The notes beneath the pieces were generated by a model. It searched no databases. It saw only the letters and a program-made list of their open reading frames with translations, and was not told the DNA's origin. Positions 1-64,000 of a stretch of DNA of 64,000 nt are shown in pieces. Positions within the stretch are counted from its first letter, which is position 1, and the number at the start of each line of letters is the position of its first letter. A program made the position numbers and the translations under genes. This DNA comes from Octopus vulgaris (taxonomy: Eukaryota), in the NCBI GenBank assembly GCA_951406725.2, contig OX597824.1, forward strand, positions 47,306,001 through 47,370,000, written 5' to 3'.

Positions 1-545
1 TTAGCAAACATAGCACCCATTGAGAATTGGGACTAGGACTCCAACCAAATTAAAACACAGTGTAAAGATAAATATTGTAGACAAACACTCTGAAAAGGTA
101 AAGTTAATAGGTTAAAAAATTATTCTAAGAACAACTATCTTAAATGGAATCAGCATGGAGAAAACAAACATTTAAAATAAAGAAATTAAGTAGATTGTTC
201 AGTTACAGCTCATATACTATTGTCAAACACCAATATAGTCATAAAAGTTTGTACTTAAACCCTTTTGTTACCATACTTCTACTGAAAAACAGTGTTTTTG
301 TTACAATTCATTTTGGAAATAATTTATTGAAATTGCTATCATTATTAAGCTGGTGTTTAGAACATAAATCAGCATGAAATTTTGAATGAAGGTTTTAATT
401 TAGATCCCTTTACAATAGGAAAATTTGTTATCATAGAAGTAGGGACAGTCTTGGATGGGTTGGCATCTAATGGTTAAGCAATTAAAATTTAGTTTTAAAT
501 AATTCACCCATTTATGAATTAAGTTTAGTTTTTAGGTAAAGTTAC

Positions 546-562
546 CTTGGTAATAATTAGAC
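546..562 (-). CDS. Candidate 17-nt microexon of the RMDN-like gene
   Basis: Minus strand reads ttcatttttcacctttctatttcAG|GTCTAATTATTACCAAG|GTaac: a long pyrimidine tract, AG acceptor and AAG|GTAAC donor. It joins the phase-2 end of exon 1 without a stop (GG|G TCT AAT TAT TAC CAA G = G-S-N-Y-Y-Q). No transcript evidence available. Confidence 0.4.
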
Positions 563-3500
563 CTGAAATAGAAAGGTGAAAAATGAATTTCAAAAGAATA
601 CATTTTGATGATATTTTATTTTATTTTATTGAACTATTTTTATTGATTGGTAAAGAAGTGATTAAGCACAGAAAATATATTTGAAAAATCAGGCAACTGC
701 CTTCTGAAAATAGTAAAAGATGCACCAGGTTTGATCGAATCAAGCTACAGTTGTACATGAACTGTCAATACAAGTTTTAAGTTAGTTGCAAAAGTTAGGT
801 ACTTTTTCTTTTTTTTTTTTTCAGTTAATTTAAATAAAGGACAACTATGATACAATATAAAACAGGTGTCACCATTTGAACTTGTGACCTTTGTTCCTAA
901 AGTCCATCACATTAATTAATTAGTGTCACAATATGTCACATTGTATTTTGTTCCTAATATTTTGAGATAACAAAAATTAAAAAAATTACAAATCATTATC
1001 ATCAGTATATTAGTTAATGAGTTTTTATTATTATTTATTTTTTCAATAAAAAGAAATGTTCATAATGTTTTTTTATAGTTTTTATCATGAAGTAACTTCA
1101 AAGTCAAAATAAGTATAAACTAAAATCAGAGATCAGATGTTATTAAAATTCATTTTGTATTACAATAGTAAAACAAAAGAAATATGGAGCTGGTATGAGA
1201 AGTGTGTAAGAAGCAGAACCGTTAACATATGAAGTGCCATGTTTGTACAACAAAAAATAACTGACTTAAATTTGTTATATACTGTTCAACAGCAAAATTG
1301 ACTTTCTCATTTAGTGAGTAAATTTAAATTTTTAATCTTTTTACAGTTTTTTTTTTCTTTTTCATTATTTAAAAGGTAGTATACTATCATTTAAACACTT
1401 TGGTAATTATTTCACAAAATAATGTTGAGCACAGCCAGTGTTAATATTCACAGAAACAGTAAAACAATTCCTTTACCTCATCACCCTGTATGTTTCATTC
1501 ATGGCTTTTATTAAAGCAATGCCTTTTTAGCTGCCAAGCCAATTAAGGAGACAAGGATGAGGTAGGACTTGGTTTTGTAGCAAACCCTCTCCATTTAAAC
1601 CCTTCACAGATTTATTAATCAAATATTATTCTGACAGTAGTCAAACTTAAAGATTGAGCCATGAAACTATCAAATATGATCAGTTTGATACTTTTGATAT
1701 TGTTATTATCACTTTTAAGTGATGGATTGGTAGAATCCACTTAGTGCAGGACAAAATAGTTCTAAACAGCTTTTAGTTATATTCTGCATTCAAATCTCAT
1801 CAAGGGATTGATAAAATAATACCAGACAAAGTACTATGGGTTGATACAATTGACTATACTCACTCCTCACAACATAAGGCCCAATGCCTATGTTAAAAAT
1901 TCATAGTATCACTTTAACAAGAATAGTGAATGAGCAGAAATGGTTCAAATGCCAGTTTAAATGCCTTATATTAAATTCCAAGTTCAAATCTTACCCTGTT
2001 GACTTTGCTTTTTTATTCTTCTGGGGTCAATAAAATAACCACCAGTTGTTGCTTAAGCCTAGTTTAGCTTTGATCAAGTTGACATATCAAAATGTATCAA
2101 GGACTACATTATCTATGGTGACCATCCCTTTTTGACCTTATGGCACAGAGGTCAAATCATAAATTATTGGCACAGTTTGCATGGAATGTTTAAAGAAAAA
2201 TTGTTTCTTATCTTGGGTATGGCTTCCCAACTACATGGTTTCAGGTTCAGTCCCACTGCATGGCACCTTGGACAAATGTCTTCTGTTGTAGACCCAGGCC
2301 AACCAAAGCATTATGAATGAATTTTGAAGGCAGAAATTGAAACGTCATCATCATGCATGTGAATTTACATTTGTGCTCTATTAAAGCTGCTCACTGCAAC
2401 TAATGTAATTTCTCCTGTGAACACATTATCTGCTCACTTACCACCTTCAAAGATGTGTAAAATAAGAGATCCTTTACATGTAAGGGTAGGCAGCAGGAAA
2501 AGCATCTGGTTGTAAAACAATGTTTCAACACATACATTTAACCCATGCTTGTATGGGGAAAAAAGAGCAAAATGGATATAAAAACAAATTTATGTAAAAT
2601 TATAACACATTTTTCCAGATATTCAAGCATTAAGTATGATTTTTCTAAAGTCCTAAATGATATTTTTAAAAACTTGTGGTCCATTTAGAAACATCTTGCA
2701 GTGACCCAAATGAAAATCACAGCTTTACATCAATGTTTCCCAAACATTTTGCTGAATGCCCACCTAAAACATTAAACACCTACTTCCACACTCAACTTCT
2801 TTGCAATAAAGATAGTAACTGCAAAAAATGTATTGCTCACAGTCTCTTCATAGTAATTTAATGCTCCCCTAGGGAGTGGTGTGGTGTGGTGTGGTGTGGT
2901 TCCCTCCAGAGCCAGTACCTTACACAGTATAGCATCTCAAGGTGAATCTAATATTCTATGATGCCCCATAAACTGAAAATATGAAATGCATTCACTGAAA
3001 AGACATTGCATAAACAAGTGAGTTGTGCCTGGTATTACAAGAAAAGAAGGCATTGAAACAACATGATGACCTACAGAGATCATAATGATAATAATTTTTT
3101 AATTAGATAATATGTCTAGTTTTCCCAAAGAAACAGGTATTGCAAATGAAAAGGAAGCCATTGTAAACAAAAATCAGACCCAAACTAAGAGGTACATTTG
3201 TAGAGAACTTACTCTACCATCAAATAACTGCAACAATAATGATGCTTTGGCCTAGCATATTTGCAATTCTTTTTATGGACAAAGAGTATAGTCAGTTGAA
3301 CTCCTCTCAGTATTATACTGGTATTGTATCAAACCTGGAGACAGATCAAAATTAAGTATTCAGGTTTTGAACTGAGTGTATCAGACCAGCAGCAAAGCAA
3401 TTAGTTTAGTAAACAATCTTGGCCATCTCCACCACAATAAGGATGTTTTTACAATAGGAATTTATAGAGAAAAAGAAATTAATATTATGAAATTCATGAC

Positions 3501-4491
3501 TTTCCCTAAAAAGTAAAAGCCAAACACTGAAGCAGTTCCAATTAGTAATTGAAACTGGGTGTTGAATTTCCTTCACTGAAAATTTGCTAATAAAGTTAAT
3601 AATGTTACAAAAGGATTAATCATCAATATTCTGTGCCTTGGGAGGATTATTTGAGTCTTAATTGCCTAGTTGACTCATATGTAAATGGGTACAATTGGGA
3701 AATGCAATTTATTGCAACAAGGGTACTGAATTATTGATAAGTGTTAGATAGCAACACTCAGGGGTTTTTTTTCTTGATTTTGTTGTTTTGTCACAGCAGT
3801 ACACTGCTGAGTGAGATTAGAAAGGATTTGTCTGTGAAAGGAATCAGCTTAAAGCTTAGCTTACGTCTTTTCATAGAGAAAACTTCTTGTCTCAGTTAAT
3901 AAGGTAAAAAAAATTCTTGCTTTCATTACAATTTTTGTGAGCAAATGTGCAATGATACATTTTCATCAGAAGAATAACAGCAAGTCAATGATCAGCTGTA
4001 AGCCAAAAGATCTGTATTGACATTTAACTTTTTTCTATAACAATCCATCTGTTCAAAATAGTAGGTAAACATTTGTCTTTTGCAAATTGCATTCCAAACA
4101 TCAGCTTAATATGCCAATATTTTTAACTGAAAAACATTACAGTTATTTCACTAAATCTCACTTAATCCTTGATTATTTTGAAAATTAAATGGAACACATA
4201 TGCAGTTCATTTTACTTTTGTTAGAAACTTGGTCATAAAAGAGTTATACTTGTAGCATTATTTCTCTTAAAGAAACTTATTCTTCACATCAATACAAGTG
4301 TGTATATAAATGCATACGAAAGTTATATCGTTATTATTAAAGCTCATTTCTTTCTCTGTTTAAAAAATACCAAAATATGGCAATTTCTTTTGACTTAGCA
4401 CAAAACTCATCTTTTGTAAAGAACATTCAATATGAGTACTTGAATCAGTTCTAGTATATCATAAATAAGAACTGTCAATGGTTTAGTTGAT

Positions 4492-4705
4492 AGGGTTGCA
4501 GCAAGCTGGCAGAACTGTCAAAGCATCAAGGAAAATGCTTCATAGTATTTGTCCTAACTCTTTACAGTCTGAGTTCAGATCTTGCTGAAGTCAACTTTGC
4601 CTTTCATCCTTTCAGGGTTAATAAATTATCAGTCAGTACTGAGTGTGATGGTACCAACTAATTCCCTTCTCTCAAAACTGCAGACCTTGTACTTAAATTA
4701 GAAAT
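4492..4705 (+). mobile_element. SINE family B copy (degenerate)
   Basis: gctggcagaa...ctgagttcagatc...actttgcctttcatcctttcagggt...ccttgt. The same sequence recurs at 19900-20070, 31580-31772, 46838-47033, 47720-47927 and 56465-56615, with further eroded copies near 1720-2045. Confidence 0.7.
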
Positions 4706-6512
4706 TCACTTCTTTTATCAATCTCCCACTTTTCCCAAATGATGACTGAAAGATTTGCATTCAATTTAAGTATCACTTGACCTCTAATATCAGAAAATAG
4801 GTCTTAGTGCCACCACGTGGCACCGTGGATGCTTCTAGCAGAGTCCACTACATAGCAAACATTTAGGCCATCTCCAGTTTAAGGATACCTTGGCAGGCCT
4901 ATAAAGTGTCACAGGCACTGCCTTTCCTCCCAACTAAAAGATACAAAAACATGGCATATAGAATTAAATGTACTGCACAAATACAATGCAAAACATCTGC
5001 CATGGAATCAAACTCAAGCTTAGTCCAAAGATATCATCTAAATGGGAATTCAACATATACAACACACACTATGACTACATGTATTTATAAGTACTTCATA
5101 TATATGTGCTGTCCTATAAAAGACTTTAGTACTGTAAGAGACAGTACTAAAGAGTGAATCTTCATGTGAACCAGTGAGTGGTTTCCCATTGTCCACTATT
5201 AAGTGGACTGATCCATTGAAAGTAAAGTGTCTTTTCTTTGCCAGAAATAAACTGCCAACCCACTTTGTTGACAAGCCATTGACTAGACCAGTAACATCAT
5301 TATGTTTTTGTCTACTTTTCCATGCTTGCATGGGTCAGATGAAACTACATTGAGGCAGTATATCTATCTATACTTCAATATTGTGAAAAATAGAAACATG
5401 AACCTCAGTGTAGCCAAGTTTGGAATCCTCAGCTTTAAATAAAAATCATCATATGTCCATTTTCCATTACTGCATATGTGTGCATGAGTGTGTGTGTGTG
5501 TGTGTGTGTGTGTCTTTCTCATCATGTGCATATGCAAATGTATGTAGTATTTTTTTTTATTTAATTTATTTACATCATGGCATTAAATTAATAAGAGAAA
5601 GAAAAAAATTTCAAATAACAGATTCCAAAACATTGTAATAGATTTCTAAAAAGCTATGAGCTCAACCCACTGACTTCATGTCTCAGCTGTAGATATTTTT
5701 GCAAGCTGAGGTTAGAAAAAAATTACACAAAATAAATGTACAGCCTAAGAAATTCCACTTCTTATTCATCATTTCCATCTTCTTCTTTATCTTTCAGAGC
5801 TGAAGCAAGTCGGTAGCATTTGCCACTAGGCAGTAGTGCCCAGCCCAACTGCAGTAAAGTGATGGCTCTAGGGCCTGAACTTCCACTTGTTAAACATCAC
5901 TGCTGTAAAATGAAATATCCCACATTAAACAATATCAATACAAGTTTTGCTCATTCCTGAAGCAAAATCAAATTTAATATAAATGCTTTGTTCTTTTTTC
6001 TGATTTAACAGTAATCATTTTTACTACTGACTGTATTTCAATTTTGAGCAAATGTTAAAAGATGAACACACAAACATCAACACATGACGAAACTAAAGCA
6101 CGCGTGCGAGCACACACACAGAGCCAAGCACAAAATGTTCACTAACATTATTCCCATGATTTAAAATAGCTGATTTCCGGCAGAATGTCAATTTATGGTA
6201 TGAAAGGCCAAGAGAGGGAGGAGAGATGCAGTGGAACAACTGACTCCAAAAAACAGGTCGAAGAAGCTAGTAATTTGAGTGGAAAAAAAACATGTGTAAA
6301 TATAAACATCACATTGCAACTATAGAAGACCAAGGTCGATTGGCTTACTTAAGTTGTGTCACATGCTTTTACAGAAAAAAAAAATAAAGAATTAAGAAAA
6401 ATGAGAACTTCAGTTACTGTTGAAGTGTCAGAAGCCTTTCCTTTTCATATGGGTCATGAGCCACAGGTTCAAATTCTGAATCATACTGAATTGCATATAC
6501 CAGGAACTAACT

Positions 6513-6556
<44 letters not shown>

Positions 6557-9500
6557 TGTTGTTTATGAGTTGCTGCAGTCAGTTCTAATTGATCAAGTAA
6601 TAAATAAGGCCATGGTCAATCAAAATCTAGGTGGTGACAAACAAAACTGAACACTTCTCACAAAGTTGGAACCTAGTAGAATCTTATTGACTTTCTAGTG
6701 AAACTTAATTAGCTTTATCAATCCCATCTTATTCTTCTGTGTGCCCGAGCTAGAGTTTAAAATTGGTTCTAATCTACTTTTGGAATAATCTAAAATTCTT
6801 TTCAGTAGCAGCAGTAAGAAACAACTATCATAGGCTTGTCAGTCAGTGGCAGAATCATCATCATCATCTCTCTCTTTCGCATACATACACAACTGTACAT
6901 GCTTTAAAGTGAAGGCTGTTAGGAATGATGCAATATATCTACATCTCTACCCTGATCCCAGGAAACCCATACAAACATTAAAAAGAAATATATATATTTC
7001 GAACTCTCTCATGCACCAAATAGCAGTCGCTAGAAAGCCTCCATGAAGTGAAACCAAGTAGCAACACCAAATGGCGGTGCCCCAGCATGGCCACAGTTCA
7101 TAAGCTGAAACTAGAATCAATCAATCAATCATATATAAACAATAAAATTATAATGATAAAAACAACTACCAATGATCATATGCATGCATTATATATGCAT
7201 AGATAACAGAGTCTCATGCATGTATAATACAACAAACAGTTTACAACATAGTGTAGTGAACTGTACTTCCCCTTAGCACTGATTTTCATCTAGGCACTAA
7301 AAGTTAAATGTCTGTTAGATACAGAGTAACCATATCCCTTTTTGCCTAAAGAATGGCATTATTAACCTGACTAGCTACAATACTCTCTCTCTCTCACACA
7401 CACACACACACATACAATCATCATTTTAATATCCACTTTTCTATGCTTGCATGGGGGTCAGACAGAATGTGATAAGGCAGGTTTTCTACAGCCAGATGCC
7501 CTTCCTATTGCCAACCACCACCTGCTTCCAATGAAGGTCATATTTACCCAAATTTGGACATATATTCATGGAAGTCTGCAAAGGAATGAATCAGCTTGTA
7601 TGAGAGCAACACTTGCTTACAACTATATCAAAATGTTAAGATGAGAAGGCACACACATATAGGCTGCTTTCAATTTTCATCTACCAAATCTGTTCATAAA
7701 GCTTTGGTCAGCTCAGGGTTACTGTAGAAGACATATACCCAAGGTATCGCATAGGAAGACTAAACATGAAATTTACATGGTTGGAAAGACAAACACACAG
7801 CAATAGCTGTGCCCACATACACACCTAATTCAGATGTCACATGGTTACATTATCTAAGCATATTTATCTATACCAATGCAACACTAACAGCACACATGAC
7901 ACGCATGTATTTTAGTACACACATATGAATGAAGGACATTAACAAACATGACTAAAGAATCAGATTATAAAACCAAAGGCAAATCTTTGATCAGTGAACA
8001 ATATTACAAGTAATTAGAACGTGGATGCATTTCAATTAGAGACCATTAAAGATAAACTTTATCAGAAGCAAGATACTTCTCATAGATAAGGGATTTATTA
8101 TCTGAATGAATGAATAATTACACTATATTGAAAGTATGGTTTGGTTTAAAGGTTGTAGAACTGAGATGAATGAACAATTTTTTTTTCAATTGGTACTTAA
8201 CAATTACTAGATAGATTAGATATATGTAAACTATGAATGTAACTAATTAACAGAACAATAGGGCTACTACTTGCAATGGTGGAGTGCTTTGAAGTGACTA
8301 AATGGAGAGAATTGATTTAGTTGTAAACGAAACTGATGTAGACCAAGGAAAACTCAGGTATGACAGTTCAATCAGATCTTACAAAACTGAATTTGGCTGA
8401 CCAGATGATAAAGAAAGCGGTAGCAATGCTGTTTTAGACATGTCTTTTGGGGTAACTAATATCCTCAAACACATGCCAAAACTGAAAATTTGACATTAAA
8501 TTGATAATTGTGAAGACAATAAATGCAATTTTTAATTGTTGCTAATAGAAGAAACAAATTAAAAGCAACTGAGCTCAACTGACAAAGGTATTATAATTTA
8601 TGCATTATACATGCATCCTCAACTGAAGATATGGTTTTTACAACTGAATAATTCTTTTCAACACCGATTGATAATTTTACTGTACAACAAAATTAAAAGA
8701 TCTTGAGCTTGTAAACAGTGATTAGTTAAGCAGTCATCACCGTTGACTTAAATATATATGAAACTTTTATTTTTTATAAACACTACTCATTTTCCAATAA
8801 AATGAGAGATGTGCATCCTTATTCACACCTGCCACCTGATACCAACAAAAGGGAAAACTAAAGTGGAATGGCACCGAGGCAAAATTTAATGATGTGAAAA
8901 AGTGGGGGAGTAACTAAATCACATAGATTATTGGCAACAGTGATAGAAGCAGGCCAGAGATGTGGCAGGATGTTGCAATTAACAGATATCTAACCTCAAA
9001 AGAACAGAGGTGACATTAAAAAAAAAAACAGAATGGGGATTGGATAAAATGGGAACTAGGAAGTAGATTCATCCCACAAATGCATGCTTAAAGCCCTATA
9101 CACAAGCCGGATGTCCCATTGATATTGACACTGAATACATCACTAAACCAAGTTAAAAGTAGGATGCTTTTACCCTACATTTTCTGTCATTAATTCACAT
9201 ATCTGTCATGCCCTTTTGTGCCATCATAGACTTTTATATTAGCATCAGTTTTAATATTTATTTTCTTTATATTGACATGAACTGCAAAATTACAGTATAT
9301 TTCCACTCTTCTCAAGCCCACAGTATTTCATCAGTAAAACATTTATATCTCATTACTTCTCATGCTGTATTGGTCATTCTCAGCTATAACTACCTTCTAC
9401 AATCTTCATAGTATCTCATTCAAGGATTTGTAATTGGGAGTTGACATCTTATTAGGGTTGATAATACAGGCTATAAGTATTGGGCCTAAGTAGTAGAAAT

Positions 9501-12255
9501 TAAGCTAGTTTTCATTTATTCGCATGAAAGATATACATCTATAATCACGGAGTAAAGCTCTTTTTTGTGATTTTTGATTTTTAGTGAGTTCCTTAATAAA
9601 CCAAGTAAAGAACAAAGGAAAATGAATTTTTTTTAAAATTATTATCCAAGTAGCTTTCATTGAGTAAATATCAATGAAAAGATGCTGTTTGGTTTAAGAG
9701 TGAGCAATGCAAGTGTAATATTAAATTTCAAAAATTATCAACACAATATTGAATTAAAACATGATGATTTCAAACTGAAAACAACTTAATAAATAAAATA
9801 TGATAATGTTTGATAGAAGATACAAAGGAAAACCTAAAGAAAATATTTCTTACAAAAGTACAAAAATCTCAAATCAAGAATATTTTCAACAATTATCATT
9901 GCAAAAGCTTTGATTTCAAATATGGATTCAAATCATATATATTATTCAAACTAAAATGTTAATATTTCTATAGCTTACAATGATTATGACAGCTTTGGCT
10001 TTAATCCAATTTCTGTAGCATTAGCCAGATGAAAGATAACTTTTTCCTTTGGTCAATAAGTAACTTTTCTGAAAAAAAATATTAGCTATTTTCCAGCAAG
10101 ACTTAGGTGGGTATGGTACAAGGTTTCCAAATTTAGAGAAGCATCAGGATAAAAACAAAAGCAGAAAGAGGGGACAAATATAATGTACTGGTAAGGGAAT
10201 CTTGATAGTGTTTTGGCCCTTGTGGAGAGTATGGTTTCGGATGCTTGTTCAGGAGGAACACCATTAAGCTGGATAATGCAAACCAAACAGACAGTACTAT
10301 AATGTAACTCATGCCTGTGTTTTGTGCTTTAAAAAGGGTCAAAAACTCATAAGTTAAATGGAGTTTGTGGAAGATTTTTTTTTTGTGGGGAGAGGAGATT
10401 CACTGGCCTATATGATGCAGTTCAGACAATGCTACTTTAAATCTGTAAAAATATGTACATAACAGAAAATAATACACAATAATGATTTTCATAAAATATA
10501 ACCCAAACAACATCTACTTTCTGCTATTCTCTATACCAACCAATTACCTAGCTGATTTATCAATATATATGATTTTGCCTTTCTATTCTCTTCATAATTT
10601 CTTCACATGGTTTTGCATACTGACATGGACTGGAATACTCATGTAAATTTTAGAATAAACAATTTGCAACTGAAAGATTCCAAACAATAACATGAACATA
10701 AAGTCAACATAGTTTCTTGTAAGGCTAAAACTGTCACTGTGGAGAAGTAATGGCCATTTTCAACAAGATTAGCGGAACCAAAGTGAAAGCATATGCCTAT
10801 CCAAGACACACAACTAATTTCATTGAAATAAGAACAAAAGAACTTGCATTTTAAAATGGATGGTAAACTGGGGAATTTATTTTTATAGATTCAGAATAAT
10901 GTACTTTGATCTCAAGACAGCATTCAGGTATCATGACCAAATTTGAATTTGCATGATCTTCCAAACAGAATTAAACATTTCTCTTTTGTATATTATTCTA
11001 TATAGAAAAATATTATTTCCACACACATACAAGATACTTGGGTATTTTTATGAAAAAGAATTTAATGAACAAGGCCAAAAAGAAAGCCTAACATATCTGT
11101 TTAGTAAATGGGATCAAAGTATAATGTTAATAATCAGACCAAAGCAGAAAATGTAAAGATTATAAATGAATATAATTTCATACAGATTTTCTATTCTTGT
11201 AATTATTTTTACTGTTTTAAGGAAAGGAATTTATAAATTATACAGCAGACTCAACCACAGGATATATTATTGCAAGAAGATTATATTTTATGTTCTCAGA
11301 ATCTTGATAATAAGAACTTATCAAAATCATTGATTAACATATGTGTTTTTGTATATTAACATAGGTTGTACTAAGTTTATGGCACAGAGTGTGACCACTC
11401 CTCTCAATCCTGTGTCATCTTGTTCTCAACGCTTAGTATTTTGAGGTGGGACCTCATCATTTCATTGCATGTTTTCATATGCCAAGCTCCACTTATCACT
11501 CATTCATAAAAAAAAAAATCAACTCCTACCTCATACAAGTTAATTCATAATGATAGAGGTTTATGTCTAATTTCTGTAGAACTCCAGCACATAACATCAA
11601 ATGTCTATCAAATGTTTATAGAACTGACTTTTACCAATGTAGGACTCCAGACTCTTCAAATTCTAAGTCTTACAAAAAGTTTTCTCCAAACAGGATGAAG
11701 GGCTTAATGATTTAGAGGGATTTCAACAGTAAAATAGTAATCAGTAAACTAGTATCGAAGAAGCTCTCTATTAATTACCAATAAGATAGTTTTAAAATGA
11801 ATTTCAAACCTATTCATGTCAAATTATAGACGCAACAATCTTATAATACGGATTTCTCTTTAAAATAATAGGCATTTCTTGATTTTAAAGTTAGACAAAG
11901 CAGTGGCAATAAGTTTTCAGCAAACTAAATGCTAAACTGGATTTCAATTTCCAATTAAAGCAACTTCTGTCACCAATATCTATCTCAGACTTGCTGATTA
12001 TGTTGATAAAAAATTATGAAGTAAATGAAATAAACATTCTTCGAGGAAGGAAATGTACTTAGGAAAATAGAAAATAAAACTGAAGAACTTGAAAGAGGTC
12101 CTCGACAACCTGAAACAAATAACATACATACACAAACATTCATTTATGAAAATAGAAATATGTTGAACCCACAAGATTTCAATGTAACTGACTTCATGAG
12201 ATAACTGTAACATATGTCCAAGGAAATAATGACATGAAACTAAAACCCAATCATT

Positions 12256-12301
<46 letters not shown>

Positions 12302-12940
12302 GTGTCAGCATTCTCTGTTACAACTCAGTGTTTCAAGAATGCCTGTTGTTGATCACAGTGAGAGACATTTACTAGCAATAGCAGACAGTAATTGCAGCAC
12401 TTTAATAATTACATTAGATTTCTGTATTGAGTATTTTCACTCTTGTTTTCAAACATGGACATACATTTTATAGATATATTTTGCATGATTATACGTATGC
12501 ATGTATGAATGGCATGCAGTCCTCCAACACATCTAGATGAAGATCATTCCTGTCTGGTCCATGAAAGCATAGAAAGTAACTATATAACAATGATGATGAC
12601 ATATTTAAATGATTACACTAAAGCCATTTCAACCAAAGGTCTTGTCAAATGTGATTATATTAAGTATGAGCAATATATAAATAAAATCTCAACAGCTTCT
12701 TTATGTATTATTGAGTACTACTTTGAAAGGTATCAATCTTGTTTTACTCCCATTAACACACACACACATTTAAACTTGGTCTTCCCCTAACATAGATACT
12801 GGAAGAATTAAAAGAAACAATCAAAGTAGGATTTGCTTCTGATACAATTACTTTCTACTTTCATAAAACTCCAAGAGTTTTATGAAAACCTTTAACACAT
12901 AAATCATTTAGTAAAAATATTAAATGTAGACAACTAATTG

Positions 12941-13276
12941 GTCAGTTTTGCAGATTTCCTTGAATAACAGACTCCTGTTTTGAAGTATATTTCTATTGTG
13001 ATGTGTTCCACGATTGTTACGGATTAAATGTAATAAATATGACGATCTTACGTAGTAAGTAGTATTTCCAACGGGACCAAGTTCCCCAACCATTGAATGC
13101 TGCAGTTTGAGAATGTGTGGTCTTAAGCGTGACCAAAAGTTGGGTTGCTTGGATGAGGGTGAGTGTTGTTGTAATCACTGAAATATCCAGTGACTCTCGG
13201 ATACAATACTGTCAATGTGTGCATGTATTACATCTATAGATGTATGTTGAAGTAATAGGCGCTAAATAGTTGTTTG
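12941..13276. mobile_element. ~336-bp unclassified insertion flanked by a 17-bp direct repeat (TSD-like)
   Basis: atgtagacaactaattg (12924-12940) and atgtagacaattaattg (13277-13293) match at 16/17. The interior keeps more CpG than the upstream flank. Confidence 0.45.
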
Positions 13277-13789
13277 ATGTAGACAATTAATTGAAGATGG
13301 TTAAATATATATTCTAATATTCAATTGATTAATCAAATCAATTATTTAACCACTAATAATTCGATAAACGGGGGCAGTTACTCTTTCTCTGATAAATTGC
13401 TCTTACCAGGCTTTGTCTTAAAATACAGAAACATGTATTTTCTGAAGATATGGAATAAATATTGCACCCAATAATTCTACAGAATACCAACTAAAACTGT
13501 TTGAAAAAGAAAAAAATAACAAATGACATTCTGAGGATGAAGAAATCAACGTTTGATTAATACTGTCTTTCAGAAATAATAAACTTCAATTATTTGTTTG
13601 GTATCCAGAAGCAAAATTCCAAGCAGTTCTTAGCAATCCTAATACAAACATATGACAATAAAGTGTTCTATCAAAACCCAAATTAATTACCTTTTTTTTT
13701 ATTCTTTTAGCTACATTAATGAAGTAAGATTATATACGAGAGAGAGATTTGAAATATAAGTGATATGAAATTTATGGACATAACTTCGT

Positions 13790-14092
13790 TTCTTCATAAC
13801 TTTCTGAAAAATGTAAGTTTTCTTTTTATGAAATTTTCTACAATGACGTTTCAGATTATGTAAATTGTCAGAATTTGAAGTGAAAAATATTTGAGTAGTT
13901 CGAATAATTTACATACCTAAACTGTTCCCTCGTACGTTTTGATTAAGTGTGTGAATTATTCAACATTCACCTCCAACCCCATAATTTTTTTTTTTCTCCA
14001 CTTCAAATTCTGACACTCATAATTTACACAATCTGAAATGTATTTGTTGAAAATCTTATTAAAAAATACACATTTTTTCAGGATATGAAGAA
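13790..14092. repeat. Fold-back (MITE-like) inverted repeat with ~100-bp arms
   Basis: tgtcagaatttgaagtg (13866-13882) is the exact reverse complement of cacttcaaattctgaca (13999-14015). Outer ends ttcttcata / tatgaagaa also pair. Confidence 0.7.
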
Positions 14093-15203
14093 GCACACAG
14101 TCAGCTGGGGACACTTCTGTAGTTACGCCAATTTATTCTACAATACTAAAAAGATATTCTAGTGCGAATAAATTAAGCGAAATGGTTCACTTGCAACAAC
14201 AGCTTCATATTTGAGTAAAATGGGGAAAAAAACTCGTTTTTACCCCGCAAAACTCGACTTCAATTGAAAAAAAAGGAAGGAATTTATTGATATATATCCA
14301 AGAATGTGGGAATATGTAACAAAAGAGAACCTAAAACCTAACTTCGCCAAAAAATATTAACAAATTGCAGGTGTCAGAGAAAATTTTAAAAACTGATGAA
14401 ATGGTTCCCAATCCCATGTGAAACAATTCACTTCACCTACTGCACAAAGTCCTTGCAAAAGGCATGAATGTCATAAAATCTCATTACCACTATTTATGCA
14501 CATGCTTTTTACGCACAACGACATTTAGTATTTCACATTCAATTTAAGAAACATGTACTGTGCCGAGTGGCTGTAGCGATAAAGCAATTGGTGAGCCGAA
14601 TTTACAAGCCTGTTGTTGTTTCACTTCATACATATAGTGTAATGCCCTTGAGAAAAATTCTATTACAAAATTTCATTTACTCTTCCTTGAGAAAAATCCT
14701 AACGCAAAATTTCATTTACCCTCCCTACAAACTGAAAAGACTCGACAAATATAATAAACATGTACTTGTGTCATCAAAGGAGCATTGCTAATGTGTCTTT
14801 ATATCATAAACTCTTAAAGAAATTATTGTATTATTTTCGTCATAATCAATGTTCTCAATAACAAAAGGGAGTAAAAAAAGAAATATGCATAAAATATTTT
14901 ATTTTATTATAAAATCTGAGTGATGGGGAATGTTTCAATCCCTTCCAGAAATAGTCGCCATAGTATTGATAGTGGCATCGTTGTGAGAAATCGATAAGTT
15001 TAAGAATTTGAAATAAAAGGGTGGGAGAGTTAAGCTAAATGAATAATTGAAAGAGAATCTTTTCAGATTATAAAATCGACGGTTGTTTAAGGTAATGACA
15101 TTACAGTTAGAAAAAAAAGGAATTCTTTAGGTGCCAATAATCTACAAAAACAACAGCAAATAGGAGAGTATGACAACAAAGGACAAGGAAAAAAATAAAG
15201 GCA

Positions 15204-15235
<32 letters not shown>

Positions 15236-15246
15236 AATAAACTTAC

Positions 15247-15500
15247 CCTCCTTGCGCATCAACAAACTCCTCGTCTCCGCTACTCCCCAGCGGGGAATAA
15301 TTCCTCTTCACAGCATTAACTTCTTTCAAACTATCGACTTGGTATTTCAATTCATCGATTTTGATGAGCAAGTTTTCCAAAACTCCAAAAACATGCCTAT
15401 CATTTGTGTATTTCATGAACAGGATAGATCCTCCGGCACCGAGGATGAATCCTACTCCAAGAGCAAGGAAAGTAGCAGAGGAGGCTTTGAATAGCATCAT
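15247..15500 (-). CDS. RMDN3: First coding exon of an RMDN2/RMDN3 (FAM82/PTPIP51)-like regulator of microtubule dynamics protein
   Basis: MMLFKASSATFLALGVGFILGAGGSILFMKY (Gly-rich TM anchor), then LENLLIKIDELKYQVDSLKEV (heptad coiled coil), then SSGDEEFVDAQ (acidic tract plus FFAT-like core, consensus EFFDAxE). Ends at a perfect donor GG|GTAAGT (15246-15241). The TM-coiled coil-FFAT order matches RMDN2/3, and head-to-head linkage to GCHFR mirrors human RMDN3. The diagnostic TPR exons are outside the window, so the symbol is tentative. Confidence 0.65.
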
Positions 15501-15580
15501 CTCCGCTGCGACCAGCAATGGTAAAAGGTGGTAAGGGCACCAGTGGCACGATGTCTACTGCTGTCAACTGGAGTAGCCAT
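15497..15580 (-). other. 27-codon upstream ORF whose stop overlaps the RMDN-like start codons
   Basis: ATG in strong context (gatcATGG: A at -3, G at +4) encodes MATPVDSSRHRATGALTTFYHCWSQRR*. Its TGA lies within agATGATG, overlapping both main ATGs. Confidence 0.5.
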
Positions 15581-16250
15581 GATCAACAGTCCTAAGGCAC
15601 TCTTCATATAACGCATTGTTTCAACAAATCACGCCCCTCCACTCATCCACAACATTATTACTGCTGCTGATATTACAATTACTACACTCTCTATCGTTGT
15701 CACATTAATCACAAAACTGACAATAGCAAACCTTTATCTTACTGTCATTTAATAAACCTGATATATATTTCGAAGGCAGTTTAATTTCCATCGTACTCCA
15801 TGTTTATTTGCGGACGAAAATTTTATCTCTTCTGTTAAAAGATCGTCGAAGAAGCCTCTTTTTAGCAAAGAGTTCCTTGACGTCGAGGAAGATAATTTTT
15901 TTCTATTTGTATGGTAAACCATACGCATTATACCTTATATTTATTTAATGGAAGTAAACAGTTATAAGTTATTCCCTGTATATTGTATGGACAATGATAG
16001 CTATAAATGAGCATTACTATGTGTATTTAAAGTTTGCAGATGTTAACAAAATAGATTTTATTTATCGCCTTAACTATGCTTATTTTATGAAAATGACAGC
16101 CAGCAGACAAATTACTCAGGGACGTCATATGCATCAAAAATAGAGAGTTAAGTTGATGCTAACGTACTTAATGTAGTGAAGAATTTATTATTATTATTCT
16201 AGTATTACGCTCGTACTGAGGAGAAAATTCTTTCTTTATTTTTTTTTTAA
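15581..16250 (-). promoter_or_regulatory. Probable promoter/5' flank of the RMDN-like gene (CpG-retaining)
   Basis: Frequent CpGs (e.g. tgacgtcga, ggacgtcat, cacgcccc GC-box-like) directly upstream of exon 1, against strongly CpG-depleted sequence at 1-12.5 kb. Confidence 0.4.
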
Positions 16251-16955
16251 TTATTATTTCAAGCCCTCCAAAAAAGTCAAGTGAGATAACTTCGAAATTT
16301 AAATGAATTAAAAGGGGACATGCAATAGAAAGTGAGCCTGATCTTTGGCAAGCATGATGACAATTTCGATCGAGTTTCGGTATTATTTGACACCCTCAGC
16401 AAGTTATAGTTTTCACCAGTACTTGCCAACAACTTAAAAGTATGGGTCCAGAAACACCAGCATGAAAAATAAACAACCAGATCAATGCTGGTATACTTAA
16501 TGTAGTAACACAAAAAAAAATTGTAATCAATTACCTACAAATCTATAATGAGAAGAAAAAGTAACCATAATCTTTGTTATTAATTCTGGTCTAGTAAGTA
16601 CTATATAAGACTGTTTTTCTACACAAACATATGCAAAGTCATTAACATATTTACCAAAGATCAGACTTACACCCTACTTTATATTTTGAACTTGTCTGTG
16701 TTTGTTTTGTTTTTCATTTTATAGTTTTTAACCAGGATAAATCATTAAGATAAATTATCTTTCTCTCTTTCCAACTACTACTACTACTGATACATTTTAA
16801 TTAATTAAAATATATTTTGGTTCACAAAATTAAGTTATATAAACACTGGCTTAACTTTTATGAAGCCAATGACGTCCCTGAGTTATTGTTCTCCCTCAAC
16901 ACCATTATCCTTTCAAGTTGTGTCTCCTATCCATGTTTATTCATTCAAACTCTTT

Positions 16956-19133
16956 CAGGGTTGGCAATTTGGCATATTTTATGCAAGATCTAGCCTTTTT
17001 TTTTTTTTTTTTTTTCAGCATTTAACTGAAAATTTTTTAATCTAGCATTTAGCAGGGAAAATAGCACGTTTAAAATTTTATTTAGCATTTTTTTAGCATT
17101 TTTCTCTTATGACATTTCCACAATAGTTACCTTTTTTTCCTTCTATTTCCTCCTTTTCTACTTTCGTTGAAGTATCTTACAGCCAAATTGAGTACTATCG
17201 GCTATTGTTGAATTATTCTTTCACTTGAAACTTCAAATGAAAGTTTATCAAAAGGAAGTTTATCAAATTATGAACTTTTCGAGCCCACCCACCCTACCGA
17301 CTTGGATACAGAGTGGTGCTGGTGGGGGAGGGGAAGTAGATAACTCATGTCAGCACTTGAACTCACAACACAATAATGTAAATATGTTGCAAAGAAGGAA
17401 AGCATGGAAATTCGTTCTAACAATGCTTTATTCTGTAGTGATGTACATAATGTGCAAATATTGTGAAAAATGTTCTAGCTCCATATTTTGATGGAGATTT
17501 GATTTCTGATATAGGAGATATAAATTTAGCCTGTTATTAGATGAATGCAATGATATAGCGATAAACAAGTTGTTAGGAATTATTATTATCATATATTATA
17601 GTGACACTCACAAAAAAGTGGTACATACAGATCTCAGTATGGTATCTTTAGAAACATGTGATGCAGATGGCATTGTAGATGCCTTAAAAATTGAATTAGT
17701 GAAAAAGAAATTAGATATAAAAATTTTACTGGCTATAGGAACCGACAATGCTAGAGTAATGAGTCAACAATGGTGTTTTCCAGAAATTAAAGAAATTCCA
17801 TCATTACTTCTATTTGGATGTGTATGCTTACCCATAAATTTAGAATTTTTAGAATCTGAAACCTATAAATGGTCCTCTCATTCTTCAACAAGATAAAGTG
17901 CCTACAAACAACTTTACCTTGCTATCAATGATAAAGAGCCTTTGAAGATCCTGAATTCTTGTACAACTAGGTGGCTGTCAATAGAACCAGCAGTACATAA
18001 AATTTTAAGCCAATGGTTTGAATTGCAAACTCACTTCCAAACTACAACTACAAAAGAAAAATGCTTTACAGTACAAATGTTACATGAGATGTCTCATGAT
18101 TCTAGGAAAGAACTTTACCTTTTATTTTTGCATCCAATTTTAAAACATGTTCAAGAAGTGAATAAACTGTTTGAATCAAACACTGTCAACAAAACAAAAT
18201 TACTTGAAGGTCTTTTAAATTCAATCAAACCTGTTGCTAATATGATAGTGTTGCCAACATGTAGAATTGATGCTCTTGATCCTCATGCTTCTATTGAAAA
18301 ATTTCTGAATCCTAAACCAAATTTAGGCTACAGGTTAGAGAGAAAGATAGCAGAAATGATTATCAAGAGAACTATAACAGCCACCAAAGAAAATAATATT
18401 TGCAAAAGAGCACAACAATTTTTACTCTGCCTTTGTAAAGAGCTCGAACACTGTTTACCAGGAAATATCAATATACTGAGGAATATCAAATGTTTTTCAG
18501 TAGAGAATATTTTGCAGCATTTCAAAGAGCCAATTTTACCTGTCTTAGAAGCAATGCATTTAAATGAAAAAATAATTGCTTCAATTGAAATTCAGTTTAA
18601 TAGCATTCATTTAGTTAAATGGACAAATACATCTAATACTGAGGCATTCTGACTGGAAGTCTTGGAATATAAAGATGCTACTGGAGGAAATCCTTTTAGA
18701 GATGTTGCAAATTTTGCCATTAATCTATTCACATTGCCAAACTCAAATGCAGAAGTTGAACAGTTGTTCTATAGTATGGATGTAATCAAATCAAAATTGA
18801 AAATGCATCTTCCTATGCTTAGATCAATACTGTCTATAAAATATGGCCTGAAAAGATATGGCAAATATTGCAAAAACTTCGCTATTCCAAAACGCATAAT
18901 TAACAAGATTGGGACCTTGAATGTATACAGAAGTCAAGACCTAGGCACTACAGCTGAAAGTGAGCAAATCAGTGAAATTCAAGAAATTATTTCTCAATAC
19001 TGAATATAATTAAAGAAAATAAATAAAAATTAAGCTTTTTGATATAATTAGTCTTTAGCATTTTTTAGCAATTTTTTGGTATTTTTTCTACTGAAATTTA
19101 GCATAAAATTCTGATTTTAAGTTGGCAACACTG
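16956..19133 (+). mobile_element. hAT DNA transposon (Blackjack-like), non-functional
   Basis: TIRs cagggttggcaattt / aagttggcaacactg (12/15 match). Perfect 8-bp TSD aactcttt at 16948-16955 and 19134-19141. Subterminal tttagcatt repeats at both ends. Confidence 0.9.
17530..19003 (+). pseudogene. Fragmented hAT transposase
   Basis: Motifs LLLDECND, GTDNARVM, TTRWLS and LPNSNAEVEQLF (hATC dimerisation region) are spread over ORFs 17570-17896, 17942-18652 and 18662-19003 by indels and stops. Confidence 0.85.
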
Positions 19134-20079
19134 AACTCTTTATATCCCTCAATCACCTTACGGTCTGCTAGCACTGGTAAAGGTTTTACTGAGGAGGTTA
19201 AGTAAGACCAAAATATGTCAGGAGTAAATTTACTTTCATAAGTAAATTTACTTATGAAAGGTCAGGCCCATACTCTCCGTATACATATCCAATAATTAAA
19301 TAATTTTAATTTTGAAATTGTTCCCCTACTTTTCTTGAGCTGAATAAACTAGTAATGAATGGGGTAATCTTTTTAGTAAACATTTTTGTTTTACTACATT
19401 AAGTATGTTAGTACCAAAGCAGCTCATTTAGGTCAGCCTTATCTTCTTTTCATTTTATCTTATCAGTGGAAGGGATCACACTGCATGAAGGCAGCATTGT
19501 CCATTCTTATCAGGAGGATGAAGAATTGAATGAGATAAGATGAGTTAATGACATCAGTTTATTCGTGGGTGGAAGGGAACAATAGAAGAAAGCTAGTTAT
19601 TAAACTGAATAATTAAGTATATCACTAGATGGTAGGATTGTTTTAACAGAAACATGATTCAGATGTCGAGAATCCAAGCAGGTGTAGTAGAAGGATCCAA
19701 GTAAACAAAATGTGCAGTCAGCAAGTTGTAACAAACTGAGTTTATTAAAGCAAAATGTAATAGTACAGCAATTGATTAGAAATACTCATTTAGGTAGGAT
19801 TTGGTGAGTGACTTTCTGTTGAATACGGTGTCAGATGCCAGTGAGACATCAAAGAAGAGGAAGAATTATCTCATATGTATGGAGGAGTGTTTATTGATTG
19901 CAGCAACTCAAGTATTTGATGGGTACTTTATTTATTGACCCCAGAGGGATGAAAAGCAAAGTTGACCTTAGTGGTATTTAAAATGTAAACTGTAAATTGA
20001 AATGTAAAGAACTGAAAGAAATGTCACAAAGTATTCTTCCCAATGCTTAATTCTCCCAGCTCACTGCTTTAGAGTAAGC

Positions 20080-20574
20080 CACTGTAAAAATAGAATGCTA
20101 TTACTAGGACACACACCAAACAGCATTCACCTTAAGCATCTTAAATCTTCATATCCAGACAGCTTCTAAGTATTTACTTAGCAATACTATATTTTAAATA
20201 ATACTAAAGTAAAACTGAGTTAGGCTATTTAACAAGATAAGCAACAACTTGCAAACTTTTCAAGGATCAACTTCTCTTATATTATATTAATAATAGAAAA
20301 AATTATCAGAAATACATTGAGTGAAGCTAGTGGTAATTAACTGAATATTATTAATGAAAAGAAGAGAGATAATAGGAGAGAAGCTGATCCCCGAAAAGTT
20401 TGCAAGTTGTTACTTGTCTTGTAAAATAACCTAATTCAGTTTTACTTCATTAATACTTAAAATATAGGGTTGCTAAGTAAATACTTAGAAGCTGTCTGGA
20501 TATGAAGCTCTAAGATACTTGAGGTGAATGTTGTTTGGTCAGTGTCCTAGCAATAGCGTTCTATTTTTACAGTG
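20080..20574. mobile_element. CACTA/CMC-EnSpm-type non-autonomous fold-back element
   Basis: Termini CACTGTAAAAATAGAA / TTCTATTTTTACAGTG, with a 2-bp direct repeat GC on both sides (20078-79, 20575-76). Imperfect inverted arms run ~200 bp each around an ~85-bp spacer. Confidence 0.8.
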
Positions 20575-21399
20575 GCATACTGCTAGCCTCAAATTTGAGA
20601 TTTAAAATATGGTCTCTGTTTTAAAGAGACTTGAAATTTTCAAAAGGGATATTTAACAACTAGTTTAAAAAATCTTGACCAAATTGATAAAAGCTCATAC
20701 ACTGGCTTGTTGGAGCTCTTTCTATTGATATGTTATGGTCCAATGAAAAGATATCCAATCAAAAGTCTTTAAATTATATTCATGCATACTAAAAGCTCTG
20801 TCATGATATATACAGTTGTTATAACAAACTCTTTGCATTGTTGTCACATGACAATTGTACTGTGGTTGCTAATACCACTACAAATAGCAATCTGTTATGA
20901 AACGATGCTGGCTCAACATGTATTCTTTACTACTGCTTACCTGCAAAAAGACTTTAGCCTTCCATCTGTATATGAAATATATAACACTCTTAGCACACGG
21001 CCAATTTTTAACCCCACTCAAACTAGCTTCAAATATCTTACTGTAAGTAAAGTTACTAATATAATGCTAGCCTCGATCTTGTTTTGTTTTTTGTTTTTTT
21101 GTATTTTTAAATTTAGCTCATTATCTAGATGTTTTGGATCCCTGAGCAGAATTCTTTTTTAATTATATCCTTCATTTGTTGATATCTGAGATGCTCTTCA
21201 ATATATATATTTATATTCACCCTAGAGTTTTGTATGGATAACAAAGTTCCAGTTGTTGAATTGTTTGTATGAGTCTTACAGTCTATCCTGCTTCCCAAAC
21301 TGTAATTGGTCCTTTTAGTCACTTGGCAAAAGGATTTCAACCAACTTTACAAAGTCCTCCTGACCTACACTTCTCAAATATAATGGTTGAGTATGACCT

Positions 21400-22500
21400 G
21401 CAGAGAAAGTCTCTGCATTTGCATCCAACTCCCCATAGTGCACACTAGTTCAATCTTCTCTAAAACTACCCTTATCCACTCCACGGACACACCACCATCT
21501 ACATAAACACATCAAGTACATAAGTACCTCTGGTCACTTCATATCAGCAAGGCCACTAGTCATTACAATCCCCTTTCCATTATTCTTGATGTATCCCAAA
21601 GTTAGTCATTAACCACACTAAATGCTTTGATCTCTCTATCTTCTTGAATATATCCAGAACTTTAAAAACAGTGCAGTGTAACACTTTCCTTTTGTCCCTG
21701 CCAGACATCATTCTATCATATTCATTTCCAACATCTAAAAGGTATGGAAGCAGTCTAACAAACACCATCTTCAATCCTTCTGTTTTAATAATGACTTGGT
21801 ATGGCTTTCATAAATTAAGATCTATTGGGGATCAAATCATCAATGTCACTCACTAGTGAGCCCTCATCCTCAAGTAATTAGCTGAAAACAGTGTTTTGCA
21901 CTTGACATAAGCAAAACATTTAACCACTTGTTTAATATGCAAGTCTCCTAGAAAAACCAATTAACCTTGTGATTCATCTCGCATCTCTTGAGTCAGTAAC
22001 CTCCTGTCAGGTCCCAGCATCACAACACGTGTTGATTGTCCTCTCTCTGGTCTACACAGTATCAATACTGGTGTGCCTCAAGGTTTTTGTCCATTGCACT
22101 CTTCCTCCTATACATCAGTGACTTGTTTACTATCACTCCAACAATGCCCACTCCTATGCAGATGATACTACCCTTAATTCTCCTAACTTTCCCCATCCAA
22201 ATTTCATCTATGTACAATCAAGACACCTCCTACCAAATCTGCATTGATTCCATGTATTGGAACTTCAAAAATATTATGCAATGATGTCATGCCTGTCTTA
22301 TTTCCTTAAGCAACACACAAAGTTACCATGTGTATTAAGAAAACCATATCCTACCCCTCCTCCTAAATATAAACAGTATACAGCTAGAACTCTCAACATC
22401 ACTACAAATGCTAGGTCATACTACCACAGAGTTTTTCTCCTGGAGAATGGACATCTTCAGTATAGCACAGACAGCATCTTTAAGACAAACCTTATTCTTT
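21400..22500 (+). mobile_element. Degenerate LINE reverse-transcriptase remnant (Jockey/CR1-like group)
   Basis: Frameshifted RT motifs YGFHKLRSIGDQ, ALDISKTF, INTGVPQG, LFLLYISDL and SYADDTTL at ~21790-22180. Confidence 0.7.
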
Positions 22501-22956
22501 AAGGCAAAAAAAAAAATGCATCTAGATTCATTTTGTTTGCACAAGACAGGATGGTCACAATTAAAATGTCTTTGCTCATAGGTTTGCTTGATTGGAGCTA
22601 ATATGAGGCTAAACAACAACCACAAGGACAAGATGTTAGATAACGTAATGCTGGGTAAATAACATCTGAGAAAAAAAAAGGTATGTTTTTCACAGCTGGA
22701 ATGTTTTCGATCCTCTGTCTTCCCAATGAAAGCTGACGTGCAGCCAAAGAACAATAGAGCAGTAGGCAGAAAAATCTGGTTTGGTTGGTTTCTACTCTCT
22801 GTCAAGACATTAACTATTTACCACTTGCCAATGGTAAATATTCTCTAGAGACAGGGTGGTCCTTTTAAATCTGATATTGTTGAGGATAGTTGAAATATAA
22901 TCCTCATTAATTATTGAGTATACTAATAGCTATTTAACTTGTTTGTTTATATATTA

Positions 22957-25867
22957 CTGGCAATGCATCCCAACATTGCCCGGGTGTTATGAACTACAGC
23001 CATATTGTATTATTTGTTCCTTTCTTATGGGAAGAATCAACACAGCTGATATATAGTGAACTGGATTACTGGCATAATGGAAGTTATTATTTGTTTAAAA
23101 GTGAAGTGGGGGATGGTACAATTTGCATGGGTTTGCATGAAAGTGCTTTCTGTTCCTAAGAAGGATCACAAACTATGTATTGTTTCATCATATAAAAGGG
23201 GGCTAATGCAATTTTGCCCAGAAATCACAATTTCAAAATTTTAGTTTCCCCCTGTCCCCACTGCAATTTCTTAATTTGTAACTTTTTAATGAATTTTCTT
23301 TATTTATCCATGTAGAAAAATACAGAGATTACGAATCTGGGAAATATATTTTTTTTTTAAAGTTTAATTTTTCTTAAAGAAACATTCCATGCCTCTTCCC
23401 CCACCTTGCCCACCCATCACTTACCTGCTTTCAAAAAGTTAAAAACACCCTATATTTCATTTACATCTGATGTTTCATGCATGTGCAGAATTGTACTGAA
23501 ATAGCAGACATAAAAAATATTAGAGCACCACTAGAAAACCTGACATGCTAGAAACAGCAGATAAATGACATTATTGCTGAAGAAACTTCCCCACTTTCCA
23601 AAAAGCTAGAAGTGAGATATTGGGAGTTTGTAGCTTTTTGAAAGTGATGTGATGGATGGTTGTTTGAGAAGAGGATTTTAGTGTTTCTTCAAGAAAAACG
23701 AATGAAGAAAATTATTAAAGATTTGTACTCTGTTTTTTTCTTGGTGGATTACCAAGAAAATATTTGAAAAAAAGTTTAAAAAATGAAGAGATTGGGATGG
23801 GGACAGATAAAATTAAAATATTGAGAATGTGCTTTTTTTGGGGGGGGGCAATCCTACTCTCCTGTATTGAAAACATATGAATCAGAAGAAATTTAGGAAA
23901 AAGATCATGGTGGATGTGGGGGTGGGGGCACAAATGTCACCTTAGACATGCTAGAAACAACAGGGGAAGAACAGGATTTCTGGGAGAACTTCCTTTTAAA
24001 TTTACATCAAAGATGAGAAACACAAATTACAGAATAGAAAAAGATGATTTCAATTGGATTTGAGCTGTAATTTTGCACATACACATAGCAAGAAATGATA
24101 TAATTCATATAGAAATTTTACCGTGTGTGTATGTGCGTGTGTTTGTTTGTGCATGCATGTATGTGTGTGTGCCAAAGGAAGTTATTTTATAGCATTATTT
24201 CATTTGAAGCAGCAAAGTTGTCAACTCAATCATATGATTGTTCGTTAATTTCAGTAAAAATTTTTTATTTCTTTATGCTTTGAACAGAGCAAAATTTGAA
24301 AGAGAGGACAAAGTGAAAAGGCGACATTTACTTTGAAGTGAGAGCAGAAAGTGAAAGATGTATGTATGTGCATATGAAATGGACATGTTTGTGTGTGTAT
24401 GTTTGCATGTGTGTGTGGGAGAGAGAGAGAGAGAGAATGAATGAAGGAGTGTATTTTCATGTATGTATTTTTTTGCATGTATATGTAGGTGGCACTCACT
24501 CGCTCTCTCTCTCTCACACACACACACATCTTTCAAATACATTTATATAAATACACATGCATACATCTTTTTTGTATGCATCTGCATGTGAGAGAGAAAG
24601 TGAGTGGCTGTATTTCCTCATAACAAATAGAGAAATGGATGTCTTTTAAGGTACACACTCATATAGAAAATGTGACATCATCATCATTGTGATATAAAAT
24701 GTGGTTTTGGATAGTTGAATTATAGAAAAATTATAATGTTAAATTTTTGTAATGCAAATATTTAAATGAAAATAAAGGGTATTTATTAGCCAAAAAATTA
24801 CTGAATCTTTTGATACCCGTACATCAAAATCAGCAACTCAGTTTTCAAATGTATTCGTAAAATTCTGTAAAATTTTTATATTTCTTTATGCTTTGAAGAG
24901 AGCAGATATTGAAAGAGAAGAGAAAGTGAAATCGCAACATTTGCTTTGAAGTGAGAGCAGAAAGTGAAAGATGTATATACATGTATATGAAATGGACTAT
25001 GTGTGCGTGTGTGTGTGTATGTGTGTAAGAGAGAGAGAGGGAAGGAGAGAGAAAGTGAGTGAAGGTGTGTTGTTATATATGTGTAAGTGGCACTTACTCA
25101 GTCTCTCTCTTGCTCTCTGTCTCACACACATCTTTCGTCTACACATACATAAATACATATGCACGCATCTTTTTTGCATATGCATGTGCGTGTGCATGAG
25201 AGAAAGAGAGTGAGTGACTGCATTTTGTCATAACATAGAGAAATGGACGTCTTTTAAGGTAAACACTCTATAGAAAATGTGACGTCGTTGTCATCATCAT
25301 CATGGTATAAGATGTTTATGATAATTGATTTATAGAAAAGATTATAGTGTAAAATTTTTGTAATGCAAATATGTAAATGAAAATAAAGTTTATTTGGTAG
25401 TCATAACCTTACTAAATCTTTTGATATCCCATACGTCAAAATCAGCAACTCGGTTTTCGAATGCATAAGGAAGACACACGTGCACGGACTCACACACACA
25501 CACACACACACACACATAAACTCTCTTTTACATATATGGCAGGCGACCCTGTCTGTCGTTCTCTCTGTCTATCTCTCACATTCCCTGTGTGTGTCTATCT
25601 CTTCCTGTCTCCTCCCCTTCCCTCATATCAGCCACCCTCATTATGCCACATTTTCCTGAACCTAACACTTTTGTACCTCTCTCATTTTATAATGTAATAA
25701 CTCAGCCCCGGTAGTCGGTCCATTATTGATTTTTATTGAAATCCAATTAGTTTTTAATTGAAGTGGATGTTAGTTCAACTTTTATACAAAGTTTGGTGAA
25801 GATTGGTTCCCTGGTTTGGGCAGCAAGATGGTAACAGACAGACAGAAATTGCCATTTATATATAAGA
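22957..25867 (-). mobile_element. Non-autonomous Helitron (~2.9 kb)
   Basis: Minus strand starts A|TCTTATATATAAATGG...CTGTCTGTCTG and ends with a decayed GC hairpin cccgggcaatgttggg followed by CCAG|T (variant of CTAG). Insertion lies between A and T, the typical Helitron signature. Confidence 0.7.
24250..25463 (+). repeat. Two diverged tandem copies of a ~612-bp unit inside the Helitron
   Basis: tttctttatgctttgaa...ctttgaagtgagagcagaaagtgaaagatgtat at ~24270-24363 and ~24882-24975. Unit ends caaaatcagcaactc at ~24825 and ~25437. Confidence 0.85.
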
Positions 25868-27899
25868 TAATCTTGTTTTGTTTATATTATTATTTTGTTT
25901 TAATTTTCAGAAAACCACTATCTTATGAATAAAGTTCAGTCAATGATTGTTTGATAATAAAAGCCCCCGAACAAAATGAGATTTATTTGCTTCTCATATT
26001 TTTTCACAATTTACCAAGCAAGTATGAAATATAATGTTAGTTTGATATCAAGCAAGAAGGCACTTCATTTGACTCCAGTACAATTGCATTACAAAGCTCT
26101 TCAAATCTGTTTTACAAGTTATAGTAGTGAAATGCCAGGTTCAGAAATTTCTTGCTTACAACAACCATCTCAGTGATGCTGATAAACAGGACTTGATAAC
26201 AAATTATTTGTTCTAGCTGTCAGGACATTGTATCTCTCAAAAGTTCCATGCCTTCCAAAATTCTCCATCCTACTCTTAACATCCTCGTTGGAAAATAGAA
26301 AAAGAGAGGGCAAAAAACATCAATATGTCAAGTTAAGAAAGACAACAAAGATAGCCAAAAGTACATGCATGGTAAACAGGATAAAACACAAGACAAAAGG
26401 GAACACTAAAAGAGCCATAAAGGGAAATCGTGTGCAAGCATGTTAAGAGTAGGATGGAAAATTTCAGGCGTTCTCTGTACATTAAGCTCATTATTATGAA
26501 CTTCTATATATCTTACTCGACGTGTAGAAAGCCACAAAACTACGATATTGATCTTGAGAAAGCAACTCGCAAGACGTATAGGCATAGAAATGTTTCAGTA
26601 GCAGACGAAAAGCGCCCGGTAACGACAGTCCTATGCTTTTTAGCGCAACACGTCTAAACGAGATGCTTTCTCAAGAATCATTGCTAATAAAGAATCATTA
26701 TTATTGTTCATAACTTCTATTGACGGCAAACTTAGCATCAAGCAGTTGACATCTTCGAACCCCAGAATTAACTGCCCAGTTGTTCGACCATGTATAAATG
26801 TTATTCGTGCTACGTCAACAACAAAGCTCCCATCTGGTCAGTTTACTAACAACAATGACCGGTGAAGTGATCTTTCTGATTTGATGAGATGAATGAAATC
26901 CGAAATTCTAGTCGTAACAAAAGGTACTCAAAAAGATTTAACGAAGATTTGCTGTGTAGTTTTCCTAAAACAGGGAGGATTGTAAATTTTTTTTATTAGG
27001 TAGACTTCTTCAACTGTTTATATATTATCATTCTGTTTTATTTCTATCATCGTTATGGTTTACTTTCAGATAATCATTGTTTTAATGAATAATTCATGGT
27101 TGATGATTGTCTAGTGATAAAAGTCGAATAAGATTTATTTGTTTTCACAACAATGATAAGTACGTTTGATTTTATGATCCAAAAAGACCAGTTTATTAAA
27201 TTCCCTTCTATATGGTGACTACAAGTGATTCGGGTATGTTAATAGTTATCTCCCTTACACTTGGCAGCTACATCATAGATGAACCATTTAATAATTGAAA
27301 CGCATACATAGCAGTTAAATAAATGCAATTTAAATTTAAGTATATTTCATGAGACTTCGAAATTTTGTCACTCAACTGTGATCTTGTCCCTGACGGCTAA
27401 TGTGATAAAATGAATTTTAATAGCTTTGTGTGTTGTTAAATGATTCTTTCACGATGTAATTGCTTCAGTTTCAATACATGTTCTCAGATCAATTCACTTG
27501 CTGGGCATATACAACTTTGAAACACCTTAGGCTTAGACTTATTAATTCTTGGTAGATAATCGTTAGAATGTCTGCATTTTTTTTTATTGCACATGTTTTG
27601 AAAGGGCCGTGAGGTGCAAAGAAAACATGGAATAAATTATCCTCTTTGTTTAATACTAGGACATGTTTCCTAAAATTTGCCAACACTACTTTTCATCTAT
27701 GCACCATTTTCTCTCTATATGGCTATTTTACTATTAATTTTTCTATCTTCTTGTATTTTATCCATGTACTTTTGGCTATCTTCACTGTCTTTGTTAATAC
27801 TTTCTGCCTTCTTTTTTACCTTTTTCCAACAAGTTTTAGTGAACCATAAGCATGTCAGGAGTAATGTTGGCAAATCTCAAGATGCATGAAATTTTTGAA

Positions 27900-29350
27900 G
27901 AGTGTTCTGACACCTAACAACTAGGGTGAATGTTTATTCCATAATTCAAGAATTCTGAGTGAAAATATGTTTCCAGAGGTCATGGGTACTGTGTTGCATT
28001 TTGTTGTTGTTTTAAAGCATGCCCACAAGAGGTAGAGGTATTGAATTCAAAAAGGTGGTCACATCTGTTGTTAGAAAGATAGTGGATAACCTTGTGGGCT
28101 TCTAACAAGTAAGCTGCTGGACATTGGAATTTTAGTGTTTAAATGTCCAGAGAAGCAATACATTCAATATGGTAAGTGACTGGCAGAGGATTTTTATCTG
28201 ATTGTATGTCTCTGTACATCCCCCAGCAGATCAGTATTATGAACAACATGGGGGTTGGTTCCAAACTGGAAATGCAAACTCTAGGTGTAGATATACTATA
28301 GCCATATATAGTTTTAAATAAATAACTGATGTCCAGATGACAAAAATCTTACTAAGACACCTTCAGCCTTTTTGATGATTTTAAAATGTGGTTCATCCAA
28401 TGCAGACCATTGTTGTCAATAATACCTAGGATGCATCTACCTGCAGACTTCTTAAATTTGGTGTTGTAGAGGGAGTTGGTAAATTCTAGATTTTACCTCC
28501 CAAAATACATAGTTATACACTTGTCTACAGCCAACTCAAGTTGCTAATCAACAATCTATTGCTACATTGTGTCCAGGTCAGATTGCAGGAAAGATCCATT
28601 CTTTTTATCTCTAGGTACAGCTTAACACTGTCTGTATAACACACTTCATTAGTTGGCATCTATGCATCAAATAACAGAGAATGGGGACTAAGAACAGTTC
28701 CCTGGTGGCAGCAGATGTCATCGCATAAAGTGTAAAATTTTGTCCTAATACTGTGACTACCTCTTTTCAACCAAGATTTAAGGCCTTCAGTCAGTTATAA
28801 AGATTAGCCTTCACACTCATTGCAGGGTACTTTACCATATGCTGTTTGTGTAGCACAGAATTAAAGGCTTTGATGAAGTCATGATAGATAACATCCACCC
28901 ATGCCTGAGATTTGGGTGATGTCTTCAAGAAAATTGATGGGTTAGTTGCAGTAGCTGGAGTTTGGTACAAATCCAAATTGCAAGAGTCAACTAAGATTAT
29001 AAGAGTTCCCGGAGTTTTTAAGCATCTCTCTGATACATGACTCTTTCAGTTTGTGAGATTGACTGGATCTTAATTGACAGGTTATGTACAGTGACCTTTT
29101 TGAACAGGGAAATAACACAGGCAATTTTCCACTGTTCTGGGATAATGCAGTTAAGGCAGAATTGGAAAAGTAGTCAAAGCTGGTACAATAGAAAGAGACT
29201 TCCATATCTGAGAAGGAGATAAGTAACACCACCAAGACCAGGGGAGGCATAATTGCCCATACACTTGAAGTGTCATTGCAGCATTACAGGTCAGTAGCAG
29301 TGAAGATGGTACATTGGCATTTTTTTCAACAGTAAAAATGCCAGTATAGC
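27900..29350 (-). mobile_element. Degenerate CR1/L2-like LINE remnant
   Basis: Minus-strand RT motifs VDVIYHDFIKAFNSVLHK, a decayed QGTVLSP and YTDSVKL (YADD-like). Confidence 0.7.
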
Positions 29351-30122
29351 ATCCAGCATTGAGTTTTGCACACTCTTTGGGAGATCAGTAATCTGACCTG
29401 TGCGAGGGATTGTGAAGAAGGCCAACAGAAGAGTGGCATATATGGTTACATTTATGTGATCAAAAATTGTTCATTACTCTTAAAGAAATGTTATCTTAAA
29501 TATGTTTTATTTTATTGTGGAGGTAGTTCAAATTGGTTGGCCAGATTGTAAAGAAGTTTGTTTCACAAACACAAGGTCCTGGGTACAATCCCATGGTGTG
29601 GCATCTTAGGCAAATGTCCTTTTCTATAGCCTCAGGTTGACCTATACCTTGTGAGAGAAACTGCATAGAAGTCCGTCAGTGAATTGTACCTGTAATTCAA
29701 AAGATACAGCTTTGCCATACACACCATGTCATGCTGATTCTGCCTGAGAATTACAGAGTAAACATATCTATGAAGTGATTGACCACTTACATATTAATTC
29801 AGGAGCAGGTATTTCAGTTGATTGAACAACTGAATCCTCACTGTTGAAGGACAGAGATCCACCACCAACCAACTAACCAGTTAAGCTGATGTAGTTATCA
29901 TAACTATTGTAGCTTGAATTTCCATTATGCTGGCATCAACATTGGCAGTGTTATTGTCATCAGGGTCATAATAGTGGCTATTTGCATTATTGTTAATGCT
30001 GCTTCTGCTATTACCATTCAAAAAATTATTTTGATAGTTCTCATCTTAGTCCCTTGGTTCAGTCAAAAGTTCTTGTTTTGTTTATTGGTTTCAAAGTCAC
30101 AGTTCCAAAGATTTATGTATTC

Positions 30123-30503
30123 TAGCTTACAAACTCTGGGAAAAATACTACAAAACAGAGACAAAGACAGAAGATTGGTCAATGCTAGGATATATGAAAC
30201 TATGGATCTAAGATCACAAAGTCAAAAAACAGACAATCAAAAAGATCCATTGCAAAGACAACTACAACTTATCCAATAAGGTTGGGCTGCTTCAAATAGA
30301 ATAAGAAAACTATGGAAACAGTTCAAAACATGACAATTAGCCCATCCTTACTGAGTTGTTAGTGACTGCCTTTGCAATTGTTCTTTGATTGCCTGTTTCT
30401 TGACTTAATGATCTTTGAGTTGTAGTTTCATGTACTCTAGCATTAGTCAATCTTCTACTTTTGTCTTTGCTTTGTAATATTTAATTCCAGAGTTTGTAAG
30501 CTA
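30123..30503. repeat. Degenerate inverted repeat with ~150-bp arms
   Basis: tagcttacaaactctgg (30123-) pairs with ccagagtttgtaagcta (-30503). Internal pairs include gaagattggtcaatgctag / ctagcattagtcaatcttc. Confidence 0.7.
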
Positions 30504-30519
30504 TGGTTGATGCCATTTA

Positions 30520-31330
30520 CATTTGTCATATGATGTCACTTTCAAAAGATGGATGATAAATGTTCAAAATATGATCAAGAAATATGCTTAAGAAAAAAAA
30601 ATTCTTGCAACTCAAAGATAAATCCTATGTTCAATTTCTGTTTTGGTAACAGACAGCTGGTTCCATTATATATTCCAGATTCATGTCCAGAACTTCAAGA
30701 ACTTTTAACTTTAACTAATCTCAAGAGTTGAGACTGCCAAGCTTACATTAAGGTTATAACTAAGCATTAGCTTTTACACCTTCAGAGGTAACTGGTATTC
30801 AAGAAGAAAATTAAAATAGAAACTGTGGATAAGTCTTTCATCAATAGCCTTCAGATATATTAAGAGTGTCAAGAACTAGGATATGCTCAAATTAATATTT
30901 CTGATACATTATCTAGACCGGAGGATACATCAACTAAACCGGAGGACGCAAATACTCAACACATTTGGCAGAGATATTAAGACATCACTTCTGGAGATAA
31001 TATCAAGAAATAACAAGTTTGCTGCTTGGTTTCATGATAATAGCAAATATATCTGGATACTATTAATATGTAAGATTTTTTTCATTTTTTTTTTCTGAAA
31101 AATAGTAGTGTCTCTAAGCTTAGTAGCTGAAGATACAATTGGGCAATTGCAGATGTTGTATTTTAGACACTAACTTAGAAACACTTCATCCAGAACAACT
31201 TTTATGGTTACATAAAAGGGGTGTCATAGGAGAGGTTTAATTTCAAACATTTTAGTCTCTTCATCCAAACAATGACTCAATGCAATTTCTATTGTTATTC
31301 CCATTCTGTGATCAGGAGTGAAAAGCTGGC
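30520..31330 (+). pseudogene. Helitron Rep/helicase N-terminal remnant
   Basis: Frameshifted FCFGNRQLVPL..PELQELL, GYN*ALAFT, YAQINISD and LLEIISRNNKFA resemble the CC-G-V-LP, YN-LAFTS, AQLYIYD and NPF motifs of Helitron RepHel proteins. Confidence 0.55.
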
Positions 31331-33270
31331 TTAACATGCAATGTTGCAAGGAGGTCTAAAGAGATAACATTCATAGATTACTACAAATATAGGCTAATAA
31401 TTCATGATAATGATTTCAATAACCTTCATTACTCATATCATTCAACATGAGACAATTACTGCGATGTATATTCTAAAACTGGAGAAACCAGATTAAACTG
31501 GATCAGATAAATCAAAAATTTCTCACAGCTGACTCGTATCAAATTATTTATGGTCATATTGACACCAAAACAATAAATATTGGTTTCAAATTTTGCCACA
31601 AGGCCAGCAATTTTGGGGGATGGTGCTAATTGATTACATCGACCCAATGTTCAACTGGTTCTCATTTTATTGAGCCTAAAAGGCTAAGTTGAACTTAACA
31701 GAATTTGAACTTGGAACATAAAGACTAAGCATTTTGCCAGGCATGCTAACAATTCTGCCAGCTTACCACCTTCAAATCAATTAATATTAAAAGAATAATC
31801 ATAGCACCAGCCTTCCTAGGATATGTATGACACATGCAAGCTCTATGGCAGTTGTACAAAAGTTTGAAAAACAGTATTTTCTCACCCCTTTCACATATAG
31901 AATTGTATACATATAGTCAGAATCGAAAAACATTTTGGTTGAAGTGTGTATCCTAGGCAAACAGCTGCCGAAAGACCAGAATATACAAAAAGGTTTCTAT
32001 AGGAAACTTAAAAAGGTGCTACTTTGGCATGTAATCTACAACCTAAAGGGCAATTACTTTAAGTTACTTTTTAGTTTACTGTTCAATTTCTAAAAACACT
32101 TGACATTTTAACATTAACTTCTACAGTAAATTCTTTTGTACATACTTAGCATTGTAAATGTATTTTTTCAAAATTCTTACTATTTTAATAATAATAAACC
32201 CATGTTTCATTTATGTCTTAGTAAATAATAAGAAACCAAAAATAAACAATATAATAATTAGAATAAGAGTGTAGATCACACAAGTTTGGCAGCTATGAGT
32301 TTTCAGCATAAAAAAAACTAAAAACGAATCTAGAGTACTCGCCCTTGAAGTTGTTGATCACACGCCAAAGTAACACCTTAAAAATTTATAAGGTGGTGTA
32401 TTAGAAAAGGCATTCTGGGAGAAATTGTTGAACATGTGAACTATAGAGTTTCAAATACATGAGTCACCCCATTGCTATTGCTAGTTATTTCAAAAAGGAC
32501 AGCATTAGAGCCAAAAGAATGCAATAGATTCATATTAGCAGAACTATCAAATCCAGAAATACAGCCAAGATTTTCCAACTATAACAAGAAATATCCCACA
32601 GTCTGTGGATGAGTGATGAGTGTGTGGCTGTTGAAAATGTTGTTGATTGCAGGCTTCCATAGTTTCCATGGTTTTTGCACAAAACAGATACTTGTTGGTT
32701 CTAATTCCAAATGTAGGTCTCTTTTGTGCTTCCTGTGACAGACAATTGCTTTCTTGTGTTACTGGACAGTTCCAGTATTCTGCTATTGAACATTTTGTTA
32801 AATTTTGTGCATGCCAATTTATGTCTTGCAATTATTTTTCTATTTGACTTGTCACATTTTTGTACCATATCTTGTTGGTTGCGATCAGTTACCATCTTTG
32901 CTCTTTCTTGTGCTTGCTCCAATTATTCTGTTTTCGCACTTCCGCACTCAGGGGGAGCCCTTGTAGCAGCACAAGCAGTCAGCGCCATATTACATGAGAT
33001 CTCGCAGCAGCCATTGCCATCTCTGAGACAGGAGCGAGACCTCACCTGCATCCATTTGCCATGCACGAGATCACAACGAGGCTCGCGATGGCAAACTGTA
33101 TATAAGGGAAAAACAGATTGAGATTCTTTCTCTTTTGCCATCTCTCTTTTGCTGCCTCTCTTTCTGCCTCTTAGCAGCAGTGCTGGCTGAGCACATTATG
33201 ATACAAGAAAATATACCCAAACATACACACAGATACTCACAATGAAAAATTCCATAAATGTATTGTGATG

Positions 33271-33356
<86 letters not shown>

Positions 33357-34177
33357 CATATGCATATATATTGTATGTGTCATGATTAGAGTTTTTAAAA
33401 TTGTAGTGGGGTGAAAATATTTATAATTGGAATTATAATTCTAGTGAGAAACATGTCATTTGCCTTTATAAATTTTATTCCTGAAGTAAGAGAAAAAACA
33501 CCAAAAATCTAATCAACCAAAAATTAAATGTAAACATTTAAAGAGGGTAGAGGAAGTCTGATATTTAGCAGCCATGATGACAATTCCAAGAATGTTCCAA
33601 TCTCATCGGACTTCAGTAGTAAAATATTGACTATTCAACAACTGCCAAGATCTGAGAACAACAAACAGGAATATTTTGTGTGTTTGTGTGTAGGTACGAA
33701 GAATATTTACTCATTAGACAAATTAAAATATGACATTGGTAATTTGTCCAAGGGTGCTTACTACATGAAGAACATTATTAAGTATTGGCTACAGTACATG
33801 GTGAACTGAAAATAAATTTTATTTTATTGAAATTATAATCCTAATGGAAAAAAGTTAGTGAATATTTATTTTCAGAAGTGGCAGGGGAAAGAACTCTCTT
33901 GGATTTTCCTAAAAATTTCAATAAACTAAAAATTAAATGAAGATCTGCAATGTGGAGCAAAGGATTCTAATCTTTGGCAACTTTAGTAACACCTCTAAAG
34001 ATTAAGCTCTTTGAGTTATCTGGTTTTCACCTATATGAAATTGCTTCCGTAGAATTTACTTCCTCTTTGTGCTTCCGTATGTTCCAAGATGTCAAGCGCA
34101 GTTGACAAATATTGGAATCTGTCAGTAGAATAGTTTTATGTATCGAAGTGACATCGCGAATAATTTTTATATGCAAA

Positions 34178-34213
34178 ATGCCGTACGTACTCGTTAGTAC
34201 CCAGATCAGACTG
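34178..34213 (+). CDS. GCHFR: GCHFR (GTP cyclohydrolase I feedback regulatory protein) coding exon 1
   Basis: aaaATG CCG TAC GTA CTC GTT AGT ACC CAG ATC AGA CTG|GTGAGT = MPYVLVSTQIRL, versus human MPYLLISTQIRM. 36 nt, phase-0 donor. Confidence 0.95.
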
Positions 34214-34382
34214 GTGAGTTGGACAGATCTCTTTTATAAATTATTAAAAGGCATTAGGAATTATTGCTATCAGTTCAGTTATTTATTTATGTGCAAGACT
34301 AGCAACAACTGAAAATTGAAGCAAAATGGGTTTTTTTCTAAAAACAAAAACAAAAAAAAAAAAATGAATCTATGAATAGCAA

Positions 34383-34499
34383 TGTTTACATCTGTCATTA
34401 TAATTGTTTACGCTAGAGATGTTTAATTGTTAAACCTTAAGGCATCGCCTGTGTAACATGTCGCGCTTATTGCAATCAAGTTCTCTTGACCTTTGACCC
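34383..34499. promoter_or_regulatory. Intronic motif cluster: two forkhead sites plus a DR1 nuclear-receptor element
   Basis: TGTTTAC at 34383-34389 and 34405-34411, TTGCAAT at 34470-34476, and TGACCT-T-TGACCC at 34487-34499 (reverse complement GGGTCA-A-AGGTCA). All lie in CpG-retaining DNA 170-290 bp into intron 1. Confidence 0.45.
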
Positions 34500-34854
34500 A
34501 AGTATCAAAATCTAATTAATGAATGATTTCAAACGATTTGTCTTTAAAAGAGACGTGGTGATGATTGCGAGGAGAACAGATAAATATTCATGTAAATTTG
34601 TTCTACATTTAAAATATATTTCAGCTTGTAAAAATCGATTAATCTTAGACATTTCTAATTATAGTCTTTTTAATTCTAATTTAATTTCATTTCATTGGGT
34701 TAATGTTTCACCTATATGGGACATTAATATTCCACAAGAAAACTTTATCATATATACGTACGTTCGTATGTACTTGCGTATTACGTAAATACGTACGTAC
34801 GTACGTCTGACTGTATGTTTGTGTGTATGCATGCATGTATGTAAATTTGTCCTG

Positions 34855-35323
<469 letters not shown>

Positions 35324-36244
35324 ATTCAAATGATTTTCATTCATCGTGAAGATATAATTTTAAAGAACCAAAGAAGGAATCATGCAATTTATGTAACTAA
35401 AATAGTATAACTCTTTAAATGAATGCCAAGTTTTCGATTATTCCTTTTTTTTTTCTTTTTATGCCATCCCCCCACTATCACCACTCGTCCAGTGCTAACG
35501 AAAACATCGTTTGAGTATATACCTTTTACAATCAATCTTTTCACCAAGAAATTTGGTGTGCAATAAATATATAATCACCATGTGTCTTCTGTGAATAAAT
35601 ATATATCACTCAAGATGAAAGCAAGAATGCACAATATATAAACACACACACACTATATATATATATATCTTTTATACATACGCACGTTCGCTCACAAACA
35701 CACACACACACATACGCAATGTGTGTAATGTCTTTGGTCTCGTTAGAAATAGAGTAATTTCTAAATATACAACAAACATGCATAAAATACGCCACTTAAA
35801 CATTTCGCTGCTTGACGACTGTATCGATTTTATTTTTCCAATTGTCCCGTAAATCCGATGTGATCGCTACATTCTGTTTCATGTTCTGTTGTAAAGCAAA
35901 TACAATGGCTCTGGAATTTCGAGCTCAGTATACACACACACACACCAATTATTATTATTATTTATCAGCAGAAGTTACAGAGTGACTCAAAGGTCGAGAG
36001 TTTCGTGTGTTATTAAACCCTGAGTGGGTGATTTAATAAGATTTATAATTATTTGTTATTTATAATAACAATTTTTGAACAGGAAATTGTGTAAGCCTGG
36101 TAGTTAATTTGCCAAAACTTGTGTGTTTTATAAAGCATAAAATACTAAATGTTTTCTGCATTTTATTAATTGTTTGTTTGTTTGTGTGTGTGTGCGCGCG
36201 CGTTTGTGCAGTTTTTCCATACATCATCATGTGATACATCTGAA

Positions 36245-37590
36245 TACACATCATCAGTGCTGTGTCCTGGGATCACTAGATGTTTCTGGTCTTTCAACAT
36301 CATATACCTTCACCCAGGTGACTCAGTTGGGGTTGATCTAGTCACAGCTTGTGTTTAGTTTGTTCTGTCCCTTCCAAGGTTCACATCTCCTTCTAAGGCT
36401 CACACCTCAAGGCAACTCTATTGCCTGCATAGCCAACTTTCTGTGTTTATGCCCCTGTGTTCAGGCTCCTTGTAAGCTTTATAGAGAATGCAAACCCTCA
36501 GCATCCCACCTCAGTGGGATCACACCTTGCTTGGTGCTATTGTTGTGATATAACTCCACTAGTTCAGCTTCTTTTCTCCTCTTACTCTTGTTTGGCCTCC
36601 TCAGTGCAGTCCTTCCAGGCAATAGAGAATTCTAACAGAATCATCTGCGTGGATGCTTCTAAGATCAGCACTATGTCCAGCCTTAGTGATGCTGAAGTGA
36701 CAGCTTCTGAGAACATCAGTTGCTTCCCCAGGTCAATTTATAGCTCCCAGTCTTTTGCTGTTGCATGTAAGCCTGAGTAGGCAAACCTAGATGACTGGCA
36801 TCTTCTTCCTGCAAGCTCTGATAGGTAATAAATTTCTTCATTGGGCAGAGGTACTTGCACTGATTAATTGCACTTCAAATGGTGTCTGCTATAACCTTCA
36901 AAATCTAGTCATACTTCCAGTAGTAGCATCACTCTCCCAGGGCTTTTGGGCAGCTACTAAGGAAGAGCTCCAGGGTTTCTCTCCTTAGGCTTAAGAGACT
37001 AACTGGTGACTAAAACTTTCTCCAGGAGAACAAGTTGGATGGGCTTGATAGAACATCATAAACTGCCTGAATTAGGAATTTTATGCAGCCAAGGCTTGCA
37101 TCACATTCTGGATTAGCCTCCTGTCCATTCTTTAGATATTGTCATAGTGAGGTGTTGTAGTGCTATCCAAGATTGCCATTCCTCAATGTACAATGCCCAT
37201 GAGTGCTCTATGTCTGCAGCCTTAACAGCCTCCACTGCTCTCTACTTCTGTCCTGCTCTGACCTCAATAACAACTAGAAAACTTCAGGATCACAGGAGTT
37301 TTGGTGTTTTAACACCTCTGCATAGGTCCCCACAAATTCTTGTCTCAGGCTGCCGATAGGAAGCCTTCTTCAGCACAAGATATCTTCAATTGAGAGGCTT
37401 GAAACTCATGTGAACCGAAGTCATCAACTCCTCAAGGCTCTTCAGGATCCTCCTGATCCTCATGACTAATGTTGTTGTCACAGTTAGTTCATCCATAAAG
37501 GCCCTAATAGGAGGCTGCTGAACACCAGACATGATGAGCAACCCTTGACACTGCACTTCTGCTGACCTTACCAGCTTGCTCATTGCAAGT
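36245..37590 (-). mobile_element. Hero/NeSL-like (restriction-endonuclease type) non-LTR retrotransposon remnant
   Basis: SGVQQPPIRAFMDELTVTTT...ILKSLEELM..MSFKP is the RAFMDD RT motif typical of Hero-like elements. The 3' end is gaaagaccagaaacatc...cactgatgatgtg, and the remnant is flanked by (TG)n tracts. Confidence 0.7.
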
Positions 37591-38179
37591 ATGAAAACAT
37601 TCATCTCCTATACCACTCATGTATGTGTTGTGTGTTGTGTTGTGTGTGTGTGTGTGTGTGCATACATGTGTGTATTCATGCATGCACATATGTTTATACA
37701 TATGTATGCATATGTGTTTATTTTTAATTCAGAGTTAATTTTGACTGGTAACCTGCTTGGTTGTAAGGTTAGAAAGGAAAGCATCTTGTTTTGTTCATTA
37801 ACTTTTAAATATTTTAAGGCTTTGTAGATTTTCATCATCACCGATATCATGATCATTTGTTGTTGTATGAATTAAGGAGTTACATTCTTACTCCTCAAAA
37901 CCCAAGTTCAGCCATACTTTGCTCCAGGCAGGTTGGTACATAACCTGTTGCTCCAGTAATAATAAGTATATTGCTGAAAGTTTGTCTTGGGTACTGGATT
38001 TGCCAACTCCTAATCAGTTGTCCATAGATGTTATCTTTCTACTGTATATGTTTGTGACTATATTGGTGTGCAGAGGGCAACTCATTTCCATGACAGCATA
38101 TTTTCTTCTTGTGGTTCCATTCAACAATATCTGGCCAGTTGTGTTCAACTTGGTGGCTGTTTTAATTCTTTAAGTTGTC

Positions 38180-39240
38180 AGTGGTGATACAGAAACTGTT
38201 ACTAATTATCCTGAGCAGATGAAAAAAATGAAAAAAAAAATGATTGCCAAAGTGTGTTACACACTAGAGCACGTATACTGTGTTGATGAAATTACACTTC
38301 TCTTGAAGCCAGTATTTACTAGAGCATTTATTTCTCGCGAAATAATATCAACACCAAGACTTACAGATTTCAAAAATAGTTTGATGCTTCTTCTTGGTGG
38401 AAATGTTGCTGGTTATATAAAATTAAAGCTTCTACTCATGTATCACTCTGAAAATCCAAGAGCTTTCAAGAGTTATGCAGTTTAATTTATCTTTGACATG
38501 ACTTACTCAGAGCCACAAGAGTGGTTTACAAAAATCTTTTCATCTTGCTGTAGAAAGGTACAGTGCCAAAACAGAATATTTCCAACAAAGGACTGTTTCT
38601 TTTAGGCAATGCACCAAACCAACCAGTGAACTTTAATGAGCTTTCTGATAATGTGAGAGTAGAATATACCCGCAAGAATATAACTTCTTTGCTCCAGTCA
38701 ATGAACAGAGGTGTTATGGTTAACTTGAAGACATTATCTGAGACTTTTCAAACAACTTATGAAAGCAATTGGCAGAGGGGAGAAATCTACAGTTAGAGAC
38801 TTCTGAAATTTAAGTGGATGTTATGGATAGTTGATTTGGGTGGCAGTTGGAAGTGAAACCTTCAACTTTTGATGGTGTTTGAAAATATATATGGCCAGAC
38901 CGTATTTGTTACTTATAAGTTTTCCATAAGCAGAAAGTCTAAATCAAATTCAGAATGACTTTGTAACACTTGCAAATGACGAAAGATTTGTAGAAATCAT
39001 AGAGGATGATGTGATTGAGTTACTAGTGCACCATACAGAAAGTTTATATAACAAGGAGTTAATTCTGTTAGACCAAGAGCAAGCTGAGAATATTGATGAG
39101 AATAGGGAAGTTCTACGAACTCCTCTTAAATTGACTGCAAGGAATATTGCTAAAGGATTGACACATACAAGGGAAGGCTTGCAAGTTTTTGCAGATATCA
39201 ACTGTAATTGTGAATATAACATAAACATTACATGAGGAGC
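38180..39240 (+). mobile_element. Tigger/pogo transposase remnant (TIGD1/Tigger1-like)
   Basis: VYCVDE..., LLLGGNVAG..KLKLLLMYHSENPRAFK, LLGNAPNQ (decayed DNAP), TSLLQSMNRGV and C-terminal ELLVHHTESLYNKEL. Many frameshifts. Confidence 0.8.
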
Positions 39241-39603
39241 TGTACAAAGAAATGATGCACCATAAAGATCAAATGATTTTTAATAAGGTCTTCACCTCTC
39301 AAACAGATGTTGATGGTGATGAACTATAAAATAGAAAATAGTGTCCCACGTCCTCCTAGCAACTCTCATTCCACCATAATCTTTCACTCAGTAATCAACA
39401 GCATTCTTATTTATTCCTTATGTATTCCTCTACAAACGTTTTTATGTATACGTATTTTACTGTCTAGGTTCAGAAATGTTATTAATTACATGAGAGTGGT
39501 TATGTTATTTGATTTGTTGTCAAATATAAGTCCATGAGAAGGTGTTCCAATTTTATGTGAGAATCAAGGCACAAGGGATTCCTGCATGAGTATGTGTGTA
39601 TGC

Positions 39604-39635
<32 letters not shown>

Positions 39636-39694
39636 CACACATGTATGCATGTATGTACACACATGTATGCATGCATGCATGCATGTATGTACAC

Positions 39695-39757
<63 letters not shown>

Positions 39758-39802
39758 CATATATACATACACACACGCACACACACACACACACACATAT
39801 AT

Positions 39803-40170
39803 GGGTGCAGGAGTGGCTGAGTGGTAAGAAGCTTACTTCTCAACCACATGGTTCCAGGTTCAGTTCCACTGTCTGGTACCTTGGGCAAGTGTCTTCTACT
39901 ATAGCCTCGGCCAACCAAAGCCTTGTGAGTGGATCTGGTAGACAGAAACTCAAAGAAACCTGTATGTATGTATATATGTATGTATGTACTTGTGTGTCTT
40001 TGCTTGTTCCTTCACCAACAGTTGACAGCTGATGTTGGTATGTTTACATTCCCTTAACTTAGCGGTTCAGCAAAAGTTACTGATAGAATAAGTACTAGGC
40101 TTACAAAGAAGTCCTGGGGGCGTACTCCAACATGGCTGCAGTCAGATGACTGAAACAAGTAAAACAAAAG
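39803..40170 (+). mobile_element. tRNA-derived SINE family A, near full length
   Basis: A-box gtggctgagtggtaa, B-box ggttcagttcc, central ccttgggcaagtgtcttctactatagcc, internal (TA/TG)n and tail actgaaacaagtaaaa. Partial copies occur near 2210, 7655, 29520, 41190 and 41353. Confidence 0.85.
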
Positions 40171-41319
40171 AATATATATATATACATGTATATGTATGTG
40201 TATGCCTCTGTATTTATGTCTGTGTATGTATAAAACAGGCTTCTTTCAGTTTCCATCTTTCCCTGTATAAAATGTGATTGAATCTGATGATTACTATAGC
40301 ATTTAGATAAATTCAGAACTAATCCTAGTAATTTGATTAAAGATATATTGGAGAGATTATGCTGTGCCTGTTTTAGTAGTAATCCAAGTTTCCTAACCAT
40401 CCTCATGCAAAAGTATGTATTACAAATTCAGTCAGTCTCTTTCTGCCATGTTCTTTCATTTGTCAGTAACTCTACCACATAAACATGCTCTGATTATTCG
40501 TGATTAGTGACATTGCAGGTTCCCATGGCAGCACTTGTTTGAATATTATTTCTTCAATAACCAAGTTGAAGTTCTTGCTAATATCTCGTCATGTTAGGCA
40601 ACTAGTTATTTTCTTTCTTCTGAATGTTGTTAAAAACGAATATGCTAATCTGAACAGCATTCATGTCACATTTAATTACCAGACAATCATGAAACAAGCA
40701 GTTGTTTTTTTCTTTTTCCATGTTTGTATGTTTCTGTCTCAGTTTTAATGATATAAATTGGAATATTTGAATCAATGTTGGGAACATTTGAATCAATATC
40801 TAATGAATCAGCTCTACAGCAGGGAATGTTTCAAAATACATTTTCAGTTTTCATGTCTTTTTCTGTGTTGTCATCATTGTCTTCATCATATATACTTTTC
40901 CTTGCTTGCATGAGTCTGATGAAAGAATATTGGAGCAGATTATTCTGTGGCCAGATGTCTTTCCTGTTGCCAACCTCCACCTGTTTCCAAGTGATGTTAT
41001 AATCCCTCATTCTATCAAATATCAAGCACATCAGACATGCTTGTGTGGAGAACTGGAAATAAATGATACCGAAATAAGATCACACAAAATGTCAAGAAGC
41101 CCTGATATACTTTCGTAGTGGACTGCAAGCAAATGACACTTTTAGCAAAGTCATTGTTTAAAACCAATGAGCAAAATACACATGTAGACACAATGGAAAT
41201 TTTTCAGTTTCCATCAAACAATTTACTCATAAGGCTTGGTCAATCTAGGGCTGTTGTAGTAAACACTTACCCAAGGTGCCATACCATGGGAGGTATCTTC
41301 TACTATAGCTCAAGGCCAA

Positions 41320-41355
<36 letters not shown>

Positions 41356-41583
41356 CGGGGCTTCTTTCAGTTTCCATCTACCAAATCCACTCACAAGGCT
41401 TTGGTCAGCCTGAAGCTATAGTAGAAGATATTTGCCAAAGGTGCCATACAGTGAGACTGAACCTGCAACCATGTGGTTGGGAAGCAAGCTTCTTACCAGA
41501 GGAGAGTAAAGTAGAATATGGAGCACTCATAGTACATACCTATTACATTATGCCAGTTGATGAAAAAATATATATATATATAT

Positions 41584-44500
41584 CAGTGGCGTGCGGTGAC
41601 TTCCGGCGTTGGGCATGCAATTAATTTCATTGCCCCCCCCCCCCCCGGCAATTTTTCAGTAAGACATTTTCGTATTCCTACGATTTACATATAAGAGATT
41701 CTGAATATGCAGAATAAACAGGGAATAAAAAATGGCTGTGCAGAGATGATCCTGAAATAAGTGTATTGTTTGTATTATTCTTTGCTCTTCGAAACGTCAG
41801 TACTTTCCCATCCTCATTCTCCCTTAGAAAAGTCTAAAAATCATAAGTGAAATGTAATAAAGATGAAATTGGATTCTGTCAATATTTTTGCATATTCAGA
41901 ATCTCTGTTAAAGGTAGGAATCCGAAAAAAAATTTTCACATAAATTCGTTTTTCAAAGGGGTGCGATTCTGCATTAGCCCCTATACCTATCGGTTGAGCT
42001 GGATGAAATGATTTAATTAAAAGGACACATTTAGTTACATTATATGGCCATGGTTTTAGATCGTTACGCTCTCGAAGACAAGTCAGGTTCTTTATCATGC
42101 TACTTGTCAATTCCGGGAAGATTATTGACTGTTCTGAGACTTACTGAACTCCGTACATTAAAGGACTACGTCTCACGCACAAACATTGAAAATACACGCA
42201 TATACATGAATACGCACACAATGAAAGACAGCGAAAATTCAACATTGTAAAAAGCCTCCCAAAACTGTTGTGGCAGAAATCAACATCTCTGAGATTGAAA
42301 CAAGACACTTATTGAAAGTGAAACAAAACACTTATTTACGGCCGTAAATAGACTACACCCAGCAGCACAGAAAGGGAGATCTATGTAGGTTAGGTTTCAC
42401 AAAGAAATCAAAACATTTCTCCTGCGAAACAATACTGATGTAAGAAGGTCGAACCTTACGTTATAACAAACACTAAGCAAAACCTGTAATATATGCTCTT
42501 TAATATATTATTTTTTTTAATGTTTTAAAATGTTACTTAGCTCATTTATAAATTAATTCAATTCTTCGATCTTTCTGGGTAAATATATCTATCACATTTT
42601 CATAGAAATCTCTTTTCATCAATTCTTGTAATAAATCTTTTTCAATTGACATTAGTGCTAACCCAGACAGTCTTCTTTCTCCTGTCGCATTTCTTTGGTA
42701 TGTTTTAATTCTACTTAATGCAGAAAAGGATCGCTCTACAGAAGCAGTGGTAGATGGAATTGTCAAAATCAACTTGCACAGATTGAAGAGTTCTGGCATA
42801 GCTTCAACAAGATCAGTGCTGTTAATGTAACTCATTAAATGACTTACACTTGGTTTTTTAAAATCTTTCATTGAATACATCACATTGAGCTCACTTTGTA
42901 ATCGTATTACATCAAAAAATCTGCCATAAGTTGTTCTTAAAGAATCTAAAGAGTCCACAGGAAATTGTTTGCAATACTCATCAACTTTGTTGAAATTCAA
43001 AAGTTCCATGAATTTAAACTGTTCTAAGGATGAATATCGTGCTTTTATTTGGTCAACTATTGTACTTATAATTTTGTTATAAAGCGTTCTATAATGTCGT
43101 TGGGGATCAATAGATATATTCTTGGATCTCTGAATTCCGATTCCTGCATCGACTCCATATTTTTCCCCTAACCTATCATAAAAGACTGAAAAATTATCAA
43201 GTTTGTTTTCGAGTACAGTTCTAGTTTTATCTATTTGCTGTTTACAATACACTATGTCATGATTTTTACTCTGGAGTATGTTAAATAAGACGTCAGTAAA
43301 AGAAAAAATGTCACTGAATACCTCTAACAAAAATAAGAAATCAGGAGCTTTTAAAGTGTGTAAGAATCCAATTGCTGAATTTATGGTGGTATCATCCCAT
43401 GCTTCAGGATTTTCAATGATGTGTTCAAAAAGGCTGATTATGAAATTATAATTTTCCTTTGTGGTAATAATAAGACGTGAGGAGTAATTCCATCTAGTTG
43501 CTGTTGCTTTCGGAAATCTTTTTTTAACAATATTATCTAATGCATTAGTCCTTTTCGGTGATTTCGTAAAAAATGTACCGAGTCCGTTTATTGTAGAAAA
43601 AAATATCTTGCATTCTTTCATAGCATAGCATGATTGTGAAAGAACTAAATTTAGGATATGGGCACAACAATGAATAAAGATCGCACATTCATATTTCTTT
43701 CTTACTTTTGCCTGTAACCCATTTAGTTGTCCTGCCATTGTAGCGGCACCATCATATGTCTGCGCAATCAATTTGTTTCCACATTCCCACGTCTCAATGC
43801 ATTTAAAAACATGTTCAGATAAAGCATTTGCAGATCGATCTTCACTAACATCACTAAAACCGATAAATCGTTCTTTCGTCACACAGTCTTCTGTAACATA
43901 ATGTAAAACTGTTGACAGTTGTGAAGATGCTGAGACATCAGATGTCTCATCAACAAGAATAGAAACAAACTTAGCTTGGTCAATTTCCTTCTGCATCTCA
44001 TTCAACATAACTTTATGAATTGCTTCGATCAAGTCATTTTGAATTCTGTTCGACAGACCAGTGAAGATAGAAGCTGTATCTAAATGACATTCCATATGTT
44101 TGTCATATTTACTGATCAAATAAACGAGTTCTTTATAATTTCCCCGATTATTAGAGCCTTCAGATTCAAAATGACCCCGAAACGATAATTCCTGGAGGTC
44201 TAAAAAAATAACAACATCGATCAATCGTTGCAGAATGGATCTGTTTCGTTGAACTTTCTCATTATGCTGTTGTATGCTTTGATTTTTACGTGCATCTAAT
44301 TGTAAGTCTATGCGAACATTCCCGAATATTTTAAGGTCTATCAAACATTTTATATGCCTTTGAGAACGCTCGTGCTTTAGCATAGCCATATGTAAATTAT
44401 TTAAATCATCATAGCCTTTATCATTCCAAACATTTTTTTCTAAGCCAAAAAGTAAACACGGCCAACAGAATAATTTATTAAGAGCAACACTTCCAGTTAA

Positions 44501-45377
44501 CCATTTCTTCTTTTCATACGAATTAACCTGAAATTGTCTCGTGAATTTCTTGTTGTAGCTTCGCAAATTAGGTAAATTCGGTGTTGGTCTGCCACGATTT
44601 ATAATTAATTTTTTCCCATCGAAGTCCCTTTTAGAAAAACTAGTTCTCAAAATATCGTTTATAGCACACATTTCACTCATTTTAAAAAAGGCTGCTCTTA
44701 TTTAAGGACCCACGTGGAAGCGCCGGCGTAAATTTTAAGTCAATTTCAACAAAATGGAAAAATACCCTTTGTTAAATTAATTTAAGATTAATTAGCTATT
44801 TCTGAAATAAGAAATATAATATAGATATTTTTGCTTTCAAAACTTTCTAAAAATATGATAGTGCAAACGGATGTTTTGGATAAAAAATTTCTTACTTACA
44901 AGCGAAGGCTATTCCAACATTTCAGCTGGCTAAAACAAGAATTATGGGACGGCTCTTGTTCCGGTCAAAATAGCCAGAGAAGCGTGATATGCGATCTTAG
45001 AACAGCATGACACGCCAAACTGAATTTGTCGAATCGTTGAGACAGAAAGGGGTGACCATTTCTCGTAGCATATCTTTTAAACAAAGAAAGAGGAAGAAGG
45101 GACAAACTATCAAAGACAGAGAGAAGGGAACTCATGCTGTCTTCTCAACGCATGACAAGCGATAAATTTATCGAGTCACTAAGATAGAGAGAGAGGGGAA
45201 GGAAGGACAAACTAATACAGACAGAGAGGGAGTGTGTATCATGCGATCTTCTAAAAGCATTTATCAAAGCAGATGTACGAAGTGGAGACAATATTTCTAA
45301 AACAACTGGACGTATTTTCTTTCAAACAAAGAAGGCATGCAGCGCATACCTTGCATTGCTGAGAGTGCACGCCCCTG
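41584..45377 (-). mobile_element. Full-length hAT DNA transposon (Tip100/ZMYM1-like), ~3.8 kb
   Basis: TIRs cagtggcgtgc / gcacgcccctg (10/11 match). 8-bp atatatat on both sides within a (TA)n tract. Subterminal repeats at ~44990-45260 and one long ORF. Confidence 0.93.
42542..44680 (-). CDS. Intact 712-aa hAT transposase (TTF-type Zn finger, DUF4371-like region, hATC dimerisation domain)
   Basis: Uninterrupted ORF with WL...LFCWPCLLF...KHERSQRH, LSFRGH, NRIQNDLI, catalytic VDETSD / YDGA / SVERSFS, plus IHCCAH (CxxH) and TRWN. Confidence 0.93.
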   Translation of the reverse strand: MSEMCAINDILRTSFSKRDFDGKKLIINRGRPTPNLPNLRSYNKKFTRQFQVNSYEKKKWLTGSVALNKLFCWPCLLFGLEKNVWNDKGYDDLNNLHMAMLKHERSQRHIKCLIDLKIFGNVRIDLQLDARKNQSIQQHNEKVQRNRSILQRLIDVVIFLDLQELSFRGHFESEGSNNRGNYKELVYLISKYDKHMECHLDTASIFTGLSNRIQNDLIEAIHKVMLNEMQKEIDQAKFVSILVDETSDVSASSQLSTVLHYVTEDCVTKERFIGFSDVSEDRSANALSEHVFKCIETWECGNKLIAQTYDGAATMAGQLNGLQAKVRKKYECAIFIHCCAHILNLVLSQSCYAMKECKIFFSTINGLGTFFTKSPKRTNALDNIVKKRFPKATATRWNYSSRLIITTKENYNFIISLFEHIIENPEAWDDTTINSAIGFLHTLKAPDFLFLLEVFSDIFSFTDVLFNILQSKNHDIVYCKQQIDKTRTVLENKLDNFSVFYDRLGEKYGVDAGIGIQRSKNISIDPQRHYRTLYNKIISTIVDQIKARYSSLEQFKFMELLNFNKVDEYCKQFPVDSLDSLRTTYGRFFDVIRLQSELNVMYSMKDFKKPSVSHLMSYINSTDLVEAMPELFNLCKLILTIPSTTASVERSFSALSRIKTYQRNATGERRLSGLALMSIEKDLLQELMKRDFYENVIDIFTQKDRRIELIYK

Positions 45378-45589
45378 ATATATATATATATATATATATA
45401 AAGGGAAATGAAGAAAATGCTGACAAAATAATTTAAGTAAGGGAGAGTGTATTTAATTAGGTGAAAGTTCTTTTTACCGGTTGCGCATTTGTTATGCTTA
45501 TCAAAAGATATTTTTTAAAGAGAGATAGAGTTCCTTTCTGATAGATTTTTTCTCTTATCTGACTTTATGTTGGGTTTGCTGTCTCTTAT

Positions 45590-45860
45590 ATGTGAAAAAA
45601 GAGGCTCCAGAGTTGTTTAAGATTTGCTTGGTTTCGCGCCTAAAATTTCTTGTGGACAATGATCAATACAGTTTTGATTGGTCATTATAAAGGGGTCACG
45701 TGAATGTTTGAATGGAAGTTGGTGTTGGGGTAAGAAAATAGGCTCCAGAGATGTTAAAATTTGGCTAGTGTTGCGCCTAAAATTTCTTATTGGTCATAAT
45801 AAAGAGGTCACGTAGATGTGGTCATAATAGAGAGGTCACATGAATGTTTAGAATGAATGT
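45590..45860. repeat. Degenerate ~140-bp tandem duplication with short ggtcacgtg subrepeats
   Basis: aggctccagag...gcgcctaaaatttctt at ~45602-45652 and ~45740-45788. ggtcat(t/a)ata..ggtcac(g/a)tg occurs three times. Confidence 0.6.
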
Positions 45861-46500
45861 TGATGTGGGTGGTGTATGGAGTTTTCGAAAATAGCTTTGT
45901 TGAAAATTCTCATTGTTCAGGCTGGTCAGTAGATGTCATGTGGATATTTTAAATAGCTTTTTAGAGCATAGTTAAGGAGTGTATTTTCTGCTTGACTGAA
46001 TTTGAGCTGGATAAGTAAGTTCATTTAGGACAGGAAGAGCTATATGTATGTATGTGTGCATGTGTGTGTTTGTGTGTGTGTGTGTCTCTATGCAAATGCA
46101 TAAGAGTTAGAAATGATGACTTATCAAAATAAAGTTTAAAAAGCATTTTAAAAAACAATTTGAAAAGAATTTTATTTTGCTTAGAATTCAGTATTTTCCA
46201 TACAGAAAAAAAACCCCATGTCTTACAAGTAGTTTATTGATTTCTCAGAAGGACAACTCTGACAGAATTTGAACTCTGAATAGCAAAGCATTAAATTTGA
46301 TAACTTTCTGATTTCAGTGCACTCAACTCCCTTCATTTTTTTTAACTTCTCATATATCAAAACTACTAGCATGGAGGTTGACTCATTTGGTATCTTGAAC
46401 TGCCTGCACCAGCAAGTATCTTCACGTGTCTGTATCCTTGACTGATATATTGTATTTCTAAAGATGTTTCATCTCAGTTCATTTCATACTCAGCCTTTAA

Positions 46501-46674
46501 CCCTTTAGCATTTAATCTGGCCATGTCCTGCTCAGATATTCCACTGGTTTTATGTTAAAATTGACCAGATCCTACAATGTCAAAAATCTTGAAGCTACAA
46601 AATGATGCAATTAATTCAAAACAATATTAATAAATAAGCAGCACACTTGACAAAGAAATTTGAATGCTAAAGGG
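46501..46674. mobile_element. piggyBac-type MITE
   Basis: TTAA|CCCTTTAGCATT ... AATGCTAAAGGG|CTAA, a 12-bp TIR with TTAA-like flanks. Sibling copy at 61983-62201. Confidence 0.7.
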
Positions 46675-46837
46675 CTAACAACCTTCACTATGATTTAATT
46701 AATTCCTTTTTCTAAATGATAATGGTAATGTGAAAATCATGAAATTAAAATGCCATTTGATGAAAGAAGAATGCCTGATTTTAGGCTGGCTCAGCTTTCC
46801 TTCCCTCTGAGTTTGATGAATTAATTATCATATAGAT

Positions 46838-47033
46838 CTCAAATTTTGGCACAAGGCCAGCAATTTCAGAGGAAGGGATAAGTCGATTGCATAAACCTTA
46901 GTGTTCAACTGGTACTCAATTTATCGGCCCTAAAGTTGTCCTTGCCAGCATTTGAACTCAGAACACAAAGATGGACAAAATATTGTGAAGCATTTTGTCC
47001 AGCATGCTAATGTTTTTGCCAGCTCACTGCCTT
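46838..47033 (-). mobile_element. SINE family B copy
   Basis: ttttggcacaaggccagcaattt...tttgaactcagaac...gccagctcactgcc, homologous to 31580-31772 and 47720-47927. Confidence 0.75.
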
Positions 47034-48450
47034 AAATATCATATTTATTAAAAGACAGTTTAGAGCTTTCTAAATATACTGTAATTTATAAAATTTTTAT
47101 TCACTCATGCTAGAAAAGAATCATCCTGTGAGATTGAAGCAAGAAGCTATGCAAGCTTGAGATATTTTGCTTCTCCAAAAGGTATGTTGTCTTGATTAAG
47201 TAGTGATTAACAATTTGATGGGACCAAACATAATGAAGTTTGTTAAAAGCTGAGAATGAAGTGAACTGCTGTCAAGCATGTTTTGGAGATTTAGAATTTT
47301 AGTCAAGAAGACAGCTAGGTGAAGATACTAGCTGAAAATTCCCACAACATCAACCTCTTGAAATTACTTTCTCTCCCACATTTTTCCTGCTGAAGTCAAA
47401 TTACACGTTTTCAAGTTGAACATTGACCACATCAATCTCACCCAATCTTGGAGAACCTATGAAAGTCAAGGGATACACTTCTCTTCCTGTTGACTAAATA
47501 AACTTAACATTATGAATATATTTATGTAATATTTTATAAATAAAACATTCACCAAATACATTAGTATTCTGCAATGTTTTCTCTAATATGTCCCATCTCT
47601 AATTGTCATGTATGTATTTTGTAATATAAATGAAGTGAAATAAAAAGACTGCAACAAACAGTTGCTGGGAATTCAAAATGTTGAGTAAATAGTAATAAAA
47701 CTATTCGCCAATAGTAATAATTCTTTCTACAACAGGCGAAAAGCCTGAAATTGTTGGGGAGGAGATACTTGATTACATTGACCCCAGGGCTCAACTGGTA
47801 CATATTTTATCAACCCTGAAAGGATGAATGAAAAAGTTGAGTTCAGTAGCATTTGAACTCTGAATATGAAGAAATGCTGCTAGGCATTTTGTCCAGCACA
47901 GTAACAATTCAGCCAGTGTACCACCTTGATGCCAATAGTAATAACAACAATGGTATTTCATATTTTGTCGGTTGAACAAGATTTGTGTTCATTGTTGAGA
48001 TGGGAGGCAGACTTTGTTGGTTAAATTAGGGTAGATGACATTTGATTAGAATTAAAGAAGATAATAAAGTTACTGTGGAAAACAAAAGAGGGCTTGAAAA
48101 AGAGGAGGAAAGAGAAATAAGAGTAGATTCTTTTATTCATGTATTTATTTATTGTAGATATTTCAACCTTTGCTCCCTAATTTTACATAATAAATAATGT
48201 GTGTGTGTGTGTGTGTGTGTGCACATATATATATATATATATATAATATTAGGGAGTATAACTCCAAACTTACAGGGAAAAATTCAATTTAGTATTAATC
48301 AAATTTCACAGTATAAATATATAAAATATAAATATGAATTAGAGATAAAACCACTATGATACAACTCAGACAGTGATAGACATAAACCAATGCATAAATA
48401 ACAAATAATATATATAATTAATATATAATATATATATATACATATATATA

Positions 48451-48500
<50 letters not shown>

Positions 48501-48504
48501 TAAC

Positions 48505-48745
48505 ATGCAAGTGGCTGAGCACTCCACAGACACGTGTACCCTTAATATAGTTCTCAGGGAGATTCAACATGACGCAGAGTGTGACAAGGCTGGCCCTTTG
48601 AAATACAGAAACTACTCATTTTTGCCAACTGAGTGGATTGTAGCAACATGAAATAAAGTGTCTTGGCCAAGGACATGAGTTGCTGGGAATTGAACTCAAC
48701 CTTACGATCGTGAGCCGAATGCCCTAACTACTAAGCCACATGCTT
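48505..48745 (-). mobile_element. tRNA-derived SINE (third family)
   Basis: Minus-strand head tgtggcttagtagttagggcattcggctcacgatcgtaagg.tgagttcaattccc contains A/B boxes. The body is homologous to 29690-29800 on the plus strand. Confidence 0.7.
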
Positions 48746-48812
48746 GTTCTATATATATATATATATTGTGTGTGTGTATATATATATATATATATTTATT
48801 TATATATATATA

Positions 48813-49823
48813 TCATCATCATCATCATTTAGCGTCCGCTTTCCATGCTAGCATGGGTTGGACGGTTCAACTGGGGTCTGTGAAGCCAGAAGGCTGCATC
48901 AGGCCCAGTCTGATCTGGCAGTGTTTCTACGGCTGGATGCCCTTCCTAACGCCAACCACTCCATGAGTGTAGTGGGTGCTTTTTACGTGCCACCCGCACA
49001 GGTGCCAGACGGAGCTGGCAAACGGCCACGGACGGATGGTGCTTTTTACGTGCCGCCGGCACGGGGGCCAGGCGAGGCTGGCAATGGCCATGATCGGATG
49101 GTGCTTTTTACGTGCCACCAGCACGGGGGCCAGGCGAGGCTGGCAACGGCCACGAACGGATGGTGCTTTTATGTGCCACTGGCACGGGGGCCAGGCAAGG
49201 CTGGCAACAGCCACGAACGGATAGTGCTACATGCCACCGGCACGGGGGCCAGGCGAGGCTGGCAACGGCCACGAACGGATGGTGCTTTTTACGTGCCACC
49301 TGCACGGAGGCCAGTTGGGGCGGAGCTGGCAACGGCCACGATCGGATGATTCGCTTACTTGTCACCGGCACTGGTATCACAGCTGCAATTTCCATTGATG
49401 TTGATCGACTTCGATTTTGGTTCTGCTTTCTGATATCTGATTTGATTTGGTTTGATTTTGATTTTGATTTTCACTTGCCTCAACGGGTCTTCACAAGTAG
49501 AGTTTTGTGTCCCAAGAAGGAAAGGTATGTATAAGTCGACTGGCTACGTACTAGGTAGAGGCCACGGGTTATGGTCTCACTAGTCTTGCCGGGTCTTCTC
49601 ACGCACAGTTCGAAGGTCGTGCTTCACCACCTCGTCCCAGGTTTTTCTGGGTCTACCTCTTCCACAGGTTCCCTCAACTGCTAGGGTGTGGCACTTTTGC
49701 ACACAACTATCTTCAGCCATTTTCGTCACATGACCATACCAGCGCAAACGTCTCTCTTGCACACCACAACTGATGCTTCTTAGGTCCAACTTTTCTCTCA
49801 AGGTACTTACACTCTGTTGATTA
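48813..49823 (-). mobile_element. 5'-truncated RTE-clade LINE (ORF2 C-terminus, 3' UTR with tandem repeats, (ATG)n tail)
   Basis: VQERRLRWYGHV.KMAEDS...GRGRPRKTWDEVVKHDLR is a typical RTE C-terminus. About 6 copies of a ~62-bp repeat lie at 48976-49348, and the tail reads catcatcat on the plus strand. CpGs are retained (young). Confidence 0.85.
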
Positions 49824-49833
49824 TAGAGTGTAA

Positions 49834-49914
<81 letters not shown>

Positions 49915-49917
<3 letters not shown>

Positions 49918-50160
49918 TCATCATCATCATCATCATCGTTTAACGTCCGTTTTCCGCGCTAGCACGGGTTGGACGGTTTCGACCGGGGTCTGGGGAGCTC
50001 AGGACTGCCCCAGGCTCCAGTCTAGTCTGGCAGTGTTTCTACAGCTGGATGCCCTTCCTAACGCCAACCACTCCGCGAGTGTAGTGGGTGTTTTTTACGT
50101 GCCACCTGCACAGGTGCCAGAGGGGTCTGGCATCGGCCACGTTCGGATGGTGCTTTTTAT
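49915..50160 (-). mobile_element. Second RTE-type LINE 3' end
   Basis: (cat)n-cgtttaacgtccgttttcc...gctggatgcccttcctaacgccaacc, the same 3' end as 48813-48975. Confidence 0.8.
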
Positions 50161-50981
50161 GGGGGGGTGCAGAAATATAGGGGAGCACCAGTGGGAGGGG
50201 TGGTTCAGAGGACAGGTACTAGTCAAGTAGAACGTAGGATATCGAGAGAGGGGTAATGCATGGTGAAATAGCGTATTGAAGAGGGGGTTCAAAGAGTAGA
50301 CACCTATAATGGTGGTGGGGGGTGCAGAAATATAGGGGAGCACCAGTGGGAGGGGTGGTTCAGGGGACAGGTTCTAGGCAAGTAGAACGTAGGATATCGA
50401 GAGAGGGGTAATGCATGGTGAAATAGCGTATTGAAGAGGGGGTTCAAAGAGTAGACACCTATAATGGTGGTGGGGGGTGCAGAAATATAGGGGAGCACCA
50501 GTGGGAGGGGTGGGCACCAGTGGGAGGGGTGGTTCAGAGGACAGGTTCTAGGCAAGTAGAACGTAGGATATCGAGAGAGGGGTAATGCATGGTGAATAGC
50601 GTATTGAAGAGGGGGTTCAAAGAGTAGACACCTATAATGGTGGTGGTGGGGGTGCAGAAATATAGGGGAGCACCAGTGGGAGGGGTGGTTCAGGGGACAG
50701 GTTCTAGGCAAGTAGAACGTAGGATATCGAGAGAGGGGTAATGCATGGTGAAATAGCGTATTGAAGAGGGGGTTCAAAGAGTAGACACCTATAATGGTGG
50801 TGGGGGGATGCAGAAAATATAGGGGGAGCACCAGTGGGAGGGGTGAGCACCAGTGGGAGGGGTGGTCCAGAGGACAGGTTCTAGGCAAGTAGAACGTAGG
50901 ATATCGAGAGAGGGGTAATGCATGGTGAAATAGCGTATTGAAGAGGGGGTTCAAAGAGTAGACACCTATAATGGTGGTGGG
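50161..50981. repeat. GC-rich satellite: 5 units of ~155-175 bp with higher-order structure
   Basis: Units start near 50167, 50322, 50477, 50652 and 50808. Units 3 and 5 share an 18-bp internal duplication (gcaccagtgggaggggtg), and units 2 and 4 share caggggacag. Confidence 0.92.
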
Positions 50982-51309
50982 AGAAAACGACATCCGGTAT
51001 AGTTGGAGCAAAAATAGAGATATCCGGTATTGGTGGTGGGGGTGGGTAGGGCGGGCGCGCCGCGAAGAATCGGCAGCCAATTTCTATAAGGGAGATAGAT
51101 CTTAAATATCTATAACGATAACTAGTGAATTATACAGAATATGCAAAAAACGAGGCGAGGCTGAAATAGTAAACAGAGTGGCGACTAGGGGGATCAGAAT
51201 AATAATAATTAATAAATAATAATAATAAATAGAGATACGGATGAATTAAAGTTCAAAGATTTCTTATCTTGAGATCACTTCGTTTACGGACAATATATTT
51301 ATTTATATA

Positions 51310-51394
<85 letters not shown>

Positions 51395-51395
51395 T

Positions 51396-51819
51396 TAATA
51401 AGGGTGAGAGAATTAGATACTAATTTAATAGTCGTACTGGCTTTCATGGGAAACATGTATTTTCGTGGTTGAAACCTTTTGGATTAACTGGTGCTAGAGT
51501 GATCAATATAGTGACCACTCTCTTATATTTATATATATATATATATATTTATAGGTGAACATCCAATATGTAGACCCCGTATCGTCTAACCAGTCTTGCT
51601 CACTTATGTTCTGGCGTTTGCTGAATTTTCTTGAGAACAATCTTTTCTTAGTGGTCAGACCATATGGGGTCTACATCTAGCATATTGGATATCCACCGAG
51701 TGGTCATCCCTCTTATATGTATGTAAGATAATTTTTCTGAATCTTCAGATTTTTTCAATATGCTAGGCCACTGGTTTAAATTGATATTAAATTAATATTC
51801 AATTTTTTTACCCTTATTA
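51396..51819. repeat. Nested fold-back element
   Basis: Outer pair taataagggt / acccttatta. Middle pair gtgaccactc (51511-20) / gagtggtcat (51698-707). Inner pair atccaatatg-tagacccc / ggggtcta...catattggat. Confidence 0.65.
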
Positions 51820-53078
51820 TCAGGTCATCCCATAAGTTCTGTGCCATAAGATTTTACCTTTTTTCAAATTGAATGAAATTTAATAGTATTTTAGAATGTC
51901 TAATGGAATTAAAAATTATTTTTATGCATTTGTGTACATTTAAACTAATTAACTATTATTTTACAGGATGATAGGATTATAATTTCTTTGATTAAAACCC
52001 TTTCTAACATGGAAGTATCCAAAGAGCAGTTGAAGCACATAATGCTTTATGAGTACAAGAAAGGAAACTCTGCAGCCGAAGCGACTCGAAACATACACTC
52101 AGTTTATGGAAAAGAATGCTTGAATGAAAGAACTTGTAGAAGATAGTTTGCAAAATTCAGAGGTGAAGATTTCAGCCTTGAAGATGAAGATCAAACAGGA
52201 CGTCCAGTTGAGTTTGATGATAAGCTCCTTGAGGCATTACTTGAAGAAAATCCTGCATTATCAGTTGAAGAATTGGCAATAAAGCTTAGTTGAAACTATA
52301 CAACTGTTCATCGTTATCTTCAACAACTTGGAAAATGGGTGCCTCATGAATTGTCCAAAAGCAACTGCAAATCCTGAGTTGACATCTGCTCTTCTCTCCA
52401 TTCTTGCAAACTCATTTCACTCTTTTTGGATAGACTTGTGACTGGTGATGAAAATTGGATCTTCTATCGAAATGTTAAACATCGTAAACAGTGGCTTGGT
52501 AAAAGGGAAAAAGCTCAACCACAACCGAGAAGGGAACTTCATAGGAAAAAGGTTCTTCTCTCTATCTGGTTGGATTGCAAGGGAGTAATTCACTTTGAAT
52601 TATTACCACCTAATGGAACAATCAATTCTCAAGTCTACTGTCAACAATTAAAGCATTTGAACCAAGCTTTGAAGAAAAAAAGACCCACTTTAGTGAATCG
52701 AAAAGGAGCGATGTTTTATCAGGACAATGTGCGACCCCACACTGCAAAGATCACATCACAGAAGATAAAGGACTTGGGTGGGAAAAAATTCCTCATCCAC
52801 CTTGCTCCTTCAGACTTCCATTTGTTTCGTAGTTTACAGAATCATTTGGGGAACATAACTATCGCAAGCTAGGAGGAGGTTGAAACTGACATTTCAGTGT
52901 TCTTTGCTTTGAAGAAACCAAAAGAGTTTTACATTGATGGGATTTAAAAGCTTGTAAATAGATGGAAGGAAGTCATAGATAATCAGGGAGAGTACATTGA
53001 TGATTAAATTTCAATTAAATATAACATTTGATCACTTGTTTTCTTAATTAAAAATTTGGACAAAATGGGATAACCTGA
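51820..53078 (+). mobile_element. Near full-length mariner element (Hsmar1/SETMAR-like), transposase pseudogene 52009-53007
   Basis: TA|tcaggtcatcccat ... atgggataacctga|TA. MEVSKEQLKHIMLYEYKKGNSAAEA..., WVPHEL, VTGDENW, QDNVRPH and LAPSDFHLF, with in-frame stops and deletions. Confidence 0.92.
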
Positions 53079-53114
53079 TATTTAAATTTATATATATATA
53101 TATATACATATATC

Positions 53115-54008
53115 AAAATGATGTGGTTTTCTTATACTTCTTTTATTTTTCAAGAAAAACAAAGTTCTATTTTAATCTAAAACATATTCTCCTTCATTTT
53201 CTGCAATGCTCTTCCATCTATCTGGTATATTTGCAAGGTTCATGTTCCAAAATTCACTTGTCTGTGATGAAAAATACTTCTCCTGTACTGTTCTAATGTC
53301 ATCTACAAAATTCATATTTTTTCCATCCAAATGATTTTGAAGACTGCAGAATAAATGATAATCAGATGGGGCAATGTCCAGTGAATATGGTGGGTGGGGC
53401 ATCATTTCCCATTCAAACTGCTCCAGCCTTTGGAATGCCACCCTCACTGAATGTGACCATGCAATTTGACATGAAAAGTTTGTGAGGAACCCATTGACCC
53501 AAATTGCTGACTTTTCCGATAGCACACATGTGTTGATGAATTGTTGAATGACCAAATTCAAGCTTCTCTGCTAGTTCCTCAACAGTTACAATGGGATTTT
53601 GTTCCACCAGGGTTTGCAGAACACATTCGTCAAGCCCTACAGATCTTCCACAATGCGGCTCGTCTTCTGGGCTGTAGTTTCTGGTTTGGAATTTCTGGAA
53701 TCACCATTGATACCTGCTTACGCTTATTGTCCAATCCCCATATACTGCATTAATATTCCTTGCACTTTCCATTGCTTTGTTGCCTTTATTGAACTCCTAA
53801 AACAAAATATGCCGAATATGCTCCTTTGTCATTTCCATTATAGCTTTGAAAAAATAACTGTTAAAACAGAACTGCACTCCTCAAAACTTGCACTAAGAAT
53901 AAGATAAATTAATACCTGCTTTTATAGCAAGTTGATGCAGGTAGTTTATCCTGTCCCCCTTCAACTTTTCATGCAATTGAATAAAACCTGCATTATTTAT
54001 GGGATGAC

Positions 54009-54012
<4 letters not shown>
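53115..54012 (-). mobile_element. Second mariner element, internally deleted, tail-to-tail with the first
   Basis: 5' TIR ttgggtcatcccataaataatgc at 54012 abuts (TA)n. MEMTKEHIRHILF... (ATG 53838), WVPHKL, HPPYSLDIAPSDYHLF and EGEYVLD* are present. The central DDD region is deleted and the outer 3' TIR eroded. Confidence 0.88.
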
Positions 54013-54063
<51 letters not shown>

Positions 54064-54719
54064 CTGTTGACCTAAAACTATAAAACAATGTATTTCTTGC
54101 CAAACACTGGATATTTTAGTGTTGTTGTTGTTGTGGTGGTGGTGGTGGTAGTGGCAGTGGTGGTAGTGGCAGTGGTGCCGATAGTGTTGGCAACAGGTGG
54201 GGTGATTAGTACTGTTGGGTTTTTAATATTTTAATGCTAGTGTTGTGGGTAACTTGTTCTTCTAAATGTTATTGTTGTGGACAGATGTTCTTAATATTAC
54301 TTTGAAAAGGATGGCTTTGTTTTATTAGTGATCCCTAATAATAAATTAGGAGAACATAAAAATACATGTGTGTGCGTGCACGTGTGTGTGTGTGTGTGTG
54401 TGTAGGGGTGTTATCTGCCCAAACCATTCTTCTTATTTAAGTTCAAAGTTTATTGGTGACAATTAACTGTAATCAATCAGCTCATAGTTTTGGTGGTTGT
54501 AGTAGTAGTAGTAGTGATGGCATTTGTTGATAAGACACAATGTAGGTCAACTTATCCAGGATAACTTATGAATGATTTTGTCTTTCCCCATTTTGATAAT
54601 CAGTAATTATATTTAGACACCTTGATTAGAGACTACAGATACGTGTTATCTGTGTGTGTGTGTGTGTGTCTGTGTGTGCGTGCATGCATGCACACGCATA
54701 TGTATGTGGTGTGTTATGC

Positions 54720-55440
54720 TGGAGTAAGGGTGTTGTGCTCATAGCCTTCGCAAGCCTTCCAAGAACAATAACTCCAATGTACTACAGAAAAATAGCAGGG
54801 ACAGGGAGTGAATTCCAGAAAATTGAGGTTCCAGAGAGAATGGATTGACATTTGTAGTTGGTGTATGGCTGCAAGGCTGGTGAGAGGAGGCAGACAATAT
54901 GGGTAACAAATGTGTTAGACAAGTCTAAGGAATGGAGATCAATGTATTGACAGTAAAAATGGCCAAGTGAGAAGACATCCTATCTGTAGACCAGAGGTTG
55001 AAATGTGTTGGTGATGATTGACTTCATATCTATCAGTCAGTTGGTCCTTCCTTTGGATGCAGTCTTGGATGTTCATATTTGTAATAGCTTCACTATCCCA
55101 TTGTGAGTCTTTCTTGAGCTTTATAGAAAGTTAGGAACTAATGTTTTTTTCTGGCGCTAAAGAGAAAAGCCTGTTTTGAAGATAAATTTTTACTGTTACA
55201 GATATGAGATCACATGCAACAAGCATCAAGGATTCTGAAATCTAGCATTTATAGTTTTAGCTGCTCATTGTCTATGACTTTGGAAGGAGGTACAAGAGAT
55301 TGGCATCATTGATATGTGCAGTGGTTGTGTTATACTTTTGAAGGGGACAAAATTAATATGATGCCATTGGAGAATGCTTGAAAAGTCTCTGTTCACAGAA
55401 GCAGTGCAAGTTTGGCATGGAGTGTCTAAATCATGTATGG
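54720..55440 (-). mobile_element. Degenerate LINE ORF2 C-terminal remnant
   Basis: Minus strand contains ttctggaattcactccctg (WNSLP motif) and LTFYKA-like fragments typical of Jockey/CR1-group 3' ends. Confidence 0.5.
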
Positions 55441-57754
55441 ATGATGCTTTTGCTTAGAAAATTAGGAATGGGTGTTTATGTATGATGTATTACAATGCAG
55501 TGTATGTAGTAATATATGTTATGTAGATGTTATTGTTGTTGCTGTTTAGGTTCAGCTTAACCATGATTGCACTGATCTATGATTCCAGCTGTGATAATCC
55601 AATCCTTTTAGACATATGTCTATGATAGCATTATTCTAGCATGTTTTTTTTTTTTCTTTTGAGATGGTAGGTTTGAGGTTAGATTTGGTTAGTATTTCTA
55701 ATAATTCATGTGACTGCCTAGAAGACCTTTCATTTTCTAATTATGTGAGTGTGATGTGAATATGTGTGTCAGAAATATATCAATTCCAAAATATCCTTGA
55801 CTATGAGCCTGTAATCACATGCATACTTGATATCTGTATTCAACTCGTGACAAGGAGTGTGTATATCTATATTTCACTTTAACCTATATTTCACTTCATT
55901 ACAATGGTTGACATCTTTCACTTACAATGTTAACCCCATCTTAGAAAGAAAAAAAAGAAAAGAAAAAACAAATATTTTTCTTTAAGTGGTTAAAGCATTA
56001 GAAGAATTAATTGAATTGAATTTATTGTCAGAAACTTGGTACAAATAAATTGAATGACCTTGTCTTTAACAACACAGCAGAAATAAACCATATACTCCAT
56101 TCTGTAATTTGTTTCTCTCCAAAGTTTATTGGTTCCATTTCAACAACACAACATTACTTCCCATACTTTTCTGTCATATTTTTTCGGCATCACCTAATAT
56201 GTATAACTCTTTATCATCAAAACTACTTCTCACTTGAGCTTCTTTTCTTATTCAACTTTTCTTCAATTCTTTTACAATACATACTTCAAAAGAAAATGTA
56301 TATACAGTTGAACTTTCCCCTCCTTCTGCTCTAACCTGTTTGAGATCTTTGTGTATGTTTGCTACAGAATGGGTGTACTGAAAATAGTTACATAAATCTG
56401 CAAGTAAATGATTTAATAAATATATTTGATGCTATTGAAAATCATTAGAGAGTTGGAGGAAATACTTTACATTCTGAGTTCAAATCTTGCAGAGGTCAAC
56501 TTTGCCTTTCATCTTTCTGGGAGGTTGATGAAATAAAGTACCAGTCAAATACTGGGGTTGATGGTATCAACTAACCCCTCTCAGAATTACTGGCCTTGTG
56601 CCTAAATTATAAACAGTTATATTACTTTACAAGCAGATCAATAAATTGATAGATCATTGGATAAAATATTGTTGTATATTGAGTTCAAAACCAATTAAAG
56701 TCAATTTTGTTTTTCATTCTTTCATAGTCAATAAAATAAGTATCAGTTTAGTACTGCTGATGGATATAATCAAGTGTTGCTTCCCTCAAAACTTGTGGCT
56801 ATGTACCTATGTTAGAAATCATTATATTTCTTTGCAAGTGCTTAGCTGAGGTGGTAGGTACTAGGTGAGCCAAGGCTAGGCAAACTCGGGTTCAATTTTT
56901 GGTTGCAACTATGTCATTTATTCTTCCAATAATCCTAAAGGAAAGACATGGATGCCATAACTCTCAATTCCTTAATATGTATAATTAACAGGGCTGATTA
57001 CTCACTGATAAATGTCTGTGATCATGACAGGAAATAATCACATTTGTGTTAGGGATAAATATATAGTTACCTTTATCTCTCTATGTTACTTAATTTTATT
57101 TATTTATTAGTTTACTAATTACTACTCATAATGTTTTACATGCATTAACTACAATGCTAGACCATTACTGTTTACATTAGGTTGCTAGTACCAGCATTTC
57201 ATACAACTACTATATATAGTAAGAAATTAGACAGTAGTGCATAATTCAAAGCAGAGAAGAACAGAAAATTTTACAGCCTATAATTAAGACTACATTTTGT
57301 TTACTCTTAAATTTTAGATTTGTATGCTGACAATAAAGATAGGATACCCATGATCATATTGCAAATCAAATACTGAATACTCTGGATAGCATATATCTGC
57401 ACATCATGATTGCTGTTGGCATTGGGGTGCTCCTCCTAGCAATCTGATTGGCTGACTGATTACCAAGATTATAGACCCTTCACATTAATTTCAAGTGTTA
57501 TGGTCATAATAACAACAAAAATTGTCACTTTTGTATAGCTTCTGATACAAAAGAAAGTTAACTTTTGCTCAAAAGACTTCTTAATGACACATGTGCCACA
57601 TATGATGTCTTACAAAATAAATCATATATTTCATAATGAAAACAAGAATCGTTTTACTCTAATGGATAAGACAAGTATAACTTTTAAAACACATCCTCAT
57701 TTTATTTACATTATTTACATTTGATGGATATTTGTCCTCGTCTTGTTTGTTGTT

Positions 57755-57800
57755 AACACAACGTTTCAGCTGATATACCCTCCAGCCTTCATCAGGTGTT
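57755..57800 (-). ncRNA. Minimal type I hammerhead ribozyme (Penelope-type), minus-strand copy
   Basis: AACAC-CUGAUGA-A-GGCUG(GAGGGUAUAU)CAGCU-GAAAC-GUU-GUGUU: stem I AACAC/GUGUU, stem II GGCUG/CAGCU, and palindromic AACGUU in place of stem III. Confidence 0.75.
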
Positions 57801-58094
57801 TTGGGGAAATTTCAAACCTGGGTTCTTGTTCCTAAGGTATTTTTTGATGTAATAATAATAATAATAATAGTAATTATTATTATTATTATTATTCAGGTCA
57901 CAGCCTGGAATCGAACTCAGAATCTTGGGGTTAGTAGCCCGCACTCTTAACCATTATGCCATATACCTGTAGTGGTTAAGAGTGCGACTACTAACCCCAA
58001 GATTCCAAGTTCGATTCCAGGCTGTGACCTAAATAATAATAATAATTACATTGAAAAATACCTTAGGAATGAGAACCCATTGAAATTTCCCCAA

Positions 58095-58140
58095 GACACC
58101 TGATGAAGGTTGGAGGGTATATCAGCTGAAACGTTGTGTT
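58095..58140 (+). ncRNA. Minimal type I hammerhead ribozyme (Penelope-type), plus-strand copy
   Basis: GACAC-CUGAUGA(58100-58106)-A-GGUUG...CAGCU-GAAAC(58128-58132)-GUU-GUGUU. Predicted cleavage is after 58135, and stem II contains G-U wobbles. Confidence 0.7.
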
Positions 58141-58645
58141 GACAACAAACAAGATGTGGACAAATATCCATCAAATGTAAATAATGGACATAATTCCTCA
58201 TCTCTTAAATATAGAACTGTAACATCCTCATTTGTAGATCTAATGCCAAAGAATTCTTTAGCGCAAATGAAATGATCTCTGTTGACTGACTGAAAAGTAA
58301 TGGTGTTTCTTACATCAATACTACAGCTTATTCCAAAATGTCCACATTAACTGTATTATTGGACATATTTATAGTAATTTAATCCATCCATCTGGCACAG
58401 ACTGTTACTAGTTGTTATTGTCATTCTTCAGGAAACAATATTTAGTGATTGGCTTGTCTACAAAATGAAACAAGCCAAACATGAATTTGATCATTTAAAA
58501 TATGTTTTTAAAAAATCTGAAGTGCTAGCATTACATATAGTATTGTTAAGCACATGCCATGAGTGAATAATCTGACTAGGGAGTTGATGTTAATAAGGAA
58601 TTTTGTCAACAAATGACCCTGTGACCATCTTTATTTTATCTTCTA

Positions 58646-59047
58646 TCTTTTACTTGTTTCAACCATTAGACTTGTTTCTTTTACTTGTTTCAACCATGCC
58701 AGAGCACTACCTTGAGGAATTTTTAGCTGAAAGAATCAACTCCAGTACTTTTTTCTTTTAAGCCTGATACTTATTCTATCGATCTCTTTTGCCAAACTGC
58801 TAAGTTATGGGGACATAAACACACCAACACCAGTTGTCAAGCGGTGGTGGGGTACAAATACACACACATGCACACACACACATATGACCAACCTCTTTCA
58901 GTTTCTGTTTACCAGATCCACTCACAAGGCTTTGGTTGGCTCAAGTCTATAGTAGAAGACACTTGCTCAAGGTGCCACACATTGGGACTGAACCCAGAAC
59001 CATGTAGCTGGGAAGCAAACTTCTTACTACACAGCCATGCTTGCACC
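58646..59047 (-). mobile_element. tRNA-derived SINE family A copy
   Basis: Reverse-complement homologue of 39803-40170 (tacttgtttca..., ctttcagtttc..ccactcacaaggctttgg..., gactgaaccc..cacagccat). Confidence 0.8.
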
Positions 59048-60110
59048 TATGAGAGACAATATGCAGTGTATTTTTCATGATTACTTAAAGCATTAGGCAA
59101 AGTATTTAAATCACAATACCCAAATCATACACACAAACTTTCACTAGATATAGAAAATAAGAAGCATTTTTTTATAATTCAGTTCCCCAACCACTGTCTC
59201 TTGCTGAATTATACAGTTTGATGGGCTATTATTCTGGTAACTTTAGTTGTTGAGGTTGTTTCTTTTCAGGTATTCTTTTACGATTTTCTTAACTCCATTA
59301 ACTTTTCTTTCAAAGCAGACACATTGGTTTCAATGGACACAGGTCTAGTGCAGGATTCTCTTTCTTTCAAACATATCTGCTCCTTACCACCCTACCAGTT
59401 ACCTAGAAGATAATACAATAAGTTGTTCCTTTGGTACAAATGTTAAAATTTTGAAAGCTATACTAATCTTGTACCATTTCTGATTATGAGTATCTTAATC
59501 AAAAATGGTGCAAGATTAGTAATCTGAAGCATTGTAAATGTGTACATCAAACAATATAGAAAGAACATTATCAATCAGGTGAGCACTTCACATTATGTTG
59601 ATAGAAATAATAAGTAGTTTCAATTAGTTATATTGGATAAGTCACATTGATTATGATTCGACCCCAATGTAATTTAATAGATAATTGAGACTCAAGAATG
59701 CCTGTCACACATTATGCTCCGCCTCCTTTTCATCATCTTCATTGGTAGCAACAACACTAACCAATAGAATGTCTTGTATGTCAGTGTGGGTTGAACTTCA
59801 TCATTCAGTCAGCATTCTAGACACACAATCCTAAGATTTGGGTTTAACAAAGCATTTATTCAAAGAGACGTGGCTGCTAAATTTCGTGTGGGTTAAATAA
59901 CTACTAAGGACATCCTTTTTTGAGAATCTCTTAGTAGAATCATTATTTAGAACCTCCTTCCACTATCTCACTCTGCACCATGTCCAACTTACAGGCTCTT
60001 ACCTTGAAGTTTTTATTTGTGCTTGTACATAAGAAAGGGCAGAGTAAACAGATATGTGACTTTCCCCACTGTTAATAACACAGCTATTAAGCAGTACTGC
60101 TAATGATTAC

Positions 60111-60305
60111 TCTTTTACTCTTTTACTTGTTTCAGTCATATGACTGCGGCCATGCTGGAGTATCGCCTTTAGTTGAGCAAATCGACCCCAGGACTTATTC
60201 TTTGTTAGCCTATCGGTCTCTTTTGCAGAAATGCTAAGTTATAGGGATGTAAACACACCAGCATCGGTTCTCAAGCAATGTTGGGTGGACAAACACAGAC
60301 ACAAA

Positions 60306-60373
<68 letters not shown>

Positions 60374-60608
60374 CACATATATATGCATATATATATATAT
60401 ATATATACACATGTATATGCATATATATATATATATATATACACACGATGGGCTTCTTTCAGTTTCCGTCTACCAAATCCACTCACAAAGTTTTGGTCAG
60501 CCCAAGGCTACAGTAGAAGACACTTGCCCAAGGTGCCACACAGTGGGAATGAACCCAGAACCATGTGGCTGGTAAGCAAGCTACTTACCACACAGCCACT
60601 GCTGTGCC
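60111..60608 (-). mobile_element. tRNA-derived SINE family A copy with expanded internal (TA)n
   Basis: ttttacttgtttcagtca...gggcttctttcagtttccgtctaccaaatccactcaca...cacttgcccaaggtgcc...ccacacagccact. Confidence 0.85.
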
Positions 60609-61982
60609 TATGTTAAGCAAAAATACAGAAATAGCTATTAGTCTTAGTCAGGAAAGAAACAGCTGGCTGCAGTAAAATTTGGTCTCATATCTTTGTGTTA
60701 TAACTAATCGAATCTGCTTATTATTTCTATCAGTATATGTAAAGTGTTCACCTGACTGATAATGTTTCTGCAACACTGTTTGATCTACATAGGTTCAATG
60801 CCTAGATTACAGTGTTCATATTAAAAAATGGTACAAGACTAGTATAGCTTTTCAACATTCAGTAACATATTGACAGTCATTCAGTTATTTTGGCCTCATT
60901 GATAATGTACATTTCTTTATGACTGACACATGTTCAGTTCTAGAAAGTTTCTATGTAGTTGCTTAATCTGAAATAGTAGCCAAGTCTCCTTCCAATCACT
61001 GTCTTAAAAAAGGAAAGGCACATTAGAGCTTATCTGAAGAATGATAGGATGGCCATGAAATGGAATGTTTTTGATCAAAGGTTTGTTTGATCATCGCTGA
61101 ACTGGATCTGAACAAGAACTAATTTCTTATTTACAAACTGGATAAGTTACTCAATAGTTTTAATTTGATTGTCAAGGTCTAATTTTTCTCAAATCGTTTT
61201 GATTAGGTGATAAGCCTTTTAAAGGCTAAATATTAGTTATGAGAGAAGCAAAGCATCTTGAGTTAGTTTCAGTGTTTGGCAGCAAATTGAAACCAATTTC
61301 CCTCACTTAAACTGCCAATACACTTGAAAATGCCGAACTTGTTTTGTTTATAAATTTTTGCTCTTACCTTTAAGAAATGAATATTTTGAAGCAAAATCTC
61401 GGGATTTTTCTCAAGAACATTCATCAGATATTTCTCTAGTAATTTGTACACTTTAAAGGTGTAATTTCTTTTACTAAAAAACTTAGGACTAGTAGTAATC
61501 CAGTTCTAGATTTAATGGGGATTAAAGCGCTATGTTTATTAGTTAAATTTTATGATTTATGATTAAGTACTTTTTCAACTAAGTGGCCTTGAAGTATAAC
61601 TGACAGTATTTATGGCCACTAGTAATATAAAACAGGCTTGGAAAATAAATATGATGAAAGTGTACCTTCAAAAGGTATAAGAGAAATTTAACCCTTTGGA
61701 GATGGAGCCTCATTTGGAGTTTCAGTGCCAAGAGGACAGAGCCCGTTTCACAAGACCTACAAAGGACATACACTTATTTTTTCAAAAATATTGTAAAAAA
61801 ATAAAGCACCTGCTTTGCATATATAAAACTACATATATTCTTGTAGGAAATTGAATGAACAATCTTCTTTTGTCGTTCAATTTTTCAGCTGATAGATCAG
61901 CCCTGTCATCTCCAAGGGTTAAGGAGAGTTGTAACTGATGAAATTATATGGTTTATAATGATGTCATTGAACAAAGATTAAA

Positions 61983-62201
61983 CCCTTTAGCATTCAGATT
62001 ATCTATCAAATGTAATGTTTATTTATTCACATTGTTTTCAATTAATCATGCTTTATCTCATAGCCTTGAGATTTCAATGATGTGATCATTTATGTTTAGA
62101 ATTACATTTTAGGGTAGGTGTGAGAAGCCTGATCAAACCAGTTTGAACATAAAACAGGTAGAAATATTGGATCAGTTATGGCCGGCTTAAATGCTAAAAG
62201 G
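61983..62201. mobile_element. piggyBac-type MITE (opposite orientation to 46501-46674)
   Basis: ccctttagcatt ... aatgctaaaagg|TTAA. The interior is homologous in reverse to 46501-46674. Confidence 0.7.
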
Positions 62202-62329
62202 TTAAAAGTATTATGACTTTAGTGAAGTCATTATTTTACTTTTTACTTCATTTTTGTATCTTGTTTGCAAGATTTTTTATGTGAATTCATGTATTAAAAA
62301 AATTTTTCTTGTGTCTAGGGAGGGTCTTG

Positions 62330-62686
62330 TTTCACAAGTACAATGTTCCAGCACACAAGTCCTTGATTTCAATGGCTGCTGTGCATGACTGACTTTGAAC
62401 TACTCGATCATGAACTATTCTCATGATTTGGTCCCATCTGACTACCATCTTTTCCCCAACATGAAAAACCATTTGGTTGGGAACCTGTATCTCACTGATG
62501 ATGATGTAATATCTGTTGTTGATGACTTGTTTGAGCAACAGGATGAAACAGGATCCAAGGACTGCAACACTGATGGAAAAAGTGTGTGGACCACAAAGGG
62601 GACTATGTTGGAAAATTAATCTCATTTGGTGACATTCCATGAGAGTGCCTTAGCCAGCCTATGAACTTTTCAGCTGACACTCTGTA
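62330..62686 (+). mobile_element. Mariner 3' fragment
   Basis: YSHDLVPSDYHLFPNMKNHL..., WKKCVDHKGDYV and a TIR-like end gaacttttcagctgacactctgta. It ends ~100 bp before GCHFR exon 2. Confidence 0.75.
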
Positions 62687-62786
62687 TATGCAAATTATTT
62701 TGGAAGGGTAATTTACTTTCCTTGATTTAAGGCTATGAAACAGTCCTGTGCAAAATATTTCTGACTTTTAAGTTTATATCTTTCAG

Positions 62787-62881
62787 GAAAATGGACCAAC
62801 AATGGTTGGAGATGAATGGAATGATGTGGAGTTGATGGAATATCTTGGAGCTAGTCTATGCAAAGAGCTTGGCACTAACTA
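62787..62881 (+). CDS. GCHFR: GCHFR coding exon 2
   Basis: ttcAG|GAA AAT GGA CCA ACA ATG GTT GGA GAT GAA...ACT AAC TA|GTAAGT = [31 protein letters not shown](Y), versus human [32 protein letters not shown]. 95 nt. Confidence 0.95.
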
Positions 62882-63691
62882 GTAAGTAATCAGTTTATAT
62901 TTATTTTAAGAAGCTATATTTCACGATCGTATTCTAAGAACCATGAGAAGTGTTTCTTGCAATCAGACTTGTAAGTTTACAGGTGAAATGAAAATTGTGT
63001 AGTAAAAAAAATTTAACTTGAAAGTTTAGATATTGAAGTATGAAAGTTCATCCTCAATCTTAAGTATTTAGTGAATTCTGTAACCTTTTTAGCTGTTAGA
63101 GAACCTTTTAAAATTTCACCTTTATTAATAAATCAAGATTGAGTGAACTGACATGTGGTCTTCTGTTACTGTTCCTGCCCTATCAGAAGATAGAAATTAG
63201 TATTGAGCCTTTGAATATTAAGTGCATCAACCAAGATTAAATAGATCCAATGGCAGTATACTAACTGTTGACTTCTCATCTGTTGTTGCTGTATGGTCCC
63301 AGGTTAGTTGGATCCAGCATTTCTATGTGCAAAAGTATTTCAACTGTAACCATCTTTTTAGACTGTTTATCTAAGACTTCATTATTCAGTATGTTATTCC
63401 CACAGTAGGATGTGATTTGAGGGTGATTTGGTTGTCATTTCTAATAAGTCAAGCTAGTATGTAGAGGCTCCCATTAGATTATTTTGTTAGTCATTTAGCT
63501 GATAAGCTGTTAACTGCACCTCACTTTATGTTGTAAATAAACAAATATGGCAGTAAGCTATATATTTACAGTTTCTGTTTATATAATTCTCTTGGGGCTG
63601 TGGTTGAATATAGTAGATTGAGATTGACATAAATTCTGACATTTTTTTCTCTTTTTATTTATTACCCAGAAATTATTGCTCAAATGAAAAA

Positions 63692-64000
63692 CTGAACTTG
63701 AGGATATTAATGATTGTATGTATTTAGAAACATGTTTTTATTTGATAAAGTATCATCATCATCATCATTTAATGCCTACTTTCCATACTGGCATGAGTTA
63801 GATGGTTTGACTAGAACTGGTAAGCCGAGGAGCTGTACCAGGCTCCAGCCTGATTTTGGCATGGTTTCTACAGCTGGATGCCCTTCCTAACACCAACCAC
63901 TTCAAGAGTGTTGTGGGTGCCTTTTATGCATTGCTAGCATAAGTGCCTTTTATGTGTCACCAGCACGGATACTTATTACATGTCACTAACATGGGTGCCT
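63692..64000 (-). mobile_element. RTE-type LINE 3' end (older copy, runs off window)
   Basis: (cat)n-ttaatgcctactttccatactggcatg...gctggatgcccttcctaacaccaacc, a CpG-decayed homologue of 48813 and 49915. Confidence 0.75.

What the first reader, a model, noticed from the sequence alone, without database searches (positions are those of the whole stretch)
57691..58233. Palindromic Pol III-headed retroelement carrying two hammerhead ribozymes (SINE/Penelope/retrozyme chimera)
Seen: a 519-bp insert bounded by a perfect 12-bp TSD (acatcctcattt) and built from two inverted arms. Each arm reads outward as tRNA-like A/B-box head, (AAT)n, then stem I-CUGAUGA-stem II-GAAAC-GUU-stem I. Stem III is replaced by the palindrome AACGUU. 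Several arm differences are reciprocal CG>TG/CA changes (tctgag/tccaag, catcaa/cattga, aacaag/aatgag), so the arms were probably identical at insertion. Known: minimal type I hammerheads lacking stem III occur in Penelope-like element repeats and cleave as dimers, and Penelope insertions often form inverted repeats. Inference: this is a non-autonomous family that couples a tRNA-derived Pol III promoter to a self-cleaving motif and borrows Penelope RT/endonuclease rather than LINE machinery. That combination is not the usual description of either SINEs or retrozymes.
Basis: partly seen in the sequence, partly recalled or inferred. Interest (0 to 1): 0.8.

Follow-up and report, generated by a model that had tools for sequence, protein, structure and literature searches.

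The report
tRNA-headed SINE riding Penelope machinery
This is an inverted pair of copies of a very abundant short octopus mobile element that starts with a tRNA-derived head (a predicted promoter) and ends in a hammerhead-ribozyme motif and tail of the Penelope-retrotransposon type, so it was likely copied by Penelope enzymes rather than by the LINE enzymes that normally move such elements.

Summary
The 519-bp insert, the 12-bp TSD and both minimal hammerhead motifs are real and beyond chance. The mobile unit is one ~255-nt arm, not the palindrome. 21,500-28,300 contigs per DNA run map to it in three organisms, and Octopus proteins match it. Other copies also join head to hammerhead. The head aligns end to end with tRNA genes, most likely tRNA-Arg(ACG). 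The family has two fixed 3' ends 35 nt apart, and other loci show head-to-head inversions with varying junctions. Both are Penelope-like element (PLE) signatures. Neither arm here can be a copy of the other, so two priming events are inferred. The two hammerheads lie on opposite strands and cannot pair in cis. Copies keep the head upstream of the cut site, so uncut RNA was likely the template. No autonomous partner, Pol III transcript or cleavage product was found. A Pol III promoter plus hammerhead is known (Schistosoma Sm-alpha), as are non-autonomous PLEs. I found no description of a dispersed tRNA-headed element with PLE tail and inversion, but could not search Repbase, Dfam or SINEBase. 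Verdict: new variant of a known kind, interest 0.62.

The parts
57691..57702 (+). Left copy of the 12-bp target-site duplication
   Evidence: exact repeat; 1 of 3000 random spans
57703..57968 (-). Left arm: full-length head, no tail; ends in the 9-nt repeat at the short 3' end class
   Evidence: short-end class at 58186 equivalent table 7
57703..57754 (-). Left arm, region 3' of the hammerhead up to the short end (inferred first RT start site)
57755..57800 (-). Minimal type I hammerhead motif, left arm; predicted cut between 57760 and 57759
   Evidence: descriptor hit at 57795(-)
57801..57850 (-). Linker between microsatellite and hammerhead (inferred pLTR-derived)
   Evidence: arm alignment; origin is inference
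57851..57893 (-). (AAT)n tract with a local 27-nt inverted expansion absent from the right arm
57894..57968 (-). Complete tRNA-derived head (A box 57961-57951, B box 57916-57908), closest to tRNA-Arg(ACG)
57968..57968 (.). Head-to-head junction; one base can be read as belonging to either arm
   Evidence: sequence with family alleles at 57954-57965 (table 3)
57968..58221 (+). Right arm: head truncated by ~10 nt, carries the tail
57968..58031 (+). 5'-truncated tRNA-derived head (B box 58009-58017, A box incomplete)
58032..58046 (+). (AAT)n tract
58047..58094 (+). Linker; 3-bp deletion at about 58079 relative to the left arm and the family
   Evidence: (table 4)
58095..58140 (+). Minimal type I hammerhead motif: stem I 58095-99/58136-40, core 58100-06, extra A 58107, stem II 58108-13/58122-27, GAAA 58128-31, palindrome 58130-35; predicted cut after 58135
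   Evidence: features as in PMC4209133
58141..58186 (+). Region 3' of the hammerhead up to the short 3' end class
   Evidence: loose ends behind 58186 in all 4 runs
58187..58221 (+). 35-nt optional tail (inferred second RT start site at 58221)
   Evidence: loose ends behind 58221 in all 4 runs; absent from left arm
58222..58233 (+). Right copy of the 12-bp target-site duplication
   Evidence: repeat depth ends in this bin (table 2)

Best explanation
The insert is two head-to-head copies of a ~255-nt, very high-copy non-coding Octopus repeat (tRNA-derived head, (AAT)n, minimal hammerhead motif, optional 35-nt tail) that likely works as a SINE borrowing the reverse transcriptase and GIY-YIG endonuclease of a Penelope-like element instead of a LINE. 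Shown: the anatomy, the family-level head-hammerhead link, two fixed 3' ends, varying inverted junctions, the TSD and the tRNA origin of the head. Inferred steps: (1) A PLE end piece landed in the (AAT)n tract behind a tRNA-Arg-derived head. (2) Pol III transcribes from tRNA position 1 through head, hammerhead and tail; neither arm has a TTTT stop. (3) PLE protein binds the pLTR-derived part and nicks both target strands 12 nt apart. (4) Each nick primes reverse transcription, one at the tail end and one at the short end. (5) The two cDNAs join head to head by one base of microhomology. The hammerhead is likely a passenger of the PLE recognition region, or at most a brake: cutting at 58135 would separate the promoter from the priming sites, so head-bearing copies came from uncut RNA.
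For: Family: 24,349, 28,320 and 21,542 contigs laid in three DNA runs; summed depth 1-6 million over 57992-58219, against 26-123 for the single contigs listed, and near zero in the flank. Octopus link: P0002 and P0025 (O. bimaculoides) and P0095 (O. sinensis). Head joined to hammerhead at other loci: 3 of the 24 longest pieces listed run from 57988 or 58001 to 58121-58126 with about 10% other letters (table 8). Two 3' end classes with unrelated flanks (agreement 0.40-0.52): 58186 (160, 112, 124 contigs; 1341 reads) and 58221 (368, 285, 285; 1170 reads). This matches the optional 30-40-bp PLE tail, which in vitro lies between two RT start sites. Six other junction types join the inverted head to a partner starting at 58138, 58142, 58148, 58161, 58164 or 58171; two of them show the head ending 7 nt before the A box (tables 5, 5c). 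The left arm has head positions 1-10 and the right arm has the tail, so neither is a fold-back copy of the other. The anole PLE nicks and extends both strands, prefers ATT and inserts uncut RNA. Head: 110 of 118 loci with its T-arm motif carry a tRNA gene, 99 of 114 tRNA hits are Arg, and the part outside the search motif scores 35 against a maximum of 32 in 300 shuffles. Longest T run is 3 in both arms; 348 of 2550 window stretches lack TTTT. A sister family changes one stem II pair on both sides and core position 7, inferred from codons in 160 units.
Against: No autonomous PLE sharing the 3' half was found. Three protein searches and one phmmer run gave ORFs that look like spurious calls over repeat copies, and 0 of 7 sequence words matched the PLE supplement of PMC8557442, whose long runs are cut. 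The RNA run shows equal reads on both strands, 89% running on into other sequence and no pile-up of ends, so there is no sign of Pol III or cleaved RNA. The junction evidence is single contigs with 21-25 letters on the short side, from 15 of 99 and 12 of 75 rows shown. Depth is 2-3 times higher at the hammerhead than at the head, so headless copies could include pieces of an unseen PLE. The catalytic dimer is not the best fold (-13.3 vs -24.0 and -18.3 vs -26.6 kcal/mol). Rfam and ARAGORN give no hit. The best full-length tRNA alignment is a near tie between Met and Arg (70.0 vs 69.5). The empty site was not seen.
Confidence: 0.74

Rival explanations
1. The unit is only the 5'-truncated end of an autonomous PLE whose pseudo-LTR once captured a tRNA-derived sequence. 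Copies come from the PLE's own Pol II RNA, and the head has no promoter role.
For: PLE copies are mostly 5'-truncated ends with the same tail and inversion. Depth is higher at the hammerhead than at the head. No Pol III RNA was seen. One of 131 sister-family proteins runs into an RT fragment (P0111).
Against: Where junction letters are shown, full arms stop at tRNA position 1 (2 rows table 5c, and this locus), which random truncation would not give. No common upstream sequence appears among the loose ends shown. There is no TTTT in the sense strand. Sister-family units also abut LTR-type RT, integrase and Mos1 fragments (4 of 6 scanned), so P0111 may be a chance neighbour.
Confidence: 0.13
2. 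A retrozyme of the Sm-alpha type: tandem masters are cut by dimeric hammerheads into monomers or circles, which are then reverse transcribed.
For: The motif has all PLE minimal-hammerhead features. The sister family occurs in tandem, with 21 of 131 proteins holding 2 or more units at a period of 43 residues. Sm-alpha joins a Pol III promoter and a hammerhead.
Against: The two motifs here are on opposite strands. Copies are colinear head-hammerhead-tail, not permuted at the cut site. Ends map to 58186 and 58221, not 58135. There is no pile-up of RNA ends (table 6).
Confidence: 0.05
3. An ordinary LINE-mobilised SINE; the palindrome arose from two insertions or from L1-type twin priming, and the hammerhead is incidental.
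For: tRNA head, short length, TSD and high copy number are SINE traits.
Against: The simple repeat is internal, not terminal, and there is no poly(A) end. There are two fixed 3' ends 35 nt apart. The arms cover the same sequence, whereas L1 twin priming gives non-overlapping pieces (own knowledge). Both arms share two alleles found in 3% or less of the family, inside one TSD pair.
Confidence: 0.04
4. A fold-back (MITE-like) DNA transposon that moves as the whole palindrome.
For: Long inverted arms with a TSD; three other long palindromes lie in the window.
Against: The outer ends differ, with the tail on one side only. The centre and the partner length differ from locus to locus. The hammerhead and tRNA features are RNA-level signals.
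Confidence: 0.04

Closest known systems
Endonuclease-bearing Penelope-like elements (Penelope/Poseidon, Neptune) and their pLTR minimal hammerheads (PMC4209133, PMC3846280, PMC11167929, PMC8557442)
   Same: Minimal type I hammerhead with extra base before stem II, G10.1-C11.1 and palindromic helix III remnant; head-to-head inverted 5'-truncated partner; optional 30-40-bp tail on one end; TSD of similar size (8-10 bp in A. vaga, 12 here); AT-rich target.
   Different: No ORF; ~255 nt; the 5' end is a tRNA-derived head where a pLTR would continue into the endonuclease coding region; partner element not found.
tRNA-derived SINEs (SINE2), including octopus OR1 and OR2 (CORE-SINEs per PMC4824008 and PMC4758252; Ohshima and Okada 1994 not seen)
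   Same: tRNA-derived head with A and B boxes at the 5' end, non-coding, dispersed, very high copy number, TSD.
   Different: The 3' part is PLE-type, not a LINE tail; the simple repeat is internal; copies come as inverted pairs with two fixed 3' ends. I could not compare it with the OR1, OR2 or other deposited octopus consensus sequences.
[quoted passage not shown]
   Same: tRNA-related Pol III promoter and a hammerhead in one short repeat.
   Different: Sm-alpha is described as tandem, cut into monomers that leave the promoter at the 3' end. Here copies are dispersed, keep the promoter 5' of an uncut minimal hammerhead, and carry PLE tail and inversion.
Animal non-LTR retrozymes (PMC7229834; bioRxiv 10.64898/2026.07.22.740005)
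   Same: Short, non-coding, hammerhead-bearing, proposed to use PLE machinery.
   Different: Defined by tandem units with two or more same-strand hammerheads and circular RNA; no tRNA head in the preprint (0 occurrences of 'tRNA'). This locus is an inverted pair.
TRIMp3: Cassandra, Helenus, Ajax (PMC10886601)
   Same: A small-RNA Pol III promoter captured by a non-autonomous element that uses non-LINE machinery.
   Different: Those depend on LTR retrotransposons (LTRs, PBS, PPT, 4-5-bp TSD). This would be the PLE counterpart.
Non-autonomous PLEs (MRC1 in Chlamydomonas, PMC8557442; short Penelope in Heliconius, 10.1101/596502)
   Same: Short elements with PLE 3' ends moved in trans.
   Different: No tRNA-derived head is mentioned in the passages seen.

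Membership tests
PLE minimal hammerhead (Cervera and de la Pena 2014) | Core CUGANGA and GAAA with helix I of 4-5 bp and a long helix II | tested here: met
   helix I 5 bp, helix II 6 bp in both arms; 0.02 chance hits per 64 kb
PLE minimal hammerhead (Cervera and de la Pena 2014) | Extra base between 9 and 10.1; G10.1-C11.1 pair; palindromic 15.2-16.2 | tested here: met
   A58107; G58108 with C at 58127 as family majority (59-64%; U in both arms here); AACGUU
PLE minimal hammerhead (Cervera and de la Pena 2014) | Covariation among families | tested here: inconclusive
   Inferred from codons only: sister family R/W/Q 105/38/15 and R/Q/W 106/28/18 of 160 units points to C-G for U-A in stem II. 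DNA not seen, and hits were selected by likeness.
PLE minimal hammerhead (Cervera and de la Pena 2014) | Self-cleavage as a dimer or with protein help | not testable with these tools
   no RNA end pile-up; catalytic dimer not the best fold
PLE-mobilised insertion | Optional 30-40-bp tail on one end | tested here: met
   35 nt; end classes 58186 and 58221 in 4 of 4 runs
PLE-mobilised insertion | Head-to-head inverted 5'-truncated partner inside one TSD | tested here: met
   six other junction types
PLE-mobilised insertion | 3' part shared with an autonomous PLE of the same genome | tested here: inconclusive
   no genome held; protein and supplement searches found none
Autonomous PLE | ORF with RT and GIY-YIG endonuclease | tested here: not met
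   no such ORF in the insert; none among 17 window ORFs scanned of 60 listed
tRNA-derived SINE (SINE2) | tRNA-derived head with A and B boxes at the 5' end | tested here: met
   Rfam and ARAGORN do not call it
tRNA-derived SINE (SINE2) | Short, non-coding, dispersed, high copy, TSD | tested here: met
tRNA-derived SINE (SINE2) | Transcription by RNA polymerase III | tested here: inconclusive
   no TTTT and ends at position 1 in 2 junction rows; the RNA run looks like read-through
tRNA-derived SINE (SINE2) | LINE-derived or simple-repeat 3' tail and dependence on a LINE | tested here: not met
   3' ends are two fixed non-repetitive sites; (AAT)n is internal
Non-LTR retrozyme / Sm-alpha type | Tandem units with two or more same-strand hammerheads | tested here: not met
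   opposite strands at this locus; tandem seen only in the sister family; genome-wide not testable
Non-LTR retrozyme / Sm-alpha type | Cleaved monomers and circular RNA | tested here: inconclusive
   no pile-up of ends and no such joint among the rows shown, one RNA run, 6% read

The most novel reading that the evidence does not exclude
A so far undescribed class: a Pol III-driven, tRNA-headed SINE that parasitises Penelope-like elements, the PLE counterpart of LINE-dependent SINEs and LTR-dependent TRIMp3, amplified to tens of thousands of copies in Octopus. Because the template RNA has a fixed 5' end, its inverted pairs show that PLE inversions form by priming from both target nicks on uncut RNA, possibly on two RNAs held together by the protein dimer or the hammerhead palindrome.
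Probability: 0.5. Interest if true: 0.78.

Novelty: new variant of a known kind. Interest (0 to 1): 0.62.

Why it matters
SINEs are defined as LINE parasites. A very abundant tRNA-headed family with PLE tail and inversion would add PLEs as SINE carriers and would be misfiled in cephalopod repeat annotations. How PLE inverted repeats form and what their hammerheads do are open questions (PMC3846280, PMC8557442, PMC11167929). A short template with a fixed start and tens of thousands of junctions makes both testable by counting: arm pairs that are not subsets of each other favour two priming events, and 5' ends at the cut site measure cleavage. Inverted pairs also make long double-stranded RNA when read through, which could feed A-to-I editing in octopus.

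Tried and rejected
No whole genome is held, so no copy census. Rfam at gathering score and at E<=10 gave only chance hits. Pattern scans for the hammerhead loop found 0 loci in metagenomes and 2 + 16 loci in genomes and viral contigs; all 18 match only 17-20 bases and were dropped as chance. Two other CUGANGA...GAAAC matches in the window (12080, 14393) have no stems. Single-strand folds of head and hammerhead are no better than shuffles (z -0.24 to 0.96). The open frame through the hammerhead as the N-terminus of a partner ORF: a search of longer proteins found nothing; 31 phmmer hits had no RT or GIY-YIG among the 29 scanned, and P0009 was dropped as an EGF false hit; of the best 120 of 395 profile hits, 5 carry transposon domains and only P0111 has RVT_1. 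In one search my rule misassigned P0017 and P0019, so the counts quoted come. Rejected: cis dimer, fold-back copying of one arm, and the palindrome as the mobile unit. Ten literature searches found no tRNA-headed PLE-dependent family. Albertin 2015 is not held, and bioRxiv supplements could not be seen.
Full report
Observation. The insert 57703-58221 (519 bp) lies between two exact copies of a 12-mer; 1 of 3000 random spans of that length has such a match. It consists of two inverted arms that differ at 14 of 225 aligned columns, 13 by transitions. A minimal-hammerhead scan of both strands of the window hits only these arms (58100+ and 57795-); 100 shuffles give 0.02 hits on average and none with a palindromic helix III. 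The window holds one complete A+B box pair, in the left arm; 6 of 200 shuffles give one. Rfam and ARAGORN call neither a hammerhead nor a tRNA here.

Family and host. No genome is held, so I laid four public runs on the right arm and flank (57935-58500; 4 of the 24 runs listed). The three DNA runs, of coded organisms A, B and D, gave 24,349, 28,320 and 21,542 contigs. Summed depth is 1-6 million over 57992-58219, against 26-123 for the single contigs listed, and it drops to almost nothing in the flank. The tool warns that this is no copy number; I read it only as 'tens of thousands'. A reading frame through the right arm matches an O. bimaculoides predicted protein at 85%, the N-terminus of an O. 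bimaculoides dystrobrevin isoform and an O. sinensis protein. These look like gene calls over repeat copies and place the family in Octopus. The species of the window was not determined. One contig of run X6 runs from 58197 through the TSD into the flank with 13 differences in 303; it has 25 letters on the element side, under the tool's bar of 31, so a shared insertion is only suggested. At about 3% change per arm and the scale in PMC13282606 (0.065 = 18 million years), the insertion is roughly 8 million years old, an estimate inflated by CpG decay.

The head. Of 118 metagenome loci holding the head's T-arm motif, 110 carry a tRNA gene over the match; 99 of 114 tRNA hits are Arg, 76 of them ACG. 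The head aligns end to end with these genes at about 70% identity. The part outside the search motif scores 35 against a tRNA-Arg(ACG), above all 300 shuffles (maximum 32). Over the full length a tRNA-Met ties (70.0 vs 69.5), so the isotype is likely but not certain. Head and hammerhead are joined at other loci too: 3 of the 24 longest pieces listed span 57988 or 58001 to 58121-58126 with about 10% other letters. Among the 24 loose-end rows shown (1239 not shown), none marks head-only copies. Neither arm has a T run over 3 in the sense strand, a state found in 348 of 2550 stretches of the window: compatible with Pol III read-through, but weak alone.

The hammerhead. Family alleles restore a perfect stem II: C at 58110 in 96% and C at 58127 in 59-64% of DNA depth, with the CpG at 58132/58133 decayed in 15-31%. 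The motif has every trait listed for metazoan PLE minimal hammerheads (PMC4209133, text parts 1-2 of 4). A sister family, seen only as translated ORFs from unnamed ENA contigs, gives indirect covariation: in 160 units from 131 proteins the codons over 58111 and 58123-25 read R/W/Q 105/38/15 and R/Q/W 106/28/18, the pattern of decaying CGG codons, so a C-G pair likely replaces U-A in stem II; D to E changes the variable core position 7 (E at that position was part of my family rule, and hits were chosen by likeness). Against activity: the catalytic trans dimer is 8-11 kcal/mol above the best dimer fold, and the RNA run shows no pile-up of ends.

PLE signatures. Copies end at two fixed places, each followed by unrelated flanks: 58186 (160, 112, 124 contigs; 1341 reads) and 58221 (368, 285, 285; 1170 reads). 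The left arm here has the short end and the right arm the long one. This is the optional 30-40-bp tail of PLEs, found with a head-to-head inverted 5'-truncated partner and a short TSD (passages of PMC8557442 and PMC3846280). In vitro the anole PLE nicks and extends both strands, prefers ATT, starts reverse transcription at two internal sites that bound the tail, and uses uncut RNA (PMC11167929, parts 1-2 of 4). Other loci show the inverted head joined to partners starting at 58138, 58142, 58148, 58161, 58164 or 58171. In two rows the letters between show the head ending 7 nt before the A box, at tRNA position 1, as in this locus. These are single contigs with 21-25 letters on the short side, from 15 of 99 and 12 of 75 rows shown. 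The palindrome is therefore made anew at each insertion.

Mechanism. Both arms carry T at 58023 and 58047, where 97-98% of family depth has A, so they share one source. The left arm alone has head positions 1-10 and the right arm alone has the tail, so neither can be a fold-back copy of the other. The simplest reading (inference) is two nicks 12 nt apart, each priming reverse transcription, one at each start site, with the cDNAs joined through one shared base at 57968. A copy that keeps the head 5' of the cut site must come from uncut RNA, so the hammerhead is likely carried as part of the region the PLE protein recognises. By analogy with the anole element, which needs RNA beyond its start sites, only master loci with further PLE sequence would be active. 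The origin is likely a PLE end inserted in the (AAT)n tract behind a tRNA-derived head.

What was not found. No autonomous partner. One of 131 sister-family proteins continues into an RT fragment, but other sister-family units abut unrelated transposon fragments. In the RNA run (8,658 reads of 12.9 million records, 6% of the run) both strands are equal and 89% of reads run on into other sequence, which looks like read-through; such a library can miss short Pol III RNA.

Comparison and novelty. It works like a PLE-mobilised SINE. It meets the PLE insertion tests and the SINE head tests, fails the LINE-tail test and, at this locus, the retrozyme tandem test. The ingredients are known: a Pol III promoter with a hammerhead in Sm-alpha and Sj-alpha (passages; original papers not seen), retrozymes as PLE derivatives (preprint parts 1 and 3 of 5 and passages; passages of PMC7229834 and PMC11722881), non-autonomous PLEs (passages) and Pol III-headed LTR parasites (PMC10886601, part 1 of 6 and passages). 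Octopus repeat papers (passages of PMC13282606 with its supplement, and PMC8967140) list SINEs and PLEs without such a chimera; OR1 and OR2 are cited as CORE-SINEs (passages). Ten searches found no tRNA-headed PLE-dependent family. Repbase, Dfam, SINEBase, Ohshima and Okada 1994 and Albertin 2015 could not be seen, and a family this abundant is probably deposited under some label. Verdict: new variant of a known kind; interest 0.62; best explanation 0.74.

Noticed in passing
window 58056-58085 (RNA run X23): 272 reads have a loose end before 58086 that differs from the DNA majority by 7 A>G (of 11 A) and 2 C>T in 30 letters. The RNA run has 24 A>G and 25 T>C places against 6-7 and 8-12 in the DNA runs. 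This looks like A-to-I hyper-editing, but no DNA run of the same animal was at hand, and one highly expressed locus may contribute.
   Followed up: partly
proteins P0003-P0149: A sister hammerhead-bearing family from unnamed ENA contigs, with a fixed upstream segment of about 29 codons; 21 of 131 proteins hold tandem units (period 43 residues, about 129 nt), like a retrozyme. P0111 continues in frame into an RVT_1 fragment whose motifs look PLE-like (motif judgement from own knowledge).
   Followed up: partly
proteins P0025 and P0095: Predicted N-termini of an O. bimaculoides dystrobrevin beta isoform and an O. sinensis protein are read from copies of this family: exonisation or annotation artefact.
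   Followed up: no
window 58174-58194: Many family copies carry one extra 9-nt repeat unit just before the tail (loose ends before 58174); the short 3' end falls in this repeat.
   Followed up: partly
window 58023: The rare allele shared by both arms improves the acceptor-stem pairing of the head, so this copy may belong to an older subfamily (inference).
   Followed up: no
window 20073-20581, 30123-30503, 13790-14092: Three other long palindromes (about 80%, 72% and 66% self-complementary), unrelated to this family and with no hammerhead hit; MITE-like.
   Followed up: partly
window 42542-44701 (-): 719-codon open frame with DUF4371 and hAT dimerisation domains: an intact-looking hAT-type transposase or a domesticated gene.
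   Followed up: no
window 52378-52872 (+): Mariner-type transposase fragment (Transposase_1).
   Followed up: no
window 58753-59051, 60415-60612, 39801-40110, 41322-41498, 2222-2342: Several copies of another dispersed SINE-like repeat, not similar to this family.
   Followed up: no
window 24241-25466: Direct tandem duplication of a unit of about 613 bp at 79% identity.
   Followed up: no
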